Below, piece by piece: positions 1 through 64,000 of a stretch of 64,000 nucleotides of DNA. Source of the stretch: an uncultured delta proteobacterium. GTDB taxonomy: Bacteria > Myxococcota_A > UBA9160 > SZUA-336. The stretch's first letter is position 1. Each line of letters opens with the position of its first letter. The position numbers and the translations under genes are program-made. The notes below the pieces were generated by a model. That model did not search any database. It saw only the letters and a program-made list of their open reading frames with translations, and was not told the origin of the DNA. The DNA lies in assembly GCA_963704165.1 (NCBI GenBank), contig CAVPHD010000004.1, positions 160,001 to 224,000 on the forward strand, read 5' to 3'.

Positions 1-3000
1 GCTTCGTTCCTGTGGACCTTCGCCTCGGTCCCGCCGGGCAGCGCACTCACCAACGCCGAAATCACGGGCGCGACGGCTGCGCTCGCGAGCTTCACGCCCG
101 ATGTCCTCGGCACCTTCACGCTGAACCTCGAAGTCTCGAACGGGATCGACACGGCGAGCGACCAGGTGGATGTACTCGCCATCAACTCCGCGCCCGTGGC
201 GTTCGGCGACAGCTACGAGGTCGACGAGGACGAGACCCTCTCCGTCGCGGCGCCCGGCACGCTCGGAAACGACACCGACGCCGACGGCGACGCGCTCACC
301 GCGATCCTCTCGACCGACGTCAGCAACGGCACGCTGACGCTGAACGCCGACGGCTCGTTCGAGTACGCACCGGCGGGCGACTTCAACGGCGCGGACAGCT
401 TCAGCTACCGCGCCAGCGACGGGGACTTCGACAGCGAAGAGACGACCGTGTCGATCACGGTCAACCCGATCAACGACGCGCCGGCCGCGGCTTCGGACGA
501 CTACACCGCCGACGAGGACGCGACGCTCGACGTGCTCGCGGCGGACGGCGTGCTCGCGAACGACGACGACGTGGACAGCGACGTCCTCACGGTCGCGCTC
601 GTCACCGACGTCGCGAACGGCACACTGACGCTGAACCCCGATGGTTCGTTCAGCTACGTGCCCGACGCGAACTTCAACGGCACGGACGGCTTCAGCTACA
701 CGGCGACGGACGGGGTCGAGACGACGGCAGAGACGGCCGTCTCGATCACCGTGACGCCGGTCGCCGACCCGCCGATCGCGAACGCGGGTCCCGACTTCGG
801 AGTTCGCGTGAGTCGCGTCGCCAATCTCGACGGCAGCGCGAGCTCCGATCCCGACACCGGCGCGCCGCTCGCGTCGTTCCTGTGGACCTTCGCCTCGGTC
901 CCGGCGGGCAGCACGCTCACGAACGCCGACATCACGGGCGCGACGGCCGCGCTCGCGAGCTTCACCCCCGACGTCGTGGGCACCTTCACGCTGAACCTCG
1001 AGATTTCGAACGGGATCGACACGGCGAGCGACCAGGTGGATGTGACCGCCGGGAACTCCGCTCCCGTGTCGCAGGCCGACAGCTACGAGATCGACGAGGA
1101 CGGTTCCCTCTCCGTCCCGGCGCCGGGCACGCTCGGAAACGACTCCGACGCCGAGAGCGACGCGCTCACCGCGATCCTCTCGACGGATGTCGCCAACGGC
1201 ACGCTCACGCTCAACGCCGACGGATCGTTCGTCTACACGCCGACCGCGAACTTCAACGGCAGCGACAGCTTCAGCTACGTCGCGAACGACGGGGATCTGA
1301 GCGGGGCGCCGGCGCTGGTGACGATCACCGTGCGGTCGGTGAACGACCCGCCGACCCCGAACGACGACACCTACTCCGTGGACGAGGACCAGACACTCAC
1401 GGTGGTTGCGGTGCAGGGCGTTCTGGCGAACGACGGGGACAACGACGGCGACGTGCTGAGCGCGACGCTCGTCGGGAACGTCTCGAACGGCAGCCTCGCG
1501 CTCGCCGCGAACGGCTCCTTCGTCTACACGCCAACCGCGAATTTCAACGGCTCCGACAGCTTCAGCTACACGACCAGCGATGGAACCGTTTCCGCCGGGC
1601 CGACGACGGTCACGATCACGGTCGATGCGGTGAACGACGCGCCCGTCGCCGACGCGGGCCCCGATTTCGACGAGGGCGCGGGCCGGACGGTCGCGCTCGA
1701 CGGCACCGGCTCGTCCGACGTCGACGGCGACACGCTGACCTATCAGTGGAGCTTCACGTCGATTCCGACCGGAAGCACCGCGACGATCACGGACCCGACG
1801 CTCGCGAACTCAAGCTTCGTCCCCGACCTCTCCGGGCAGTACGCCGTGCAGCTGATCGTGAACGACGGGACGGTGGACTCCGCGCCCGACACCGCGGTCT
1901 TCGGAATCACCGCCTGCTCCCCGTCGACCGTGCGCTGGGCGCTCGGCGTGAGCGGCCTGTGGACCACGGCGGCGAACTGGAGCACCGGCGCCGTGCCCGG
2001 TCCCACCGACGACGTGTGCCTCGATGTGCCCGGGGACATCACGGTCACGCACACCACGGGAACCACCAGCTCGATCCGCAGTCTGATCAGCAACGAAAAC
2101 GTCGAAATCTCGAGCGGCACGCTCTCGATCGCCCTGCCGTCGGCGATCTTCGGGACGTTCACGCTGTCCGGTGGAACCCTCACGGGCACCGGCGACCTGA
2201 CCGTGCATGGGCCCATGGTGTGGTCGGGTGGAACCCTGTCCGGATTCAGCCGGACGACCGGCCGGGGCGGCATTTCGCTCGAGGGCGGATTGAAGCGGCT
2301 GACCGAGCGCACGCTCGTGAACTCGCTCGGGCGGACGGCGATCTGGTCTGCGGGCCAGATCAGCTCCGGCGACGGCGCCGTGATCGTGAACGACGGCACG
2401 TTCCGGACGACGTTCGACGGATCCGTCTCTCACGGCCTCGGCGGCGTGCGCGCGGTGTTCACGAACAACGGCACGCTCGAGAAGACGGCCGGCGCGGGAA
2501 CGGCACAGCTCACGGTCACGCTCGACAACACCGCGTCGGGAGTCGTCCGGGGAAGCTCCGGCCTGCTCGAGTTCAACGGCGGCGGCGCGAGCGCGGGTCG
2601 AATCGAAGGCGCAGGGACGATCGTCTTCGGCGGTTGGACGACGGCGGTGAGCGGTGTCTACGACGTGTCGGGCGGCACGCGGATCGAGGGATCGTCGACG
2701 GTCGTGAACTTCGACCCGTCGGCGACCGTGACGAACCTGGGAACGCTGACGATCCCATCGGGCACCGCGAACTTCCTCAACGTCGCTCAGGCGAACGCGA
2801 GCGCCCTCGTGCATACGGGCGGAATCCTGACCGGACCGGGCACGCTCCGGGTGACGGGGCTTCTGACCTGGAACGGCGGGACCCAGTCGGGCAGCGGCCA
2901 GACGATCGGCGCGGGCGGCATGACCCTCGCGGGCATCACGAAGTCCCTCTCCGGCCGCACGGTCGTCAACCCGGTCGGTCAGACGGCGACCTGGAGTGAG

Positions 3001-5619
3001 GGCGGGATCAACTCCGGCGACGGCGGCGTGTTCGTGAATGACGGCACGTTCCGGACGACGTTCGACGGAAGCTTCGCTCACAACCTCGGCGGCGTGCGCG
3101 CGGTGTTCCGGAACAACGGCACGCTCGAGAAGACCGTCGCTACGGGAAGGACGCAGCTCTCGTTCACCCTCGACAACGCGGCAACGGGCGTGATCCGAGC
3201 AAGCTCCGGTCTGGTCGAATTCAACACGGGCGGAGCGAGCGTCGGCCGATTCGAAGGCGCGGGGACCATCGTCTTCGGCGGCGGCACGATGAACGTGGAC
3301 GGGACCTACGACGTGGTCGGCAGCACCCTCGTCGAGACCTCGGCCATCGTGAACTTCAACGCGCCGGCGATCGTGACGAACCTGGGAACGCTGACGATCG
3401 CCTCGGGCACGGTGAACTTCCTGAACGTCGCGGAGGCGAACGCGAGCGCCCTCGTGCATACCGGCGGAATCCTGACCGGACCGGGCACGCTCCGGGTGAC
3501 GGGGCTTCTGACCTGGGACGGCGGGACCCAGTCGGGCAGCGGCCAGACGATCGGCGCGGGCGGCATGACCCTCGCGGGCATCACGAAGTCGCTCTCCGGC
3601 CGCACGCTCGTGAACCCGGTCGGACAGACGGCGATCTGGAGCGCGGGCGGGATCAACTCCGGCGACGGCGGCGTGTTCGTGAATGACGGCACGTTCCGGA
3701 CGACGTTCGACGGAGGCTTCAACCACAACCTCGGCGGCGTGCGCGCGGTGTTCCGGAACAATGGCACGCTCGAGAAGACCGTCGCTACGGGAAGGACGCA
3801 GCTCTCGTTCACCCTCGACAATCCCGCTTCCGGCGTGATCCGGGCCGGCTCCGGTGAAGTGGAGTTCAACGGCGGCGGCGCGAGTGACGGAGGGATCGAA
3901 GGCGCGGGGACCATCGTCTTCGGCGGTGCCACGACGAACGTGAACGGAACCTACGACGTGATCGGCGGAACCCTCGTCGAGACCTCGGCCATCGTGAACT
4001 TCAACGCGCCGGCGATCCTGACCAACCTGGGAACGCTGACGATCGTTTCGGGCACGGTGAACTTCAACAACACTGCGCAGGCGATTGCGAGCGCGCTGAT
4101 GCAGACGGGTGGTAGCGTGACCGGCCCGGGCACGCTCCGGGTGACGGGGATGCTGATCTGGAACGGCGGGACCCAATCGGGCAGCGGTCAGACGATCGGC
4201 GCGGGCGGCATGACCCTCGCGGGCATCACGAAGTCCCTCTCCGGCCGCACGGTCGTGAACGCGGTCGGCCAGACAGCGACCTGGAGCGTGGGCGGATTCA
4301 ATACCGGAGGCGGCGGCGTGTTCGTGAACGACGGCACGTTCCTCGCGACCTTCGACAGCACCTTCTTCTTCAACCTCGGCGGCGCGCCCGCCGTGTTCCG
4401 GAACAACGGCACGCTCGAGAAGACCGGCGGCACGGGATCGACGGCGTTCTGGTCCATCCTCGACAACACCGCGACGGGCGTCGTCCGGGCCAGCTCGGGC
4501 GTGCTCGAACTCAACGGCGGCGGTGCCAGCGCGGGCCGCTTCGAAGGCGCGGCGACGCTCGCCTTCGGCGGCCTCACGATGGACGTGACCGGGGTCCACG
4601 ACGTGGCGGGCATCACCCGGGTCGAGGGCGGATCGACGTTCGTGAACTTCAGCCCGCCGGCGACCGTGGCCAATCTCGCGACGCTCGAGATCGTCGCCGG
4701 GACGCTGAACTTCAGCACCGGCACACCGATCGGTGTGGGCACCCTCACGCAGACCGGCGGCACGCTGACCGGGACGGACACGGTCACGGTGGCGGGGAAC
4801 ATCAGCTGGTCGGGCGGAACCCAGTCCGGCTCCGGCCAGACGATCGGCAACGGCGGCATGACGTTCTCGGGCTCCGGGCGGACGATCAGCGGTCGCACGA
4901 TCGTGAACCCCGTCGGTCAGCTTGTGGACTGGACCGCCGGACCGATCGGCTCCGGGGACGGCGGCGCGTTCGTGAACGGCGGCACGTTCCGGATCGGCTT
5001 CGACGGACAGGCCGCCTTCAACCAGGGCGGCGCGCGCACCGCGTTCACGAACACGGGCACGTTCGAGAAGACGTCCGGTACGGGCTCCGCGGGCATCGGA
5101 TTCGTGTTCGGCAACACGGGTCGGGTCCGATCGGCCGCCGGGATCGTGAGCTTCACCGGCGGCTACACGCAGACCGCCGGTACAACCGAGCTCGACGGTG
5201 GAGCGTTCAGTGGCCTGGTAGCCGGGATCCAGGGCGGAAGCCTGATCGGCTCCGGCGCGGTGACGGGCGGGCTCGCCAGCACTGGCAGGATTGCGCCCGC
5301 GTTCAACGGCCCGCTCGCCGTGACGGGAACCTTCGGACAGAGCGGCGCGGGCACACTCGAGATCGAGCTCGCGGGCACGGGCACACCGGGAACCGACTAC
5401 GACCAGCTGACCGTCTCGCAGGCCGCGACGCTCGGCGGCGCGCTGAACGTCAGCCTCGCGAACGGCTTCGTGCCCTCAGAGGGTGACTCGTTCGTGATCC
5501 TGACGTACAGCTCGGCGACCGGCGCGTTTGCGAGTCAGTCACTTCCGCCGCTCGGCGGGGGACTCTCCTGGAACGTCGCGGTCGGCGCGAATGCGCTGAC
5601 GCTGACCGTCGTGCCCTGA
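1..5619 (+). CDS. Giant repetitive surface protein/adhesin, 5'-truncated by the window edge: PKD-like and Big_9/cadherin-like Ig repeats, then Gly/Thr-rich beta-helix-like repeats
   Basis: Frame 1 is open from base 1 (ASFLWTF...) to TGA at 5619. Repeated motifs NDxDxDGDxLT, LTLNADGSFxY, P.A.AGPD. C-terminus YDQLTV...LGGALNVSL...LTLTVVP. Confidence 0.85.
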   Translation, partial: ASFLWTFASVPPGSALTNAEITGATAALASFTPDVLGTFTLNLEVSNGIDTASDQVDVLAINSAPVAFGDSYEVDEDETLSVAAPGTLGNDTDADGDALTAILSTDVSNGTLTLNADGSFEYAPAGDFNGADSFSYRASDGDFDSEETTVSITVNPINDAPAAASDDYTADEDATLDVLAADGVLANDDDVDSDVLTVALVTDVANGTLTLNPDGSFSYVPDANFNGTDGFSYTATDGVETTAETAVSITVTPVADPPIANAGPDFGVRVSRVANLDGSASSDPDTGAPLASFLWTFASVPAGSTLTNADITGATAALASFTPDVVGTFTLNLEISNGIDTASDQVDVTAGNSAPVSQADSYEIDEDGSLSVPAPGTLGNDSDAESDALTAILSTDVANGTLTLNADGSFVYTPTANFNGSDSFSYVANDGDLSGAPALVTITVRSVNDPPTPNDDTYSVDEDQTLTVVAVQGVLANDGDNDGDVLSATLVGNVSNGSLALAANGSFVYTPTANFNGSDSFSYTTSDGTVSAGPTTVTITVDAVNDAPVADAGPDFDEGAGRTVALDGTGSSDVDGDTLTYQWSFTSIPTGSTATITDPTLANSSFVPDLSGQYAVQLIVNDGTVDSAPDTAVFGITACSPSTVRWALGVSGLWTTAANWSTGAVPGPTDDVCLDVPGDITVTHTTGTTSSIRSLISNENVEISSGTLSIALPSAIFGTFTLSGGTLTGTGDLTVHGPMVWSGGTLSGFSRTTGRGGISLEGGLKRLTERTLVNSLGRTAIWSAGQISSGDGAVIVNDGTFRTTFDGSVSHGLGGVRAVFTNNGTLEKTAGAGTAQLTVTLDNTASGVVRGSSGLLEFNGGGASAGRIEGAGTIVFGGWTTAVSGVYDVSGGTRIEGSSTVVNFDPSATVTNLGTLTIPSGTANFLNVAQANASALVHTGGILTGPGTLRVTGLLTWNGGTQSGSGQTIGAGGMTLAGITKSLSGRTVVNPVGQTATWSEGGINSGDGGVFVNDGTFRTTFDGSFAHNLGGVRAVFRNNGTLEKTVATGRTQLSFTLDNAATGVIRASSGLVEFNTGGASVGRFEGAGTIVFGGGTMNVDGTYDVVGSTLVETSAIVNFNAPAIVTNLGTLTIASGTVNFLNVAEANASALVHTGGILTGPGTLRVTGLLTWDGGTQSGSGQTIGAGGMTLAGITKSLSGRTLVNPVGQTAIWSAGGINSGDGGVFVNDGTFRTTFDGGFNHNLGGVRAVFRNNGTLEKTVATGRTQLSFTLDNPASGVIRAGSGEVEFNGGGASDGGIEGAGTIVFGGATTNVNGTYDVIGGTLVETSAIVNFNAPAILTNLGTLTIVSGTVNFNNTAQAIASALMQTGGSVTGPGTLRVTGMLIWNGGTQSGSGQTIGAGGMTLAGITKSLSGRTVVNAVGQTATWSVGGFNTGGGGVFVNDGTFLATFDSTFFFNLGGAPAVFRNNGTLEKTGGTGSTAFWSILDNTATGVVRASSGVLELNGGGASAGRFEGAATLAFGGLTMDVTGVHDVAGITRVEGGSTFVNFSPPATVANLATLEIVAGTLNFSTGTPIGVGTLTQTGGTLTGTDTVTVAGNISWSGGTQSGSGQTIGNGGMTFSGSGRTISGRTIVNPVGQLVDWTAGPIGSGDGGAFVNGGTFRIGFDGQAAFNQGGARTAFTNTGTFEKTSGTGSAGIGFVFGNTGRVRSAAGIVSFTGGYTQTAGTTELDGGAFSGLVAGIQGGSLIGSGAVTGGLASTGRIAPAFNGPLAVTGTFGQSGAGTLEIELAGTGTPGTDYDQLTVSQAATLGGALNVSLANGFVPSEGDSFVILTYSSATGAFASQSLPPLGGGLSWNVAVGANALTLTVVP
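2386..5060 (+). repeat. Intragenic tandem repeat, about 4 units of 645-648 bp (215-216 aa)
   Basis: The VN(D/G)GTF motif starts at 2386, 3034, 3679, 4324 and 4972. The ATG of GGMTLAG is at 2920, 3565 and 4210. Confidence 0.9.
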
Positions 5620-5630
5620 CGGACCTCCGG

Positions 5631-6252
5631 TCAGATCCACCAGCGGCTGTTCAGGAAGTCCATCGTGCCGGCGACCAGCGCGTGCAACGCCACGCCGGGA
5701 AAGATGGAGCCGTCGTCGAGCGCGATCCGGCAGAGCGCGAAGCCCGCGGAAGAAGGACCCCTACGACACCCACTTGACCAGATACAGACCCTCGTAGATC
5801 CAGAAGACGGTGGCGTCCGTCTCGGCGGCCTGTAGCGCCGGATAGCTCCTGCGGAACGCGTCCATCCCGCTCACCCAGGAGAGCAGCGGCAGAGAGAGCA
5901 GATACGCGACCAGGGCGATCGTCCACTCGCGGCGCCTTCCGGCGCGAAGCCCCCAATCACCGAGCTTCTCGCGCAGGACGAGCTTGATCGCCAGCACCGG
6001 CAGCGCCATGAGCAGGAGGCTGCTCGTCAGGTGCACGTAGCCGAACGCGTACAAACCGGCGAGCCCGGAGCTGCCCGCGGAGCCGTGCACCGCGCGCACG
6101 TGATGCCAGACGAGGGTGAGAAGGATCGCCGCCGACACCCCGACGAGAGTTGTCCGAGAGTCGAGGCCGGGATACTGAGCCGCGACCCATCGGAGAGGCG
6201 CGAGCCATCGCGAACCCGGGATCGACCTGAATCGGTGACCCGGAGGAGTCAC
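5631..6252 (-). pseudogene. Decayed CPBP (Abi/CAAX) family intramembrane glutamic protease
   Basis: Hydrophobic ORF. The expected WEFFFRG motif reads *GSFFRG (TAG GGG TCC TTC TTC CGC GGG). It then jumps, in another frame, directly to the C-terminal motif GFALCRIALDDGSIFPGVALHALVAGTMD, so the middle is missing. Confidence 0.7.
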
Positions 6253-6341
6253 ACGATATGTCTCGTCATTTCGGGTTTCTCCGTGATAGCCTCGGCTGGC
6301 AACGCAGGACGGTTTCGGGGTAGATGCGGGGTGGCGCTTTC

Positions 6342-7433
6342 ATGCGGCCGCGAAGAGTTGCACATCTCCTGGTCCTCGTCGGCTCCATTCTGCTCGCACC
6401 CGGTGCGGCGCAGGCGGCGTTCTGGGACTACGCGACGATCGTGGCGCCGACCCAACTGCAGACGCTCGAGTCGCGTCCGGTCGAGATCGTCGTGCAGTTC
6501 AAGCCGGGAGCGCGCCCTGACACGTTCCGGGCCTGGCTGAACGGGCGTCTGATCACGTCGCGATTCGTCGCGACGCCGACGGGAGTGACTGCTTCGGTCG
6601 ACGTCGGGGACGGGCTGCGCGTCGGGCTCGAGACGGATCCCCCGCTCGCGACGCTGAATGTGCTGGCGACGCTGGTGAAGGGACCCGGGAGAAAGCAGGA
6701 CGGCGATCTTCAGGTCTTCTTCGTCCGCGAGCGCAGCGTCAGCGTTCCGCAGCTTGTGGGTCTCTCGACCGAAGCGGCCGGCGCGGCGCTCGCGGCCGCC
6801 GGGCTCACGGCCGGCGCGGTGAGCGACGTCGTGCGGGTGTCGATCCCGACCGGGATCGTGATCGAGCAGAACCCGGTCAGTGGAACCCTCGCACCGCGCG
6901 GTTCCGCGGTTGCGCTCGTGCGGGTCGCGCAGCCACCGCACGACATCGCGATCCCCGACTCGTGGATGGGCTCGTGGAACCTCGAGTTCACCTACCGCGA
7001 CACGGCGACCGGCTTCATCGACAGCGTGATGCCGGTCTCGAATCCGATCTGCTCGGCCGACCCGATCGGCGTCGCGGCGCTCGAGGCGACGGCCGCCGCG
7101 AATCCGGCTGCCGGGCTCACCACCTGCACCGCGACCGCGACCGAGGATCGCATCGACATCTCCTGCACCGGCGAGTTCGAGCAGATCTTCTGCGCGGTTC
7201 CGGTGACCGCGAGGATCTCGCTCGTGCGCTCGGGTGAGTTCATCTCCGGCGACGGAGAGTGGTCCGTCGGCGAGCCCTGCGGCATTCCGCTCCAGAGCCG
7301 AGGCCAGACGATCGAGATCATCGGCATGCGCGCGAGCACGGATCCCGGCGCCGCGTGCGCCGGCCCTCCATCGAGCCTGCTGCAGAAGTTCATCAGAAAC
7401 AGCCTGCTCGTGCTCCTTCGGGGCGAGTTGTGA
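6342..7433 (+). CDS. Secreted PASTA-domain protein with a Cys-rich C-terminal region
   Basis: Signal peptide (LLVLVGSILLAPGAAQA). PASTA-like segment VSVPQLVGLSTEAAGAALAAAGL...VIEQNPVSGTLAPRGSAV. Its stop overlaps the next start (GTGA). Confidence 0.75.
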   Translation: MRPRRVAHLLVLVGSILLAPGAAQAAFWDYATIVAPTQLQTLESRPVEIVVQFKPGARPDTFRAWLNGRLITSRFVATPTGVTASVDVGDGLRVGLETDPPLATLNVLATLVKGPGRKQDGDLQVFFVRERSVSVPQLVGLSTEAAGAALAAAGLTAGAVSDVVRVSIPTGIVIEQNPVSGTLAPRGSAVALVRVAQPPHDIAIPDSWMGSWNLEFTYRDTATGFIDSVMPVSNPICSADPIGVAALEATAAANPAAGLTTCTATATEDRIDISCTGEFEQIFCAVPVTARISLVRSGEFISGDGEWSVGEPCGIPLQSRGQTIEIIGMRASTDPGAACAGPPSSLLQKFIRNSLLVLLRGEL

Positions 7434-10400
7434 GGCCCCGGGTCGAAGTGAGCTTCCTCGGCGGGCGCGCGCGCTTCGCGCTCGGCGTCGTATGTCAGCT
7501 CTCGCTCGTCGCGCTCGCGGCGTACGGGATCTTCGGATGTACGATCGCGGCGCCCACGGACCCGGAGGTCCCGAGCTGTAGCGATGTCCCCGTCACTCTT
7601 TCTCCGGGCGGCTGCACGAACATCGAAGTCGAGCTGAGCCAGGCTTGTCCTACCGTCGCCTGGAGCTATGCGCACGCGCGCTTCCTATTCCTCACGAACG
7701 ATGCTTTCAGGGGTGAGTACTTCGTCGAGGGCGGGGCGCCGTTTGGAAGCCCAGTCGTGGAGACGTCGCTCTGCGCAGGAGAAGGGCTGCTCTCGCCCTT
7801 CAGGATCGTGTCGGCTGAAGTCTGGTACCTGCCCCCAGACTTCTCCCCGCACGACGATTACTCGATCACGCCGGTCAATCTTCATGTAACTCTTGACCCG
7901 ACACGCGCCTGCGCTCGAGATCTGTGCGTCGATGCCAGCATCGATCAGAGCGGCCCCGTGCCGAACCAGGCGCAGCTTTCGATCGTCGTCGATGCAACCG
8001 AGCCGTACGAGGTGGTCTGGACCGCGGATCGCGTACCGAGCGGAATCACTCCGGGCGACGAGACGCTCGAGATCCTCGACGTGACGCTGAGCGGAGAGAC
8101 GACGTACACGGCCACCGTCACGCTTACGAATCTGACTCCGGCCGGCGCGGTCGTCTCCGTGTCCGACAGCGTGACGGCTCTGTTTGCCGGCGGGAACGCG
8201 CCGCCGATCGCCGTGGACGACGCGTACGGCGTCGACGAGGGCGGGAGCTTGTTCGTGCCCGTGCCCGGTGTGCTCGCGAACGACAGCGATCCGGAGTCCG
8301 ACGCGCTGACCGTCGGGGTGAGCGTCCTGCCGACGAACGGAACGCTCACGCTCAACGGCGATGGATCGTTCGTGTACACGCCGACTCCGGGCTTCAACGG
8401 CGAGGACAGCTTCAGCTACATCGCGAACGACGGCACTTCCGACAGCAACGAGGCGACCGTCACGATCACGGTGAATCCGACCGGGAACCAGGCCCCGGTC
8501 GGCGTGCCCGATGCGTACGCCGTAGGCGAGGACGATACGCTCGTGATCGACGCGAGCATGGGCGTGCTCGCGAACGACACCGACGGGAACGGCGATCCGC
8601 TCACCGCCGCGCTCGTGGACGACGTGACGAACGGCGCGCTCGTGCTGAATCCCGACGGGTCGTTCGGGTACGCGCCCGAGCCGGACTGGAACGGCGAGGA
8701 CTCGTTCACCTACACCGCGAGCGACGGGATCGCGACGAGCGCGCCGGTGTCGGTCACGCTCACGGTCACGTCGGTGAACGATCCGCCGGTTGCGAACGCC
8801 GGCTCCGACGTCGCAGTCCGGGTCGGCGCAATCGCGCAGATCGACGGGAGCGGCAGCAGCGATCCCGACGGCGGGCCCGCTCCGCTGAGTCATGCCTGGA
8901 CCTTCATTCTTCCGCTTCCGGCCGGGAGCGCGCTCACGGACGCCGATATCGCGGGCGCGAACTCCGCCGCCGCGAGCTTCACGCCCGACGTCGTCGGTCG
9001 CTTCACGCTGAACCTGTGGATCAGCGACGGCGCGGATTCCGCGAACGATCAGGTCGACGTGCTGGCCGGCAACGCCGCGCCGAATGCGGGGCCGGACGAA
9101 TACGCGCTCGACGAGGACGGAACGCTCGGGGTCGTCGCGCCGGGCGTGCTTGGCAACGACTCCGACGCCGAGGGCGATCCGCTCACGGCGGTACTCGTGA
9201 CCGGTCCGAGCAACGGAACACTCGATCTCCGCGCCGACGGATCCTTCGACTACGCGCCGGCACCCGACTACAACGGCGACGACAGCTTCACCTACCGCGC
9301 CAACGACGGCGATCTGGACAGCGCGGATACGACGGTGACGATCACGGTCAACCCGATCAACGACGCGCCAATCGCAGCCGCCGACGCCTACGTCACCGAC
9401 GAGGATGTCGCGCTCGACGTGCCCGCGGTTGTGGGCGTGCTCGCGAACGACGGCGACGCCGACAGCGACGTCCTCTCGGTGGCGCTCGTCGACGACGTGG
9501 CGAACGGCACGCTGACGCTGAACCCCGACGGCTCGTTCCGCTACGTCCCCGACGCGAACGCGAACGGCGCGGACGGATTCACCTACACCGCGAGCGACGG
9601 CGTCGAGACGACACCCCCGGTCGCCGTCGAGATCACCGTGACGCCGGTCCCCGATCCGCCGCTCGCGAATGCGGGTCCGGACGTTTCCGTGCGCGTGAGC
9701 CGGCTGGCCAGCGTCGATGGCAGTGCGAGCTCCGATCCCGACACCGGCGCGCCGCTCGCGTCGTTCCTCTGGAATTTCGTGCCACCGCTTCCGGCCGGCA
9801 GCGCGCTGACGAATGCGGACATCGCGGGCGCGACGACGGCGCTTGCGAGCTTCACGCCCGACGTCGCAGGCAGCTTCACGCTGAACCTCGAGGTCTCGAA
9901 CGGCGTCGAGACGGCCAGCGATCAGGTGAACGTGCTGGCCGGAAACAGCGCGCCGGTCGCGAACCCGGACGCCTACGCCGTCGACGAGGACAGCCCCCTC
10001 GCGATCGCGGCTCCGGGCACGCTCGCGAACGACACCGACCCAGAGGGAGATCCCCTCACCGCGATCCTCTCGACCGGTGCGAGCAATGGCGCGCTCGCGC
10101 TCGACCCGAACGGATCGTTCCTCTACACGCCGGCCGCGAACTCGAACGGAACCGACAGCTTCACGTACGTCGCGAACGACGGAGATCTGAGCGGCGCACC
10201 GGCGCTCGTGACGATCACCGTCCGGCCGGTGAACGACGCCCCGACATCGAGCGCCGACGCCTATTCCGTCGACGAGGACACGACGCTCACGGTCGTGCCG
10301 GCCCAGGGAGTCCTCTCGAACGACGCCGACATCGACGCCGACGTGCTCAGCGCGACGCTCGTCGCCGGCGTCGCGAACGGAAGCCTCGCGCTCGCCGCAA

Positions 10401-13400
10401 ACGGGTCCTTCGTCTACACGCCGGACGAGAACTTCAACGGCACCGACAGCTTCACGTACACGACGAGCGACGGAACCGTCTCGACCGCGGCGACGACGGT
10501 CACGATCACGATCGACGCGGTGAACGATGCGCCGGTCGCCGACGCCGGCCCGGACCTCGACGGCGTGGTCGGAACGTCGATCCCGCTCGACGCAACGGGC
10601 TCGTCCGACATCGACGGCGACACGCTGACCTATCTTTGGAGCTTCACGCAGGTCCCGACGGGCAGCGCCGCGGCGATCGTGGATCCGACCAGCGCGAGCG
10701 CGAGCTTCGTGCCCGACGCGTCCGGGCAGTTCACCGTGCAGCTCGTCGTGAACGACGGCACGGTCGACTCCGCGGCCGACACCGCGATCTTCCTGGTCAC
10801 GTTCTGCACCGACCTGACCGTCAACTGGGTGCCGAACGCGAGCGGGAACTGGAGCAACGGCGCGAACTGGAGCACGGGCAGCGTGCCCGGCCCCGGCGAC
10901 AACGCCTGCGTCGACGTCCCGGCCGACATCACCGTGACGCACGACTCGGGCGACGATTCGGTCGCGACCCTCGTCTCCGCCGAGAACCTGGTCCTCTCCG
11001 GCGGATCGCTCTCGCTCGCGGGTCCGTCCTTCGTGTACCGCTCGTTCACGCACGGCTTCGGCACGCTCGCGGGCGCGGGTAGCCTGACGGTGCGCGGGCT
11101 CTTCACGTGGTCTGGGGGCACTCAGGAAGGCCCGGGACAGACCCTGGGCGCAGGGGGGATTCTCCTCGACGGCAGCACGACGACGATGACGATGACGGGC
11201 CGCACGATCGTGAACGCGGCGGGACGGCTCGCGCTCTGGACGAACGGAGTGCTCGTCTTCAGCGAGGGCGGCGGCTTCGTGAACCAGGGCACGTTCCGCA
11301 CGGACTTCGACGGCGACTCGTTCTACACGTTCAACGGCGCGCGCAGCGTCTTCGCGAACACGGGCGCGATCGAGAAGACGGGCGGCCTGGGGACGTCGTC
11401 GCTCGCGTTCGCGCTCTCGGGCGGCGGCACGGCGACGTCGAGCAGCGGAACGCTCGCGTTCACGGGTGGCGGGACGAGCAGCACGGCGTTCACGGGTCCG
11501 GCGACGATCGGGTTCGCGGGTGCGTTCGGCTCGCCGCACGTCCTGTCCGGATCGATCTCGGTCGCGAACACGGTCTTCAGCGTCGGCGAGTCGGAGATCG
11601 ATGGCGCCTACAACGTGTCGGCCAGCACGACGCTTCGGGGTGTCGGGATCGCGAACTTCAACGCGGCGGCGACCGTCGGGAGTATCGGCGCGCTGACGAT
11701 CGAGGAGTCGAGCGCGGCGAATTTCAGCAGCGGGGAGGTGCCGGTCGCGAGCTCGTTCACGCAAACCAGCGGCGTGCTCACGGGCACGGACACGATCACG
11801 GTGACGGGCAGCATGAGCTGGGACGGCGGCGAGCAGCGCGGCCCGGGAACGACGGACGTGCGCAACGGCATGACGCTCGCGGGCACGACGAAGCAGCTGC
11901 TCGGCCGGACGATCGTGAACGCTCCGGGGCGGCTCGCGACCTGGACGGAGGGCACGATCCTGCTCGGCGAGGGCGGTGGGTTCGTGAACCAGGGCACGTT
12001 CCGCACGGACTTCGACGGCGACTCGTTCTACACGTTCAACGGCGCGCGCAGCGTCTTCGCGAACACGGGCGCGATCGAGAAGACGGGCGGCCTGGGGACG
12101 TCGTCGCTCGCGTTCGCGCTCTCGGGCGGCGGCACGGCGACGTCGAGCAGCGGAACGCTCGCGTTCACGGGTGGCGGGACGAGCAGCACGGCGTTCACGG
12201 GTCCGGCGACGATCGGGTTCGCGGGTGCGTTCGGCTCGCCGCACGTCCTGTCCGGATCGATCTCGGTCGCGAACATGGTCTTCAGCGTCGGCGAGTCGGA
12301 GATCGATGGCGCCTACAACGTGTCGGCCAGCACGACGCTTCGGGGTGTCGGGATCGCGAACTTCAACGCGGCGGCGACCGTCGGGAGTCTCGGCGCGCTG
12401 ACGATCGAGGAGTCGAGCGCGGCGAACTTCAGCAGCGGGGAGGTGCCGGTCGCGAGCTCGCTCACGCAAACCAGCGGCGTGCTCACGGGCACGGACACGA
12501 TCACGGTGACGGGCAGCATGAGCTGGGACGGCGGCGAGCAGCGCGGCCCGGGAACGACGGACGTGCGCAACGGCATGACGCTCGCGGGCACGACGAAGCA
12601 GCTGCTCGGCCGGACGATCGTGAACGCACCGGGGCGGCTCGCGACCTGGACGGAGGGCACGATCCTGCTCGGCGAGGGCGGCGGGTTCGTGAACCAGGGC
12701 ACGTTCCGCACGGACTTCGACGGCGACTCGTACTACACGTTCAACGGCGCGCGCAGCGTCTTCGCGAACACGGGCGTGATCGAGAAGACGGGCGGCCTGG
12801 GGACGTCGTCGCTCGCGTTCGCGCTCTCGGGCGGCGGCACGGCGACGTCGAGCAGCGGGACGCTCGCGTTCACGGGCGGAGGCACGAACAGCACGGCGTT
12901 CATGGGTCCCGCGACGATCGGGTTCGCGGGCGCGTTCGGCTCGCCGCACGTCCTGTCCGGATCGATCTCGGTCGCGAATGTGGTCTTCAGCGTCGGGGAG
13001 TCGGAGATCGATGGCGCCTACAACGTGTCGGCCAGCACGACGCTTCGGGGTGTCGGGATCGCGAACTTCAACGCGGCGGCGACCGTCGGGAGTATCGGCG
13101 CGCTGACGATCGAGGAGTCGAGCGCGGCGAACTTCAGCAGCGGAGAGGTGCCGGTCGCGAGCTCGCTCACGCAAACCAGCGGCGTGCTCACGGGCACGGA
13201 CACGATCACGGTGACGGGCAGCATGAGCTGGGACGGCGGCGAGCAGCGCGGCCCGGGAACGACGGACGTGCGCAACGGCATGACGCTCGCGGGCACGACG
13301 AAGCAGCTGCTCGGCCGGACGATCGTGAACGCACCGGGGCGGCTCGCGACCTGGACGGAGGGCACGATCCTGCTCGGCGAGGGCGGCGGGTTCGTGAACC

Positions 13401-13873
13401 AGGGCACGTTCCGCACGGACTTCGACGGCGACTCGTACTACACGTTCAACGGCGCGCGCAGCGTGTTCGCGAACTCGGGCATCTTCGAGAAGACGGGTGG
13501 CGGCGGGGCGACCCTGTTCGCATTCGCGTTCGACAACGTCGGTGTGCTCCGACCCGTCACTGGAACGCTCGATGTCGCGGGTGACTTCGTGCAGAGCGGA
13601 GCCGGTGCACTGGACATCGTGCTCTCGGGCGCGGGCGCTCCTGGAACGGACTACGACCAGGTCAATGTCGCGGGTGCATCGACTCTCGGTGGGGCGCTGA
13701 ACGTGAGTCTCTCGGGTGGCTTCGTTCCGGCGTCCGGTGACGCGTTCGAGATCATGACGTACGGCTCCGCCACCGGCGGATTCACGAGTCAGTCACTGCC
13801 GCCGCTTGGTGGCGGTCTGAGCTGGAACGTCTCGGTCGGGCCTGCGGCGGTCACGCTCAGCGTCGTTCCCTGA
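7430..13873 (+). CDS. Giant repetitive surface (lipo)protein/adhesin, paralog of 1..5619
   Basis: GTG at 7430 overlaps the upstream TGA. Hydrophobic stretch ending in lipobox-like IFGC. Same Big_9/PKD modules and beta-helix-like repeats. Ends LSVVP. Confidence 0.85.
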   Translation: MRPRVEVSFLGGRARFALGVVCQLSLVALAAYGIFGCTIAAPTDPEVPSCSDVPVTLSPGGCTNIEVELSQACPTVAWSYAHARFLFLTNDAFRGEYFVEGGAPFGSPVVETSLCAGEGLLSPFRIVSAEVWYLPPDFSPHDDYSITPVNLHVTLDPTRACARDLCVDASIDQSGPVPNQAQLSIVVDATEPYEVVWTADRVPSGITPGDETLEILDVTLSGETTYTATVTLTNLTPAGAVVSVSDSVTALFAGGNAPPIAVDDAYGVDEGGSLFVPVPGVLANDSDPESDALTVGVSVLPTNGTLTLNGDGSFVYTPTPGFNGEDSFSYIANDGTSDSNEATVTITVNPTGNQAPVGVPDAYAVGEDDTLVIDASMGVLANDTDGNGDPLTAALVDDVTNGALVLNPDGSFGYAPEPDWNGEDSFTYTASDGIATSAPVSVTLTVTSVNDPPVANAGSDVAVRVGAIAQIDGSGSSDPDGGPAPLSHAWTFILPLPAGSALTDADIAGANSAAASFTPDVVGRFTLNLWISDGADSANDQVDVLAGNAAPNAGPDEYALDEDGTLGVVAPGVLGNDSDAEGDPLTAVLVTGPSNGTLDLRADGSFDYAPAPDYNGDDSFTYRANDGDLDSADTTVTITVNPINDAPIAAADAYVTDEDVALDVPAVVGVLANDGDADSDVLSVALVDDVANGTLTLNPDGSFRYVPDANANGADGFTYTASDGVETTPPVAVEITVTPVPDPPLANAGPDVSVRVSRLASVDGSASSDPDTGAPLASFLWNFVPPLPAGSALTNADIAGATTALASFTPDVAGSFTLNLEVSNGVETASDQVNVLAGNSAPVANPDAYAVDEDSPLAIAAPGTLANDTDPEGDPLTAILSTGASNGALALDPNGSFLYTPAANSNGTDSFTYVANDGDLSGAPALVTITVRPVNDAPTSSADAYSVDEDTTLTVVPAQGVLSNDADIDADVLSATLVAGVANGSLALAANGSFVYTPDENFNGTDSFTYTTSDGTVSTAATTVTITIDAVNDAPVADAGPDLDGVVGTSIPLDATGSSDIDGDTLTYLWSFTQVPTGSAAAIVDPTSASASFVPDASGQFTVQLVVNDGTVDSAADTAIFLVTFCTDLTVNWVPNASGNWSNGANWSTGSVPGPGDNACVDVPADITVTHDSGDDSVATLVSAENLVLSGGSLSLAGPSFVYRSFTHGFGTLAGAGSLTVRGLFTWSGGTQEGPGQTLGAGGILLDGSTTTMTMTGRTIVNAAGRLALWTNGVLVFSEGGGFVNQGTFRTDFDGDSFYTFNGARSVFANTGAIEKTGGLGTSSLAFALSGGGTATSSSGTLAFTGGGTSSTAFTGPATIGFAGAFGSPHVLSGSISVANTVFSVGESEIDGAYNVSASTTLRGVGIANFNAAATVGSIGALTIEESSAANFSSGEVPVASSFTQTSGVLTGTDTITVTGSMSWDGGEQRGPGTTDVRNGMTLAGTTKQLLGRTIVNAPGRLATWTEGTILLGEGGGFVNQGTFRTDFDGDSFYTFNGARSVFANTGAIEKTGGLGTSSLAFALSGGGTATSSSGTLAFTGGGTSSTAFTGPATIGFAGAFGSPHVLSGSISVANMVFSVGESEIDGAYNVSASTTLRGVGIANFNAAATVGSLGALTIEESSAANFSSGEVPVASSLTQTSGVLTGTDTITVTGSMSWDGGEQRGPGTTDVRNGMTLAGTTKQLLGRTIVNAPGRLATWTEGTILLGEGGGFVNQGTFRTDFDGDSYYTFNGARSVFANTGVIEKTGGLGTSSLAFALSGGGTATSSSGTLAFTGGGTNSTAFMGPATIGFAGAFGSPHVLSGSISVANVVFSVGESEIDGAYNVSASTTLRGVGIANFNAAATVGSIGALTIEESSAANFSSGEVPVASSLTQTSGVLTGTDTITVTGSMSWDGGEQRGPGTTDVRNGMTLAGTTKQLLGRTIVNAPGRLATWTEGTILLGEGGGFVNQGTFRTDFDGDSYYTFNGARSVFANSGIFEKTGGGGATLFAFAFDNVGVLRPVTGTLDVAGDFVQSGAGALDIVLSGAGAPGTDYDQVNVAGASTLGGALNVSLSGGFVPASGDAFEIMTYGSATGGFTSQSLPPLGGGLSWNVSVGPAAVTLSVVP
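11276..13474 (+). repeat. Near-identical intragenic tandem repeat, about 3.1 x 705 bp (235 aa)
   Basis: ttcgtgaaccagggcacgttccgcacggac recurs at 11276, 11981, 12686 and 13391, exactly 705 bp apart, with only a few substitutions between units. Confidence 0.95.
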
Positions 13874-13925
13874 CGCTGATCTCAGGCGGCGTGACAAGCG
13901 CGGGGCCATCTGCTCGAATCTCGCC

Positions 13926-14732
13926 GTGCCGAACGAGTACCCGCCCCCGCAGCACATGACGCGCGACCTGCGCATGGTGATCGAACGCGACCTTGGCGGT
14001 GGCCGCGCGAGCATGCCGATCGTCCCCGAGATCCTCTCCGACCCGGGCGCGGTCTGCGCGGGCGCGCTGGCGACGCTGGTCGACGTCTACTGCGGCGGCC
14101 TCGCGCTCGACGTCGCGCATCCGAACTGGCTCGCGACGCTCGATCTCTCGCTCCACGTGCTGCGGCCGCTCGTGAAGGGGAACGTCGTCGCCCGCGGCTC
14201 GGTGCTGCGCGCGGGCCGCCAGACGGTGGTGCTCGAAGTTTCGCTCTCCGACGACGCGGGCACCGAGGCGGGATTGGCGACGATGACCTACGCGATCCTC
14301 GAGCGACGCCCGGACACACCGCAGTACGCGCGCGACTTCGCCCCGAAGCGAAGCGAGCTCGCGTTGCCCGGCTCGGGCCTCTCGGCGCCGTTCGCCGAGC
14401 AGATCGGCATCCGCGTCGTCGACGCGGCCGCGGGCCACGCCGAGCTCGAGATGCGCGACTACGTCGTGAACAGCCTCTCGGCGCTGCAAGGGGGCGCGGC
14501 GGCGACGCTCGTCGACGTCGCGAGCGCGGCCCTCGGTCGCGAGCTGCTCGGCAGGCCGGTCACGACGACCGATCTCGAAGTCCACTACCTGGCGCTGGGC
14601 AAGCTCTCCCCGATTCGCACGAACGCGCGCGTCCTGCTTTGCCAGGATCGGAGCGCTGCACTTCGGGTCGAGGTGCGCGAGTCCGGACCCGACGCGCGTC
14701 TGTGTTACGTCGCGACGACGCGCGTCGGCTGA
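13926..14732 (+). CDS. Double hotdog-fold PaaI-type thioesterase
   Basis: Two PaaI-like motifs: GAVCAGALATLVD...TLDLSLHVLRP and NSLSALQGGAAATLVD...TTDLEVHYL. Confidence 0.8.
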   Translation: MPNEYPPPQHMTRDLRMVIERDLGGGRASMPIVPEILSDPGAVCAGALATLVDVYCGGLALDVAHPNWLATLDLSLHVLRPLVKGNVVARGSVLRAGRQTVVLEVSLSDDAGTEAGLATMTYAILERRPDTPQYARDFAPKRSELALPGSGLSAPFAEQIGIRVVDAAAGHAELEMRDYVVNSLSALQGGAAATLVDVASAALGRELLGRPVTTTDLEVHYLALGKLSPIRTNARVLLCQDRSAALRVEVRESGPDARLCYVATTRVG

Positions 14733-14754
14733 ACCGGGGTCAGATTCCGCGCGC

Positions 14755-16311
14755 TCAGTACAGGTTCTGAGTCGCGGATGCCCCGACTTCGGCGGTGAGC
14801 CACTGGTCCGCTCGATCGGCGCGACAGCTGGCCGCGCGGCAGAAGATCGCGTTCATGATCTGCGCCCCGACCTGTGAGCCCGTCGTGTGCCAGCGCGGCG
14901 GCTGCACGACGAGCACCGCAATCGCCACCTTCGGACGGTCGGCGGGCGCGAGTCCGATGAACCATTCGTAGCGACCGGGGGGCGTCTTGCCCGAGAGGCT
15001 GCCCGTCTTCGCGGCGACGCCCATCGCCTTCAGGATCGGACGGCCGTACGAGGCGTGAAACGCTCGGCGCGCGGTGCCGCTCACGGTCGTCGAGATCATC
15101 ATCTTGCGAAGCTGCGTCGCGAGCGCCGGTGACAACACCGGAATCGGGGCGGTGACCTGGGGGAGAGCCAGGGGCTGGCCGTTCGCGTCGGTCACGCGTT
15201 CGATCCAGCGCGCCTTGCGGCGCTTGCCATCGACGAGCGTGGCTGCGATCTCCGCGGCGTGCAGGGCGGTGATCTGCAGGCCCGCGAGACCACTGCCGAG
15301 CTTGCCGAGCGCGTACTTGTCGCCGTGCGGATCGGCGGCCTGTCCGGCCTCGTGCCCGGGGCCCGGCCGCTGGAGCAGGCCGAATCGGCGGATGACGTCG
15401 AGCATCCGTCTCGCGCCGAGATCGTTCACGGCCAGCTGTGCGAAGCACTGGTTGTTCGACATCGCGAGCGCCCGCTCGAGCGTGACTTCCGTCCCGCGCC
15501 TGGGTGCGGCGACCCGCGCAGGCGTCAGGCGGTACGGATTGCCGACGTAGCGGCAGACCCGTTTCGCGACGCCGGGTACGCTCTCGAGGGCCGCCGCGGC
15601 CGTCACGACTTTCACCAGGGAAGCGGCCGGATAGACCTCGCCGGGCGGCAAGCGCTTCGAATCGGTTCCGGCGTAGGCGATGATGTTTCCGGTCGCAGGA
15701 TCGAGCACGACGGCGAGGCCGAGTCCCACGCGACCGCGTTCGAAAATGTCGTAGATCGCGCGCGTCAGCTCCAGGTCGAGCGTGTACTCGACACGGAGCT
15801 TCGAGGCCCCAGCCCCGCGTGCGACCACCTCGCGGACGCGCTCGCCCCGAGACGTGCGCGCGTTCGCGTTGCTGCCCGCAACGAGCCGTGGCAAGTCGGC
15901 TGCACCGATCGTCGGCAGCGGCACGGGCACCCGGGCGAGCACATCCGCGGGCACGCCGCGCGACTTCGCGCGCTCCGCGGTCGGAGCGGGGGCGACCGCT
16001 GGTGATTCCGCCGGCGGGGCTCGCGGGGGCAGGGGAGTGGGCAGCGCGGGCTCGAACGGATCGACGTCGGGTGCGGGTTCCTCCGCCGACTCCGGCCCGA
16101 ACGCGCTCACCTGGGGCATGCCCGCACTCGGATGCGATTCGGCGGAGGCGTCGGTGCCGACTCCGGCCAGCACGGTCCAGACCGCGATCCCCAGACAGCC
16201 GAGGCCGATGGCGATCGTGAGCTGTCCCCGCCGGAGCATCTGCCGCCGCGCGCGGCGCTCTCGTGCTGCGAGCCGCCGAGCGCCACGCAGGTCCCGCGAA
16301 TCTCCTCGCAA
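14755..16311 (-). CDS. Penicillin-binding protein, transpeptidase domain
   Basis: Catalytic motifs SxxK (AASLVK), SxN (MSNN) and KTG (AAKTGS). N-terminal TM followed by a Pro-rich linker. Start uncertain (TTG 16311 or ATG 16239). Confidence 0.85.
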   Translation of the reverse strand: MRGDSRDLRGARRLAARERRARRQMLRRGQLTIAIGLGCLGIAVWTVLAGVGTDASAESHPSAGMPQVSAFGPESAEEPAPDVDPFEPALPTPLPPRAPPAESPAVAPAPTAERAKSRGVPADVLARVPVPLPTIGAADLPRLVAGSNANARTSRGERVREVVARGAGASKLRVEYTLDLELTRAIYDIFERGRVGLGLAVVLDPATGNIIAYAGTDSKRLPPGEVYPAASLVKVVTAAAALESVPGVAKRVCRYVGNPYRLTPARVAAPRRGTEVTLERALAMSNNQCFAQLAVNDLGARRMLDVIRRFGLLQRPGPGHEAGQAADPHGDKYALGKLGSGLAGLQITALHAAEIAATLVDGKRRKARWIERVTDANGQPLALPQVTAPIPVLSPALATQLRKMMISTTVSGTARRAFHASYGRPILKAMGVAAKTGSLSGKTPPGRYEWFIGLAPADRPKVAIAVLVVQPPRWHTTGSQVGAQIMNAIFCRAASCRADRADQWLTAEVGASATQNLY

Positions 16312-16384
16312 CGACCATCCCCCCTCGTGCGTTTTAGCTTCGAGGGCGCGCGTGCGCCACGCGGTCGGGTAAGATGCGGCAAGA

Positions 16385-17173
16385 ATGCGCAGTCGGATAC
16401 GTCTCGCCGCGACTCTGGTGCTCCTGCTCCCGCTCTCCGTGGCCGCAGAAGACCCGGTCGGGGAGGTCCGCGACTGCCTGAATCGCAACGTTCCCAAGAA
16501 GTCGAGCGTGCAGATCGTCCACTTCAAAGCGGTCGATCGGATCGGCGGGCAGCGCGAGTTCCGCGCCAAGATGCTCGGTCTCCAGATGGCCGACGGCTCG
16601 CGCCGCGCGAAGCTCTGCATCACGCAGCCTGCCGAGATGCGCGGCTCCGAGATGCTCTCCATGGAGACACCCGACGGCGCCCCCGACAGCTTTCTGTTCA
16701 CTCCCGAGCTCCGGAAGGCCAAGCGGGTCACGGGCGAAGGCATGGGCGGGAGCGTGTTCGGAACCGACTTCACCTACGAGGACCTGCAGCGCTGGCAGCA
16801 GCTGAACCGGCCCGAGAGCCAGGAACGTCTGCCCGACACCGAGATCGACGGCCGACCGGTCTACGTGCTGATGAGCAAGCCCGTCGAGGGGACGGCGTCG
16901 TCGTACAGCAAGGTCGTGAGCTACGTGGACAAGCAGACCTGCGTGGTGATCAAGTCCGAATCGTTCGAGAACGGCGATCGCGTGCGCAAGCTGCTCACCG
17001 CGAATCCCGAGGACATGCTCGAAGACGCCGGAGTCCACGCACCGACGGAGGTCGTGATGAAGGACGTCCGGGACGAGACCCGGACCACGGTCGTCGTCGA
17101 AGATCTCGTGGTCGATGGCAAGATCGACGAGCGCAGCTTCCAGGTGAGCTCACTCGGGCGGCACTGCCGCTAG
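16385..17173 (+). CDS. Outer-membrane lipoprotein-sorting (LolA-like) protein
   Basis: Signal peptide. Motifs P.EMRG..ML, LFTPELRKAKRV and SVFGTDFTYEDL. This family is typically found next to MMPL genes. Confidence 0.8.
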   Translation: MRSRIRLAATLVLLLPLSVAAEDPVGEVRDCLNRNVPKKSSVQIVHFKAVDRIGGQREFRAKMLGLQMADGSRRAKLCITQPAEMRGSEMLSMETPDGAPDSFLFTPELRKAKRVTGEGMGGSVFGTDFTYEDLQRWQQLNRPESQERLPDTEIDGRPVYVLMSKPVEGTASSYSKVVSYVDKQTCVVIKSESFENGDRVRKLLTANPEDMLEDAGVHAPTEVVMKDVRDETRTTVVVEDLVVDGKIDERSFQVSSLGRHCR

Positions 17174-17210
17174 TGAGCGCCGCCGTGGGCTCCCTGCCGC
17201 GAGCGAGCAC

Positions 17211-19952
17211 TTGAAGCGGATCTTCCGGTTCGTCGCGCAGTGGCCGTGGCTGACGCTGCTCGCGATCGGAGTGCTGACCGCCGTCGCCGTCCATCCGCTC
17301 GTCGATCTCGAGAAGCGGCGTTTGCGCCCGCTCGACGTCGACATGTCGATGGACGGCTTGCTCCCCGACGACGCCGAGGAACGTCAGTTCTACGACTTCG
17401 CGCGCCGGGCGTTCGGCAGCAACGAGACGATGGTCGTCGCCTTCTCGAGCGACGACCTGTTCACGCACGACTCGCTCCAACGCATCTCGCGCATCACGAC
17501 CGAGATCGAGAAGCTCGACGGTGTCCACCACGCGATCTCGATCGCGAACGCCGCCAACGTCCGCGGCAACGAGGACGGAGTCGACATCCGCGCGTTCGTG
17601 AAGGACATCCCGACCGATCCCGCGGAGCTCGCCGGGCTGCGCCGCGAGGCGCTCGCGAATCCGATCTACGCCGGAAACCTGATCTCGGCCGACGGCCGGA
17701 CCGCGGCGATCGTCGTGCAGTTCCTGAACATCTCCGACCGCGAGTTCATCGCGAAGGGCCTCGACGCGGCCGTGCATCGCATCGCCCACGCGGAAGCGGG
17801 CGAGGCCGAGGTCTGGATCACCGGCGGCCCGCACATCCGGATCGCGCAGGCGAGGTACCTCGAGGCGAACCTCCTGCGCATCGCGCCGCTGATCCTGCTC
17901 GCGCTCGCGGTCGTGCTCGGGATCTCGTTCCGCACGGTGCGCGGTGTGATCCTGCCGCTTCTCAGCGTCTCGGCCGCGGTGCTCTGGACGCTCGGCGCCA
18001 TGGCGTGGCTGGGAAGACCGCTCACGCTGGTCACCTTCTTCGTTCCGGTCATGCTCCTGATCCTCGGCGTCGCCTACTCGGTGCACGTCGTCTCGGAGTT
18101 CTACGACACGCTGCGCGACGACGGGAAGATCAGCTCGCGAGACGCCGTCGAACACACGCTCTCGATCGTCTGGCTGGCGGTGGTCCTGGCCGGGCTCACG
18201 ACGGTCGCGGGGTTCCTCTCGAACGCGGTCTCGCCGATGGCCGCGCTCGTCGAGTTCGGCTGGACGATGGTCGTCGGCGTGCTCGCGACGCTGATCTCCG
18301 CGCTCACGCTCACCCCGGCGCTGCTCGCGGTGCTCGGTCGGCCGCGGCGCATCGCGGCGTCGGCAGACGTCAGCGAGCACGGCCTGTTCTCGCGTCTGAT
18401 CGGCCGGCTCGCCGCCTTCGACCTGCGCAACCGGCGCGCGATCTTCGTCGTCTGGGGCGTGATCGCCGTCGCCTCGTGCGTGCTCGCGACCCGGCTCGTC
18501 GTCGGCAGCGAGGGAATCCGCTCCCTGCCCGCAAGTTCCGAGGAGCGGCTCGACTTCGAGGCCGTGAACACGCATCTCGACGGGGCGAACGGCTTTCAGA
18601 TCGTGGTCGAGGCGAAGGAGAAGACCACCTTCAAGCAGCCCGCGAACCTGCGCGCGCTCGAGTCGCTTCAGGACTGGCTCGACTCCCAGCCCGAGATCGG
18701 CGGCACCCGGGGCCTCGTCGATTTCGTGAAGCTCCTGAATCGCGCGTTCCACGCCGACGATCCGGCGAAGTTCTCGGTGCCCGAGAACCAGCGGCTGGCC
18801 GGACAGCTCCTCTTCCTCGGCGCGAGCGACGAGCTCGAGGGCTACATCGACGCGCGCTACCAGCTGACCAACATCCAGGTTCGGACCACGATCATCGGCA
18901 GCAACGAGGTCGGTGAGCTCGTCGAGCGGATCGAGGCGCACATGGCCCGCCTGCCGCCGAACCTGAAGGGCCGCGTGACCGGAAACCAGGTTCTGATGGC
19001 CGGCGTCGTGGACGACCTGATCCTCGGTCAGCTGCAGAGCATTCTCACCTCGCTCCTGCTGATCTACGGGCTGCTCTGCGTGCTCTTCCTGTCCTGGACG
19101 CGCGGCATCTACGCGCTGGTTCCGAACGTGATTCCGATCGCCGTCTACTTCGGCGCGCTCGGCATCACCGGCATTCCGCTGAACCTGACCACCAGCATCA
19201 TCGCGCCGATGGCGCTCGGCGTCGCGATCGACGACACGATCCACTACTTCCTGCGCTTCAGCGCCGAAGCCAAGCGCCTCGCCGACGAAGAGAAGGGCAC
19301 CGTCGCCGTCCTGCACTCGGTCGGAAAGCCCGCGATCTTCTCCACGCTCTCGCTCGTGGCCGGATTTCTCGTGCTCTGCTTCAGCGACCTGACCTCGTAC
19401 CAGCAGGTCGGCGGGCTCGGCGGCTTCACGCTCGGCTTCGGCCTGCTCGTCGAGGTGACGCTCACGCCCGCGCTGTGCAGCGGGCTCCGCATCGTCACGC
19501 TCTGGGACACGCTGGGGCTCGATCTCGGCGAGGACCCGCAGGAGGCGATTCCCCTGTTCAAGGGGCTTTCGAAGCCGCAGTGCCGGATCGTCGCGCAGAT
19601 GGCGAGCCTGCGGGACATGCCCGAAGGCACGCCGCTCGCTCACATCGGCGACAACGAGCGCGAGATGTACGTGATCGTCGACGGCGTGGTTCGCGTCTGG
19701 AAGCCCGGCGACGGAGGACCGATCGAGCTCAACCGCTGCGGCCGCGGCGAGGTCGTCGGCGAGGTCGGGCTCTTCCACGGCGAGCGGAGCGCGAACATGG
19801 ACGTGGCATCGAAGGCGAGGCTCCTGCGTTTCACCCCGAATACGCTGCGGCGCCTGTCGCGACAGCGGCCGCGGATCGCCGCGGTGCTGCTGCGAAACCT
19901 GAACGAGATCCTCGCGCAGCGGCTCTCGAGGTCCACCGACCGCCTGCGCTAG
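17211..19952 (+). CDS. MMPL/RND family transporter fused to a C-terminal cyclic-nucleotide-binding domain
   Basis: Two RND halves with LGVAYSVH and ALGVAIDDTIHY motifs. C-terminal IPLFKGLS...EMYVIVDGVVRV...GEVVGEVGLF...RSAN matches the cNMP-binding fold. Confidence 0.88.
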   Translation: MKRIFRFVAQWPWLTLLAIGVLTAVAVHPLVDLEKRRLRPLDVDMSMDGLLPDDAEERQFYDFARRAFGSNETMVVAFSSDDLFTHDSLQRISRITTEIEKLDGVHHAISIANAANVRGNEDGVDIRAFVKDIPTDPAELAGLRREALANPIYAGNLISADGRTAAIVVQFLNISDREFIAKGLDAAVHRIAHAEAGEAEVWITGGPHIRIAQARYLEANLLRIAPLILLALAVVLGISFRTVRGVILPLLSVSAAVLWTLGAMAWLGRPLTLVTFFVPVMLLILGVAYSVHVVSEFYDTLRDDGKISSRDAVEHTLSIVWLAVVLAGLTTVAGFLSNAVSPMAALVEFGWTMVVGVLATLISALTLTPALLAVLGRPRRIAASADVSEHGLFSRLIGRLAAFDLRNRRAIFVVWGVIAVASCVLATRLVVGSEGIRSLPASSEERLDFEAVNTHLDGANGFQIVVEAKEKTTFKQPANLRALESLQDWLDSQPEIGGTRGLVDFVKLLNRAFHADDPAKFSVPENQRLAGQLLFLGASDELEGYIDARYQLTNIQVRTTIIGSNEVGELVERIEAHMARLPPNLKGRVTGNQVLMAGVVDDLILGQLQSILTSLLLIYGLLCVLFLSWTRGIYALVPNVIPIAVYFGALGITGIPLNLTTSIIAPMALGVAIDDTIHYFLRFSAEAKRLADEEKGTVAVLHSVGKPAIFSTLSLVAGFLVLCFSDLTSYQQVGGLGGFTLGFGLLVEVTLTPALCSGLRIVTLWDTLGLDLGEDPQEAIPLFKGLSKPQCRIVAQMASLRDMPEGTPLAHIGDNEREMYVIVDGVVRVWKPGDGGPIELNRCGRGEVVGEVGLFHGERSANMDVASKARLLRFTPNTLRRLSRQRPRIAAVLLRNLNEILAQRLSRSTDRLR

Positions 19953-21353
19953 TGGATTCCGCTGCCTCCGGACAGCGCCTTCACGATGTCGCCGATCGCC
20001 ACCTTCGCGTCGCCGAAGAGCATCATCGTGTTGTCGGCGGTGTAGAGCTCGTTGTCGATGCCGGCGAAACCCGGGTTCATCGAGCGCTTGATCGCGATCA
20101 CGCTGCGGGCCTTGTCGACGTCGAGGATCGGCATGCCGTAGATCGGGCTCGTCTTGTCGTGCCGCGCGGCCGGGTTGACGACGTCGTTGGCGCCGACGAC
20201 GAGCACGACGTCGGTCTGCGCGAAGTCGGGGTTGATGTCGTCCATCTCGGCGAGCTCGTCGTAGGGGATCTCGGCCTCGGCGAGCAGCACGTTCATGTGG
20301 CCGGGCATGCGGCCCGCGACCGGGTGGATCGCGAACTTCACGGAGATCCCGCGCTTGGTCAGCTGGTCGCGGAGCTCGCGCACGCGGTGCTGCGCCTGCG
20401 CGACCGCCATGCCGTAGCCCGGCACGATCACGACCTGGTTCGAGGCTTCGAGAAGGTCCGCCGCGTCCTGCGCGCTGCCGCTCTTCACCGCCTTCTGCTC
20501 GCCCGCGGCGGCGATCGTCGCCACCTGGCCGAACGCACCGAACAGCACGTTGGTGAACGACCGGTTCATCGCCCTGCACATGATCATCGAGAGGATGAAG
20601 CCCGACGATCCGTCGAGCGCGCCCGCGATGATCAGCAGGTTGTTCTCGAGCACGAAGCCCATCGCCACGGCGGCGAGGCCGGCGTACGAGTTCAGCAGCG
20701 AGATCACGGTCGGCATGTCCGCGCCGCCGATCGGGATGATCAGGAGCACGCCGAACAGGAGCGACAGCCCGATGATCAGCGGGAAGAGCTGCCACTGCGT
20801 CGGGTCGACCACCAGCCACACACCGGCCGCGATGGCGATCGCGAGCAACGCCAGGTTGATCAAGTTCTGGTTGCGATAGGTGATCGGCCGGGTCGGGATC
20901 ACCTCCTGGAGCTTGCCCGCCGCCATCAGGCTCCCGGTCAGGGTGACGAAGCCGAGGATCACCTCGATCGAGATCGCGACCATCCGGAACGTGGTGAGCT
21001 CGCCCGACTCGAGCCAGAGGCTGTACTTGGCCGTGCCGACGAGCCCGGCGGCGAGGCCGCCGAACGCGTGCGAGAGCGCGGTCCGCTGCGGCACGGCCGT
21101 CAGCGCGACGCGCGAGAGCGGGACGCCGATGATGGTTCCGATCACCACCGCGACCGCGATCCACTCGAAGTGGTGCACGATGCGGGTGCAGGAGCGTGCC
21201 GAGCACCGCGAGCGACATGCCGAGCACGCCCGCGAGTACGCCGCGCCGGGCGGTCTCGGGGCGCGCGAGCCAGCGCAGCGAGAAGATGAAGAGGCCCGAC
21301 GCCACCAGGTAGCTGCCCTGCATCAGATCCCAGACGTACGCTTCGGGGATCAC
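19949..21353 (-). CDS. pntB: NAD(P) transhydrogenase beta subunit (one apparent frameshift near 21180)
   Basis: Motifs GGADMPTVISLLNSYAG, AMNRS, VPGYGMAVAQAQ, HPVAGRMPGHMNVLLAEA and GANDVVNP. The N-terminal LARPETARRG segment is in another frame. Confidence 0.95.
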
Positions 21354-21646
21354 TTCGAGGGCTCCCGCTTCTTGAACATCTGCAGCATGCGGTCGGTGAT
21401 CAGGAAGCCGGAGACGATGTTGGCGACCGATGCGGCCACCGCGACGGTGCCGAGCACGGTCGCGAAGGTCGTCTTCTGCTCGCCCGCGATGATCATCGAG
21501 CCGACCACCGCGATCGCCGAGATCGCGTTGGTGAGCGACATCAGCGGCGTGTGGAGCAGCCGCGAGACGTTCCGGATCACGTCGAAGCCGATGAACGTCG
21601 CCAGCATGAAGACGAATGCCATCGTCCAGAAATCGACTTGCTGCAC
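21350..21646 (-). CDS. pntAB: NAD(P) transhydrogenase alpha subunit, membrane part (split alpha-2)
   Basis: LHTPLMSLTNAIS...NIVSGFLITDRMLQMF. AGGAGG precedes the GTG at 21646. Confidence 0.92.
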   Translation of the reverse strand: MQQVDFWTMAFVFMLATFIGFDVIRNVSRLLHTPLMSLTNAISAIAVVGSMIIAGEQKTTFATVLGTVAVAASVANIVSGFLITDRMLQMFKKREPSK

Positions 21647-21692
21647 CTGCCGGGCCTCCTCGTCTTGGTCCTCGGGCGGGAATCCAGTAGCG

Positions 21693-22688
21693 CTATCCGT
21701 CCCCGAAAACGAACTTCGAAACGATCGCACAAACCCCGCCGATCAGTCCCGCCGCGGGGAGGGTCAGGATCCAGGCGATGAAGATGTCCCGGGTCAGCCC
21801 CCAGCGGACCGCCGATATCTTCTGCGTCGCGCCAACGCCCATGATCGAGGTCGAGATCACGTGGGTCGTCGAGACGGGGAAGCCGAAGTGTGCCGTGCCC
21901 ATCAGCACCGCCGAAGCCGCCGTCTCGGCTGCGAATCCGTGCACGGGGGTGAGCTTGACGAGCCGCATGCCGAGCGTGCGGATGATGCGTTTCCCGCCCG
22001 AGTAGGTCCCCAACCCGATCACGACGGCGGACGAGAGCTTCACCCAGAGCGGCACGTCCGCAGTCGGGATCGCGCCCCCGGCGAAGAGCGCCAGCGTGAT
22101 CACGCCCATGGTCTTCTGCGCGTCGTTCGAGCCGTGACTGAAGGCCATGAACGAGGCCGAGACGAGCTGGGCGACGCGAAAGCGGCGCGCGAGCACGCCG
22201 GGGTGCATGTGTCCGAAGACCCAGAGCAGGATCACCATCAGGACGATGCCGACCGAGAAGCCGATCACCGGCGCGAGCACGGTCGGGATCAGCACCTTGT
22301 CGACGATTCCGCCCCACTTCACGTACTCCGAGCCGCTGGTCGCGATCACGGCGCCCGCCACGCCACCGACCAGGCAGTGGGACGAGCTCGACGGCAGCGC
22401 CCACCACCACGTCAAGAGGTTCCAGGCGATTGCGCCGACGAGGCCGCCGAGCATCACCGGGCCCGTCACCGCGCTCGATTCGACGATGCCCTTGGCGAGC
22501 GTCGCGGCGACGTTGGTCGAAACCAGCGCGCCGACCACGTTCAGCACCGCGGCGCCGAAGAGGGCGACGTTGGGAGGCAGCGCTCGCGTCGAGATCGACG
22601 TCGCGACGGCGTTCGCGGCGTCGTGGAAGCCGTTCGTGAAGTCGAAGACGAGCGCGATCACGACGACCGCGACGAGGATCCACTCCAT
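21693..22688 (-). CDS. pit: Inorganic phosphate transporter (PiT family)
   Basis: Motifs NGFHDAANAVATSI, PSSSSH, HGSNDAQKTMG and PVSTTH. Confidence 0.95.
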   Translation of the reverse strand: MEWILVAVVVIALVFDFTNGFHDAANAVATSISTRALPPNVALFGAAVLNVVGALVSTNVAATLAKGIVESSAVTGPVMLGGLVGAIAWNLLTWWWALPSSSSHCLVGGVAGAVIATSGSEYVKWGGIVDKVLIPTVLAPVIGFSVGIVLMVILLWVFGHMHPGVLARRFRVAQLVSASFMAFSHGSNDAQKTMGVITLALFAGGAIPTADVPLWVKLSSAVVIGLGTYSGGKRIIRTLGMRLVKLTPVHGFAAETAASAVLMGTAHFGFPVSTTHVISTSIMGVGATQKISAVRWGLTRDIFIAWILTLPAAGLIGGVCAIVSKFVFGDG

Positions 22689-23314
22689 CAGCTGTTCTCT
22701 AGAACCACGCCTTCGACGACGTTCGCGACATCCTCGCAGCGGTCGATCGCGCCCTCGACGTCCTCGTAGATCTCTTTCCACTTGATCAGCGCGCGCGCGT
22801 CGAGCTCTTCCTTGAAGAGCCGCGCCGTCGCCCGGCGCAGGACGCGATCGTTCTCCTTCTCGACCGTCTTCACGCTGACGCAGAGCGCGCGCATCTTCTC
22901 GGGCGCCACTCCGCCGGCGAGTCCGTCCACGGCGGTCTTCATCGCTTCGGTCGCGCGCACCACGTTCTCGGACATCTCGAGCATTTCGGGCGTGGGGTGC
23001 TGGATCTCGTACAGCCAGATGCGCTGCGCCGTCGCCTCGATGTGATCCATGATGTCGTCGATCCGGCTCGAGAGCTGATGGATGTCCGAGCGGTCGATCG
23101 GCGTGATGAACGAGGAGTGCAGCATCTCCATCGTCTCCTGGCAGATGCTGTCGGCCTGGTGCTCGACCGCGTGGATGCGTCGATAGCCGGCCTCCGCCTG
23201 GCTCGGGTCGCGAAGCAGATCGCGGAGCAACCCGGCTCCCTCGACGCAGAGCGCAGCGTGCTTCGAGAACAGTCCGAAGAACTCCGTCTTCTTGGGCAGA
23301 ATCCTGGAGAGCAT
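22688..23314 (-). CDS. DUF47/PhoU-like phosphate transport regulator
   Basis: EHQADSI...FITPIDRSDI...DDIMD...WKEIYE..E.AIDRCEDVANVVEGV. Coupled to pit by a TGATG overlap. Confidence 0.92.
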   Translation of the reverse strand: MLSRILPKKTEFFGLFSKHAALCVEGAGLLRDLLRDPSQAEAGYRRIHAVEHQADSICQETMEMLHSSFITPIDRSDIHQLSSRIDDIMDHIEATAQRIWLYEIQHPTPEMLEMSENVVRATEAMKTAVDGLAGGVAPEKMRALCVSVKTVEKENDRVLRRATARLFKEELDARALIKWKEIYEDVEGAIDRCEDVANVVEGVVLENS

Positions 23315-23531
23315 CGATCCCCCGATCGTGGCTGGCGCAAGCGGTGTACCACAACTCGGTGATCCGCGTGGGTTTCGCGCGGGCTCGACGCCCGGAGGCG
23401 GATTCCTCGACGCGACACGGGTCGGGCAGCTCACTTTCCGCAACGAAAGGGCTGGTCTGGACTACGCAGTCCGGTGTAAGATCGCCAGAGCCGGGCGGTG
23501 CGCGCGGCGCCGCTCGGACGGAAGGGCGGCC

Positions 23532-26528
23532 ATGTGCGTGCGTGTCGCACGGTCTGCAGCAATCGGCCTCATCCTCGCGGTCGTGACCGCATCCGCTCCG
23601 GCCTTCGCGCAGATCGCTCCGCGTGTTCTCTCGCCTTTCGTCGACACCGACTACGTCTTCGGGCTCCAGGTCGCCCTGACCGCCCACGACCAGAACGGCC
23701 TCTGCGCGGCGGCAGCGGAGGACTACGAGTGGTTCTTCCGCGAGCAGGGCGATCCGTGGCCGGCATCGGGCTATTTCTTCGACGACCCCGACCGGCTCCT
23801 CGCGAATCGGGTCATTCCATTCGGCTGCGATCTGGCACCCGTCCCGGGCGACGCCTGTCTGGTCGACGGAAAGAAGCGCTACGAGGTCAAGGTGCGCATG
23901 TGCGGTGTCGACTCGCCGACCATCGCGTTTGCGATCGTGTACGCGCCGCTTCCGGCCGACCCGCCGCATCCGAGCTTCCCACCCGACGACGGCGAGCCGC
24001 TTCCGGATCCGCCCAACGACGGCAACTACTGCTTCGTGGACTGGGGGCCCGTCGACACCAACGGCGTGCAGGATCACGCGGCGACCGAGCACTTCAACGT
24101 GTTCTGGCCTGCGACCTATTCGCTCTGTGACCCCTCGATCACCCTGAATCCTCCGCAGCCGGTCTTGCCGCCACCGACGGCCGCACGGCTGGGCCTGATG
24201 GAGTGCATCTACGCGGTGCTCGACGCGGACATGGTGTCTCCGCTCTCCCCAGCGTCGATCTATCGGAATGCGCCCGCCTATGCGGGGATCACCAAGCTCC
24301 CGCTGATCACGGGGAAGGCCGTCACGGGCGGTGGGGGCGGGGACGGCGAGATCCAGGGCATGTCGCACGGCCCCGGCGCGAACGCCCCGTCGACCGACCG
24401 GGTCGCGATCCACGAGCTCTTCCATGTCTTCGACTACGCCGGCAATCCGCTTCACTACCGCAATCGCGACTACCGCTACGAGGCGAACCCTTTTCACTTC
24501 TACCACGAGGCGACCGCGGTGGTGGAGCAGGCGATGAGCTCCTCGGCGCCAAATCCCTGGGGGTACCGCTGGGACCGCTGGCCGGCGTGGATTCCGCTCG
24601 ACCTCGGTCTGACCGAGCTCGACTACGACGCCGCGCCGTTCTGGGCGTACGTGCTCGGGCGTTACGGCTTCACACCGCGCCGCAGCCTGCGCGGCCCCGC
24701 GATCGATGCGTGCGCGGCGTACGCGCAGAGCGATTCGCTCGGAAACGAGCTCGAGCCTCACCGCTACAAGTTCTTCGAGGAGTGGAACGCGATCACACGT
24801 GCCGACGTCAGCATCGTCGAGCCCGTGCTTCGCAACTACGTGTCTGGACAGTGCCCGGTCGAGTCGCACTACGGCCCGCTCTGGAGCGGCGCCGAAGCGG
24901 ACTCGCCTCTCAACAACGGCGCGCTCTATACCGGGATGGTGGATCCGGTCTGCATGCAGACGCTCGAATACGACCTCTCGGTGGTGGAGGATCTGGCCCG
25001 CGCGAACGCCGGGGCGTGGGCCGGGACGGAGCTCGCGGAGTCGATCCAGCTCGACTTCGCCGTCGACTTCGCCAAGCGCTTTTCACCGCTCAGTCTCCTC
25101 ACCGGAATCCCCGACGGCATCGTCTGTGCGCTTGCGGGCTTGCAACGCTCCTCGGGATTCGACGCGACACCATCGGGGTGTCTCAAAGGTGGCTCCGAGG
25201 ACGGGTCGTTTCCGGGGATTCGTGCCGATGCTCCGATCTGCGCGGGCGTGAATCCGCACGACTTCTGGGCTCGGATCGAGTTTCGCGTCACGACCGCGTC
25301 GCCGCGGTGGATGCGCGTGCTTGCGAACGACGATGCGACGGTCTTCGTCGACGGCACAGCCGTGATCGACGGGGCCGATCCGTTCGGGCGCGCCAACTAC
25401 GCGGGCTTCCCACCCGCGTCCGCGACCTACGCCGACCAGCGCTACCAATGGCCCGAGAACCACGCGCCGCGCACGAGCCTGTTCCGGGTCGGCGATGCTC
25501 GCAGCCATCGCTACGAAGTCGAGTGGGTGAATCGGGGGGATGGGCGCGGCAACGCGGACTACGACTGTGACTCGCAGCGTAGCCGCTACCTGCTCCAGCT
25601 CGAAGGTTACGACACGACGCCGGCCGCCCTCGCGCCCGTTCCCGCGGCCAACATCCAGATCGTTCGCGCGGAATTCTGGGGCGGACAGGGCAGCGGCTAT
25701 CCGCCCGGCGGCCCGGCCGGGGCGACGATCCCACCCGACTACAAGAACCTGGCGGCTCCGCTCGCGCGCGAGATCCAGCTCCGTCCGGTCGGTGGCGGCG
25801 GCTCGCGTCCGTTCCTTCTGCCACCGCTGGCCGCGCACTACCATCCGGTCGCTTGCCCGACCGGCTACTCGGGCGGCTTCGAGGTCTCGGTCCGAGACGA
25901 CTTCCTCACCGAGACGCGCCCGTCCGTCCACCTGCTCGCGCTGAAGGCGCCGGACACGGTCGAGTGGCGCGGAGCCGTGCCCGTCCGTGACGCCGACGAG
26001 CGAAGCGTGACGCTCACCTGCGATGGCGCGAGCGAGGTCGCGAGGGACGGGGGAGATCCGGCATTCCTCGCCGTGAGCACGGCACGGACGCTGCACGGGC
26101 CCGCCGATTCGTTCGGCACGCTCGGCGCAGTTCACTACACCGTGTTGGCGGGCAACCCGGGCGCGGACACGGACGGCGACGGCGTCGCGGACTACCGCGA
26201 CAACTGCCCGTACCAGTCCAACCCGAGCCAGGCCGATGGCGGGCGGCTCGGATCCCTCCTGCCGGATTGGGTCGGAACCTCCTGCCAGTGTGGCGACGTG
26301 ACCAACGACGGTGCGGTGCTTCCCGACGACGTGACCGCTTTGCGCAACTGGCTCGCGCGGGCCACGCCTTCGCTCCCGGCCGGGCAGAAGTGCAACGTGA
26401 TCGGCCCCGCGGGAACGAGCCCTACACAGGACTGCGACGTCCGCGACATGGCCGTTCTCCTGCGGAGCATGACACCGGACCAGCTCGCTCCCGGGCCGTC
26501 GCCCGTCTGCGGGCCGGCCCTGCCCTGA
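23532..26528 (+). CDS. Large secreted protein with an HEXXH metallopeptidase-like motif, a PA14-like region and a C-terminal thrombospondin type-3/dockerin-like Ca-binding module
   Basis: Signal peptide ending APAFA. HELFH with a downstream E (FYHEATA). ANDDATVFVDG. DTDGDGVADYRDNCP and CGDVTNDG. Confidence 0.6.
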   Translation: MCVRVARSAAIGLILAVVTASAPAFAQIAPRVLSPFVDTDYVFGLQVALTAHDQNGLCAAAAEDYEWFFREQGDPWPASGYFFDDPDRLLANRVIPFGCDLAPVPGDACLVDGKKRYEVKVRMCGVDSPTIAFAIVYAPLPADPPHPSFPPDDGEPLPDPPNDGNYCFVDWGPVDTNGVQDHAATEHFNVFWPATYSLCDPSITLNPPQPVLPPPTAARLGLMECIYAVLDADMVSPLSPASIYRNAPAYAGITKLPLITGKAVTGGGGGDGEIQGMSHGPGANAPSTDRVAIHELFHVFDYAGNPLHYRNRDYRYEANPFHFYHEATAVVEQAMSSSAPNPWGYRWDRWPAWIPLDLGLTELDYDAAPFWAYVLGRYGFTPRRSLRGPAIDACAAYAQSDSLGNELEPHRYKFFEEWNAITRADVSIVEPVLRNYVSGQCPVESHYGPLWSGAEADSPLNNGALYTGMVDPVCMQTLEYDLSVVEDLARANAGAWAGTELAESIQLDFAVDFAKRFSPLSLLTGIPDGIVCALAGLQRSSGFDATPSGCLKGGSEDGSFPGIRADAPICAGVNPHDFWARIEFRVTTASPRWMRVLANDDATVFVDGTAVIDGADPFGRANYAGFPPASATYADQRYQWPENHAPRTSLFRVGDARSHRYEVEWVNRGDGRGNADYDCDSQRSRYLLQLEGYDTTPAALAPVPAANIQIVRAEFWGGQGSGYPPGGPAGATIPPDYKNLAAPLAREIQLRPVGGGGSRPFLLPPLAAHYHPVACPTGYSGGFEVSVRDDFLTETRPSVHLLALKAPDTVEWRGAVPVRDADERSVTLTCDGASEVARDGGDPAFLAVSTARTLHGPADSFGTLGAVHYTVLAGNPGADTDGDGVADYRDNCPYQSNPSQADGGRLGSLLPDWVGTSCQCGDVTNDGAVLPDDVTALRNWLARATPSLPAGQKCNVIGPAGTSPTQDCDVRDMAVLLRSMTPDQLAPGPSPVCGPALP

Positions 26529-26545
26529 GGGATCGTGCGGATTCC

Positions 26546-27172
26546 TCAGGTCGAACTGCGGTCCCACCTCCGGTACACCTCGCGCAGGTTCAGGGCGAGC
26601 ACGACGAAGAGCCCGAGCGCGAAGATCCCGATCCAGAACGAGCCGCCGCCGGGAAAGCTCGTCGCGGTGAAGTTCGCGATCTGCTTGGTGCCCAGGATCG
26701 GCGGGGTGAACGGATCCATCTTGAACGGCGCCGTCGGGTCGAGGTTGTGCCCGAAGAAGTAGAGCTTGTAGTAGAAGCGGGCCATCGAGAACGCGGAGAA
26801 GTATCCGAACAGAACGATCAGGTCGATCAGCGAGCGCAGATCGCCGACGGCGGCGACCCGGAGTGCGAGCAGGGCGAGCGCTCCGATCGCGAAGGGAATC
26901 CAGTCGAGGTCGGACAGCGCCCCGCGATCGATGCTCGCCATGCCGATGTAGTGGTTCAGCTTGTTCACCTCGGAAACGTCACCACTGACGGTGTAGGCGA
27001 AGATGTCGAGGCCCAATCCCCCGGGGTACTGCGGCGCGTTCATCTGCAGGTGCCAGAGCGGTGCCGAGAACCCGAGCAACAGCGGCACGATGAGCGCCAG
27101 AAGAGCCCAACGGGTTCCGAGGACCAGTCCACCTCCGAGGCTGCGGTCGAATTGCTCGCGTGTGGTCAACAC
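26546..27172 (-). CDS. nosB: NosB-like membrane protein of clade II nos clusters
   Basis: PLWHLQMNAPQYPGGL...EVNKLNHYIGM...GHNLDPTAP...FTPPILG.KQIANF. Last gene of the nos operon. Confidence 0.75.
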   Translation of the reverse strand: MLTTREQFDRSLGGGLVLGTRWALLALIVPLLLGFSAPLWHLQMNAPQYPGGLGLDIFAYTVSGDVSEVNKLNHYIGMASIDRGALSDLDWIPFAIGALALLALRVAAVGDLRSLIDLIVLFGYFSAFSMARFYYKLYFFGHNLDPTAPFKMDPFTPPILGTKQIANFTATSFPGGGSFWIGIFALGLFVVLALNLREVYRRWDRSST

Positions 27173-27202
27173 TGTGGACTCCTATCCGTATCGCGGTTGT
27201 GA

Positions 27203-28042
27203 CTAGACGAGATCGAATCGCCGAAATGCGCGAAGCGCAAGGGCGAAAGCTGCGGCACCGAGCACGAGCGGCCAGACGACGCCGAGCGCGAACAGGCCGT
27301 TGGCCCCGAGGCTCTGGATCAAATAGAAGCCGACTGGTCCCAAGGTCTCGAGATCGACGCCGCCGGCCGAGAGCAGTCCGAGGCGGGCGTCCTGGACCGG
27401 ATTCAGCACCGCCAGGAGCAGGACCGCGCGCGGCTGGAGTTGCCAGCGTAGCATCGCGCCGATCAGCGCGAAGTCGACCAGAGCGACGCCCGCGAGCCAA
27501 CACAGGATCACGTAGGCGTTCGCACGCGCGGGGCTGCGCACGCGCACCGAGATCAACAGCCCGAGCGACGTGAACGCGAAGAGCAGTGCCGCGCAGAGTG
27601 CGGACGCGCGCGCCGCGATCCCCGCGGCGGCGCCGGCGCCGCTCCACGCGATGCCGACGAGGCCGAGGATCGCGAAGATCCCGACGAGCGGAACGACCAG
27701 GGCTCCGAAGCGGACCGCGAGGAGCGCGGCGAGGTATCGCTCGCGACGGATCGGCTGGCTCATCAGGAGCTCGAGCGTGCCCTCGTCGCGCGCACGATTC
27801 ACCACCTGGCCGGTCGCCACGAGCGCGACCAGCGGGAGCAACAATACCAGCATGTGACAGAACGAGAAGACCGCACGGCCCATCCCGGTGAAGCCGACGA
27901 CGCCAGACTCGCGAAGGCCCGCCGCGACGAACGCCCCGGCGAGTCCGGCGTAGAGCAGAAGGCAGATCGCGAGCCAGCGCGAGCGCACCACCTCGGCGAG
28001 ATCGAGTCTCGCGACGGCCGTGAAGTCGACGCTCGGCTTCAC
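27203..28042 (-). CDS. nosY: NosY ABC transporter permease
   Basis: Multi-TM protein with LLPLVAL..T, GTLELLMSQPI.R and LNPVQ..R. nos operon context. Confidence 0.85.
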   Translation of the reverse strand: MKPSVDFTAVARLDLAEVVRSRWLAICLLLYAGLAGAFVAAGLRESGVVGFTGMGRAVFSFCHMLVLLLPLVALVATGQVVNRARDEGTLELLMSQPIRRERYLAALLAVRFGALVVPLVGIFAILGLVGIAWSGAGAAAGIAARASALCAALLFAFTSLGLLISVRVRSPARANAYVILCWLAGVALVDFALIGAMLRWQLQPRAVLLLAVLNPVQDARLGLLSAGGVDLETLGPVGFYLIQSLGANGLFALGVVWPLVLGAAAFALALRAFRRFDLV

Positions 28043-28509
28043 GGCAAGGCTCCCGGTCGCGACGCTTCGATGCGCTGCACCTCGGCGAGCGCCTGCGCGC
28101 GCGAGATCGTTTCGCGCTCGTTCGCGTCCACGGCCCCGAGGCCGTAGCCCATCGGTGTCGCATCGGCGCGCACGAAGCCGGCACTCGAGGCGGGAATCCA
28201 GCGCTCCTCGTACAGGTGATGGAAGAACGCGGAGGCTTCCTCGTCCGGGTGCTCGGCCGCGTACAGAAGCAGACAGCCCGCGTCGTCGAAGAACCGCAGC
28301 ATTCCCGTTGGCGTGTGCAGCTGCGCCGCGAACGCGCGCTCGCCGATGAGCATCCCGCATCGCGCACAGGGAGTGCGGCTCCAGGTCGGATCGACGGGCC
28401 CGTCGGGAGGTCTCTGTGCCCAGCGCAGAGCGAGCACGAGAGCGGCGAGCGCGGCGCCCGCGACGAGCCACGCGCGAAGCCGGCTTCTCGTGCGAGACTC
28501 AGGGCTCAT
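28039..28509 (-). CDS. nosL: NosL copper chaperone
   Basis: CARCGMLI...FAAQ...FDDAGC...TPMGYGL. Confidence 0.9.
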   Translation of the reverse strand: MSPESRTRSRLRAWLVAGAALAALVLALRWAQRPPDGPVDPTWSRTPCARCGMLIGERAFAAQLHTPTGMLRFFDDAGCLLLYAAEHPDEEASAFFHHLYEERWIPASSAGFVRADATPMGYGLGAVDANERETISRAQALAEVQRIEASRPGALP

Positions 28510-29404
28510 CACGTGTCTCTGCGCCAGAGGCGAGTCGAGTAGCGAGATCGAGCGAGTCGAGCTCACGCACCGAGAAGTCCCGCAACGCGCCATCGAGCGC
28601 GTTCACGAGCTCCGGCAGGAGCGCGTGCTTCTCGCGTGCCGACACCGCGCGAACCCAGAATCTTCCACTCCCACGTCGGAACCCGTGCCCGTCTAGCCAG
28701 CGAGATACCGCCTCGCCCTCGGCACGGACTTCGATCAGGCTCGTCATCGATGCATCGAGGACTGCCGAAGCGGGGCCGTCGTAGACGAGCCGGCCCTCGT
28801 CGAGCATGAGCACGTGGTTCACGAGGTGGCGCACCTCTTCGAGCCGATGCGAACACAGAATCACGGTGGAATCGGCCGCGAGCTCGTCGAAAAGCGGGAA
28901 GAACGCTTCGCGGGTGCGCGCGTCGAGCGAGCCGGTCGGCTCGTCGAGCAGCAGGAGCGAGGCGTCGGCCGCGAGCGCGAGCGCGATCGTCAGCTTCTGC
29001 TTCATGCCGCCCGAAAGGCTGCGAAACGGTCGTGACGCGACCTCTCCGATGTCGAGACCGAGGCGACCGGCGATCTCCGTCACGCGCGCCGGTTCCATAC
29101 CGCGAACGGAAGCCAGCGCGCGCACGAGTTCCCCCGTCGGCGCTGCGAGAGCCGGTGCGATCTGCGGCACGTACGCCATGCGTCGCGCGATCTCGACCCG
29201 ATCGTCTCGCGCGGAGAACCCGTCGATCCGAACGTCTCCATCGAAGGAGAGCAGACCCATGACGACGCGATTCAGCGTCGACTTCCCGGATCCGTTCGGG
29301 CCCACGAGCGCGGTTCGCTGACCCGAAGGCAGGCAGAAGCCGACGTCGCGGAGCGCGAAGAGGCTGCCGAACGACTTCGAGAGGCCCGCGACCTCAACCC
29401 GCAT
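28499..29404 (-). CDS. nosF: NosF ABC transporter ATPase
   Basis: Walker A GPNGSGKS, signature LSGGMKQK, Walker B LLLDEP. Lies between nosD and nosL. Confidence 0.9.
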   Translation of the reverse strand: MRVEVAGLSKSFGSLFALRDVGFCLPSGQRTALVGPNGSGKSTLNRVVMGLLSFDGDVRIDGFSARDDRVEIARRMAYVPQIAPALAAPTGELVRALASVRGMEPARVTEIAGRLGLDIGEVASRPFRSLSGGMKQKLTIALALAADASLLLLDEPTGSLDARTREAFFPLFDELAADSTVILCSHRLEEVRHLVNHVLMLDEGRLVYDGPASAVLDASMTSLIEVRAEGEAVSRWLDGHGFRRGSGRFWVRAVSAREKHALLPELVNALDGALRDFSVRELDSLDLATRLASGAETRDEP

Positions 29405-30665
29405 GTGCCGCCCCCGCGGGTCTCGCGCGCACGTTCGGCTCCGGATCGATCAGGATCGTCGTCGGCTGGAAGAGCGGCACGATGCGCCCGACGATCTCGA
29501 CCAACCACATCGCGGGGGAGCCGCGGAAGAGCCCGAGTTGCGGATTCTGGGTCGTGAGATCGCCGGAGAGCGAGCGGAGCTCGTAGGGAAGGTCGCCGAC
29601 GCCGTCCCCGTCGAGGTCGTATCCGGCGTAGTCACCCCAGCCGTTGCCGCGGAACTCCGCGTCGCGCGCGTCGCCGCCGCCCGCGATTCTGACCTGGACG
29701 TCGTTGTCGGCGAAGCGGTTGTGAGTGAATCGGTTGCGCTCGGCGATTCCCTGGAACGAGAGCCCGACGTCACAGCCGCTGACCTCGTTCTCCGTGAAGT
29801 CGTTCCACTCGTCGGGCTGAAGCGGGCTGTTGTCGAGGTGAATGCAGACGCTGTTGTCGATGATCGCGTTCTCGTGGACCACCAGATCACTCGACTCCTT
29901 CGCGCCCAGGCCCATCCCCGCGGCCCCGGTCGCACGCGCCAGCAGGTTCCGCTCGATCCGCAGGTGGCGGCTGTACATCGCGAAGATCCCCACCACGTTT
30001 CCGATCATGCGGTTGTCGGTGGCGATGTTCTCGTGGCTGTACATGAAGTGGACACCATAGCGGCCCCGCTCGACCACGTTGCCGACCACTCGGTTCCTGG
30101 GGGAGTACCAGACGACCAGGTCGCGGGCATCCCGCGTGTGGTTTCCCTCGACGAGGGAGTCGCGCACTTCCCACAGGCGAATCGCGTCTCCGCGCATGCC
30201 GAGCGCCTTGGCCGGGTCGCCATCGACCACGTTGCCGCGAATCACGAGCCGATTGGCTTGGTTCGCGAGGATGCCGAAGAGCGCGCCGCTCACCGCCACG
30301 TTCTCGACCCGGACCTCGTCTGCCGCGATGCGGACGGCCGCGTCGAGCTGGTCGAAGCGCCCCCCGCTGCCATCGATCGACAGGCCGACGAGCGCGGCGC
30401 CCTCGGCTTCGAGTGAGATCGTCGAACCGACCCCGTTCGCGCGTACCACCGCGTCGCGCGGTCCCGAGATCGTCACGCGCCGCGAGATCGTCAGCGGACC
30501 GGGGTGCGTCCCCGGAGCGAGGCAGAAGCTGTCTCCGTCCGAAGCCGAATCGAGCAGCGCCTGCAGGTCCGCACCGGCTCGCACGTCACGGCACGAACTC
30601 GGATTCGCGGAGCCGAGAGATGCGAGGGCGAGAAGGCACGCTCCGATGCCGGGTGCGACCTTCAC
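29394..30665 (-). CDS. nosD: NosD copper-site maturation protein
   Basis: RGDAIRLW...RYGVHFMYS...GIFAMYS...GNGWGDYAGYDLDGDGVGDLPY beta-helix. Confidence 0.93.
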   Translation of the reverse strand: MKVAPGIGACLLALASLGSANPSSCRDVRAGADLQALLDSASDGDSFCLAPGTHPGPLTISRRVTISGPRDAVVRANGVGSTISLEAEGAALVGLSIDGSGGRFDQLDAAVRIAADEVRVENVAVSGALFGILANQANRLVIRGNVVDGDPAKALGMRGDAIRLWEVRDSLVEGNHTRDARDLVVWYSPRNRVVGNVVERGRYGVHFMYSHENIATDNRMIGNVVGIFAMYSRHLRIERNLLARATGAAGMGLGAKESSDLVVHENAIIDNSVCIHLDNSPLQPDEWNDFTENEVSGCDVGLSFQGIAERNRFTHNRFADNDVQVRIAGGGDARDAEFRGNGWGDYAGYDLDGDGVGDLPYELRSLSGDLTTQNPQLGLFRGSPAMWLVEIVGRIVPLFQPTTILIDPEPNVRARPAGAAHAG

Positions 30666-30680
30666 GCCCTCGCGCCTGAC

Positions 30681-32696
30681 TCAGTTCTGGGGCTCGACGA
30701 GCAGGTACCCCGCCATCTCGAGGTGGAGCGCGGAGCAGAACTCCGTGCAGTAGAGCGGGAACACGCCCGGGATGCTGGCCACGAACTCGATGTCCGAGTG
30801 CTCGCCGGGCTCGATGCTCACGTTGACGTTGTAGTCCGCGATCGCGAAGCCGTGCGTCGCGTCGAGGGCCTGCTCGGTGTTCGTCAGGTGGATGTGGACG
30901 GTCTCTCCCTGCTTGACGCGGATCGATGTCGGGCGCGAAGTGACTGCGCACGGCCGTCATGTAGACGTGCACGCCGTCGGCCTGCCGCTCGATCCGCTCC
31001 TTGCCCGCCTCGACCGCGTTGGGTGAGACGCCGCGCAGGATCGGGTCGGTGCCGACCGGCGTGTAGACCTTGATGCGCCTTGATCTTGTCGGCCTTGATC
31101 GATCTGCGCGTAGTGCGGCTCGCCCATGCGGGATCGGCATGTCGTAGAGCAGCTGCATCGGTTCCGACGCCGTGTCGATCAGCTGGAAGTTCTGCGGCAG
31201 CAGCGGCCCGACGTCCTGGAAGCGGTCGATCGCCCACTTGTTCATCGCGACGAGGTAGCCGCCGTCGGGGCTGACCGTGTCGCCTTCGGGCGTGCGTGAT
31301 GTGGCCGACGTTGTAGTGCACCGGGATCTTCGAGATCAGCTTCAGGTCCTTCAGGTTCCACTTCGCGACCGCGGACTCGAGGAAGAGCGACGTGTAGGCG
31401 TGGCCCTGATCGTCGAACTGCGTGTGCAGCGGGCCGAGGCCGATCTCGACCTGGCCGCGGATCACGTCCTCGAAGGGCAGGATCGGCACGCCGTAGGGAT
31501 CGAGTCCGGCGTAGCTTCTTCGCTTCGATCGCCGCCTTGATCTTGTCGATCGTGTAGACGGTCGCGTGCGTGTCGAGCTTGCCGGCGATGACGATGTCCT
31601 GGCCGTCGGGCGAGACGTCGACGCCGTGCGGGCTCTTGGGCTCGGGGACGAAGTGCAGCGAGGCCTTCGGCGATCGACGGTCTCGAGCGGGATCACGCGC
31701 ATGCCCGCGATCATCTCGGTCTTGCCGTCGGCGACGACCTTCTCGGCCTTCCGCAGGTCGATCACGTGCAGGTAGTCCATGTCGTTCTGCGACGCGCCGG
31801 ACTCCATCGGCGGGTTGCCCTCGAGCGTGCCGCCCCAGGAGCGCTCGGTGTTGAACGAGTTCACGAAGAAGCAGCCTTCGCTGGCGAGCTTGCCGGCGTC
31901 CGCGAGATCCTGGCATGTAGGGCGGGAGCTCGATCGCGAACGACTCCTCCTTCACGATCCGCCGCTTCTCGCGGTCGAACTTCCAGAGGATCGACGCGTC
32001 GCGATACGTGTCGTCGTACTGCTCGATCGGCGCGTAGGCGCCGCCGAGCGGCGCCGCGTACTGGCTCGTCTCGATCACGTACTCGGTGTTCGGGGTCACG
32101 AACGTCGCGCCGTGATCCGACTGGATCAGCCCGCTTCGCACGATCTGAATGGTGGTGAAGTCCTCGAGATCGATCACCGCGACGCGAGCGTTCGCCTTGT
32201 CGTTGACGAAGAGGAACTCGCCGTCGTAGTCGCCCTTCGTCTCGGAGAGCGCGGGGTGGTGGACGTCGGCCCAGCGCAGCGGAATGCCCTCCGCGTCGCC
32301 CTGCGCGAGGATCGCCTCGCTCTGATCGCCGTAGCCGTATCCCTGCCAGGGCTCGGGCGTGAACACGGCGATCACCTTCAGGATCCGCATGCTGGGCAGG
32401 CCGATCACGATCACCTGACCCGAGTGTCCGCCCGACGCGAAGATGTAGTACGGGTCGTGGACACCGGTGGGTGTGTAGGTCTTGAGCGCGGCGATCACGT
32501 CCTTCTCCGCGAGCCCGCGCTGCTTCATCAAGGCGCTCGTCGATGCTCCGTTCTGGCCGCTCGAGGGCTGGAGTTCCTGGCCCCCCTGGGGTCCGCACGC
32601 CGTCGTGCCGACCCCGAGCACGGAGGCGAGCACCAGCGCGGCCAAGCGCGTCCGGTTCTTCGGTGTCGATTCCCACATCTCCATTCTCCTCTTCAT
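30681..32696 (-). CDS. nosZ: Nitrous oxide reductase, clade II (Sec/lipoprotein signal); several apparent indels
   Basis: SGGHSGQV and [11 protein letters not shown]. CuZ His motifs DVHHP, SDHG, KSPHG, GPLHT, YNVGH, GEPHY. CuA motif [19 protein letters not shown]. The pieces lie in several frames. Confidence 0.95.
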
Positions 32697-32698
32697 CT

Positions 32699-33136
32699 CT
32701 AGGGCGCTTTGCCCAGGCTGCGGACGTGCGCGACGAGTGCTTTGACCACGTCGGCCTTCGCGATCAGATCAGGATTGCTGGGCATCATCGGGCTGCGACC
32801 GACCGCGGCGCCGCCGTAGAGAATGATCTTGTTGATGTGGTCGTCGGTGACCGACTGCTGCCAGGCCGTGTCGTGGAAGTTCCTCGGCTTGGGCGTCAGA
32901 GCCGCCGACCCCGGTCCATCGCCCATCCCCGTCTTACCGTGACAGGTGTAGCACCGCGTCTCGAATATCTGTATCGCTTCGGCGCGAACTGTCTCACTCG
33001 ACGCGGGTGCGGGCGCCGCCGCGGGTGCAGGCGCTGCGGCTGGAGTGGGGGCTTTTCCCCCTTCATCCGCGGATCCGCACGCGATCAGTGCGCCAACCAG
33101 GGTCAGCGCGCCGGTTACTTTCACGAGGCCCTTCAT
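32699..33136 (-). CDS. Monoheme cytochrome c lipoprotein, likely NosZ electron donor
   Basis: Lipobox LIAC, CYTCH, G.GDGP...PKPRNF, distal Met in SPMMP. Ends 2 bp upstream of nosZ. Confidence 0.88.
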   Translation of the reverse strand: MKGLVKVTGALTLVGALIACGSADEGGKAPTPAAAPAPAAAPAPASSETVRAEAIQIFETRCYTCHGKTGMGDGPGSAALTPKPRNFHDTAWQQSVTDDHINKIILYGGAAVGRSPMMPSNPDLIAKADVVKALVAHVRSLGKAP

Positions 33137-33223
33137 CCGAATCTCCTTTCGCCCTACGCCCCCAATGCACGGAGCAAGCCGACTTTCGTCCGGTATGCTG
33201 CGGGTGGAAGCGAGGCAGGCTGC

Positions 33224-34105
33224 ATGATCGACGAACACCCGTTCGGGCGCACCGGACATTCCAGCTCACGCATCCTGTTTGGCGCGGCGGCCCTCGGAGG
33301 CATGAAGGAAGAGCGCGCGGATCACGTGCTCGAGCTGCTTTTCCAATACGGCGTGAACCACATCGACACGGCCGCAAGCTACGGGGATTCGGAGCTGCGG
33401 CTGGGGAAGTGGTTGCGAACGTATCGCGCCGACTTCTTCTTGGCAACGAAGACGGGGGAGCGCTCTTACGAAGGTGCGCGCGCGGAGCTTCACCGTTCGC
33501 TCGAGCGACTCGGTGTCGACCACGTCGATCTGATCCAGATGCACAACCTCGTCGAGCCCGACGAGCAGGCCCGTGCGCTCGGACCGGGAGGCGCGCTCGA
33601 GGCCCTCGTCGAGGCGAGATCGGAGGGACTCGTGCGCTTCATCGGCGTCACGGGCCACGGCACACGCGCGGCGACGATGCACGCCGCGAGCCTGGCCCGC
33701 TTCGATTTCGACTCGGTCCTCCTGCCCTACAGCTACACGATGATGCGTATACCCGAGTACGCGACCGAGTTCGAGGCTCTCGCCGCGCTCTGTTCGGAGC
33801 GCGGTGTTGCCCTGCAGACGATCAAGTCGATCGCGCGGCGCCGCTGGCGGGAGGGCGATGCGTCCCGGCGTTTCAGCTGGTACGAGCCGATCCGCGATCC
33901 CGAGGCGCTGCGCCGTGCGGTCCACTGGGTCTTGGCTCGACCCGGCGTCTTCCTGAACAGCTCGAGTGACGCGACCCTGCTCCCCGCGATTCTCGAGGCG
34001 GCGAATGAGGTCGCCCCGCGCCCCCCGGACGACGCGATGCTCGCCGACGCCGAGCGGCTCGAGGTGGAGCCGCTCTTCGTCCGCGACGTCTCCGACCGGA
34101 TCTGA
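33224..34105 (+). CDS. Aldo/keto reductase
   Basis: FGRTG..SSR..FG, GVNHIDTAASYGDSE, LATK, SLERLGVDHVDLIQMH, GLVRFIGVTGH. Confidence 0.9.
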   Translation: MIDEHPFGRTGHSSSRILFGAAALGGMKEERADHVLELLFQYGVNHIDTAASYGDSELRLGKWLRTYRADFFLATKTGERSYEGARAELHRSLERLGVDHVDLIQMHNLVEPDEQARALGPGGALEALVEARSEGLVRFIGVTGHGTRAATMHAASLARFDFDSVLLPYSYTMMRIPEYATEFEALAALCSERGVALQTIKSIARRRWREGDASRRFSWYEPIRDPEALRRAVHWVLARPGVFLNSSSDATLLPAILEAANEVAPRPPDDAMLADAERLEVEPLFVRDVSDRI

Positions 34106-34218
34106 GACCATCGGCCCCAGCATGACGCTCGAAGCCGCCGGGAATCGGAACGCGCCGGAGAAGCCGGGCCACCCGGTGCGCGTCTGGCGCTGGCTTCGGA
34201 ACGGACTCGCGGAGCGCG

Positions 34219-35703
34219 GTGGAAACGCGTGACCGCGTCGTGAGGCATCGAATCCCGGAGCGCGTCGCGGCGCTAGCGCTCTCGATCGCGCTCTGCGTCT
34301 CGTGCGCGTCGCCGCCGCCCGCCTCCAATGCGTCCACTCGAACGGTCGTACTCTCCTCGGCCGACACCGACGCTCGGGCAGACGAGCAGACGAGTCGCGA
34401 CGTCGCGTCGCAGATCGGAGTGGTGAAGGACGAGAAGCTCGCGAGCTACGTGGAGAACCTCGGGCAGAAGCTCGCGCGCTACGCGCCGCGCCAGCCGTTC
34501 ACATGGCGATTCCAGGTCGTCGATCAGTGGAGCCCCAACGCGTTCGCGCTCCCCGGCGGACACATCTTCGTGTCGCGTGGGCTGCTCGTCCTTTCGAACT
34601 CCGAGGACGAGCTGGCCTGCGTCCTCGCGCACGAGATCGTCCACTCCGCTTCGAGGCACCACGCCGGACGCCAGGCCTACGCGGAGCAGTTGAATCCTTT
34701 CTCGCTCGGCATTCCGCGCATGGCGAGTATCGCCGCCTACGCGCGCGATCAGGAGCGCTCCGCCGACACGGGTGGGCAGCGGATCTGCGCCGCGGCCGGG
34801 TACGACCCGCGCGCTCTCGGCGTGTTCCTGCAGTCGCTCGACAAGATCGAGCGTCTGCAGATGGGCATCTCGCGAATCCCGACCTTTCGCGACACGCATC
34901 CGACGAGCCCGGAGCGCATCGCGAACGCGTCGATCACGGCCGCGACGCTCGCAGCGCCCGCAGACCGGGATCTCCGGGTCGCCCGCGAAGCGTACTTCCG
35001 ACGTCTCGACGGCTTGATGATCGGGGCGGATCCGCGAGAGGGGGTCGTTCGAGGTTCGCGCTTCCTCCACCCGGATCTCGACGTCACGCTCGAGTTCCCG
35101 AGTCGCTGGACGATCTCGAACACGCCGGCCGCCGTGGTCGCGATCTCGACGCGAGGCCGCGCGCGCTTCGCGCTCGAGTACGCGGGGAAGGGCACCGATC
35201 CGGAACAAGTCGCGCGCGCCGAGATCGGTACCCGGCTCGCGCAAATGCGCGTCGTGATCGAATCCGCGGAGGCTCAGCCTACACCCTGCTGCAAGGCCTT
35301 CGTCGTGCGCGGCCGCGTCGCCACTCCCCAGGGTGAGATCGCGGGCCAGCTCACCTGGATTGCGCTCGGCGGGCACGTGTACCGGCTCTCCTCGGTCGCT
35401 CACGCGCTGCAGTTCCAGAAGTACGCCGGCCGGACGTCGAGAATGGTGCGCAGCGTGCGATCGCTGACTCCCGAGGAACGAGCGTCGGTGACCGTGGATC
35501 GGCTTCGACTCGCGCGGGCGAAGCAGGGCGAGACGATCGCCGAATTCTCGGCGCGCACGAAGAACGTCTACGACGTTCACCGGACCGCGATCGCGAACGA
35601 CCTCGAGGTGAGTGCGCGTCTCACCCAGGGACAGCTTCTCAAGATCGGAGTACGAGAACCCTACCGCCCCGCGCTCGACGCTGCGGATACCGGCGGCCAC
35701 TGA
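34219..35703 (+). CDS. M48 family metalloprotease (BepA/YfgC-like lipoprotein)
   Basis: [33 protein letters not shown] and THP...ERI. LysM-like tail. Confidence 0.88.
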
Positions 35704-35726
35704 TGCCCACGTGGAGGACGACGACG

Positions 35727-37881
35727 ATGGCGAACACGAGATTCCTGATTCTGTCGGCCCTGCTTCTCTCGGCGCTCGCGTGCGGGGAGCGTGAGGAGCA
35801 GAAGCCGCCAGCGGCGGAGGCGGTAGCCCCGGCTCCGGCAGCTGCGCCCGAGGTGGAACCGAAGGCGGGTCGAGTCGATGCCGCGCGCGTCGCAAACGCC
35901 GATCGGGACGCTGGTCAATGGCTGGTGCACGGCCGCACGACGAGCGAGCAGCGCCACAGCCCGCTCGCGTCGATCGGCCGAGGCAACGTGAAGATGCTCG
36001 GGCTCTCGTGGTCCTTCGACCTGGGATCGACGCGCGGGGTGGAAGCCACGCCGATCGTCGTCGATGGCGTGATGTACGTGACCGCGTCGTGGAGCGTGGT
36101 CTTCGCGCTCGACGCGAAAACCGGCAAGCAGATCTGGAAGTACGATCCGGAGGTGCCGGGCGAGTGGGGACGCAACGCCTGCTGCGACGTCGTGAATCGC
36201 GGCGTCGCCGTCTGGGAAGGCTCCGTCTTCGTCGGAACCCTCGACGGACGGCTCGTCTCGCTCGATGCCGCGACGGGTGCGGTGAACTGGGACGTGCTGA
36301 CGATCGACCGCAGCCTGCCCTACACGATCACCGGCGCGCCGCGCGTCGTGAAGGGAAGGGTCGTGATCGGCAACGGCGGCGCGGAGCTCGGCGTGCGCGG
36401 CTACGTGACCGCCTACGACGCGAAGACCGGCGCGCAGGCCTGGCGTTTCTACACGGTGCCCGGCGATCCGTCGAAGCCCTTCGAGCATCCGGAGATGGAG
36501 AAGGCCGCGAAGACCTGGACGGGCGAGTGGTGGAAGGTCGGCGGCGGCGGCACCGCGTGGGACTCGATGGCCTACGATCCCGATCTCGATCTGCTCTACG
36601 TCGGCACCGGCAACGGCTCACCGTGGAGCCGCACCGCCGCGCAGTCCGGGTGGCGGCGACAATCTGTACCTGTCTTCGATCCTCGCGCTGCGCCCCGACA
36701 CCGGCGAGCTCGCGTGGCACTACCAGACCACGCCCGGCGACAACTGGGACTACACCTCCGTGCAGCCGATCGTGCTCGCGGAGCTCGAGATCGGCGGCGC
36801 GAAGCGCAGGGTGCTGATGCAGGCGCCGAAGAACGGCTTCTTCTACGTGCTCGATCGCGAAACGGGCGAGCTGATCTCGGCGGAGCCGTACGTCGCGGTC
36901 ACTTGGGCCACGGGCGTCGATCCGAAGACGGGCCGGCCGGTCGAGACCGCTCACAGCTCCTATCTGCAGGAAGCGAAGCTCATGCTTCCCGGACCGCAGG
37001 GCGGTCACAACTGGCATCCGATGGCGTTCAGTCCGAAGACCGGGCTCGTCTACCTGCCCGCTCACGATACACCGTTCTGGTACAAGGACGAAGGCGTGTT
37101 CAAGCTCCGGCCGGGCACCTGGAATCTCGGGCTCGACATGGATGTCGTCGTCGAGCGCACCGAGAACGAGACGCCCACCGCGAAGGGGCAACTCGTCGCC
37201 TGGGATCCGGTCGCGAAGCAGGCGCGCTGGCGCGTCGAACACGATGGCCATTGGAACGGCGGTGTTCTCTCGACCGAGGGCGGGCTCGTGTTCCAGGGGT
37301 TGGGCAACGGACTGTTCCGAGCCTACGACGACGAAACCGGCGCGGTGCTCTGGGAGGTGCGCTCGCCGACGGGAATCATCGCGCCACCGATCACGTACGC
37401 GATCGGCGACGAGCAGTACGTCGCCGTGGCGACCGGCTGGGGCGGCGGCTCGATCGCGGGCGGACTCGACGAGACCACGGCCATCGCGAAGCATCACAAC
37501 CTGGGCCGCGTGCTCGTGTTCAAGCTCGGAGCGACGGGTGCGATGCCGACCAATCCGCCGCGCGACCGTACCGTTCCGCCGCCGCCGGTGCTCGAAGCGT
37601 CCGCGGAAGCGGTCGCGGCCGGAAAGAACACCTACAACAACTACTGCCTCTGGTGTCACGGCTTCTCGGTCGCGTCGAGCTTCCTCGTTCCGGACCTGCG
37701 CATGATGAGCGCGGAGCGCCACGCGGCCTTCGAAGACATCGTGCTGCGCGGGGCGCTGCGCGGGACGGGTATGCCTCCATTCGAGGGCATGTTGACGCCG
37801 GAAGAGGTCGCGAACGTGCGCGCCTACGTCGTGGGCGAAGCGCGAAAGGCGTACGAGAAGCAGCAGGCGCCCCGGAACTAG
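35727..37881 (+). CDS. Type II quinohemoprotein (PQQ + heme c) alcohol dehydrogenase; one apparent frameshift near 36640
   Basis: Lipobox [13 protein letters not shown], vicinal Cys [41 protein letters not shown], and C-terminal CLWCH...PDLR...GMP. Confidence 0.92.
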
Positions 37882-38561
37882 ATCCAGTCCAACGCGCGCG
37901 CGAGGATTCCCGTCGCATCCTCGCGCGCGCACGCGCCGTGCGCGATCACGAGCCGCTCGGGCTTCCAGCCGAGCACCTTCGTGCGGGCGGCACGCGCGGG
38001 TCCTCGCCGCAGAAAGCTCGCTCGAAGCTCGCGCGGGGCGCTGCCGCGCTCACCCACCAGACCGTCGAGCCGCATCAGCATCCCCTTGAGTCCCCCGAGT
38101 CGTGCCGGATCGTGTCGCTGCACGAGGTCGCCGACGATCGCCGTGCGCGACGGGCGATGGAAGAACGCGACTTCTTCCAGGGCGAACGAGCCGCGGAAGA
38201 TCGTCTGATCGATCTCGTCGGCCCAGGCGGGATCCGCCACGTCTCCGAGCTCCGCGTGAAACCGAAGCTCGGGTTTGCGACGAGCGAGGCCCGGCGGCGA
38301 ATGGAGCCGCGCGTCCGGCCAACGCCTTGCCCACTCCGCCAGGAAGAGGTGGTGGATCTTGTTGGGCGAGACGATCTGGCGAACCGGTCCGATCGCGTCG
38401 ACCGCGCGCTCGAGCTCGGCGGTGAGCGCGATCGGCGACCAGACCCACGCGCTCCCGTCGGCGAGGCGCGCGATCGCCATCCGCGTGGGATAGGGGAAGC
38501 CGTAGAACGAAACCGTGGGACCGTCGGCCAGGTACAGAGAGGGTCCGAACTCCTCGAGCAT
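37878..38561 (-). CDS. DUF4336 family protein
   Basis: [39 protein letters not shown] and IAHG. Confidence 0.8.
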
Positions 38562-38585
38562 TCCGGCATCGTACCGCCGTTCGGC

Positions 38586-39866
38586 TCAGCTCTCCTCGAC
38601 CACGCCCTTGGGCGCCCGCTGATTCATGAACCCGAACATGTAGCCGGCGACGCGGCGCATCTGGATCTCCTCGGCGCCCTCGGTGATGCGGTAGCGGCGG
38701 TGGTGCCGGTAGATGTGCTCGAACGGCTTGTGGCGCGAGTAGCCGAGGCCGCCGTGCACCTGCATGGCGCGGTCGGCCGCCTCGCAGCACAGCCGGTTCG
38801 ACCAGTAGTTGCACATCGAGACCTTGTCGGAGACCGAGAAGCGCCGTTGCGTGTCCATCCGCCAGGCGGTCTTGTGGATCAGCGCGCGCAGCATCTCGCA
38901 CTGCGTCTGCAGCTCGACCAGCGGGAACTGGATCCCCTGATTGCTCGCGAGCGGCTTGCCGAAGGGCTTGCGCACCTTGGCGTACGCCACCGATTCGTTG
39001 ATGCAGAACTGCGCCGCGCCGAGGCTCGAGGCGGCCTGGCGGATGCGGTTCTCGTTGAAGAAGTGCTGCACGACCTGCAGGCCGCGGCCTTCACCGCCGA
39101 AGATCGCGCCGTCCGGCACCCGGACGTTCGTGAGCGAGACACGCGCCGTGATCGGTCGGCATGTTGAAGGTCCACAGCATACTCCTCGATCTTGAAGCCC
39201 GGCGCGTTCGTCGGCACGAGGAACGCGGTGATGCCGTCGCCGTCGCCGGCCTTGCCCGCTGGTGCGCGCGAAGATCAGGTCGTACGGCGCCTGGTGGATG
39301 CCCGTGTTCCAGGTCTTCTCGCCGTTGATGACCCAGTCGTCGCCGTCGCGGACCGCCGTGGTCTCCATGTGGGTGGCGTCGGAGCCGTGGTTCGGCTCGG
39401 TGATGCCGAACGCGAAGCCGCGTCGTGCCCGCGAGCAGGTCCGTCGAGCGCACTCCGCCTTCTGCTCCTCGGTGCCGTACGCGAGCATCAGCAGCAGGCC
39501 GACGTTGTTGCCGACGATCGAGTGCTCGTTCTGCAGGTCGTTGTGCAGGCCGAGACCCTTCGCCGCGAGGTGCTCGCGGATGATCGCCATGCCGAGGTTG
39601 GTGCCGTCCCGGCCGCCGTACTGCTTGGGCAACGGGTAGCGGTAGTGCCCGGCCTCGTCGGCGACGCGTCGCGCCTCGCGCAGCAGCAGCTCCCACTCCT
39701 CGTTCGGCAGTCCGCCGTGCTCCCAGTCGGTGCGCGCGTCCTCGCGGCGGTGGTCGAAGAAGCGGATGTTGTCGTTCTGCTGCTCGAGCGGCTTGATCTC
39801 GCGCTCGATGAATTCGTCGAGCTCGACGAGATAGGCGGCGAGGTCCCGGGGAATGTCGAAGTCCAT
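38586..39866 (-). CDS. Acyl-CoA dehydrogenase (several apparent indels)
   Basis: [53 protein letters not shown] and [10 protein letters not shown]. Confidence 0.92.
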
Positions 39867-39986
39867 GGCTGCTCCCTGTTGGCTGTCGGGTGGGCAGCAT
39901 CCTACTCCGCCGACCCGGCTCCGCGTCGCCTCGGGCGAACGCCAGGGTCGCGACGAAGCCGAGGGATTCGCGGTACGCTTCGCTCC

Positions 39987-40877
39987 ATGGCAGGCATCAG
40001 TCATCGGACCTTCGTGAGCTACATCGATCGGACGCGCGAGTTCTACGGCGCGCAGGGCTACGAGAAGCCGTACGTCTGGGCGCGCCACATCGAAGCGCCG
40101 TTCGCGCCGCTGTCGAAGCCGCTCGCGCGAGTGCCGTGTCGCGCTCGTGACGACCGCGAGTCCGTGGCGTGACGAGAAGCCGGTCGATGGGGTGCTGCGC
40201 GGCGACAAGGCGGTGTGGTCGGGGCCGACCGAGCACGCCGCCCGAACGCCTGTTCACCGACGACCTCGCCTGGGACAAGGAGGCGACCCACACCAACGAC
40301 GTCGAGTCGTTCCTGCCGATCCGACGTCTGCAGGAGTTCGCCGCGCAGGGCCGGATCGGCAGCGTCGCGGCGCGGTTCCACGGCGTGCCGACCGACTACA
40401 GCCAGCGCCGCACGATCGAGCAGGACGCGCCGGAGGTCCTCGCGCGCTGCCGCGAAGACGCGGTCGACATCGCGCTGCTCGTTCCTCTCTGACCCGTCTG
40501 CCACCAGACCGTGAGTCTGGTCAGCCGGCACCTCGAGGCGAACGGCATCGCGACGGTCGTGATCGGCTCGGCGCGCGACATCGTCGAGGAGTGCGGCGTC
40601 GCGCGCTTCCTGTTCACCGACTTCCCGCTCGGCAATCCGTGCGGGAAGCCGTACGACGTCGAGATGCAGCGCGCGATCATCGGGCATGGCGCTCGATCTG
40701 CTCGAGAGCGCGCGCGTGCCTCGCACGACCGTGCAGACGCCGTTCCCCTGGAGCGAAGACGAGAGCTGGCGGCAGAATTACGCTCGCATCGACCCCGAGC
40801 GAGCCGAGCTCTTGCGCCGGGCGGGCGAGCGCCGACGCGCTCAGCAAACTGCGGGAAAGAAGGCCGATCCCGGATGA
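39987..40877 (+). CDS. GrdB/PrdB-like (glycine/betaine/D-proline reductase B family) selenoprotein with in-frame UGA (Sec) at 40490-40492; apparent indels near 40135, 40235 and 40685
   Basis: YIDRTREFY, PFAPLSKPL, LVTTA, WDKEATHTND..SFLPI.RL, G.IG, then DIALLVPL-TGA-PVCHQTVSLVSRHLEANGIATV (UxxC motif), then DFPLGNPCG. Confidence 0.85.
40503..40521 (+). promoter_or_regulatory. Candidate bacterial SECIS hairpin
   Basis: ACCAGAC-CGTGA-GTCTGGT: a perfect 7-bp stem with GU in the apical loop. The loop begins 17 nt after the UGA. Confidence 0.7.
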
Positions 40878-41257
40878 CCCCACACGCCGCGTCGATCGTC
40901 GCCGCGCAGAAGTGCCTCGACGACTTCATGGCGGCGTTCAACGCCCGCGACCTCGGGGCATTCGAGAAGACGTTCAACTTCCCGAGCGTTCGGCTCGCGT
41001 CGAACACGCTCGTGATCATCGAGCCCGGCTACCACAAGCCGGAGATGTTCGTATCCGGCGCGCTCTCGGACTGGCATCACTCGGCTTGGGAGCGCCGCGA
41101 CGTGATCCACTCCGGCCCCGACAAGGTCCACATCGATACCCGCTTCACGCGCTATCGCGTCGACGGAAGCGCGATCGGCAGCTTCGACTCGATCTACGTG
41201 GTCACGTGCGAGAACGGCCACTGGGGAATCAAGGCACGGTCGAGCTTCGCGCCCTGA
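40874..41257 (+). CDS. SnoaL/NTF2-like small protein
   Basis: LDDFMAAFNARD...FNFPSVRL...DKVH....FTRY..DG..IG.F.S.YVVT..NGHWGIKARSSFA. ATGA overlap with the upstream gene. Confidence 0.7.
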   Translation: MTPHAASIVAAQKCLDDFMAAFNARDLGAFEKTFNFPSVRLASNTLVIIEPGYHKPEMFVSGALSDWHHSAWERRDVIHSGPDKVHIDTRFTRYRVDGSAIGSFDSIYVVTCENGHWGIKARSSFAP

Positions 41258-41946
41258 TCTCCGACGGCGAGCTCATCGCGCCGCTGCGGGCCGGGGTGGA
41301 AGAAGAGTTCCGTCCAGAGCCAGGCGATGGTCTCGGCGAGCACGTCCTTCGCTCCGGCGCTCGTCTGCCACCACGCGTCGAGGTCGTAGGTGGTCGGTCG
41401 AGCCGTGAAGATTCCGATTCGGACCTCCGGGCCGAGCGCGAGTCGATGGAGCGCCCGGGAGCGTCGGCCGTGCACGCCCGACGAGAACACGTCGATCGAA
41501 TCGACATCGACACCGGACCGTGTCACCCACTCGCGTACCATGAGGGCGTTCAGGAAGGATCGGTCGCGCGCCGAGGCCGGGGCGGGAACGGCGACGACCG
41601 AGCCCGCGGCCACGCCGCGAGAGACGATGTAGCGCCTCGCCCGATCCGCGTACGTGTCGGCCGCATCGGGGCGATCGAAGTCGTCCTCGATCGGTCCCCC
41701 CGTCGTCAGGACGAGCTCATGACCATCGCGGCGGACCAGGTCGATGGCCTGGTCGAGCTGACTTCGGGTCAGCCAGCCTTCGACCACCAGGATTCGCGCG
41801 CCGACCGGCTCGTCGATCGCGAGAAAGGTGTGGAGCCGGAGTCCCGCGAGCAGAAGCATCGACCCGCTCGCGATCCCCAGAACGAGCCAGCCCAGAGCCG
41901 TGGGGACGAAGACTTGTCGCCGTCGCAGCAACGCCGGACGCTTCAT
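41194..41946 (-). CDS. YdcF/DUF218 (ElyC/SanA-like) protein
   Basis: N-terminal TM, LVVEGW, LTTGG, DRSF.NA, SSGVHGRRS and E.IAWL. Confidence 0.7.
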   Translation of the reverse strand: MKRPALLRRRQVFVPTALGWLVLGIASGSMLLLAGLRLHTFLAIDEPVGARILVVEGWLTRSQLDQAIDLVRRDGHELVLTTGGPIEDDFDRPDAADTYADRARRYIVSRGVAAGSVVAVPAPASARDRSFLNALMVREWVTRSGVDVDSIDVFSSGVHGRRSRALHRLALGPEVRIGIFTARPTTYDLDAWWQTSAGAKDVLAETIAWLWTELFFHPGPQRRDELAVGDQGAKLDRALIPQWPFSHVTT

Positions 41947-41960
41947 CGCGCGCAGGCGGC

Positions 41961-42584
41961 CTACAGTCGCACTCCCGCGTCGCGCAGGATCGCCGTCAGC
42001 ATTCGCTTCATCACCGCGCGCGCGCTCGTGAGCGAGTTGCCTCGTCCGTGCCGAAGGTGCCCCCAGAGCACGGGCGCCATCGCGGCCGACATCGCCTCGA
42101 GCACCTCGGCCCGATCCGCCGCTTCCAGGTCCGCGAGCTCTCGACGGAACAGACGCTCGACGTCCTGGTGTTGAAGCCGAAGCGCGTCCCTCGACACCCG
42201 CAGGGCCTGATCGGCCGCCGGTCCGATCAGCGTTTGCGCGGTCAGCGCGCGCGTGAATGCCGCCATGGCTTCGAGGAACTTCGAGCGGACCTGCGCCAGA
42301 TGCTCGACGCGGGACGCGATCGGCTCGCGGTCGGAGATCTCCTCCAGGTACGGTGCGCAGCGCTGCATCCCCACTTCGACGACGGCGTCGTAGAGCTCCG
42401 CGAGATCCGCGAAGTGGTTGAAGATCGACCGACGCGAGACGCCCGCGCGCTCGGCGATCTGATCGGCGCTCGGTTGGAGCGCGCCTTCCTGCACGAGATC
42501 CAGGCAGGCTTCACAGATCGCCAAGCGCGACTGAACGGTGCGGCTCTGCCGTCCGTCGAGGTTGCCGGCCGTTCCCGAGGACAT
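41961..42584 (-). CDS. TetR family transcriptional regulator
   Basis: N-terminal HTH PSADQIAERAGVSRRSIFNHF. Confidence 0.92.
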   Translation of the reverse strand: MSSGTAGNLDGRQSRTVQSRLAICEACLDLVQEGALQPSADQIAERAGVSRRSIFNHFADLAELYDAVVEVGMQRCAPYLEEISDREPIASRVEHLAQVRSKFLEAMAAFTRALTAQTLIGPAADQALRVSRDALRLQHQDVERLFRRELADLEAADRAEVLEAMSAAMAPVLWGHLRHGRGNSLTSARAVMKRMLTAILRDAGVRL

Positions 42585-42587
42585 GGG

Positions 42588-44429
<1,842 letters not shown>

Positions 44430-44464
44430 CGTGTGGTCATCCTCTGAGCTGGGTTCGGCGATTA

Positions 44465-44481
44465 TTGCACTATGAGTGCAA
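44465..44481. promoter_or_regulatory. Inverted repeat TTGCACT-ATG-AGTGCAA, candidate TetR operator
   Basis: Perfect AT-rich 7-3-7 palindrome in the 71-bp gap between the divergent BVMO and P450 genes. Confidence 0.65.
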
Positions 44482-44500
44482 ATCGTTCAAGCTCGGGTCC

Positions 44501-45762
44501 ATGGCAGAGCAGAGTGCGGTCAAGGCCCGACCGAAGCCGAGCTGGCACGGCGCGGATCCGGCAGAGCCGGCCCTACCTCGACGATCCCTACCCCGTCTAC
44601 CGACGTCTTCGCGAGGAGCACCCGGTCAGCCTGACACCTGATGGTGTCTGGCGGCTCACGCGCTACGACGACTGCCTGCGCATGCTCCGTCTCACCGGCG
44701 CCGGCATGCGGCGCACCGACGGGACGCTTGCCCGGACAGACCCTCGAGGAGGCCGCGGCGGAAGAGCGCGGCCAGTTCATGCTGCTCACGGATCCGCCCA
44801 AGCACACGCGTCTGCGCAAGCTCGTTTCCAAGGCGTTCACGCCGCGCGCGATCGGAGCCTGGCGCCCGCGGATCGAAGCCGTGACCGACGAGCTGCTCGA
44901 CCGCGCGGAGAAGTCGCGGCGAGATGGATCTGATCGCGGACCTCGCGCTGCCGGTTCCCGCGACGCTGATCTGCGAGATGCTCGGCGTGCCGGTGGGAGA
45001 CCGCGACACGTTCACCGAGTGGACGGCCGATGCCACCCACGGCCTCGCGCTGCGCCGCGGAAATTCGCCGCCCGGAGATCGTCGAGCGCGTCGAGAAGGC
45101 TCGCATGGGCCTCGCTGGCTACTTCAACCGGCTGATCCAGGCCCGCCGCGGGCAGACCGGCGACGATCTGCTGAGCGTGCTGATCGCCGCGGAGGAAGAG
45201 GGCGATCGGCTCAGTCCCGAGGAGCTTCTGATCCAGTCGATCGGGCTGCTGATCGCCGGCTTCGAGACGACGATCGGGTTGATCGGCAACGGGCTCACCA
45301 CGCTGATCCGCAACCCCGGCGAGATCGCGCGGCTCCGCGCACAGCCCGAGCTGATCGAGAGCGCGGTCGAGGAGTGCTTGCGCTACTCGGGGCCGATCAC
45401 GTGGACGGTGCGCATCCTCCACGAGCCGGCCGAGTTCGGCGGCTACGCGCTCGACGCGAACGAAGAGGTCGCCGTCGGGCTCGCCGCCGCGAACCGCGAC
45501 CCCGAGCACGTTCGCCGATCCCGAACGCTTCGACATCGCGCGCTTCGCCGCGATCCCCGCACCACCGCCACATCTCTCCTTCGGCGGCGGCGCGCATCTG
45601 TGTCTCGGCGCGCACCTCGCGCGGCTCGAGTCGCAGATCGCCATCGGAAGGCTCGTGCAGCGCTTCACGGATCTCGAGCTCGTCGAGCCGAAGACGACCT
45701 GGGGACGCTCGCTCTTCCGGGTTCCGGCGCGGGTGCCGGTGCGGTTCCGCGCGAGCACCTGA
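44501..45762 (+). CDS. Cytochrome P450 (several apparent indels)
   Basis: DPYPVYRRLRE..PV, DPPKHTRLRKLVSKAFTPR, I-helix LLIAGFETT, ExxR (EECLR), heme motif FGGGAHLCLGAHLAR. Confidence 0.93.
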
Positions 45763-45916
45763 GTGCGCCCATGATCGGGGGATCCGGCTCGCGGCCGCCA
45801 TCTCGGTCCCGCAACGGGACTTTTCGGCGTCGAAATCTGGTCTCTGGGCCGAGTATGAGCCAATATGACGCCGCTCATACGCCGCGTTTGCACGCGGGAG
45901 TACGGTGTCACTGTCA

Positions 45917-46441
45917 ATGAAGACGAACTCCGAAATGAGCGAGATCCCGGCCGTTGTCGTGGCCCAGGTGAACGGCCGCGTGGTGAACCAGAACGCGACC
46001 GCCCGTCGCCTGATGGGAGACGGCGAAGGCCGCGACTGCTGGCACGTCGTCGGAGGTCTGAAGGACGCGGAAGGCTTGCCGTGTCGCACGGGCTGCGTCC
46101 GTGAGCTGCTCGCGAGCGGAATGGACCGCGCCCGGCACACGCGCATCTCGCTCGCCGGGCGACAGCACTCCCTGACCTGCGTGCCGATCGAGGGCGCGGT
46201 CGTCTGTTCGCTGAGCTCGCCCTCGGCGCAGCAGCCGGAGACGTGGGAGCTGCTCACCGCGCGCGAGCGCGACGTGCTTCGGCTTCTCGCGCTCGGAAAG
46301 ACCGACCGCGCGATCGCGGCCGACCTCGGGCTCAGCAGCTCGACGGTGCGAACCCACGTCGAGCACATGCGCTCCAAGCTCGGCGTCGGCACGCGGGCCG
46401 CGTTGGTCGCCCGCGGCTTCGACCTGGGTTTCCTGTGCTGA
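45917..46441 (+). CDS. LuxR-type HTH regulator with an N-terminal Cys-rich PAS-like sensor
   Basis: C-terminal LTARERDVLRLLALG.TDRAIAADLGLSSSTVRTHVEHMRSKLG. N-terminal VV.QN.TARRLMG...DCW.VV.....GLPC..GC. Confidence 0.88.
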   Translation: MKTNSEMSEIPAVVVAQVNGRVVNQNATARRLMGDGEGRDCWHVVGGLKDAEGLPCRTGCVRELLASGMDRARHTRISLAGRQHSLTCVPIEGAVVCSLSSPSAQQPETWELLTARERDVLRLLALGKTDRAIAADLGLSSSTVRTHVEHMRSKLGVGTRAALVARGFDLGFLC

Positions 46442-46470
46442 CGCCGCTCGCCGCGGCTTCGCGCTTCGAG

Positions 46471-46488
46471 ATCGGTCAAATGACCGAT
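46471..46488. promoter_or_regulatory. Palindrome ATCGGTCA-AA-TGACCGAT, candidate LuxR-type operator upstream of nod
   Basis: Perfect 8-2-8 inverted repeat about 120 bp before the nod start, with no U-tract. Confidence 0.55.
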
Positions 46489-46607
46489 TCGCAGCAGATC
46501 CGACCCTGCCTAGGATCTCGCCGGATTTCCATCCGGACGTTTTCGATTCCAAGACGGGAATGGTGCCGTCTTGTTGTGTCGCCTCCAACCGACCGAGGGA
46601 GCCAGAA

Positions 46608-48931
46608 ATGAGCAATGAGAAGAGGAACCTAGCCCAAGTACTGCACGACAAGAAAACGTGGTGGGTCCACTTTCTGATCGTCGCTGCAATCTGTCTGAGC
46701 GGGCTCGTCTATCTCGGCACGGAGACCTACTACGGGGGCTCCGCCGCTCGAGAGCTACGTCTCGACCTCGGGCGAGGTGGTGATCCCGCTCGAGCAGATC
46801 AAGCAGGGTCAGGAGGTCTTCCACCTCCGCGGTCTGATGCTCTACGGCTCCTTCTGGGGTGACGGTGCCGAGCGCGGGCCGGACTTCACGGCCGACGCCC
46901 TGCACCGGACCGCCGTCGCGATGCGGGAGTACTACGAGCGGCACACGGAAGGGGCGCTGACGCAGTACGACAAGGACGCGATCAGGGCCCGGGTGATCCG
47001 CGAGATCAAGACGAACACCTGGAACGAGGGCGCGAAGAACATCGTGGTCAACGATGCTCAGATCCACGCGTTCCAGGAGCTGAAGACGCACTACACCAAG
47101 ATGTTCAACGACCCCGAGTACGCGGAGGCGTTCGAGCCGACGGGATTCATCAGCGACCAGGCCCAGCTCGACGCCCTGTCGGCGTTCTTCTTCTGGGGTG
47201 GTTGGGTTTCCGGCGCGAAGCGGCCGGGTCAGGAGTACAGCTACACGCACAACTGGCCGTACGATCCGGAGGCCGGCAATCTCGCGACGAACGAGACCCT
47301 GATCTGGAGCGTGGTCTCCATCTTCGGACTCTTCCTCGGCGTGCTCGTCATCCTGTACGTCTACGGCCAGTTCAAGGAGGAGGGCGATCCGTTCACGGGT
47401 AACGGGACGTCGCTCACCACGAACGACCTCGAGGTGGGCCGCATCCGCGCTACGCAGAGGGCCTGCTACAAGTTCTTCGTCCTCTCGATCATCCTGTTCG
47501 GGCTCCAGGTTCTCGCGGGAATGCTCGCGGCCACCGACTTCGTTCGCCCGTTCGGGATCTCGCTCGCGAGCATCATCCCGTTCACCGTTCTGCGCAGCTA
47601 CCACACGCTGTTCCAGATCTACTGGTTCTTCATGGCATGGGTCGGCTACACGGTCTTCTTCCTGCCGCGAATCTCGCGAGTTCCGGATGGCCAGCTCTTC
47701 CTGATCAACCTGCTCTTCGCGATCTGCATCGTGACGGGCGTCGGCGCGCTGGTCGGCATCTACGCCGGACAGACCGGAATGATCACCGGTCAGACCGCCT
47801 ACTGGTTCGGAAGCCAGGGCTGGGAGTTCATGGAGCTCGGCCGCGCCTTCCAGTACACGCTGCTCAGCTCGTTCGCGCTGTGGATCTTCATCATCTACCG
47901 CGCGGTCAAGCCGTGGCTGACGACGAAGAACGTCTGGTCGGTTCCTTCGTGGCTGCTCTACGGCAGCGGCATCATGGTCGGCTTCCTGTTCTTCGGGCTG
48001 ATGATCTCGCCCGATCAGAACTGGGCCGTCGCCGACTACTGGCGCTGGATGGTCGTGCACATGTGGGTGGAGGTGACCTTCGAGGTCTTCACCACCGTGA
48101 TCGTCGGCTACATGCTCGTACAGATGGGCCTGATCTCGCGCATGATGTGCGAGCGGGTCATCTTCCTGGCCGTCATGATGTTCCTCGTCACCGCGACGCT
48201 GGGCATCTCGCACAACTTCTACTGGATCGCGAAGCCGACCGGCATCATCGCGGTGGGCGGAGTCTTCTCCACCCTCCAGGTGCTGCCGCTGCTGCTCCTG
48301 ACGCTCGATGCGTGGCGCATGAAGTCCGAGGCGGTCCGCGCGCGGACGCACCTCCTCGCGGGACGGCAGGTCTACGTGATGGAAGGTGTCTGGCTGTACG
48401 TCCTCGCGGTCAACTTCTGGAACATCTTCGGAGCCGGCGTCTTCGGCTCGCTCATCAACCTTCCGATCGTCAACTACTACGAGCACGCGACCTACCTCAC
48501 CGGCAACCACGCACACGCGGCGATGTTCGGTGTGAAGGGCAACATCGCGATCGGCGGAATGCTGTTCTGCGCTCAGCACCTGCTCCCGAACAAGGTCTGG
48601 AACGAGAAGCTGATCCGGACGTCCTTCTGGTCGATGCAGATCGGTCTGCTTGATGATGATGGGTCTGGATCTGTTCCCGGTCGGCGTCTACCAGCTCATG
48701 CTCGTCTTCCGGGAAGGCCTGTGGTTCGCACGGACCCAGGAGGTTCTGACCGGGCCGGTGTGGGCGACCCTGACCTACATGCGCTCGATCGGTGGAACGC
48801 TGTTCATCGTGGGCGGCGTGCTGCCCCTGATCTGGCTGTTCCTGTCCAGGGCCGGCCAGCTTCGGCAGGAGACCCCGGAGCTCGAGCAAGAGGGCGAGTG
48901 GACCGTCTACGAGAAGGACTGGGCAGCGTGA
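46608..48931 (+). CDS. nod: Putative nitric oxide dismutase (Nod-type divergent qNor); apparent frameshifts near 46735 and 48648
   Basis: qNor scaffold (YGSFWGDG..RGPDFTADALH, YSYTHNWPYD, SQGWEFMELGR, heme ligands RSYH and NHAH). It has HMWVEVTFEVFTT, GISHNFYWIAKP (second FeB His to Asn), STLQVLP (Glu to Gln), no AHYxxE quinol motif, and RSIGG instead of R..(G/P)D. Confidence 0.85.
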
Positions 48932-48946
48932 GCTGACCCGGACGAG

Positions 48947-48999
48947 GAGGGGGTTCCGGCGCACAGCGGGTCGAGCCCGTCGGACGCCGGAGCCCCCTC
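48947..48999 (+). terminator. Strong stem-loop just after nod (terminator or mRNA-stabilising hairpin)
   Basis: GAGGGGGTTCCGGCG ... CGCCGGAGCCCCCTC form a 15-bp stem enclosing a small inner hairpin. Only a weak U-tract follows. Confidence 0.5.
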
Positions 49000-49082
49000 G
49001 ACGTTTCCATCGCGCTCGCGGGATAATGTGATGGGTCCGGTCGCGCACCGCGCGAATCGGATCGTGAGCTGGGAGTGCGCCC

Positions 49083-49460
49083 GTGGCCAACATGATCACC
49101 GAGGAATGCGTCAATTGCGGTGCATGTGAGCGCATGTGCCCGGGCGGCGGGATCTCCCAAGGGGAAGAGACGTTCGTCATCGATCCCAGCCGCTGCACCG
49201 AGTGTGTCGGCTTCCATCACACGCAGCAGTGCGCGCGGGTCTGCCCGGTCGATTGCTGCGTGATCGATCCGAACAACATCGAGACCGAGGCCGTGCTCTT
49301 CGAGCGCGCACAGAAGCTGCACGACATCACGGGCCGCGAAGTCGTGCTCGGGCCGGAGACTTCGCACTACCAAGCCCACAAGCGCACGCTCGGCACGACG
49401 CTGAAGAAGCTGAGCCGAGGCCTGACCGACGTCCTTCAGGGGCCTCGACGGCGTTCCTGA
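49083..49460 (+). CDS. YfhL-type 2x[4Fe-4S] ferredoxin
   Basis: ITEECVNCGACERMCP...IDPSRCTECVG.....QCARVCPVDC. Confidence 0.92.
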   Translation: MANMITEECVNCGACERMCPGGGISQGEETFVIDPSRCTECVGFHHTQQCARVCPVDCCVIDPNNIETEAVLFERAQKLHDITGREVVLGPETSHYQAHKRTLGTTLKKLSRGLTDVLQGPRRRS

Positions 49461-49607
49461 ATCGCTCCGCTGCGAGAGCCTGACTCCCCTGCGTCGAGCC
49501 CCATGACATATGATCGACGTCATGGAGAATCCTGCCTTCGCTGACGACAATTCGAAGAAGCCCATGATGATCCCGCTTTCATCCTCTACCGGTCGGGTGC
49601 TTTAGAG

Positions 49608-49895
49608 ATGTGGAAGTACTACGCGCTGATGTTCGTCGCCGTTGCGCTGATTCTCGCGTACACGTACGTTGCGGACCCCTGCCACAAGATGCTTCGAACC
49701 GACTTCGCGAAGGCGAATCCCAACTTCGTGATCCTGGATTCGGAGGCCGAGTCGGGTGCCCCGGAGAGTGTTCACTGCCGGATCTCGTATCAGAAGCCCG
49801 GTGACGACGGGACGTACGAAGACGTCTGGGTCTACCACCGGGGGAGACGGGTTGGGAGTTCTCCCGGGTCAGCGAGTCGGGAGCAAAGAGGCTGA
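49608..49895 (+). CDS. Small hypothetical membrane-anchored/exported protein
   Basis: N-terminal hydrophobic helix, two Cys, plausible codon usage. The 3' end is uncertain. Confidence 0.5.
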   Translation: MWKYYALMFVAVALILAYTYVADPCHKMLRTDFAKANPNFVILDSEAESGAPESVHCRISYQKPGDDGTYEDVWVYHRGRRVGSSPGSASREQRG

Positions 49896-49944
49896 CCTCC
49901 CCGTGACCTACGGTCCGCATCGCGTATCGGCGAATAGCGGCTGG

Positions 49945-50961
49945 ATGTGTCCCCGTTTCAACTCGGCGAGCCTTTTGCGCATGGTCCGCGAAGTGGCCCC
50001 GGGAGTTCTCGGCTTTCAGATGGGCGTGGAGCTGCGATTGTGGCTTCAGCGTCGGCGGGTCGGTGGAGAGCGCGTGCTTCCGACGGCGCTCTATCTCGAG
50101 ACGTCGAGCTACTGCGCCGGCGCCTGCGCCAATTGCTATGTGCCGGCCGTCGATCGTCGCCAACACCTCCAACTCGATGTCGGCATGCTCGATCGTCTGC
50201 TCGTCGCTGCAGAGAAGCTGCCGATCGCGTACGTCTGCATCGTCGGTGGCGAGCCGCTGGACCCATCGATCGTCGATCTCAACTTGCGCCTCGTGCGCGA
50301 GCACCCGCGCACGCGGTTCCTGATCTGCACGAGCGGTGAGCCGGAGATCGGGCCGGAGCTCGGACGCGAGCTCGGTGCGCTCCGCAACCTCTCCCTTCTG
50401 ATCTCGTTCGAAGGCCTTCCCGAGACGCATCAGAGCATCCGCCCCCGCGGCTCCTTCGACAACGCGAGCGCCGCCTTGGATGCCTACCGTCGCTACAGCG
50501 GCAGTCTGTGCGGAGCGAGCGTCACGCTCCGTCCGGACAACTGGCAAGAGGCCACGGGTCCGGAGTTCTTCCGGCAGCTCACGAGCGCGGGTGCTCAGTA
50601 CTTCGTCTACGCTCCGTGTGAGACCCGAACCGGGAACCAGATGCTGAGCCCGGAGCTGCACGCCAGCGCTCTCGATCGACTCGCCGAGCTCTCCGCATCG
50701 TCGAGTGCGCTGGTCTTCTCGTACCCCTTCGGACAGATCCAGGGACGACGAATCGCGCCCGCTCGACGCTTTCGTTCCCTCACCGTGGACTACCTGGGCA
50801 ACGTCTACATCGCGCGCCGTGGTGCGTGCTTCGGCAACGTCTACGACACCGACCTCGCTACGCTGCTCTCTCGGCCCGCGCTCCAGACCGCGTACAGTCA
50901 GGCCGCCGCTGGCCCCGCCCACTGGCGTCCGACGTCGGTGCCGACGGGCGCTTGGACCTGA
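49945..50961 (+). CDS. Radical SAM protein
   Basis: CAGACANCY, IVGGEP, ISFEG...H..IR..GSF and GASVT. Start uncertain. Confidence 0.85.
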   Translation: MCPRFNSASLLRMVREVAPGVLGFQMGVELRLWLQRRRVGGERVLPTALYLETSSYCAGACANCYVPAVDRRQHLQLDVGMLDRLLVAAEKLPIAYVCIVGGEPLDPSIVDLNLRLVREHPRTRFLICTSGEPEIGPELGRELGALRNLSLLISFEGLPETHQSIRPRGSFDNASAALDAYRRYSGSLCGASVTLRPDNWQEATGPEFFRQLTSAGAQYFVYAPCETRTGNQMLSPELHASALDRLAELSASSSALVFSYPFGQIQGRRIAPARRFRSLTVDYLGNVYIARRGACFGNVYDTDLATLLSRPALQTAYSQAAAGPAHWRPTSVPTGAWT

Positions 50962-50979
50962 GCTCGACGATTCACGTCC

Positions 50980-51597
50980 TCACAGGTAGAGGCAGACGTA
51001 GAGCACGGGCCAGATGCCGACGGCGAAATACCACGAGATGCACGCGGCCGAGAAGGCGCTGCTACTCAGCGCGGCCCTCGCGGGGACGTTCTCATCGCGG
51101 AAGGGCTTGAGGCGCAGCCAGATGACGCTCAGGAAGCTCAGCGTCCCCACCACGTGCAAGGCGTGCATTCCGACGATGATGCAGAAGAACACGCCGTGAT
51201 CGCTCGAGGTCAGCGTCAGGCCGTCGTCGATCAAGTTGCGCCACACGATGCCCTGGAAGAACAGGAAGAAGCTGCCCAGAACGATCGCGGCCAGGAGGAG
51301 TGGACCGATTCGCGCGTCTCGATTGTCCCAGGTGCGCGCTGCCCGGAACACGAGGGCGCCGCTTGCCAGCAGTGCGGCGGTGTTGATCGCGGTCTCGCCC
51401 AGCGGGAACCAAGGCTGATTCGGGGGCGGCCAGACGGTGCCATCTACCGATCGCGTCAGCATGAACGCGGTCACCATTCCGAGGAACATCATCGCCTCGG
51501 AGACCACGATGACGATCATCGCGACCATGCCGCGATCGATCGCGAATCGGCGCGCGCGTCGATGCGGCTGAATCGAGACCACGTTCTGTCCGCTCAT
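50980..51597 (-). CDS. Stand-alone cytochrome c oxidase subunit III / NorE-like membrane protein
   Basis: SEAMMF.G...AF, NTAALLASG, LGSFFL.FQG..W, G.FF.I.VGMHALHV.G and WYF..GIWPVLY..LY. Confidence 0.8.
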   Translation of the reverse strand: MSGQNVVSIQPHRRARRFAIDRGMVAMIVIVVSEAMMFLGMVTAFMLTRSVDGTVWPPPNQPWFPLGETAINTAALLASGALVFRAARTWDNRDARIGPLLLAAIVLGSFFLFFQGIVWRNLIDDGLTLTSSDHGVFFCIIVGMHALHVVGTLSFLSVIWLRLKPFRDENVPARAALSSSAFSAACISWYFAVGIWPVLYVCLYL

Positions 51598-51719
51598 GCG
51601 CTGGACTCCCGCACGGGGCCGCTCGTCGGTGGGCACCACCGTCACGGCTTTCGAACGAATCGCATTCTATCAGTCGGCGACGCCGTCCGCCCAGGTCCGG
51701 CGGCAGAGGCTTCGGAAGC

Positions 51720-52373
51720 ATGCGAGTGACGGCGATCATCTTCGACATGGACGGCACGCTCGCCGATTCCATGGAGCAGTACTACGGGATGGCACGCGAC
51801 GTCACGGAGCTGGCGGGCGCGCCACCGGTCTCGCGCGAGCGCGTCCTGGCCCTGATGGGCAGCGGAGAGCCCGAGCTTCTCCGGCGTCTGCTCCCGGACG
51901 ACTTCCTCGACGCCGAGGCCGTGTTGCAGCGCGTGGTGCGCATGCGGATGGCAAGCTGGATCCGCAGCCTCGACGAGATCGATCCGCTGCCCGGCTGTGT
52001 CGATCTGCTCCGCCACCTGCACGGCGAAGGCCGTCAGCTCGGAATCGCCACGTCGTCGGGGCGCGCGCTTCCGTACCTGGACCGTTGGGGTGTGCGCGGT
52101 GTCTTCTCGTCGATCGTCGGTCGCGAAGACGTGGCCAATCGCAAGCCGCACCCCGAGCCGGTTCTCCGTTGCCTCGCCGGCCTCGGAGTCGCGAACGAGC
52201 GCGCGCTCTACGTCGGAGATTCGCCGATCGACATCGCCGCCGGGCGCGCAGCGGGCGTGCGCACCGTCGGTGTTCTCACCGGCACCAGCACGCGCGATGT
52301 GCTCGAAGCCGCGGAACCCGACCACGTACTCGCGAGCGCGGCCGAGCTGCCGGAGCTGCTCCGCGACGAATGA
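51720..52373 (+). CDS. HAD family hydrolase (phosphoglycolate phosphatase-like)
   Basis: FDMDGTL.DS, IATS, KPHPE and YVGDSPIDI.AGRAAG. Confidence 0.9.
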   Translation: MRVTAIIFDMDGTLADSMEQYYGMARDVTELAGAPPVSRERVLALMGSGEPELLRRLLPDDFLDAEAVLQRVVRMRMASWIRSLDEIDPLPGCVDLLRHLHGEGRQLGIATSSGRALPYLDRWGVRGVFSSIVGREDVANRKPHPEPVLRCLAGLGVANERALYVGDSPIDIAAGRAAGVRTVGVLTGTSTRDVLEAAEPDHVLASAAELPELLRDE

Positions 52374-52391
52374 GGCGTCGATGGGTTCCGG

Positions 52392-52719
52392 TCAGATTGC
52401 GCCGAGAAGACCGAGAGGCGTGCCGTCCGCGCTCACGAACGCGAGAGGTGGATCGGCGGGGTAGCCGAGATCGACGAGCTGCGCGCGCCAGGCGTGCACC
52501 GTCGCGCCGGCCATCAGAAGCACCCGCGTAGTGCGCGGCTGATCCGGGGACGATCTCGAATTCGATCTCGTGCGCCTCTTCCCCGAGTCGTCCCAGGCGC
52601 CACGGGCGAATTGTGATCAGCTCGGGATCGCCGGATCCCGCCCCCACGAGGCACACGAGGCCGCTCGCTGCGAGTCCTCCCGCAATTCCAGCACTCGAAG
52701 GTCGCGCGGCGAGATCCAT
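52392..52719 (-). pseudogene. Remnant of uroporphyrinogen-III C-methyltransferase (nirE/cobA-like) with internal deletions
   Basis: Collinear fragments VCLVGAGSGDPELITIR, GRLGEE, FEIVPG, YAG and, in another frame, VLLMAG...LVDLGYPADPPLAFV...GTP, all compressed into about 330 bp. Confidence 0.7.
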
Positions 52720-52934
52720 GCCGCGCTACTGAGGCGGAACGCCCTCTTTTGCCGACCGATCTCGACAGAAGCGCCACAACGATAGCGAGTGGATAGTGGC
52801 AATTTGCACCATAATTCGTGGTTCCTGCCCATCCGATCCGGCTCCAGACGGCTCGCAGCGAATCTGGCGCGTGCGGCGACGCCGTCCTCGGAGCGGGTAT
52901 CCGACTTGCAATTGGCCGCCGCGGGAGGTCCGAC

Positions 52935-54617
52935 ATGCGCCATCTCGCAACGAATCGCACCCACTCTTTCGAACGAGCCCTCGCCCTGACGGCGCGAGTG
53001 CTCGGGTGCGTGCTCGCGATCGCGATCCTGGCGGGGTCCGCGTTTGCGGCCGAGCCCGCCAAGACCCCGGCGGTGGTCAAGCAGCCGGTGCCGAAGCTCA
53101 CCCCTGCCGAGCTCGCGGAGGGCACGCAGATCTACTTCGATCGCTGTGCGGGCTGCCATGGAACGCTTCGCAAGGGCGCGACCGGACCGAAGATCGACGA
53201 CGAGGCGATGCTCGAGAAGACTCTTTCGAAGCTCGAGGAAGTCATTCACGACGGCACCGACGCCGGCATGCCGGGCTGGGGCCGCACCGGCGAGATGACC
53301 GCGGCGCAGACCAAGCTGATGGCGAAGTTCCTGCAGAACCCGCCTCCGATTCCGCCCGAGATGAGCCTCGCGGACATGAAGAAGAGCCACAAAGTCTACG
53401 TGCCCGTCGACAAGCGGCCGACGAAGCCGCAGCACAAGTACGACGTGGACGAGCTCTTCGGCGTGATTCTGCGCGACGCGGGCAAGGGCGCGATCATCGA
53501 CGGCAAGAGCAAGGAGCTCATGACCGTCGTCGACACCGGCTTCGCGGTCCACATCTTCCGCTCGTCGGGGACCGGCCGCTACTTCTACACGATCGGCCGC
53601 GACGGCAAGGTGAGCCTGATCGACCTGTTCGCAGCCAAGCCCACCGTGGTCGCCGAGGTTCGAACTTGTTCCGACGCGCGCAGCGTCGAGGTTTCGAAGT
53701 ACAAGGGTCCGAAGGGCGACTTCGTCGACAAGCTCGCGATCGTCGGCTGCTACTGGCCGCCGCAGCTCGTGATCCTCGACGGGCAGACGCTCGAGCCCAA
53801 GAAGGTCATCTCCACCCGATCGATGACCTACGACACCAACGAGTACCACCCCGAGCCGCGCGTTGCGACGATCATCGCTTCGCACTTCGACACGGAGTGG
53901 GTCATCGCGATCAAGGAGACGGGTCTCGTCTGGCTGCTCGACTACTCGGACCTCGTCAACGTCAAGATGCACCAGATCGAGACCGAGCGGTTCCTCCACG
54001 ACGGCGGATGGGACGCGACGAAGCGCTACCTGCTGATCGCCGCCAACATGCGCGACCAGATGGTCGTCGTGGATACGAAGGAGAAGAAGTTCGTCACCAA
54101 GTTCGAGACCGGCGTGAAGCCCCATCCCGGGCGTGGCGCGAACTGGGACGATCCGGAGTTCGGTCCGGTGAGCGCGACCACGCACCTCGGCGAGGGGAAG
54201 ATCACGGTCTACGGATCCGACCCCGCGGGTCATCCGCAGCACGCGTGGAAGATCGTGCGTGAGCAGGAGACGGCGGGTCCGGGTCTCTTCCTCAAGACCC
54301 ACCCGAAGAGCGAGAACGTCTGGACCGACGCGACCTTCGCGAAGGACGGCAACTCGAATCAGACGATCTGTGTCTTCAAGAAGAAGAGCTTCGACGACGG
54401 CGCCCAGTGTTTCGAGGCGACCAAGCACGGGAAGATCGTGCACTTCGAGTACAACAAGGCCGGCGACGAGGTCTGGGCGTCCGTCTGGGACAGGAAGGGC
54501 GTGCTGATCGTCTACGACGACAAGACGCTCGAGGAGAAGGCTCGGATCGAGGCGGACTGGCTGGTGACTCCCACCGGGAAGTGGAACGTCTACAACACCG
54601 TTCACGACGTCTACTGA
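52935..54617 (+). CDS. nirS: Cytochrome cd1 nitrite reductase
   Basis: Signal peptide, YFDRCAGCHG.LRKGATG, ILRDAG, TGFAVHI.R.S, YHPEPRVA.I.ASH, FLHDGGWD, PHPGRGAN, LFLKTHP and TPTGKWNVYNT.HDVY. Confidence 0.97.
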   Translation: MRHLATNRTHSFERALALTARVLGCVLAIAILAGSAFAAEPAKTPAVVKQPVPKLTPAELAEGTQIYFDRCAGCHGTLRKGATGPKIDDEAMLEKTLSKLEEVIHDGTDAGMPGWGRTGEMTAAQTKLMAKFLQNPPPIPPEMSLADMKKSHKVYVPVDKRPTKPQHKYDVDELFGVILRDAGKGAIIDGKSKELMTVVDTGFAVHIFRSSGTGRYFYTIGRDGKVSLIDLFAAKPTVVAEVRTCSDARSVEVSKYKGPKGDFVDKLAIVGCYWPPQLVILDGQTLEPKKVISTRSMTYDTNEYHPEPRVATIIASHFDTEWVIAIKETGLVWLLDYSDLVNVKMHQIETERFLHDGGWDATKRYLLIAANMRDQMVVVDTKEKKFVTKFETGVKPHPGRGANWDDPEFGPVSATTHLGEGKITVYGSDPAGHPQHAWKIVREQETAGPGLFLKTHPKSENVWTDATFAKDGNSNQTICVFKKKSFDDGAQCFEATKHGKIVHFEYNKAGDEVWASVWDRKGVLIVYDDKTLEEKARIEADWLVTPTGKWNVYNTVHDVY

Positions 54618-54632
54618 TCGGAGGAAGGATTC

Positions 54633-55242
54633 ATGCAGCGTCTCCTGATCGCGGTCGTATCCGCGTGCGTCTTGGGTCTCGTATCGGGACCGGCGCACGC
54701 GGACGGAAAGAAGCCCCACCAGTTCGCCGGGGCCGTGAAGTGCCGGTCCTGCCACGAGAAGGACGAGATCGGAAACCAGTACGGGAAGTGGCTGGACTCG
54801 AAGCACGCAAAAGCTTGGAGCACGCTCGCGTCCGACAAGGCGAAGGAGTGGGGCAAGAAGCGGGGGATCGACGATCCCCAGGCTTCCGACAAGTGCGTCA
54901 AGTGCCACGTTGCCGCGCACGGCGAGCCCAAGCCGCGTCTCAGCATGAAGTACTCCCCCAAGGAGGGCGTGACCTGCGAGGCGTGCCACGGCCCGGGAAG
55001 CGACTACCGGAAGAAGAAGATCATGATGAACCAGGACGAGGCGGTGAAGAGGGGCCTCGATCCTGCAGACCGAGAAGGTCTGTCTGACCTGCCACAACGA
55101 CGAGAGCCCGGCTTGGGATCCCGCACGCTACAAGCTGGCCGGCGGCAAGACGGCGGGGTTCGACTACGAGCAGGCGAAGAAGGCGATCGCTCATCCCGTG
55201 CCCGAGGGGTACGACCCCTCGAAGGACAGCGGGGACGAGTAG
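54633..55242 (+). CDS. Periplasmic tetraheme cytochrome c (c554-like); apparent frameshift near 55065
   Basis: CRSCH, W..SKHAKA, CVKCH, EGVTCEACHGPGS and, after the shift, CLTCH..ESP...FDY...IAHP. Confidence 0.85.
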
Positions 55243-55267
55243 AGAATGCTGGACGAGGAGGGGCACG

Positions 55268-55899
55268 GTGAAGAGCTCGGGTAAGCGCGTTCTAGCCGCG
55301 ACCTGGACGGTCCTCGGCGGAGCTCTCGTCACCGTCCTCATGCTCTTCACGCTCCAGTGCTCCCACGACAAGGACGGGAGTCGCAGCGACTACCCGAGTC
55401 GCACTACTTCCACCCGAGCCCGCGCCCGTGCTCCTGGCCAGCCCCGAGCCGAGCGACGACTACTTTCCCTGCAGCGACTGCCACGACGAGACCATGAAGA
55501 CCAATCGAGCGCGCCGCGATGCTCGAGGACGATCACGACGATCTCGAGGCTCGCTCACGGAGATCTCTGGTGCCTGCAGTGCCACGTCGGCCGAGGACCG
55601 CGACTTGCTGCACCTCTCCGACGACACGGCCGTCGAGTTCGGGGAATCCTGGAAGCTCTGCACGCAGTGCCACGGAAAGAAACTCGCGGATTGGCAGGCG
55701 GGAGTGCACGGAAAGCGCACCGGTCACTGGTGGGGGCCGAAGGAGTACCGGACCTGCGTCTCCTGCCACGATCCTCACTCGCCGCGCATTCAAGGGAATC
55801 GAGCCGCGACCGCGGCCCCGGCGACCGGAAGAGATCCGCCGCGCGGCCGCCGTCGCCGAGGAAGCGCGTCCGCAGGAGGTCTCCGATGAAATCCGATGA
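55268..55899 (+). CDS. Membrane-anchored multiheme cytochrome c (4 CxxCH); several apparent indels
   Basis: N-terminal TM. CSDCH, WCLQCH, LCTQCHG....W..GVHGKRTG.W and CVSCHDPHSP, spread across frames. Confidence 0.8.
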
Positions 55900-56820
55900 T
55901 CGCGACGCGCCGCTCGACGCGAAGGGAGCCTCCCGGCGCAAGTTCCTGCGCACCGCAGTCGCGGGAGCGGCGGCGGTCACGGGGGTTGGCGCGCTCACCG
56001 GCTGCGAGTTCGACCTCGAGAGCGTGCTGCAGAGGCCATTTCCGCGAGATGTCGCGCGCGGATCTCGACCGGGTCCTCGAGCGGCTCCAGAAGAAGTACT
56101 CCACGCGTTACGGCGAAGGACGTGAAGGTCACCGCGACCGGGCCGATCGACGGGGTCGTCTTCGGCTACGGCCTCGACATCTCGCGCTGCGTCGGCTGTC
56201 GCAAGTGCGTGTACGCCTGCGTGGACGAGAACAACCAGTCGCGGGATCCGCAGATCCAATGGATCCGCGTCCTCGAGTTCGAGCGCGACCAGGTGATCCG
56301 CGGGATCAACCTCGAGGACGGCAACCCCTACTACGAGCACGAGCAGGTTCCCGCGGAGGACAAGATGTACCTCCCCGTCGCCTGCCAGCACTGCGACGAC
56401 TCTCCGTGCACGCAGGTCTGCCCGACGGGGGCGACGTGGATGGAGCCCGACGGAATCGTCGTGATCGACTACGACTGGTGCATCGGCTGCCGCTACTGCA
56501 TGGCGGCTTGCCCGTACGGCGCGCGCAAGTTCAACTGGGGCGAGCCGAATCTCCCCGCCGACGAGGTGAATCCGGACATGCACCTCCTCGGCAATCGCCC
56601 CCGGGCGCGGGGCGTCGTCGAGAAGTGCAGCTTCTGCATCCAGCGCGTGCGCGACGGGCGCTACCCCGCATGCCTAGAGGCGTGTCCGGTGGGCGCGCGG
56701 AAGTTCGGAAATCTCCTCGACCCGAACAGCGAGATCCGGCAGCTGCTCGCGACCAAGCGCACGTTCGTGCTCAAAGCCGAGCTCGAGACCCATCCCAAGT
56801 TCTTCTACTTCTGGGGCTGA
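55886..56820 (+). CDS. Tat-exported multi-[4Fe-4S] protein (NrfC/DsrO-like); apparent indels near 56040 and 56120
   Basis: Twin-arginine motif SRRKFL. CVGCRKCVYAC, CQHCDDSPCTQVCP, CIGCRYCMAACPYGAR and KCSFC...PAC..ACP. Confidence 0.9.
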
Positions 56821-56824
56821 TTCG

Positions 56825-58049
56825 ATGAACTCGGTTCTCCACTTCTGGCGCTTCATCGACGGCAGCGCGCGCGTGGTGGCGCGCGGCAATGCCGCGGCTA
56901 CTACGCGTGGCTCGGTCTCCTCGTGGCGGCTGATCGTGATCGGCGTCCTCGCATTCGGAAACCAGACTCAGAACGGCCTGATCGTCTCGAACATGCGCGA
57001 TCAGGTCTCCTGGGGCTTCTACATCGGGAACTTCGCCTTCCTCGTCGGTGTGGCCGCGGCGGCGGTCATCCTGGTGATTCCCGCCTACGTGTACAGGTGG
57101 GGACCGATCAAGGAGGTGGTGATCCTCGGCGAGATCCTCGCGGTCTCCGCGATCATCATGTGCATGCTCTTCGTCGCGATCGACGTCGGACGCCCCGACC
57201 GGTTCTGGCACCTGTTTCCTGGTGCCGGGACGCCGCACTTCCCCAGCTCGCTGCTGGTCTGGGACATCCTCGTCCTGAACGTCTACTTCGTGATCAACTT
57301 GTTCGTCGTCACCTACCTCGTCTTCAAGAGCTACATGGGCCAGCAGTACAACGTCGTCGTTCATCATGCCGGTGATCTTCCTCTCGATCCCGTTGGCGGT
57401 CGAGCATTCACACCGTGACCGCGTTCCTGTTCATGGGGCTGAAGTCGCGGCCGTTCTGGAACAGCGCGATCCTCGCGCCGCGCTTCCTCGCGAGCGCGTT
57501 CTGCTCCGGCCCGGCGCTGATGGTCCTGATCTTCTCGATGCTTCGGTCGGTTCGCCCGATTCCGATCTCCGGACACGGCGCTGCGAAAGATCGGCGAGCT
57601 GCTTGCCTACGCGATGGCGGCCAACCTGTTCTTCCTCGGCTGCGAGGTCTTCCGCGAGTTCTACTCGGCCAGCGCTCACTCGGTCCACGCCGAGTTCCAG
57701 TGGTTCGGGATCGAGGAGCGCGGAATCGCCGGCTACACGTGGTTCGCGCTCGCCTGCAACTCCATCGCGTTCGTGATCTTCCTGGTCCCCGCGCTGCGCG
57801 ACCGCATCCGGACCTCTGAGCGTGGGCTGTGCGCTCGCGGTGATGGGGGTCTTCATCGAGAAGGGCCTGGGACTTCTGCTCCCCGGGCTCACACCCGACG
57901 CGCTCGGCGAGGTCTACCACTACACCCCGAGCGTGAACGAGGTGCTCGTCGGCCTCGGGATCTGGGCCATCGGGGCGCTCTGCTTCACGCTGATGACGAA
58001 GGTCTCCATCGCCATCACGCTCGGCGAGTTCCGCCACCAGAAGACCTGA
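56825..58049 (+). CDS. NrfD/PsrC/DsrP-family quinol-interacting membrane subunit; several apparent indels
   Basis: MRDQVSWGFYIGNF.FLVGVAAAAV, DVGRPDRFWH, SLLVWD, IHTVTAFL, RPFWNSAILAPRFLASAF.SGPAL, IEKG.GL..PG and YTPS..E. Confidence 0.88.
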
Positions 58050-58104
58050 AGCTCGTCGGGTCGCGCAAGGTCGTCTCCGACCGCGACCTGCCTTCTCGAA
58101 GCAG

Positions 58105-58536
58105 CTACTTCGGTCCCGGGAGCGTGCGCACGAAGGCGACCATTCCCCAGATCTTCTCGTCGCTCCACGACTTGTCGGAGCCGGGGCCGAAGGCGGGCAT
58201 CTGCGAGCGCGGTGCGCCGCCCTTGAGGATCTGCCAGAAGAGCTGTCCGTCGGTTCGAGTTCCCATGTACGCGGAATCGGTGAGATCGACCGGTGGAACG
58301 GCTTGCCCCGTGGCCTCGTCGCCTCCGCCGTCGCCATTCGCACCGTGACAGCGCGCGCAGTTTGCCTTGAACTGTTTTGCGAAATAGGCCTGCTTCTTCG
58401 CGTCGAGCACGACCGGGTTCGTCGTCGTCGCGATCTCGGGCGGTGTATCGTCGCGCGCCGTCGATGACGATGCGCAGGCGAGAACCGCCACGAAGATCGG
58501 GATCGACAGAAGGCCGGTGATACGAGTCGGGTGCAT
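58105..58536 (-). CDS. Monoheme cytochrome c lipoprotein (NirC/NirM-like role possible)
   Basis: Lipobox VLAC, CARCHG, TDGQLFWQI..G....QMPAF and IWGMVAFVRTL. Confidence 0.85.
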   Translation of the reverse strand: MHPTRITGLLSIPIFVAVLACASSSTARDDTPPEIATTTNPVVLDAKKQAYFAKQFKANCARCHGANGDGGGDEATGQAVPPVDLTDSAYMGTRTDGQLFWQILKGGAPRSQMPAFGPGSDKSWSDEKIWGMVAFVRTLPGPK

Positions 58537-58559
58537 GGGGGCTCCTTCGACGGCGCCTC

Positions 58560-60005
58560 TCAGGGTTCGAGGCGCGTCTTGTTCCAGGCGTTGTACTTCC
58601 CGACCGGCATCGCGAAGGGCAGGCGCGCGACCTCCGCGAGGCTCCGCGAGTCGTAGGCGACGACGGCTCCTTCCGAGTGCCAGACGCTCACGAGTGCACG
58701 GTCTCCCTCCTTGGTGAACTCCGTGTGCATGGCGATCTTGCCGGGCGCCGGCACCAGAGCCTTCGCTCGAAGCTCGAGCGTGTCCTTGCGGACGAGCTGG
58801 ATCGCCTCGGTATTCGTGTCCACCCAGAGAAAAGGCGTCCCCGGGTGCGTGCGCACGAAGTATCCCTCTCCGCGCAGTGCGATCTCCTTCACGACCTCGA
58901 AGCGATCGAGCCGCACGATCGAGAGCCGCGGCGCGCCCGCGTGATTGAACGCGGCGTACGGCACCCCGTCGCGCTCGAAGAAGCACGAGGAGAAGAGGTG
59001 CGGCAATCCCTCCGTCGTCAGGGAACCGGCCTCGGCGCCCCGTTCGAGATCCCACAGGATCAACCGGGTTCCCCCGCGCGAGCTCGCGACGAGCTTCCGC
59101 GTACCGGGAACGAACGCGAAGTCCTCGAAAGGCTCCGGTAGATCGATCTGGCGAATCGAGAGATCGTCGGTGGACAGGAACAGCATTCGCGGTGAGTCGC
59201 GCAGCGTCAGCACGAAGCGGTCCTCGCCCGGCAGCGCGTAGACCGCGCTCGGTTTGCCGTCGAGGGCAAGCGAGGCGAGCGGGCGAAGATCGCCGTCGAG
59301 CACGACGAGAGATGCCGGGAGTTGATTCGCCACGACGACGCGGTCTCCGGCCGCGGAGATCGCGAGATTTCGCGTGTTGGCCGCGACCTTGATCCGTGCG
59401 ACCGGACGCCCGCGCGCGAGGTCGTAGAGAACGACCGTCCCGTCGCGGGTGGCGGCGACGACCTTCGTGAAGGCCGAGTCGAACTTGGGCCCGCCGTGGA
59501 TCTTTCCGGCGTCGAAGCGGTCGAGCTCGCGAAGCGAGTCACCGTCGAGAACGGCGATCCGCCCCGCGTCGCGCTCGACGACGAGGATGATGTTCTCGCG
59601 GTGGACCTCGGATGAAATCCTGTCCGCGTTGGCGGAAAACTCGGTCCGGCTTCGCGCGGCATCCTCGGTTCCCCAGGTGACCGACTCGACCGGTGTTCGC
59701 ATGAACGCGACCAGGCGCGCGGTCGTCGATTCGTCGACGACCGCGCGGAACGGCGGCATCTGGGTCGCGGGAAGTCCGTCGCGGATCACGGCGGCGAGCG
59801 TCGCGTCGTCCCTGCGTGCGAGTAGGTCCGGAAGCAGAGGCGGCGCGTAGCCGCCGTAACGGCGCTCTCCGTGACACGACGCGCAATGCTCCTGGTAGAC
59901 CGTGGCGGCCTCGGGCGTGTCCGCGGCGTGCGCGGGCGCGACGGGGATGAGCGTGAGGGACGACGAGATCCATCCGAGTAGGAGCAGCGCATTCACGTGG
60001 GGCAT
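58560..60005 (-). CDS. nirN: NirN-like cytochrome c + d1-type beta-propeller protein (heme d1 maturation)
   Basis: YQEHCASCHG.RR.GG..PPLLP, GLPATQMP.F, VVER, IHGGPKF, ATRDG, NTRNLAIS, YFVRTH, HTEFT and PVGKYNAWNK. Confidence 0.85.
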   Translation of the reverse strand: MPHVNALLLLGWISSSLTLIPVAPAHAADTPEAATVYQEHCASCHGERRYGGYAPPLLPDLLARRDDATLAAVIRDGLPATQMPPFRAVVDESTTARLVAFMRTPVESVTWGTEDAARSRTEFSANADRISSEVHRENIILVVERDAGRIAVLDGDSLRELDRFDAGKIHGGPKFDSAFTKVVAATRDGTVVLYDLARGRPVARIKVAANTRNLAISAAGDRVVVANQLPASLVVLDGDLRPLASLALDGKPSAVYALPGEDRFVLTLRDSPRMLFLSTDDLSIRQIDLPEPFEDFAFVPGTRKLVASSRGGTRLILWDLERGAEAGSLTTEGLPHLFSSCFFERDGVPYAAFNHAGAPRLSIVRLDRFEVVKEIALRGEGYFVRTHPGTPFLWVDTNTEAIQLVRKDTLELRAKALVPAPGKIAMHTEFTKEGDRALVSVWHSEGAVVAYDSRSLAEVARLPFAMPVGKYNAWNKTRLEP

Positions 60006-60165
60006 TGTAGCGAGGTGCATCCGGTCAGCGATCCGCTCTCGCGCCGCCGTCGTACCCACGGGCTCGCTCGGGCGAGGCGGTCGTCGCTCCTGCGCGGAGG
60101 CGAGCAGGGATCGGAAATCCGTGCCTCCGAAATGACACACTCTCGTTCCGGTTGGAGGCGACGAG

Positions 60166-61650
60166 ATGTCCGAGCCGAGCAAGACCCGTCCGACGCGACC
60201 CCGACGGCTCGCGGCCGTCGACCGCTGGGACATCGAGACCGACGTCGCGGTGATCGGCTTCGGTGGTGCCGGAGCGTGCGCCGCCATCGAGGCGCACGAT
60301 GCGGGAGCGGCGACGATCCTCTTCGAGCTCGCCAGTGCCGCGGGTGGATCGACGGCGCTGTCGAGCGCGGAGATCTACATGGGCGGGAACGGCGGCACGC
60401 GAGTCCAGCGCGCCTGCGGATACCAGGACTCCACGGAGGACATGTACCGCTACCTGATGCTCGCCGGCGGCGAGCAGGTCGACGAGGCCAAGGTGCGGAC
60501 GTACTGCGACGGCAGCGTCGATCACTTCGACTGGCTGGTCGCCTGTGGGGTTCCCTACAAGGACAGCGAGTACAGAGAGCGCGCGATCATGGCGCTGAAC
60601 GACGACTGCCTGCTCTACACGGGAAACGAAAAGGCGTGGCCCTTCAGCGCAGTCGCCGCGCCCTGTCCTCGCGGGCACAACCTCCAGGTCGAGGGTGACA
60701 ACGGCGGCCCTCTGCTGATGAAGATCCTCGGCGAGAACGTCGTCGAGCGCGGCATTCGGGTCGAGTACGACGCACGCGCCCTGACCCTGATCGCCGACGA
60801 AGACAATCAGGTGCACGGCGTCGTCGTCCGCATCGACCAGCGGGAGCTCAACGTCCGGGCTCGTCGGGGCGTGGTGCTCTGCGCCGGCGGCTTCGTGATG
60901 AACCCGTCGATGCTGAAGAAGTACGCTCCAATGCTGCTGCGAGGAAGCATGCCGATCGGAAATCCGGGCGATACCGGCTCCGGCATCCTGATGGGCATGG
61001 GCGTCGGGGCCGCGACGATCAACATGCACGAGGGCTTCATCAGCATCCCCTTCTACCCACCCGCCGCGACCACGTTCGGCATCTTGATCAACGCGCGGGG
61101 GCAACGTTTCATCAACGAGGATTGCTACCACGGACGGGTCGGCTGGCATCTGCTCCACCAGATCGGGGATCGTTTCTACTTCGTTCTCAGCGCCGAAGGT
61201 TTCAAGCGACCTTCGTTCCTGAACGCCGACATCGCGGGAACCGGTGAGACGATCGCCGAGCTGGCCGAAGAGCTCGGTCTCGATGCGGAGGAGCTCGGTC
61301 ACACCGTCGAGTTCTACAACCGTCATGCGGAGCAGGGCGTCGATCCGCTGTTTCACAAACACCGGGACTGGTTGAAGCCGATCGAGCCCCCGTACGTCGC
61401 GCTCGATTGCACACCCGGACGCGGCGTGATCATCCCGTACTTCACGCTGGGCGGGCTCGACACCCTGCCGACCGGAGAGGCCCTGACGGGCGAACGCGAG
61501 CCGATCCCGGGCCTCTACGCAGCGGGGCGCACGACCGCGGGACTTCCCCGGACCGGCTCCGGCTACAGCAGCGGAATGTCCGTAGGCGACGTCACGTTCT
61601 TCGGAAGAATGGCGGGCCGGGCGGCGGGACAGGCCCCACGTCGCGGCTGA
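60166..61650 (+). CDS. FAD-dependent oxidoreductase, 3-ketosteroid dehydrogenase / FAD_binding_2 family
   Basis: WD.ETDVAVIGFGGAGACAAIEA, GGSTALS, GGTRVQ.ACG, LLYTGNE, VVLCAGGF, GQRFINED.YH, FTLGGL, GLYAAG and YSSGMS.GD.TFFGR.AG. Confidence 0.82.
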   Translation: MSEPSKTRPTRPRRLAAVDRWDIETDVAVIGFGGAGACAAIEAHDAGAATILFELASAAGGSTALSSAEIYMGGNGGTRVQRACGYQDSTEDMYRYLMLAGGEQVDEAKVRTYCDGSVDHFDWLVACGVPYKDSEYRERAIMALNDDCLLYTGNEKAWPFSAVAAPCPRGHNLQVEGDNGGPLLMKILGENVVERGIRVEYDARALTLIADEDNQVHGVVVRIDQRELNVRARRGVVLCAGGFVMNPSMLKKYAPMLLRGSMPIGNPGDTGSGILMGMGVGAATINMHEGFISIPFYPPAATTFGILINARGQRFINEDCYHGRVGWHLLHQIGDRFYFVLSAEGFKRPSFLNADIAGTGETIAELAEELGLDAEELGHTVEFYNRHAEQGVDPLFHKHRDWLKPIEPPYVALDCTPGRGVIIPYFTLGGLDTLPTGEALTGEREPIPGLYAAGRTTAGLPRTGSGYSSGMSVGDVTFFGRMAGRAAGQAPRRG

Positions 61651-61672
61651 GGCCGTGGGCTATGCTGCCACC

Positions 61673-62866
61673 ATGCTCCCCGTCAGCGATTTGCTCGAGG
61701 TCGCGCGCCGGTCCGTTTCCGGAACCGACGTCGGTGCGCGCGCGCCCGCGCGGTTCGCGCCCCCCGGCGATGTGCCGTTCGTCGTGGTCTGGAACATCGG
61801 CATCCACTGCAACATGAGCTGTCCGCACTGCTATGCGGCTGCGACCTCGCGGCCCTCCCCGCACGACCTCGATACGAACGAAGGTCTCCGACTGCTCGAG
61901 CAGATGGCCGAGGCAGGCGTTCGCGTGCTGATCGCGAGCGGTGGCGAGCCGCTGCTGCGGCCGGACGTCTTCACGCTCCTCGCTCACGCTCGCGATGTCG
62001 GCCTCTCGCCGCAGTTGTCCACCAACGGTGTGCTGATCGACGAGGAGATCGCGGGCCGTCTCGCCGCCTGCGGCGTCGGGTACGTGGGCGTCAGCCTCGA
62101 CGGACTGCGCGACTGGAACGACGAGTACCGCGGGCTCGCCGGGGGTTTCGATCGCGCGGTCGCCGGCCTCGGGTTCGCGCGGGCCGCGGGCATGCGGACG
62201 GGCGTGCGCATGACCCTCACGCGGCGCAACGTCGATCAGCTCGACGGAGTCGCCTCGATCGCGGTCGAGTGCGGTGCCGACCGCTTCTACGTCTCGCACC
62301 TGGTCGATTCGGGTCGAGGCGCGAAGCTCGTGGGCGACGATCTCGATCGGGGCGAGGGTCGCGAGATGCTCGGGATCCTCTTCGAAACCGCCGAGCGTTG
62401 GCTCGATCGTGGCTGCGCGACGCGCGTCGTGACCGGATCGAACGATTCCGATGGTCCCTTCCTGCTGCGCTGGATCGAAGCGCGTTACGGCGCGGAGGCC
62501 GCCGGTCCGGTCGAGAAGCTCCTGCTCGAGCGCGGCGGCAACTCCGCCGGAGAGCGCATCTTGTCCGTCGATCATCGCGGGCGCGTCCATCCCGATCAGT
62601 TCTGGCGCTCGGCGGTGCTCGGCGAAGTGCGAACGACTCCGTTCGCGGAGATCCTCAAGCATCCGCTGCGCGAGCAGCTTCGCAATCGACTCGCGCACCT
62701 CGAGGGCCGTTGCGGTGCGTGCGGCTATCGCGCGCTCTGCCGCGGCTCGCACCGCGAGCGCGCGATCGCGCGTCACGGCGAGCTCTGGTCGCCGGATCCA
62801 GCGTGCGTCCTCGAGGATCACGAGATCGGCGTAGAGGAAGTTTCGGTCGGAGAGGTGCGCGCATGA
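61673..62866 (+). CDS. nirJ: Heme d1 biosynthesis radical SAM protein
   Basis: VVVWN...CNMSCPHCY, SGGEPLLRPD, YVGVSLDG, GVRMTLT, FYVSHLV.SGRG, VTGSNDSDG, GGNSAG, VHPD.FW and SPASM Cys CGAC....CRG..R.RA...DPAC. Confidence 0.88.
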   Translation: MLPVSDLLEVARRSVSGTDVGARAPARFAPPGDVPFVVVWNIGIHCNMSCPHCYAAATSRPSPHDLDTNEGLRLLEQMAEAGVRVLIASGGEPLLRPDVFTLLAHARDVGLSPQLSTNGVLIDEEIAGRLAACGVGYVGVSLDGLRDWNDEYRGLAGGFDRAVAGLGFARAAGMRTGVRMTLTRRNVDQLDGVASIAVECGADRFYVSHLVDSGRGAKLVGDDLDRGEGREMLGILFETAERWLDRGCATRVVTGSNDSDGPFLLRWIEARYGAEAAGPVEKLLLERGGNSAGERILSVDHRGRVHPDQFWRSAVLGEVRTTPFAEILKHPLREQLRNRLAHLEGRCGACGYRALCRGSHRERAIARHGELWSPDPACVLEDHEIGVEEVSVGEVRA

Positions 62867-64000
62867 GGCGGGCCGCGCTCGCGGCGCTCGTCGCCGTGCT
62901 CTCGATCGCTTCCGTCGTCCACGGCTCGGGCGTCGGCTCGCGCGTCTTCGTCGTCGAGCGTTCCTCCGGAACTCTCGCCGTCTACGACCTCGATCAGCGC
63001 GCTCTTCTTCCCGGTCGGATCGAGGGGCTCGGCGACCTCAGTCACGCGACCATGACGTTCACGCCCGATCTGCGCTCGGGATTCCTCGCGACCCGCGGCG
63101 GCAAGGTGACGCGGATCGACCTCGAGACCGCGAAGGCCGCGGGTGAAGTGTTGACGTCGCAGAACTCGATCGACAACGCGATCAGTCAGGACGGACGCTA
63201 TCTCGCCGTCGCCGAGTACAAGCCCGGCGGCGTCACGATCCTCGACGCACGCGACCTCAGCGTGGTTGCAAAGCATGCGGCGAAGTTCGAGCGAGACGGC
63301 CGCACGCTCGAGAGCCGCGTGACCGGGATCGTCGACGCTCCCGGCAACCGCTTCGTATGCGTGCTCATCGAAGCGGGCGAGATCTGGGTGATCGACGCAT
63401 CGAAGCCGGGATTCCCGATCGAACGTCGCATCCCGACACCGCACGCCATGCCGTACGACGCGATGATCACGCCCGATGGCCGGAACTACCTCGTCGGCCA
63501 TCTCGAATCGGCGAAGGTCTCCGTGCTCGACCTCACCCGGCCCGAGGCCGGAGTTCGCGTGATCGACTTCGCCGACCCGAGCTTCGAGCGCGGCGCGCCG
63601 GTCAAGCTGCCGCACATGGCGTCGTGGGCGGTCGCGGGCGATCGGGTCTTCGTTCCGCTCGTCGGCGAGAAGAGGCTCGCGGTACTCGACCGCGCGACGC
63701 TCGCCTTCCAGAGTTCGCTCGCCGTGCGCGGGCATCCGGTGTACGCGGTCCGTTCGCCGACGGAGCGTGAGGTCTGGGTGAGCTTCTCTGGCGAGGAAGA
63801 CGACGCGTTCGTTCAGGTCATCGACGTCGAATCACTCGCGATCAAGGACACGATTCGCCTTGGAGGTCGTATCTACCACATGGACTTCACGCCGCGCGGA
63901 TCGCACGTGCTCGTCACGGCCAATCGCGACAACAAGCTGATCCTCGTGAACGCCGCGACGCGTGAGATCGAAGACGTCGAAGAGCTCGCCTCTCCGTCGG
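62863..64000 (+). CDS. nirF: Heme d1 biosynthesis protein NirF (runs off the window end; absent from the ORF track)
   Basis: ATG at 62863 overlaps the nirJ stop. VVER..G, GLGDLSHAT, NSI..AISQDGR, Y.PGGV, SRVTG.VDAPG, PYDAMITPDGR.Y, KLPHM..W, GHPVY, VWVSF and HMDFTPRG. Confidence 0.9.
   Translation, partial: MRRAALAALVAVLSIASVVHGSGVGSRVFVVERSSGTLAVYDLDQRALLPGRIEGLGDLSHATMTFTPDLRSGFLATRGGKVTRIDLETAKAAGEVLTSQNSIDNAISQDGRYLAVAEYKPGGVTILDARDLSVVAKHAAKFERDGRTLESRVTGIVDAPGNRFVCVLIEAGEIWVIDASKPGFPIERRIPTPHAMPYDAMITPDGRNYLVGHLESAKVSVLDLTRPEAGVRVIDFADPSFERGAPVKLPHMASWAVAGDRVFVPLVGEKRLAVLDRATLAFQSSLAVRGHPVYAVRSPTEREVWVSFSGEEDDAFVQVIDVESLAIKDTIRLGGRIYHMDFTPRGSHVLVTANRDNKLILVNAATREIEDVEELASPS

Follow-up and report, generated by a model that had tools for sequence, protein, structure and literature searches.

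Does the O2 that a putative NO dismutase (Nod) would release feed the oxygenases encoded beside it? The question is raised by a 64,000-nt stretch of DNA from an uncultured delta proteobacterium of the class UBA9160 (hereafter the window, in whose coordinates positions are given), in which nod lies close to genes for a cytochrome P450 and a Baeyer-Villiger monooxygenase (BVMO). In Ca. Methylomirabilis oxyfera and strain HdN1, the putative NO dismutase (NOD), a protein of the qNor family, has been put forward as the source of O2 for monooxygenases (Ettwig et al. 2012, PMC3413370), and NOD has already been catalogued in the Myxococcota class UBA9160, genus PR03 (Murali et al. 2024, PMC11214002; Ruff et al. 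2024, PMC11549561). According to the available text of a recent preprint, Nod has neither been assayed as a purified enzyme nor characterised biochemically in print, and may make N2O (bioRxiv 2023.11.21.568154). At issue here is what Nod produces and how its O2 could be used outside methanotrophs.

Organization of the nod locus

Genes were called from Pfam and NCBIfam profile matches. The acyl-CoA dehydrogenase (ACAD), TetR, BVMO, P450, LuxR, nod, ferredoxin and nirS genes named in the original prediction were all recovered in their places, and the block does sit between the nos and nir clusters, nod being a single-copy gene inside a nos-nod-nir island. On the nos side, nosZ (about 30586..32696, minus strand; TIGR04246) encodes a Sec-dependent (clade II) N2O reductase and is followed by nosD/F/Y; it is frameshifted in the assembly and intact in G021, a nod-bearing genome of the same genus that is 97% complete. 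The ACAD gene (38586..~39866, start approximate, minus strand; Pfam) is part of the backbone common to G021 and lies outside the inserted TetR-BVMO-P450 trio. The BVMO gene (42588..44429, minus strand) and the TetR gene downstream of it (41961..42584, minus strand; Pfam) form one unit; the BVMO is PtlE-like by Pfam, NCBIfam and BVMO fingerprint motifs, below the family cut-off. A perfect palindrome between BVMO and P450 (44465..44481), also found upstream of BVMO in G021 and in the nod-less relative G022, is a predicted TetR operator. The CYP107-like P450 (44501..45762, plus strand; Pfam) carries AGFETT and FxxGxHxCxG motifs and is split into 4 frame segments. The oxygenase group had been described as lying directly upstream of luxR-nod; its upstream position holds, but only P450 is co-directional with luxR-nod, BVMO, TetR and ACAD being transcribed away from it, and two unrelated ORFs set ACAD off from TetR.

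A GC hairpin with T4 at the 3' side of P450 (45805..45824, plus strand; fold z -1.9) is a possible but weak terminator before luxR, and was not called by the terminator scan. It is followed by a second palindrome (45853..45880), which is kept upstream of luxR in G021, with no P450 ahead of it there. The luxR gene (45917..46441, plus strand; Pfam) encodes the predicted nod regulator, with a PAS-like N-terminal domain containing 4 invariant Cys, and nod (46608..48931, plus strand) encodes the qNor-family putative NO dismutase. Downstream lie genes for a YfhL-type 2x[4Fe-4S] ferredoxin (49083..49460, plus strand; NCBIfam), which is a recurrent nod neighbour, for a small protein that recurs beside nod in neighbourhood comparison (49608..49865, end approximate, plus strand), and for a radical SAM protein (49756..50961, plus strand; Pfam) and a COX3-like membrane protein (50980..51645, minus strand; Pfam), both recurrent in the nod module. 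The gene nirS, for the cytochrome cd1 nitrite reductase that is the NO source (52935..54617, plus strand; Pfam), starts 4.0 kb from the end of nod, in agreement with the predicted spacing of about 4 kb; it is followed by heme d1 genes, and nirK lies ~1 kb past the window end. The assembly breaks nod by 2 frameshifts, and P450, nosZ and other genes are interrupted as well. These frameshifts are typical of long-read errors, and the interrupted nod, P450 and nosZ may be pseudogenes.

Sequence signature of nod

Aligned with the qNor 3AYF, nod has Asn in place of the FeB ligand His560 (SHNFYW against GHHYY), as do 80/80 related loci, and Gln in place of the catalytic Glu581. Its quinol-binding site is lost, with His328 changed to Thr, Glu332 changed to Arg and Phe336 gapped in the 3AYF alignment, as counted by hand, these residue numbers being taken as those of the qNor quinol site. 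A C-terminal Asp is replaced by Gly against 6FWF. The remaining His ligands of heme and Fe are kept, as is the qNor architecture, and the protein shares 87-88% identity with the intact copies of G002 and G021. Lacking one of the three FeB His, together with the catalytic Glu and the quinol site, it falls outside the canonical qNor group, and at the level of sequence it carries the Nod signature.

BVMO and P450 are recent neighbours of nod

The original prediction held that Nod supplies this P450 and BVMO. When the synteny of nod with the two genes was compared across related genomes, the linkage, whose absence in relatives had been named as refuting the prediction, was missing, even in the genus-mate G021, where the order is nos-...-ACAD-luxR-nod-fdx without TetR-BVMO-P450. 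There the TetR-BVMO unit is on contig C4 and nod on C12; the unit also occupies another site in G022, and the palindromic operator upstream of BVMO is kept in both genomes. In nod-less relatives, P450 resides between genes that map to C1:125482 and C1:126266 of the present genome (G000), which has nothing at this site. The two enzymes occurred together at none of the other nod loci, whether in the class (0/17) or in GTDB (0/80), and a nod box was absent upstream of P450 (-9.9 bits) and BVMO (-5.2 bits), nod itself scoring 28.6 bits. The trio-less block of G021, the 0/80 loci and the ancestral sites elsewhere rule out a conserved nod-P450-BVMO cassette; these findings, with the missing nod box and the separate TetR operator, leave the proposed supply of these two enzymes by Nod unsupported.

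Near nod, BVMO genes were not enriched (2/18 nod loci, namely the window and G009, vs 3/33 qNor/cNor control loci, namely L123, L126 and L145). P450 genes were found near nod at 6/18 loci vs 0/33 of these controls, with 1.1 expected. The nearby P450s are unrelated and fall into at least three families, which rules out a single conserved P450 partner of nod. A globin-LuxR-P450 unit was seen in G093, G121, G139 and G184, and a box-ferredoxin-P450 arrangement in G079; in the present genome, P450 loci number about 10 and BVMO/FMO-like loci about 5. We conclude that the window BVMO and P450 are recent, unconserved neighbours of nod, brought beside it by ordinary genome shuffling. Both could use cytoplasmic O2 of any source, with no specific tie to Nod, and their adjacency alone should not be cited as evidence.

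A nod box and a candidate PAS-LuxR regulator

Between luxR and nod lies a palindrome, ATCGGTCA-AA-TGACCGAT (46471..46488), which we call the nod box; it is the predicted LuxR site and has the top score of the genome (28.6 bits). At C11:226707 is the site ranked second (22.3 bits), flanked on both sides by flavin halogenase-like genes, after which come two AurF-like genes; nirK operons bear the box as well. Where LuxR is local, 15/15 nod loci had a box of at least 15 bits; where it is not, 9/65 did, 5 of these 9 having a LuxR elsewhere in the genome. The PAS-LuxR regulator was present in 17/18 nod genomes vs 7/207 other genomes of the class, and G016, the sole nod genome without it, also lacks the box. 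The box and regulator distributions thus agree, an agreement that is partly circular since the training set was partly picked by LuxR presence. In G039 (89% complete), the module occurs with both boxes and without nod. Box matches inside genes in G006, G027, G062 and G139 were taken as chance. The metagenome motif scan likewise returned mostly apparent chance matches; among at least 120 matches, 80 of them with flanks, 2 preceded nod and 1 fell at the flavin halogenase-like pair.

A search of PDB sequences with the LuxR protein matched the HTH only, and the Atlas offered a lead, a PAS_4 cluster at 0.90. We infer that LuxR binds the nod box and that a Cys-held Fe-S cluster lets it sense O2 or NO; nod is likely switched by this Cys-rich PAS-LuxR protein.

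Candidate users of Nod-made O2

Among nod genomes, 14/18 had an AurF-like diiron clade, as against 7/207 for the rest of the class; within shared genera it was detected in 11/12 with nod vs 2/30 without. Because the sampled genomes are related, the Fisher tests overstate significance. Within about 10 kb of nod it was found at 7/18 loci vs 0/33 controls. The AurF-like model (pLDDT 90) matches AurF, CmlI, R2lox and aldehyde-deformylating oxygenase, with a four-helix dimetal fold and paired ExxH ligands; the AurF tree was poorly resolved, and pairwise identities were used in its place. At 19 further AurF-clade regions, often TetR-ferredoxin-AurF units, no box of at least 15 bits was present (0/19), and general box control of AurF-clade genes was accordingly not found in them, so that the predicted regulon fared mostly negatively out of sample.

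The flavin halogenase-like pair, with a box, adjoins nod in G051 and is also boxed in G036, G037 (15 bits) and the independent metagenome contig L274. Overall, 4/9 nod genomes, and L274 in addition, have a box at the pair; it is absent at the pair in G078, G185, G186 and G093, and G021 has only a degenerate site. Any O2-enzyme family was found near nod at 14/18 loci vs 9/33 controls and 24% of random windows, a comparison biased by queries drawn from nod loci and therefore given no weight. A Coq4/Coq7/UbiB-like quinone pathway was considered and not established. The likelier users of any Nod-made O2 would be the predicted AurF-like diiron enzymes, whose fold suggests O2 use, and not the window P450 and BVMO. 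Of the original idea that oxygen is made in the dark for new oxygenase classes, the linkage of nod to oxygenases other than those of methane and alkanes is supported by comparison, but the clients point elsewhere than to this P450 and BVMO.

Other respiratory and NO-related genes

Besides nirK, the genome carries genes for an A-type O2 reductase and for a Tyr-less oxidase of the ba3-like kind. As an A-type O2 reductase is present, oxygenases can work on ambient O2. The other oxidase, on C7, is B-family-like and has Gln at the position of ba3 Tyr237, the active-site Tyr being missing; it is a second candidate NO reductase because Tyr-less families have been proposed as NORs. It may be of the eNOR type, by its Gln signature; the eNOR Gln motif gave no match in the supplements searched. 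Among nod genomes, 16/18 have nosZ (vs 70/207 others) and 7/18 also have qNor or cNor. The nod module contains the NO-stress genes globin, NnrS, Rrf2 and hemerythrin together with nirK.

Weighing the explanations

Our preferred reading, which we place just short of an even chance, is that BVMO and P450 are unconserved neighbours and that the boxed nod, likely switched by PAS-LuxR, likely turns NO into O2 for co-travelling diiron and flavin oxygenases. NirS and NirK would make NO, which Nod would convert to N2 + O2, and the PAS-LuxR protein would bind the box and switch nod. The O2 would be used by the AurF-like diiron clade with its ferredoxin, the flavin halogenase-like pair, Coq4-like proteins and various P450s, probably in small-flux lipid or cofactor modification and not in bulk catabolism; the separate Tyr-less ba3-like oxidase would be the source of N2O for NosZ. 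Alternatively, Nod may be an NO sink, a reductase or detoxifier in a micro-oxic or nitrosative-stress module, whose diiron and flavin enzymes co-occur through serving one niche, low in O2 and rich in nitrite, where they draw on traces of external O2 or act on NO directly. This is a real possibility, if on balance a doubtful one: the frequency of nosZ in nod genomes, the box on nirK operons, the NO-stress genes of the module, the nod-less module of G039, the lack of a box at most AurF-clade genes and doubts about the Nod product in the available text of bioRxiv 2023.11.21.568154 all fit it, but Nod is without the quinol site and catalytic Glu needed for NO reduction. Moreover, the genome has another candidate NOR, the same 7/18 nod genomes have qNor or cNor too, and the AurF clade is rare in nod-less denitrifiers (2/38 with qNor/cNor and 6/70 with nosZ).

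The P450 and BVMO could instead have moved beside luxR-nod for Nod O2, as a recent, lineage-specific coupling that allows anoxic attack on lipids, steroids or cyclic ketones. Two oxygenases from two different ancestral sites met at one spot, and P450s of several families recur near nod or the regulator; yet the arrangement is not conserved within the genus, the separate TetR operator of BVMO is kept in nod-less G022, the nod box is missing at both genes, BVMO is not enriched near nod, a possible terminator follows P450 and P450 is broken in the assembly, so that we consider such coupling unlikely. That the trio owes its position to misassembly is highly improbable in spite of the many indel errors: the source sites are contiguous in this genome, C1 having a 784-bp empty site and C6 different content; no repeat copies of the junctions occur elsewhere, G+C stays level through the block and its flanks are collinear with G021. 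Beyond the preferred reading, Nod might head a 'dark-oxygen' regulon in the class UBA9160 and partly in Gammaproteobacteria, in which an Fe-S PAS-LuxR sensor would bind a conserved box and thereby turn on nirK for NO supply, Nod, ferredoxins and diiron, flavin and P450 enzymes, and oxygenases would be recruited repeatedly, the window P450 and BVMO being the latest; we rate this extension as speculative and rather improbable. If it were true, denitrifying heterotrophs would run oxygenase chemistry without external O2. The binding-site motif, the candidate sensor and the soluble co-occurring diiron family make cheap, direct tests possible.

Comparison with known systems

The nod described here resembles the NOD of M. 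oxyfera and HdN1 in the FeB His-to-Asn change, the Glu-to-Gln change near the catalytic centre and the lost quinol site, as given in the available text of PMC3413370. Unlike in those organisms, the candidate clients are AurF-like diiron, flavin halogenase-like, Coq4-like and P450 enzymes, and nod is a single copy in a nos-nod-nir island. In the text available of the GTDB NOD surveys (PMC11214002, PMC11549561), no upstream box, regulator assignment or partner oxygenase family is described. Surveys of nod neighbourhoods (bioRxiv 2023.11.21.568154; PMC13386854) report, in their available portions, that some nod genes have LuxR-type regulators and ferredoxins for neighbours, but that the neighbourhood is not consistent, the link to LuxR is unclear and no system that clearly consumes O2 lies close by; the box, the matching regulator distribution and the co-occurring diiron clade go beyond them. 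The nod box and these partner enzymes are not mentioned in the literature covered, which was largely open-access. The window BVMO and P450 share fingerprint motifs with type I Baeyer-Villiger monooxygenases (PtlE-like) and CYP107-like P450s, but the BVMO is below the PtlE cut-off and these BVMO and P450 types are common across the host's family with or without nod. The AurF-like clade shares its fold (TM 0.68 to AurF) and invariant E/DEARH/E/DEARH ligands with AurF/CmlI, R2lox and aldehyde-deformylating oxygenase, from which it differs in being only 13-20% identical to them and in usually occurring with a single-cluster ferredoxin and a TetR.

Genomic setting of nod

All genes named in the original prediction (nirS, nod, luxR, ferredoxin, P450, BVMO, TetR, acyl-CoA dehydrogenase and nos) were found in the window. 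The trio of TetR (41961-42584, minus strand), BVMO (42588-44429, minus) and P450 (44501-45762, plus) and the acyl-CoA dehydrogenase gene do lie upstream of luxR (45917-46441, plus) and nod (46608-48931, plus), but only P450 is codirectional with luxR-nod, the other three being on the minus strand. The source genome (3.87 Mb, 84% complete, with numerous frameshifts), in which the window spans C4:160001-224000, contains about 10 P450 loci and about 5 BVMO/FMO-like loci and encodes an A-type O2 reductase; nirK is located just beyond the window end. About 5 kb past nirK lie genes for an HsaA-like flavin monooxygenase, a glyoxalase/dioxygenase-family protein and TetR (L156:9311-11669), and window 1-13873 encodes two giant surface proteins of about 1800 and 2200 aa, both highly repetitive, in which Ig/cadherin-like and beta-helix repeats are arrayed in tandem.

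Relative to 3AYF, the window Nod carries His560->Asn and Glu581->Gln and lacks the quinol site, which the part of PMC3413370 available to us gives as Nod features; the Asn/Gln pair is common to 80/80 related GTDB loci. With nod genomes defined by a nod at at least 70% identity, 18 of the 225 genomes in the class qualified. Two more divergent Nod-like genes were excluded (41-44% identity, with the Asn/Gln signature): one in G215 (L119), which was counted among the 207 other genomes, and a second copy in G009 (L098:18386-19960), in tandem with nod.

P450 and BVMO genes beside nod

The linkage of nod with P450 and BVMO was not conserved in relatives. None of the 80 GTDB nod loci had both enzymes, and in G021 (same genus, 97% complete) the order nos-M48-PQQ-ACAD-...-luxR-nod-fdx has about 180 bp in place of the 3.9-kb trio. 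TetR-BVMO of G021 (84% DNA identity) is on a separate contig, with flanking genes mapping to C6 of the source genome. In the nod-less G022 and G027, P450 is flanked by genes mapping to C1:125482 and C1:126266, a site that is empty in the source genome; its identity to the window P450 is 69%, against 81-84% for the flanking genes. The BVMO/P450 intergenic palindrome is retained 5' of BVMO in G021 and G022, which argues that TetR-BVMO is a unit of its own. Together, these sequence comparisons indicate that the trio was recently assembled from two sources. Misassembly is very unlikely to explain its position, because the donor sites are contiguous in the source genome and the junctions are free of repeats. 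Nor is a specific coupling, in which Nod-derived O2 supplies the window P450 and BVMO under anoxia, likely, neither gene having upstream the palindrome that precedes nod (nod box). A Coq4-like/unknown/ferredoxin/PhyH/AurF-like/TetR cluster was also noted (L155:8037-13209; C1:208036-213200 of the source genome; also L130); in the nod-less G022 the slot holds BVMO-TetR.

Using an HMM built solely from the source genome's other P450s, we found a P450 within about 10 kb at 6/18 nod loci (1.1 expected from genome density) versus 0/33 controls (9 qNor and 24 cNor loci, one only 2 kb long and one adjoining a nod island). The nod-linked P450s were CYP107-like, CYP101/143-like and CYP51-ferredoxin fusions. 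The fusions (sterol 14-demethylase-like; L019:2228-3883 and L020:15855-17948) lie <6 kb from nod in two families and are 87% identical. In two Rhodobacteraceae genomes (L023:5611-8206, L027:6984-9729), P450 and a fatty-acid desaturase are immediately 5' of nod on the same strand. A (ferredoxin)-globin-PAS-LuxR-P450 unit is conserved in G184, G093, G121 and G139 (L268:3711-6349, L269:4287-7038, L262:39-2380 and L021:16409-18790); no nod box was found upstream of these four units. Their P450s, 77-80% identical, are better candidates than the window P450 for an NO- or O2-linked P450. In genus g1, P450s were much scarcer in the two nod genomes (5-8 scored hits) than in seven genomes without nod (18-24).

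Coq4-like, PhyH, hydroxylase/desaturase and luciferase-like genes also recurred near nod; eukaryotic COQ4 requires O2, according to the accessible text of bioRxiv 2023.11.13.566839. Outside the class, in a survey of nod loci only, further O2-dependent families recurred near nod: Rieske oxygenase and FAD monooxygenase (L087-L092), TauD (L058, L065, L066, L078) and PhyH (L025, L026, L028, L031).

An AurF-like diiron clade

A clade of AurF-like diiron enzymes (at least 54% identity) was present near nod at 7/18 loci versus 0/33 controls, two of which had distant AurF-like genes. Genome-wide, with the cut-off fixed ahead of the search, the clade occurred in 14/18 nod versus 7/207 other genomes. 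As the genomes are related, the Fisher values for the association of oxygenases with nod overstate significance. Within the seven genera having both kinds of genome, it occurred in 11/12 nod and 2/30 nod-less genomes; among genomes without nod, it occurred in 2/38 with qNor/cNor and 6/70 with nosZ. The structure model (pLDDT 90) resembles AurF, CmlI, R2lox and aldehyde-deformylating oxygenase.

The nod box and its predicted regulator

The nod box (window 46471-46488) was present 5' of nod in all 25 upstream regions behind the matrix, which were selected rather than random. Across the 80 GTDB nod loci, a box of at least 15 bits occurred at all 15 that have a LuxR gene nearby and at 9 of the 65 that lack one, five of these nine having LuxR elsewhere in the genome. 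The PAS-LuxR sensor domain, with four invariant Cys (10 sequences), was found in 17/18 nod versus 7/207 other genomes, and the exception, G016, likewise lacks the box. A strict box pattern matched 12/18 nod and 19/207 other genomes (reversed-pattern control, 2/225). No box was found at the window nirS or nos operon. Another imperfect palindrome (window 49502-49525) lies 5' of the small gene following the ferredoxin.

The second-best box of the source genome is on C11, in the promoter region shared by two divergent flavin halogenase-like genes; it scores 22.3 bits, and a score of at least 20 bits is reached in about 3 of 10,000 random 300-bp windows. Two AurF-like genes (one in the clade) follow the flavin pair, adjoining a desaturase and a luciferase-like gene. 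In G051 the flavin pair adjoins nod, with a box at the same offset; boxes at the pair also occur in G036, G037 and one independent metagenome contig. The box is absent from the pair in G078, G185, G186 and G093 and merely degenerate in G021. The box-type flavin-enzyme paralogue was found in 9/18 nod versus 3/207 other genomes at a cut-off picked post hoc at a score gap (wider family, 70/225). G139 has a box 5' of an AurF-like gene, G093 one 5' of a radical SAM-ferredoxin-AurF operon, G079 one 5' of a ferredoxin-P450 pair and G183 one 5' of an HsaA-like monooxygenase gene, and nirK operons also carry boxes; 19 further AurF-clade regions had none of at least 15 bits, and metagenome motif matches were mostly chance-like.

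In G039, a complete nod module with two boxes (L254; C64:26000-45999) has no nod between ferredoxin and the nirK operon, which we propose to read as a natural deletion or pre-insertion state. Nod was not found in G039, G121 or G183 (82-90% complete), which have PAS-LuxR and the diiron clade.

Discussion

NirS and NirK are established producers of NO. PAS-LuxR likely detects O2 or NO via an Fe-S cluster and switches nod on through the box, and Nod would then dismutate NO to N2 and O2. Co-occurrence and partial co-regulation suggest that this O2 would feed the diiron and flavin enzymes. Directly 3' of nirS (window 54633-58348), genes for multiheme cytochromes, a 4Fe-4S protein and an NrfD-like subunit possibly form an electron conduit from quinol to NirS. 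A ba3-like heme-copper oxidase whose active-site Tyr is replaced by Gln (L159:6693-8495; C7:174863-176152 of the source genome), which we take to be a candidate eNOR-type NO reductase, would with NosZ finish ordinary denitrification. It is accompanied by SCO, cytochrome b and UbiA, and has homologues near nod in L018, L019, L044 and L091. Such Tyr-less families are proposed NO reductases in the portions available of bioRxiv 2021.10.15.464467 and PMC11214002.

We hold the whole reading, from regulator and box to O2-fed diiron and flavin enzymes, tentatively. It is also quite possible that the module is an NO sink or a micro-oxic module: nosZ was present in 16/18 nod versus 70/207 other genomes, and globin, NnrS, Rrf2 and hemerythrin within the module fit an NO-sink role. 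The box at the flavin pair and the diiron co-occurrence point to the O2-supply reading. Counting against it are the lack of a box at the 19 further AurF-clade regions and at the flavin pair of four genomes, and the nod-less module of G039. NO dismutation by Nod is itself a published, unproven hypothesis, as far as the accessible part of bioRxiv 2023.11.21.568154 states.

The text passages searched contained no published description of the nod box or of diiron/flavin partners, though supplementary material may bear on this point. In the sections available, nod surveys (bioRxiv 2023.11.21.568154; PMC13386854; also PMC11549561) find no consistent gene context around nod, leave its link to LuxR unclear and name no O2-consuming partners. 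According to the available part of PMC11214002, Nod has already been catalogued in this lineage; any novelty here lies not in the P450/BVMO adjacency but in the box, its predicted PAS-LuxR regulator and the AurF-like diiron clade.

Follow-up and report, generated by a model that had tools for sequence, protein, structure and literature searches.

A Nod-clade gene with a predicted regulator, operator and accessory genes in a denitrification region of a likely UBA9160 bacterium

The window analysed here is the whole stretch of 64,000 nucleotides, which lies in contig C4 of an assembly of 3.87 Mb (12 contigs, 68% GC, 84% complete). It holds a gene of the qNor family with the marks of a nitric oxide dismutase (Nod), with nirS located 4 kb downstream and a nos cluster 14 kb upstream. 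The features are as follows.

26546..33259, minus strand: clade II nos cluster with a cytochrome c gene, nosZ (at least three frameshifted pieces), nosD and genes that we take, from gene order, to be nosF-, nosL- and nosY-like (TIGR04246 matched in pieces, TIGR04247 above cut-off).
45905..46441, plus strand: LuxR/GerE-type regulator (PF00196) with an N-terminal PAS-like domain that has five invariant cysteines.
46471..46488, no strand assigned: perfect palindrome ATCGGTCA-AA-TGACCGAT, 120-137 nt upstream of the nod start.
46608..48931, plus strand: nod, a qNor-family heme-copper oxidoreductase of the Nod clade (PF22085 and PF00115, tblastn with homologue P0002, indel map, trees).
47533..47547, plus strand: first half of the lost quinol site of nod (AATDFVRP), with His328 replaced by Thr (47533) and Glu332 by Arg (47545) in the alignment to 3AYF.
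48058..48279, plus strand: active-site signature of nod (alignment to 3AYF, homologue counts).
48940..49006, plus strand: strong hairpin just 3' of the nod stop, with no T-run (-52.2 kcal/mol, z -5.0, 0/200 shuffles).
49083..49460, plus strand: YfhL-type 2x[4Fe-4S] ferredoxin, a paralogue besides the housekeeping copy (NF033683, above cut-off).
49608..49895, plus strand: 95-aa protein of no known family, with an N-terminal membrane helix and a domain with two invariant cysteines (alignments).
49756..50961, minus strand: radical-SAM-like ORF with CxxxCxxC and no family match (read from the sequence).
50980..51645, minus strand: extra cytochrome c oxidase subunit III (COX3/NorE-like) paralogue (PF00510).
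52818..54617, plus strand: intact nirS for a cytochrome cd1 nitrite reductase (E 1e-164 against solved enzymes of this type; PF02239).
54633..58348, plus strand: c554-like and multiheme cytochromes, a DsrO/QrcC-like Fe-S protein and an NrfD/DsrP-like membrane protein, with several frameshifts (profile matches).
58560..64000, both strands: heme d1 synthesis genes, nirN-like on the minus strand, nirJ and nirF-like on the plus strand, with an FAD oxidoreductase between (profile matches).

The nod gene starts with the ATG at 46608, preceded by GAGGGAG, and its stop ends at 48931. The core frame matches the Pfam profiles PF22085 and PF00115 and the solved qNor 3AYF (E 8e-112), and the product has the qNor domain order without heme c and retains two FeB histidines as well as the ligands for heme b and heme b3. 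An FeB histidine lies in HMWVEVT at 48058 (CAC), followed by a retained Glu at 48070, equivalent to Glu512 of 3AYF, and by Val in place of Gly513 at 48073. In GISHNFYW the His (48211) is followed by an Asn (AAC, 48214-48216) that aligns with His560, and in STLQV a Gln (CAG, 48277) aligns with Glu581. His508, Glu512, His559, His651 and His653 of 3AYF are conserved, and the heme ligands are present at 47602, 48508 and 48514. Both quinol-binding residues, His328 and Asp746, are gone; the second Gly of RSIGG, at 48794, aligns with the quinol Asp of R..(A/G)D in other solved qNors. All four residues or pairs by which we examined the protein as a canonical qNor (the His-His FeB pair, Glu581, the quinol His and the quinol Asp) are replaced. 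A preliminary description of this DNA had called the same residues and the retained heme ligands, and on coordinate check and alignment to 3AYF every call was correct. It had also considered that the Asn and Gln might be sequencing errors. Among the best 120 of 1887 homologues, the Asn, the Gln, Val513 and the five kept histidines are invariant (120/120), which rules out sequencing error as the origin of the Asn and Gln.

In the assembly, nod is split into three pieces (46608-46733, 46735-48648 and 48650-48931), which match the 773-aa homologue P0002 at 88, 94 and 87%, respectively; read through with X, the product has 773 aa and is 92% identical to P0002 without gaps. Each break is a +1 insertion when set against the same-genus genome G007, one near 46731 and the other near 48653. 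Extra-base breaks against G007 were also found in nosZ, an acyl-CoA dehydrogenase gene and the nirS-linked cytochromes, and of the 155 gene alignments overall, obtained from 215 G007 ORFs with one duplicate row, 49 were broken, with 66 of the 92 events being +1 and eight of nine sampled contigs affected. The coding parts of an 8-kb rpoB region were free of frameshifts, indicating that the assembly error rate is uneven. The nod breaks come with no nonsense codons and no deletions, the gene is intact in every relative that was read, and contigs of relatives (about 80-93% identity, from three RNA runs) have no extra base near 48651. None of the sequencing runs searched for this strain contains it, the best share of words being 0.07. 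Over the 624-codon core of nod, dN/dS was 0.20, 0.16 and 0.13 against three relatives, and purifying selection acts on this core. Since the nod breaks are single-base insertions of the kind spread through the assembly, they are probably assembly errors and the gene is probably intact.

To place the protein within its family, we used two trees. With IQ-TREE (40 rows), all 29 rows carrying the Asn/Gln pair formed one clade (100/100) apart from nine His/Glu qNors, and a FastTree of 91 rows, prepared by removing 26 of 117 rows (near-duplicates, fragments and long outgroups), gave the same split, with the Asn/Gln clade apart from both the His/Glu qNors and cNorB (100/100). The subclade that holds the window protein has 11 rows (100/100), which come from Myxococcota-type genomes and one spirochaete MAG, and the Nod clade as a whole includes the Gamma-type Nod contig of Elbon et al. 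(L024) and UBA9160 genomes listed as NOD carriers by Ruff et al. By residues and tree position, the gene encodes a member of the Nod clade, a known family, and the Nod-type reading of the preliminary description agrees with this. Where that description had set the protein beside the Nod of Methylomirabilis and HdN1, its placement outside qNor and cNorB and within the Nod clade held; neither a Methylomirabilis nor an HdN1 sequence is among the rows, and the link to these organisms therefore rests on published residue definitions. Its expectation that pipelines mislabel such genes was borne out by relatives annotated as 'nitric oxide reductase subunit B' or 'cbb3-type oxidase subunit I'. The nosZ cluster, the eNOR-type NO reductase, the accessory genes specific to Nod and the palindrome lie outside what it described. 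Cultured strains are among the carriers of nod homologues, two examples being Roseovarius amoyensis and Terasakiella brassicae.

The RpoB of the host is 76% and 73% identical to those of two genomes with WGS prefixes of genera that Ruff et al. place in UBA9160, and 74% identical to that of a third MAG, a deltaproteobacterial one; against Bdellovibrionales the value is 62%, and against a gammaproteobacterium 56%. Four of the ten genomes gave no match, and the comparison consists of pairwise identities to these groups. The 16S gene is 91% identical to that of an uncultured Myxococcales MAG. Together these values are consistent with a host that is likely a member of Myxococcota_A, class UBA9160, in line with the earlier impression that it does not look like NC10.

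The neighbours of nod were compared by clustering the ORFs of 84 nod loci and mapping the window genes onto these loci, and by counting the genes in 61 genomes (the host's own and 60 relatives), in which 10 Nod carriers, classed by at least 69% identity to P0002 with Asn/Gln read directly in G007, G022 and G040, stand against 51 others; these genomes are kin and not independent, and Fisher tests on the counts, which overstate for that reason, are given no weight. A set of genes accompanies nod in shuffled order among the 84 loci. The Cys-rich LuxR domain occurs in 9/10 Nod genomes and 0/51 others, its five N-terminal cysteines are invariant in an alignment of 19 sequences, and PAS_4 is a weak lead for the N-terminal domain (score 0.90). 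The protein is predicted to be a metal-cluster sensor of NO or O2. The extra YfhL ferredoxin scores above 170 bits in 8/10 Nod genomes and 0/51 others, a threshold chosen after seeing the table. The COX3 paralogue shows the same 8/10 against 0/51 (above 240 bits in seven, with a nod-adjacent 41% copy in the eighth), its threshold likewise set afterwards, with 184 bits as the best match in a non-Nod genome. The radical-SAM-like ORF occurs in 4/10 Nod genomes and 0/51 others, and two of these matches contain stops.

The 95-aa protein, present in 8/10 Nod genomes and 0/51 others, has no match in Pfam or NCBIfam; its 186 homologues, where named, are 'hypothetical', and it also adjoins nod in gammaproteobacterial, chloroflexi and spirochaete MAGs. 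A metagenome search with it was uninformative, as the two loci returned both adjoin nod and carry the query sequence unchanged. In the window copy the final WxF motif of the family is missing, probably through another frameshift. Some partners lie on contigs other than that of nod (the LuxR gene in G039 and G056, the 95-aa protein in G017 and G022), which suggests co-retention with nod and not only co-transfer, in assemblies that are fragmented and genomes that are kin. Beyond the Gamma and UBA9160 groups the accessory set is missing from most Nod loci, and thus it is not needed by all Nod enzymes. A different ferredoxin family lies beside Gamma-type nod in 20 of the 84 loci. The hairpin at 48940..49006 is possibly a transcript-stabilising or terminating element; the sigma-70 and terminator scan gave nothing useful.

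The 16-nt core of the palindrome upstream of nod has its sole exact copy in the genome at this site. Using the window's own letters as the search pattern and allowing up to three mismatches in the 400 nt before nod, we found a match in 18 of 80 named loci, 16 of the 18 at -92 to -136, while 20 shuffles gave 0-5 matches (mean 0.9). Of the 15 loci that have the LuxR gene, 12 carry the site, against 6 of the 65 that lack the gene. In the genome set, which overlaps with the named loci so that the counts are not additive, it is present with 0-4 mismatches in eight of the nine other Nod genomes; G013, the sole Nod genome without the LuxR regulator, has no site better than six mismatches. A matrix built from the 18 other sites ranks the window palindrome first in the genome (28.5 bits against 18.8 for the next), and a scan with it within the window gave no strong site by nirS or nosZ. 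The palindrome is predicted to be the operator of the LuxR-type regulator.

The region around nod is equipped for denitrification. NirS is the likely source of NO, and the gene set at 54633..58348, whose order beside nirS recurs in G007, G022 and G040, is a predicted electron path from quinol to NirS. The genome has three COX1-family genes: nod, an enzyme with GHPEVY that we take to be an A1-type oxidase, and a B-family-derived enzyme on contig C7 (L112), which has Gln in place of the cross-link Tyr (GHMSQQVN, compared with ba3 oxidase) and a CuA subunit II upstream. Such a Gln together with a CuA subunit is the mark of eNOR (PMC8756737), and an eNOR of Rhodothermus was shown to reduce NO (PMC11214002). 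By these marks the contig C7 enzyme is an eNOR-type NO reductase, so Nod is not needed for the step from NO to N2O, and the notion that Nod fills a missing NO reductase step was rejected on this finding. In this genome (84% complete) narG and cytochrome bd were not found, and NapA was the best score for none of the six molybdopterin matches scanned out of seven; given the completeness, the three are recorded as not found only. O2-dependent enzymes are numerous, with 14 P450, 12 AurF-like and 2 Rieske oxygenase matches and 3 flavin monooxygenase loci (E<=1e-20). The P450 and flavin monooxygenase genes adjoining nod were considered as O2 clients of Nod, a view left unsupported by the same-genus G007, which is without them there.

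Among the 10 Nod genomes and 51 others, eNOR occurs in 8/10 and 9/51, nosZ in 8/10 and 17/51, and nirS in 5/10 and 4/51, respectively. All eight genomes with a close nirS carry eNOR, within 6 kb of nirS in three of them. In ordinary denitrification the partner of NirS thus seems to be eNOR and not Nod. G022 and G040 carry a canonical qNor besides Nod. Of the 11 same-genus genomes just one has Nod, a pattern consistent with a cassette that is gained or lost.

With a probability of roughly 0.5, we consider that Nod turns NO from the neighbouring NirS into N2 and O2. NirS would supply NO to Nod, where two NO molecules would occupy heme b3 and the non-heme metal and be rearranged without a net supply of electrons, as in the proposal of Ettwig 2012, whose authors themselves call the mechanism speculation (PMC3413370). 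The O2 would be used by the A1 oxidase and the oxygenases, and eNOR with NosZ would run the ordinary route from NO through N2O to N2, leaving a different job to Nod. The Cys-rich LuxR protein would sense NO or O2 through a metal cluster and switch nod on at the palindrome, the ferredoxin might prime or re-reduce the Nod site, and the 95-aa protein and COX3 paralogue might aid assembly or gas access. Dismutation is favoured by the signature, which matches the Nod definitions in PMC3413370 and PMC11549561, and by the O2 sinks encoded in the genome (A1 oxidase and the P450, AurF-like and Rieske matches counted above). Against it, the P450 and monooxygenase genes beside nod are not conserved, five of the ten Nod genomes show no nirS, and the host has the equipment of an ordinary aerobe, in which the oxygenases need no O2 made inside the cell. 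The preliminary description rightly cautioned that the dismutase activity is biochemically unproven: purified Nod is not available so far, and the literature also contains opposing results (PMC13386854; bioRxiv 2023.11.21.568154).

A possible but less probable reading is that the enzyme is an NO reductase that makes N2O with electrons from a non-quinol donor, such as the dedicated ferredoxin, and passes the N2O to NosZ 14 kb away. The retained heme b ligands and Glu512 are consistent with this, as are the extra ferredoxin that tracks Nod, the other ferredoxin family beside Gamma-type nod, and the frequency of nosZ among Nod genomes. However, eNOR already covers the step in 8/10 Nod genomes, two of which keep a qNor too. 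In the qNor topology heme b lies on the membrane side opposite the cytoplasm, which would put a cytoplasmic ferredoxin across the membrane from it. Without Glu581, proton supply would be expected to suffer (PMC3413370). Also in favour of a reductase, a gNOR with Asp for an active-site His is proposed to reduce NO (PMC11214002), and foraminifera with a neighbouring Nor clade make N2O, though just two of eight site residues are common to them and Nod (PMC6783311). Several NORs per genome are common (PMC11214002), so redundancy with eNOR is weak evidence; as eNOR covers the step from NO to N2O, dismutation is mildly favoured over a ferredoxin-fed reductase.

It is unlikely that Nod carries out some other NO chemistry that does not feed metabolism, for example by dismutating NO to N2O and O2, acting as a high-affinity NO sink or protecting the cell from NO stress. 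Nod has a regulator and box of its own, apart from nirS, nosZ and eNOR, with no strong matrix site elsewhere in the window, its distribution is patchy (1/11 same-genus genomes), and dismutation of NO to N2O and O2 has been described in other microbes; yet no positive evidence points to a specific alternative product, and nod sits inside a respiratory denitrification island. That both frameshifts are real and have lately made nod a pseudogene in this strain is very improbable. It would fit that rpoB and its neighbour are clean and that the nirS-linked complex and nosZ are broken like nod, but the same +1 pattern affects about a third of sampled genes across contigs, and the lack of nonsense codons and deletions, the dN/dS of 0.13-0.20, the intact relatives and their contigs without the extra base near 48651 all argue for an intact gene.

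Building on the dismutation reading, a bolder and rather doubtful proposal is that Nod of the UBA9160 and Gamma types could be the core of an undescribed self-regulated module. Its parts would be a PAS-LuxR sensor with five cysteines that binds TCSGTCA-NN-TGACSGA, a ferredoxin of its own, a membrane partner of 95 aa and, in UBA9160, a spare COX3 subunit. Nod would then be a working O2-generating NO dismutase with which a heterotroph runs its oxygenases and A1 oxidase on nitrite, beside a complete NirS-eNOR-NosZ route. If the module reading is true, the partners would supply what has been lacking for the expression of active Nod, and the box could be used to report on the inducing signal. The question of dark O2 production by Nod dates from 2010, and one more nod gene does not settle it. 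The locus gives a testable parts list, namely candidate accessory genes for co-expression with Nod and a predicted regulator-operator pair, whose inducer, be it NO, low O2 or substrate, would reveal the purpose of Nod. In a host type with eNOR covering NO reduction, knockouts or inhibitors could separate the two routes. In addition, pipelines count nod as norB and miss eNOR, so that N2O potential is misread.

What this analysis adds is the set of regulator, operator and accessory genes, of moderate novelty compared with the low novelty of the gene itself. No mention of the palindrome, the 95-aa protein or the COX3 paralogue was found in the literature covered, which does not extend to subscription journals; Fig. 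1B of Elbon et al. and Fig. S3 of PMC13386854 may show accessory small genes unlabelled. No literature combining UBA9160, nod and nirS was found. In the passages covered, work on nod, LuxR and NO dismutation does no more than name the regulator, and work on UBA9160 denitrification holds no mention of Nod. Elbon et al. (bioRxiv 2023.11.21.568154) report one Myxococcota MAG with nod and nirS, and LuxR regulators and ferredoxins beside Gamma-type nod in no consistent neighbourhood; in a cold seep, an HTH gene and a 4Fe-4S gene lie beside a planctomycete nod (PMC11828985).

Among the closest known systems are the UBA9160 NODs. The work of Ruff et al. 2024 (PMC11549561, Supplementary Table 1) places NOD in at least 16 phyla, including at least 12 UBA9160 species, so the nod gene itself is not new, Nod in UBA9160 being already catalogued. 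These carriers (genera PR03, CAADGG01, JAFDDB01, JADFDR01 and others) are of the same class as the likely host; proteins at 81-86% identity to the window Nod belong to published UBA9160 carriers, and loci with a matching WGS prefix or isolate name are 72-86% identical and fall in or beside its subclade. In the section and table rows covered, that source gives presence and phylogeny, and no gene context, regulator or operator. The Gamma-type Nod (PBRC01000062 of NP964, our L024), whose group is said to include HdN1 (bioRxiv 2023.11.21.568154), is 69-71% identical with the same signature and shares the Cys-rich LuxR gene, the palindrome and the 95-aa protein. It differs in its host, in an FdxA-type instead of a YfhL-type ferredoxin, and in its cytochrome b561 and MORN-repeat neighbours, where the window locus has the COX3 paralogue. 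DAMO_2434 and DAMO_2437 of Ca. Methylomirabilis oxyfera, by the description in PMC3413370, have the His-to-Asn and Glu-to-Gln changes, no quinol site and the heme ligands, as in the window Nod, and the spacing from the Asn to the b3 His is 98 residues both there (N564/H662) and in P0002 (N536/H634); the present genome, in contrast, has a single nod copy and its host is not an NC10 methanotroph. Canonical qNors (3AYF/3AYG and the plasmid qNors L127-L130) share the fold and domain order at 32-34% identity and have the His-His FeB pair, Glu581 and the quinol His and Asp, whereas the window protein has none of the four.

Directly 3' of nirS, the cytochrome cd1 nitrite reductase gene, a group of genes (window 54633-58348) encodes, in order, a c554-like protein, a multiheme protein, a DsrO/QrcC-like protein and an NrfD-like protein. 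This order is identical in the related genomes G007, G022 and G040, and the group looks like a dedicated electron module leading from quinol to NirS. Further features of the own genome are as follows.

Window 52276-52719, minus strand: uroporphyrinogen-III methyltransferase (NirE-like) fragment, N-terminal motif only.
Window 46521-46536: short inverted repeat, CCGGAT-TTCC-ATCCGG, additional to the palindrome (predicted operator of the LuxR-type regulator) and lying between it and the nod start.
Contig C7, L112:831-3129: eNOR-type NO reductase, with Gln replacing the cross-link Tyr.
Window 23292-26528, plus strand: 1078-aa secreted-looking protein, C-terminus with thrombospondin-like and dockerin-like motifs.

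The NirE-like fragment is oriented divergently from nirS and is probably frameshifted. On contig C7, the gene for the eNOR-type reductase is accompanied by one for a CuA subunit II and by an SCO-like gene, and an enzyme of this type was found in every related genome with a close nirS (8/8).

An AurF-like di-iron oxygenase and a small ferredoxin lie close to nod in five of the 84 loci compared (L138:8070-9032; L002, L005, L008 and L133), and this oxygenase is a possible O2 client. Its counterpart in the own genome (62% match), together with the ferredoxin, is located on contig C1, distant from nod. Genes close to nod in several relatives, coding for a hemerythrin and for a membrane protein of 430 aa, lie ~20 kb 3' of it in the own genome, past the window end (contig C4, ~227700-229900).

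Two loci with a Gamma-type nod (L027 and L029) carry, 3' of it on the opposite strand at locus position ~15.5-16 kb, a cNorB-like oxidase of 484-487 aa with HxWVEA and His-His, 26% identical to Nod. In G017, a second Nod-like paralogue (40-43%) immediately follows nod (L145:16800-18583), interrupted by an internal stop or the contig end.

The corresponding stretch of G007, of the same genus, contains no counterpart of the 1078-aa protein. Contig C5 (~300900-308000) holds a second, frameshifted rpoB with adjoining rpoC-like sequence, and the DNA of this region is ~72% identical to the main copy of G007.
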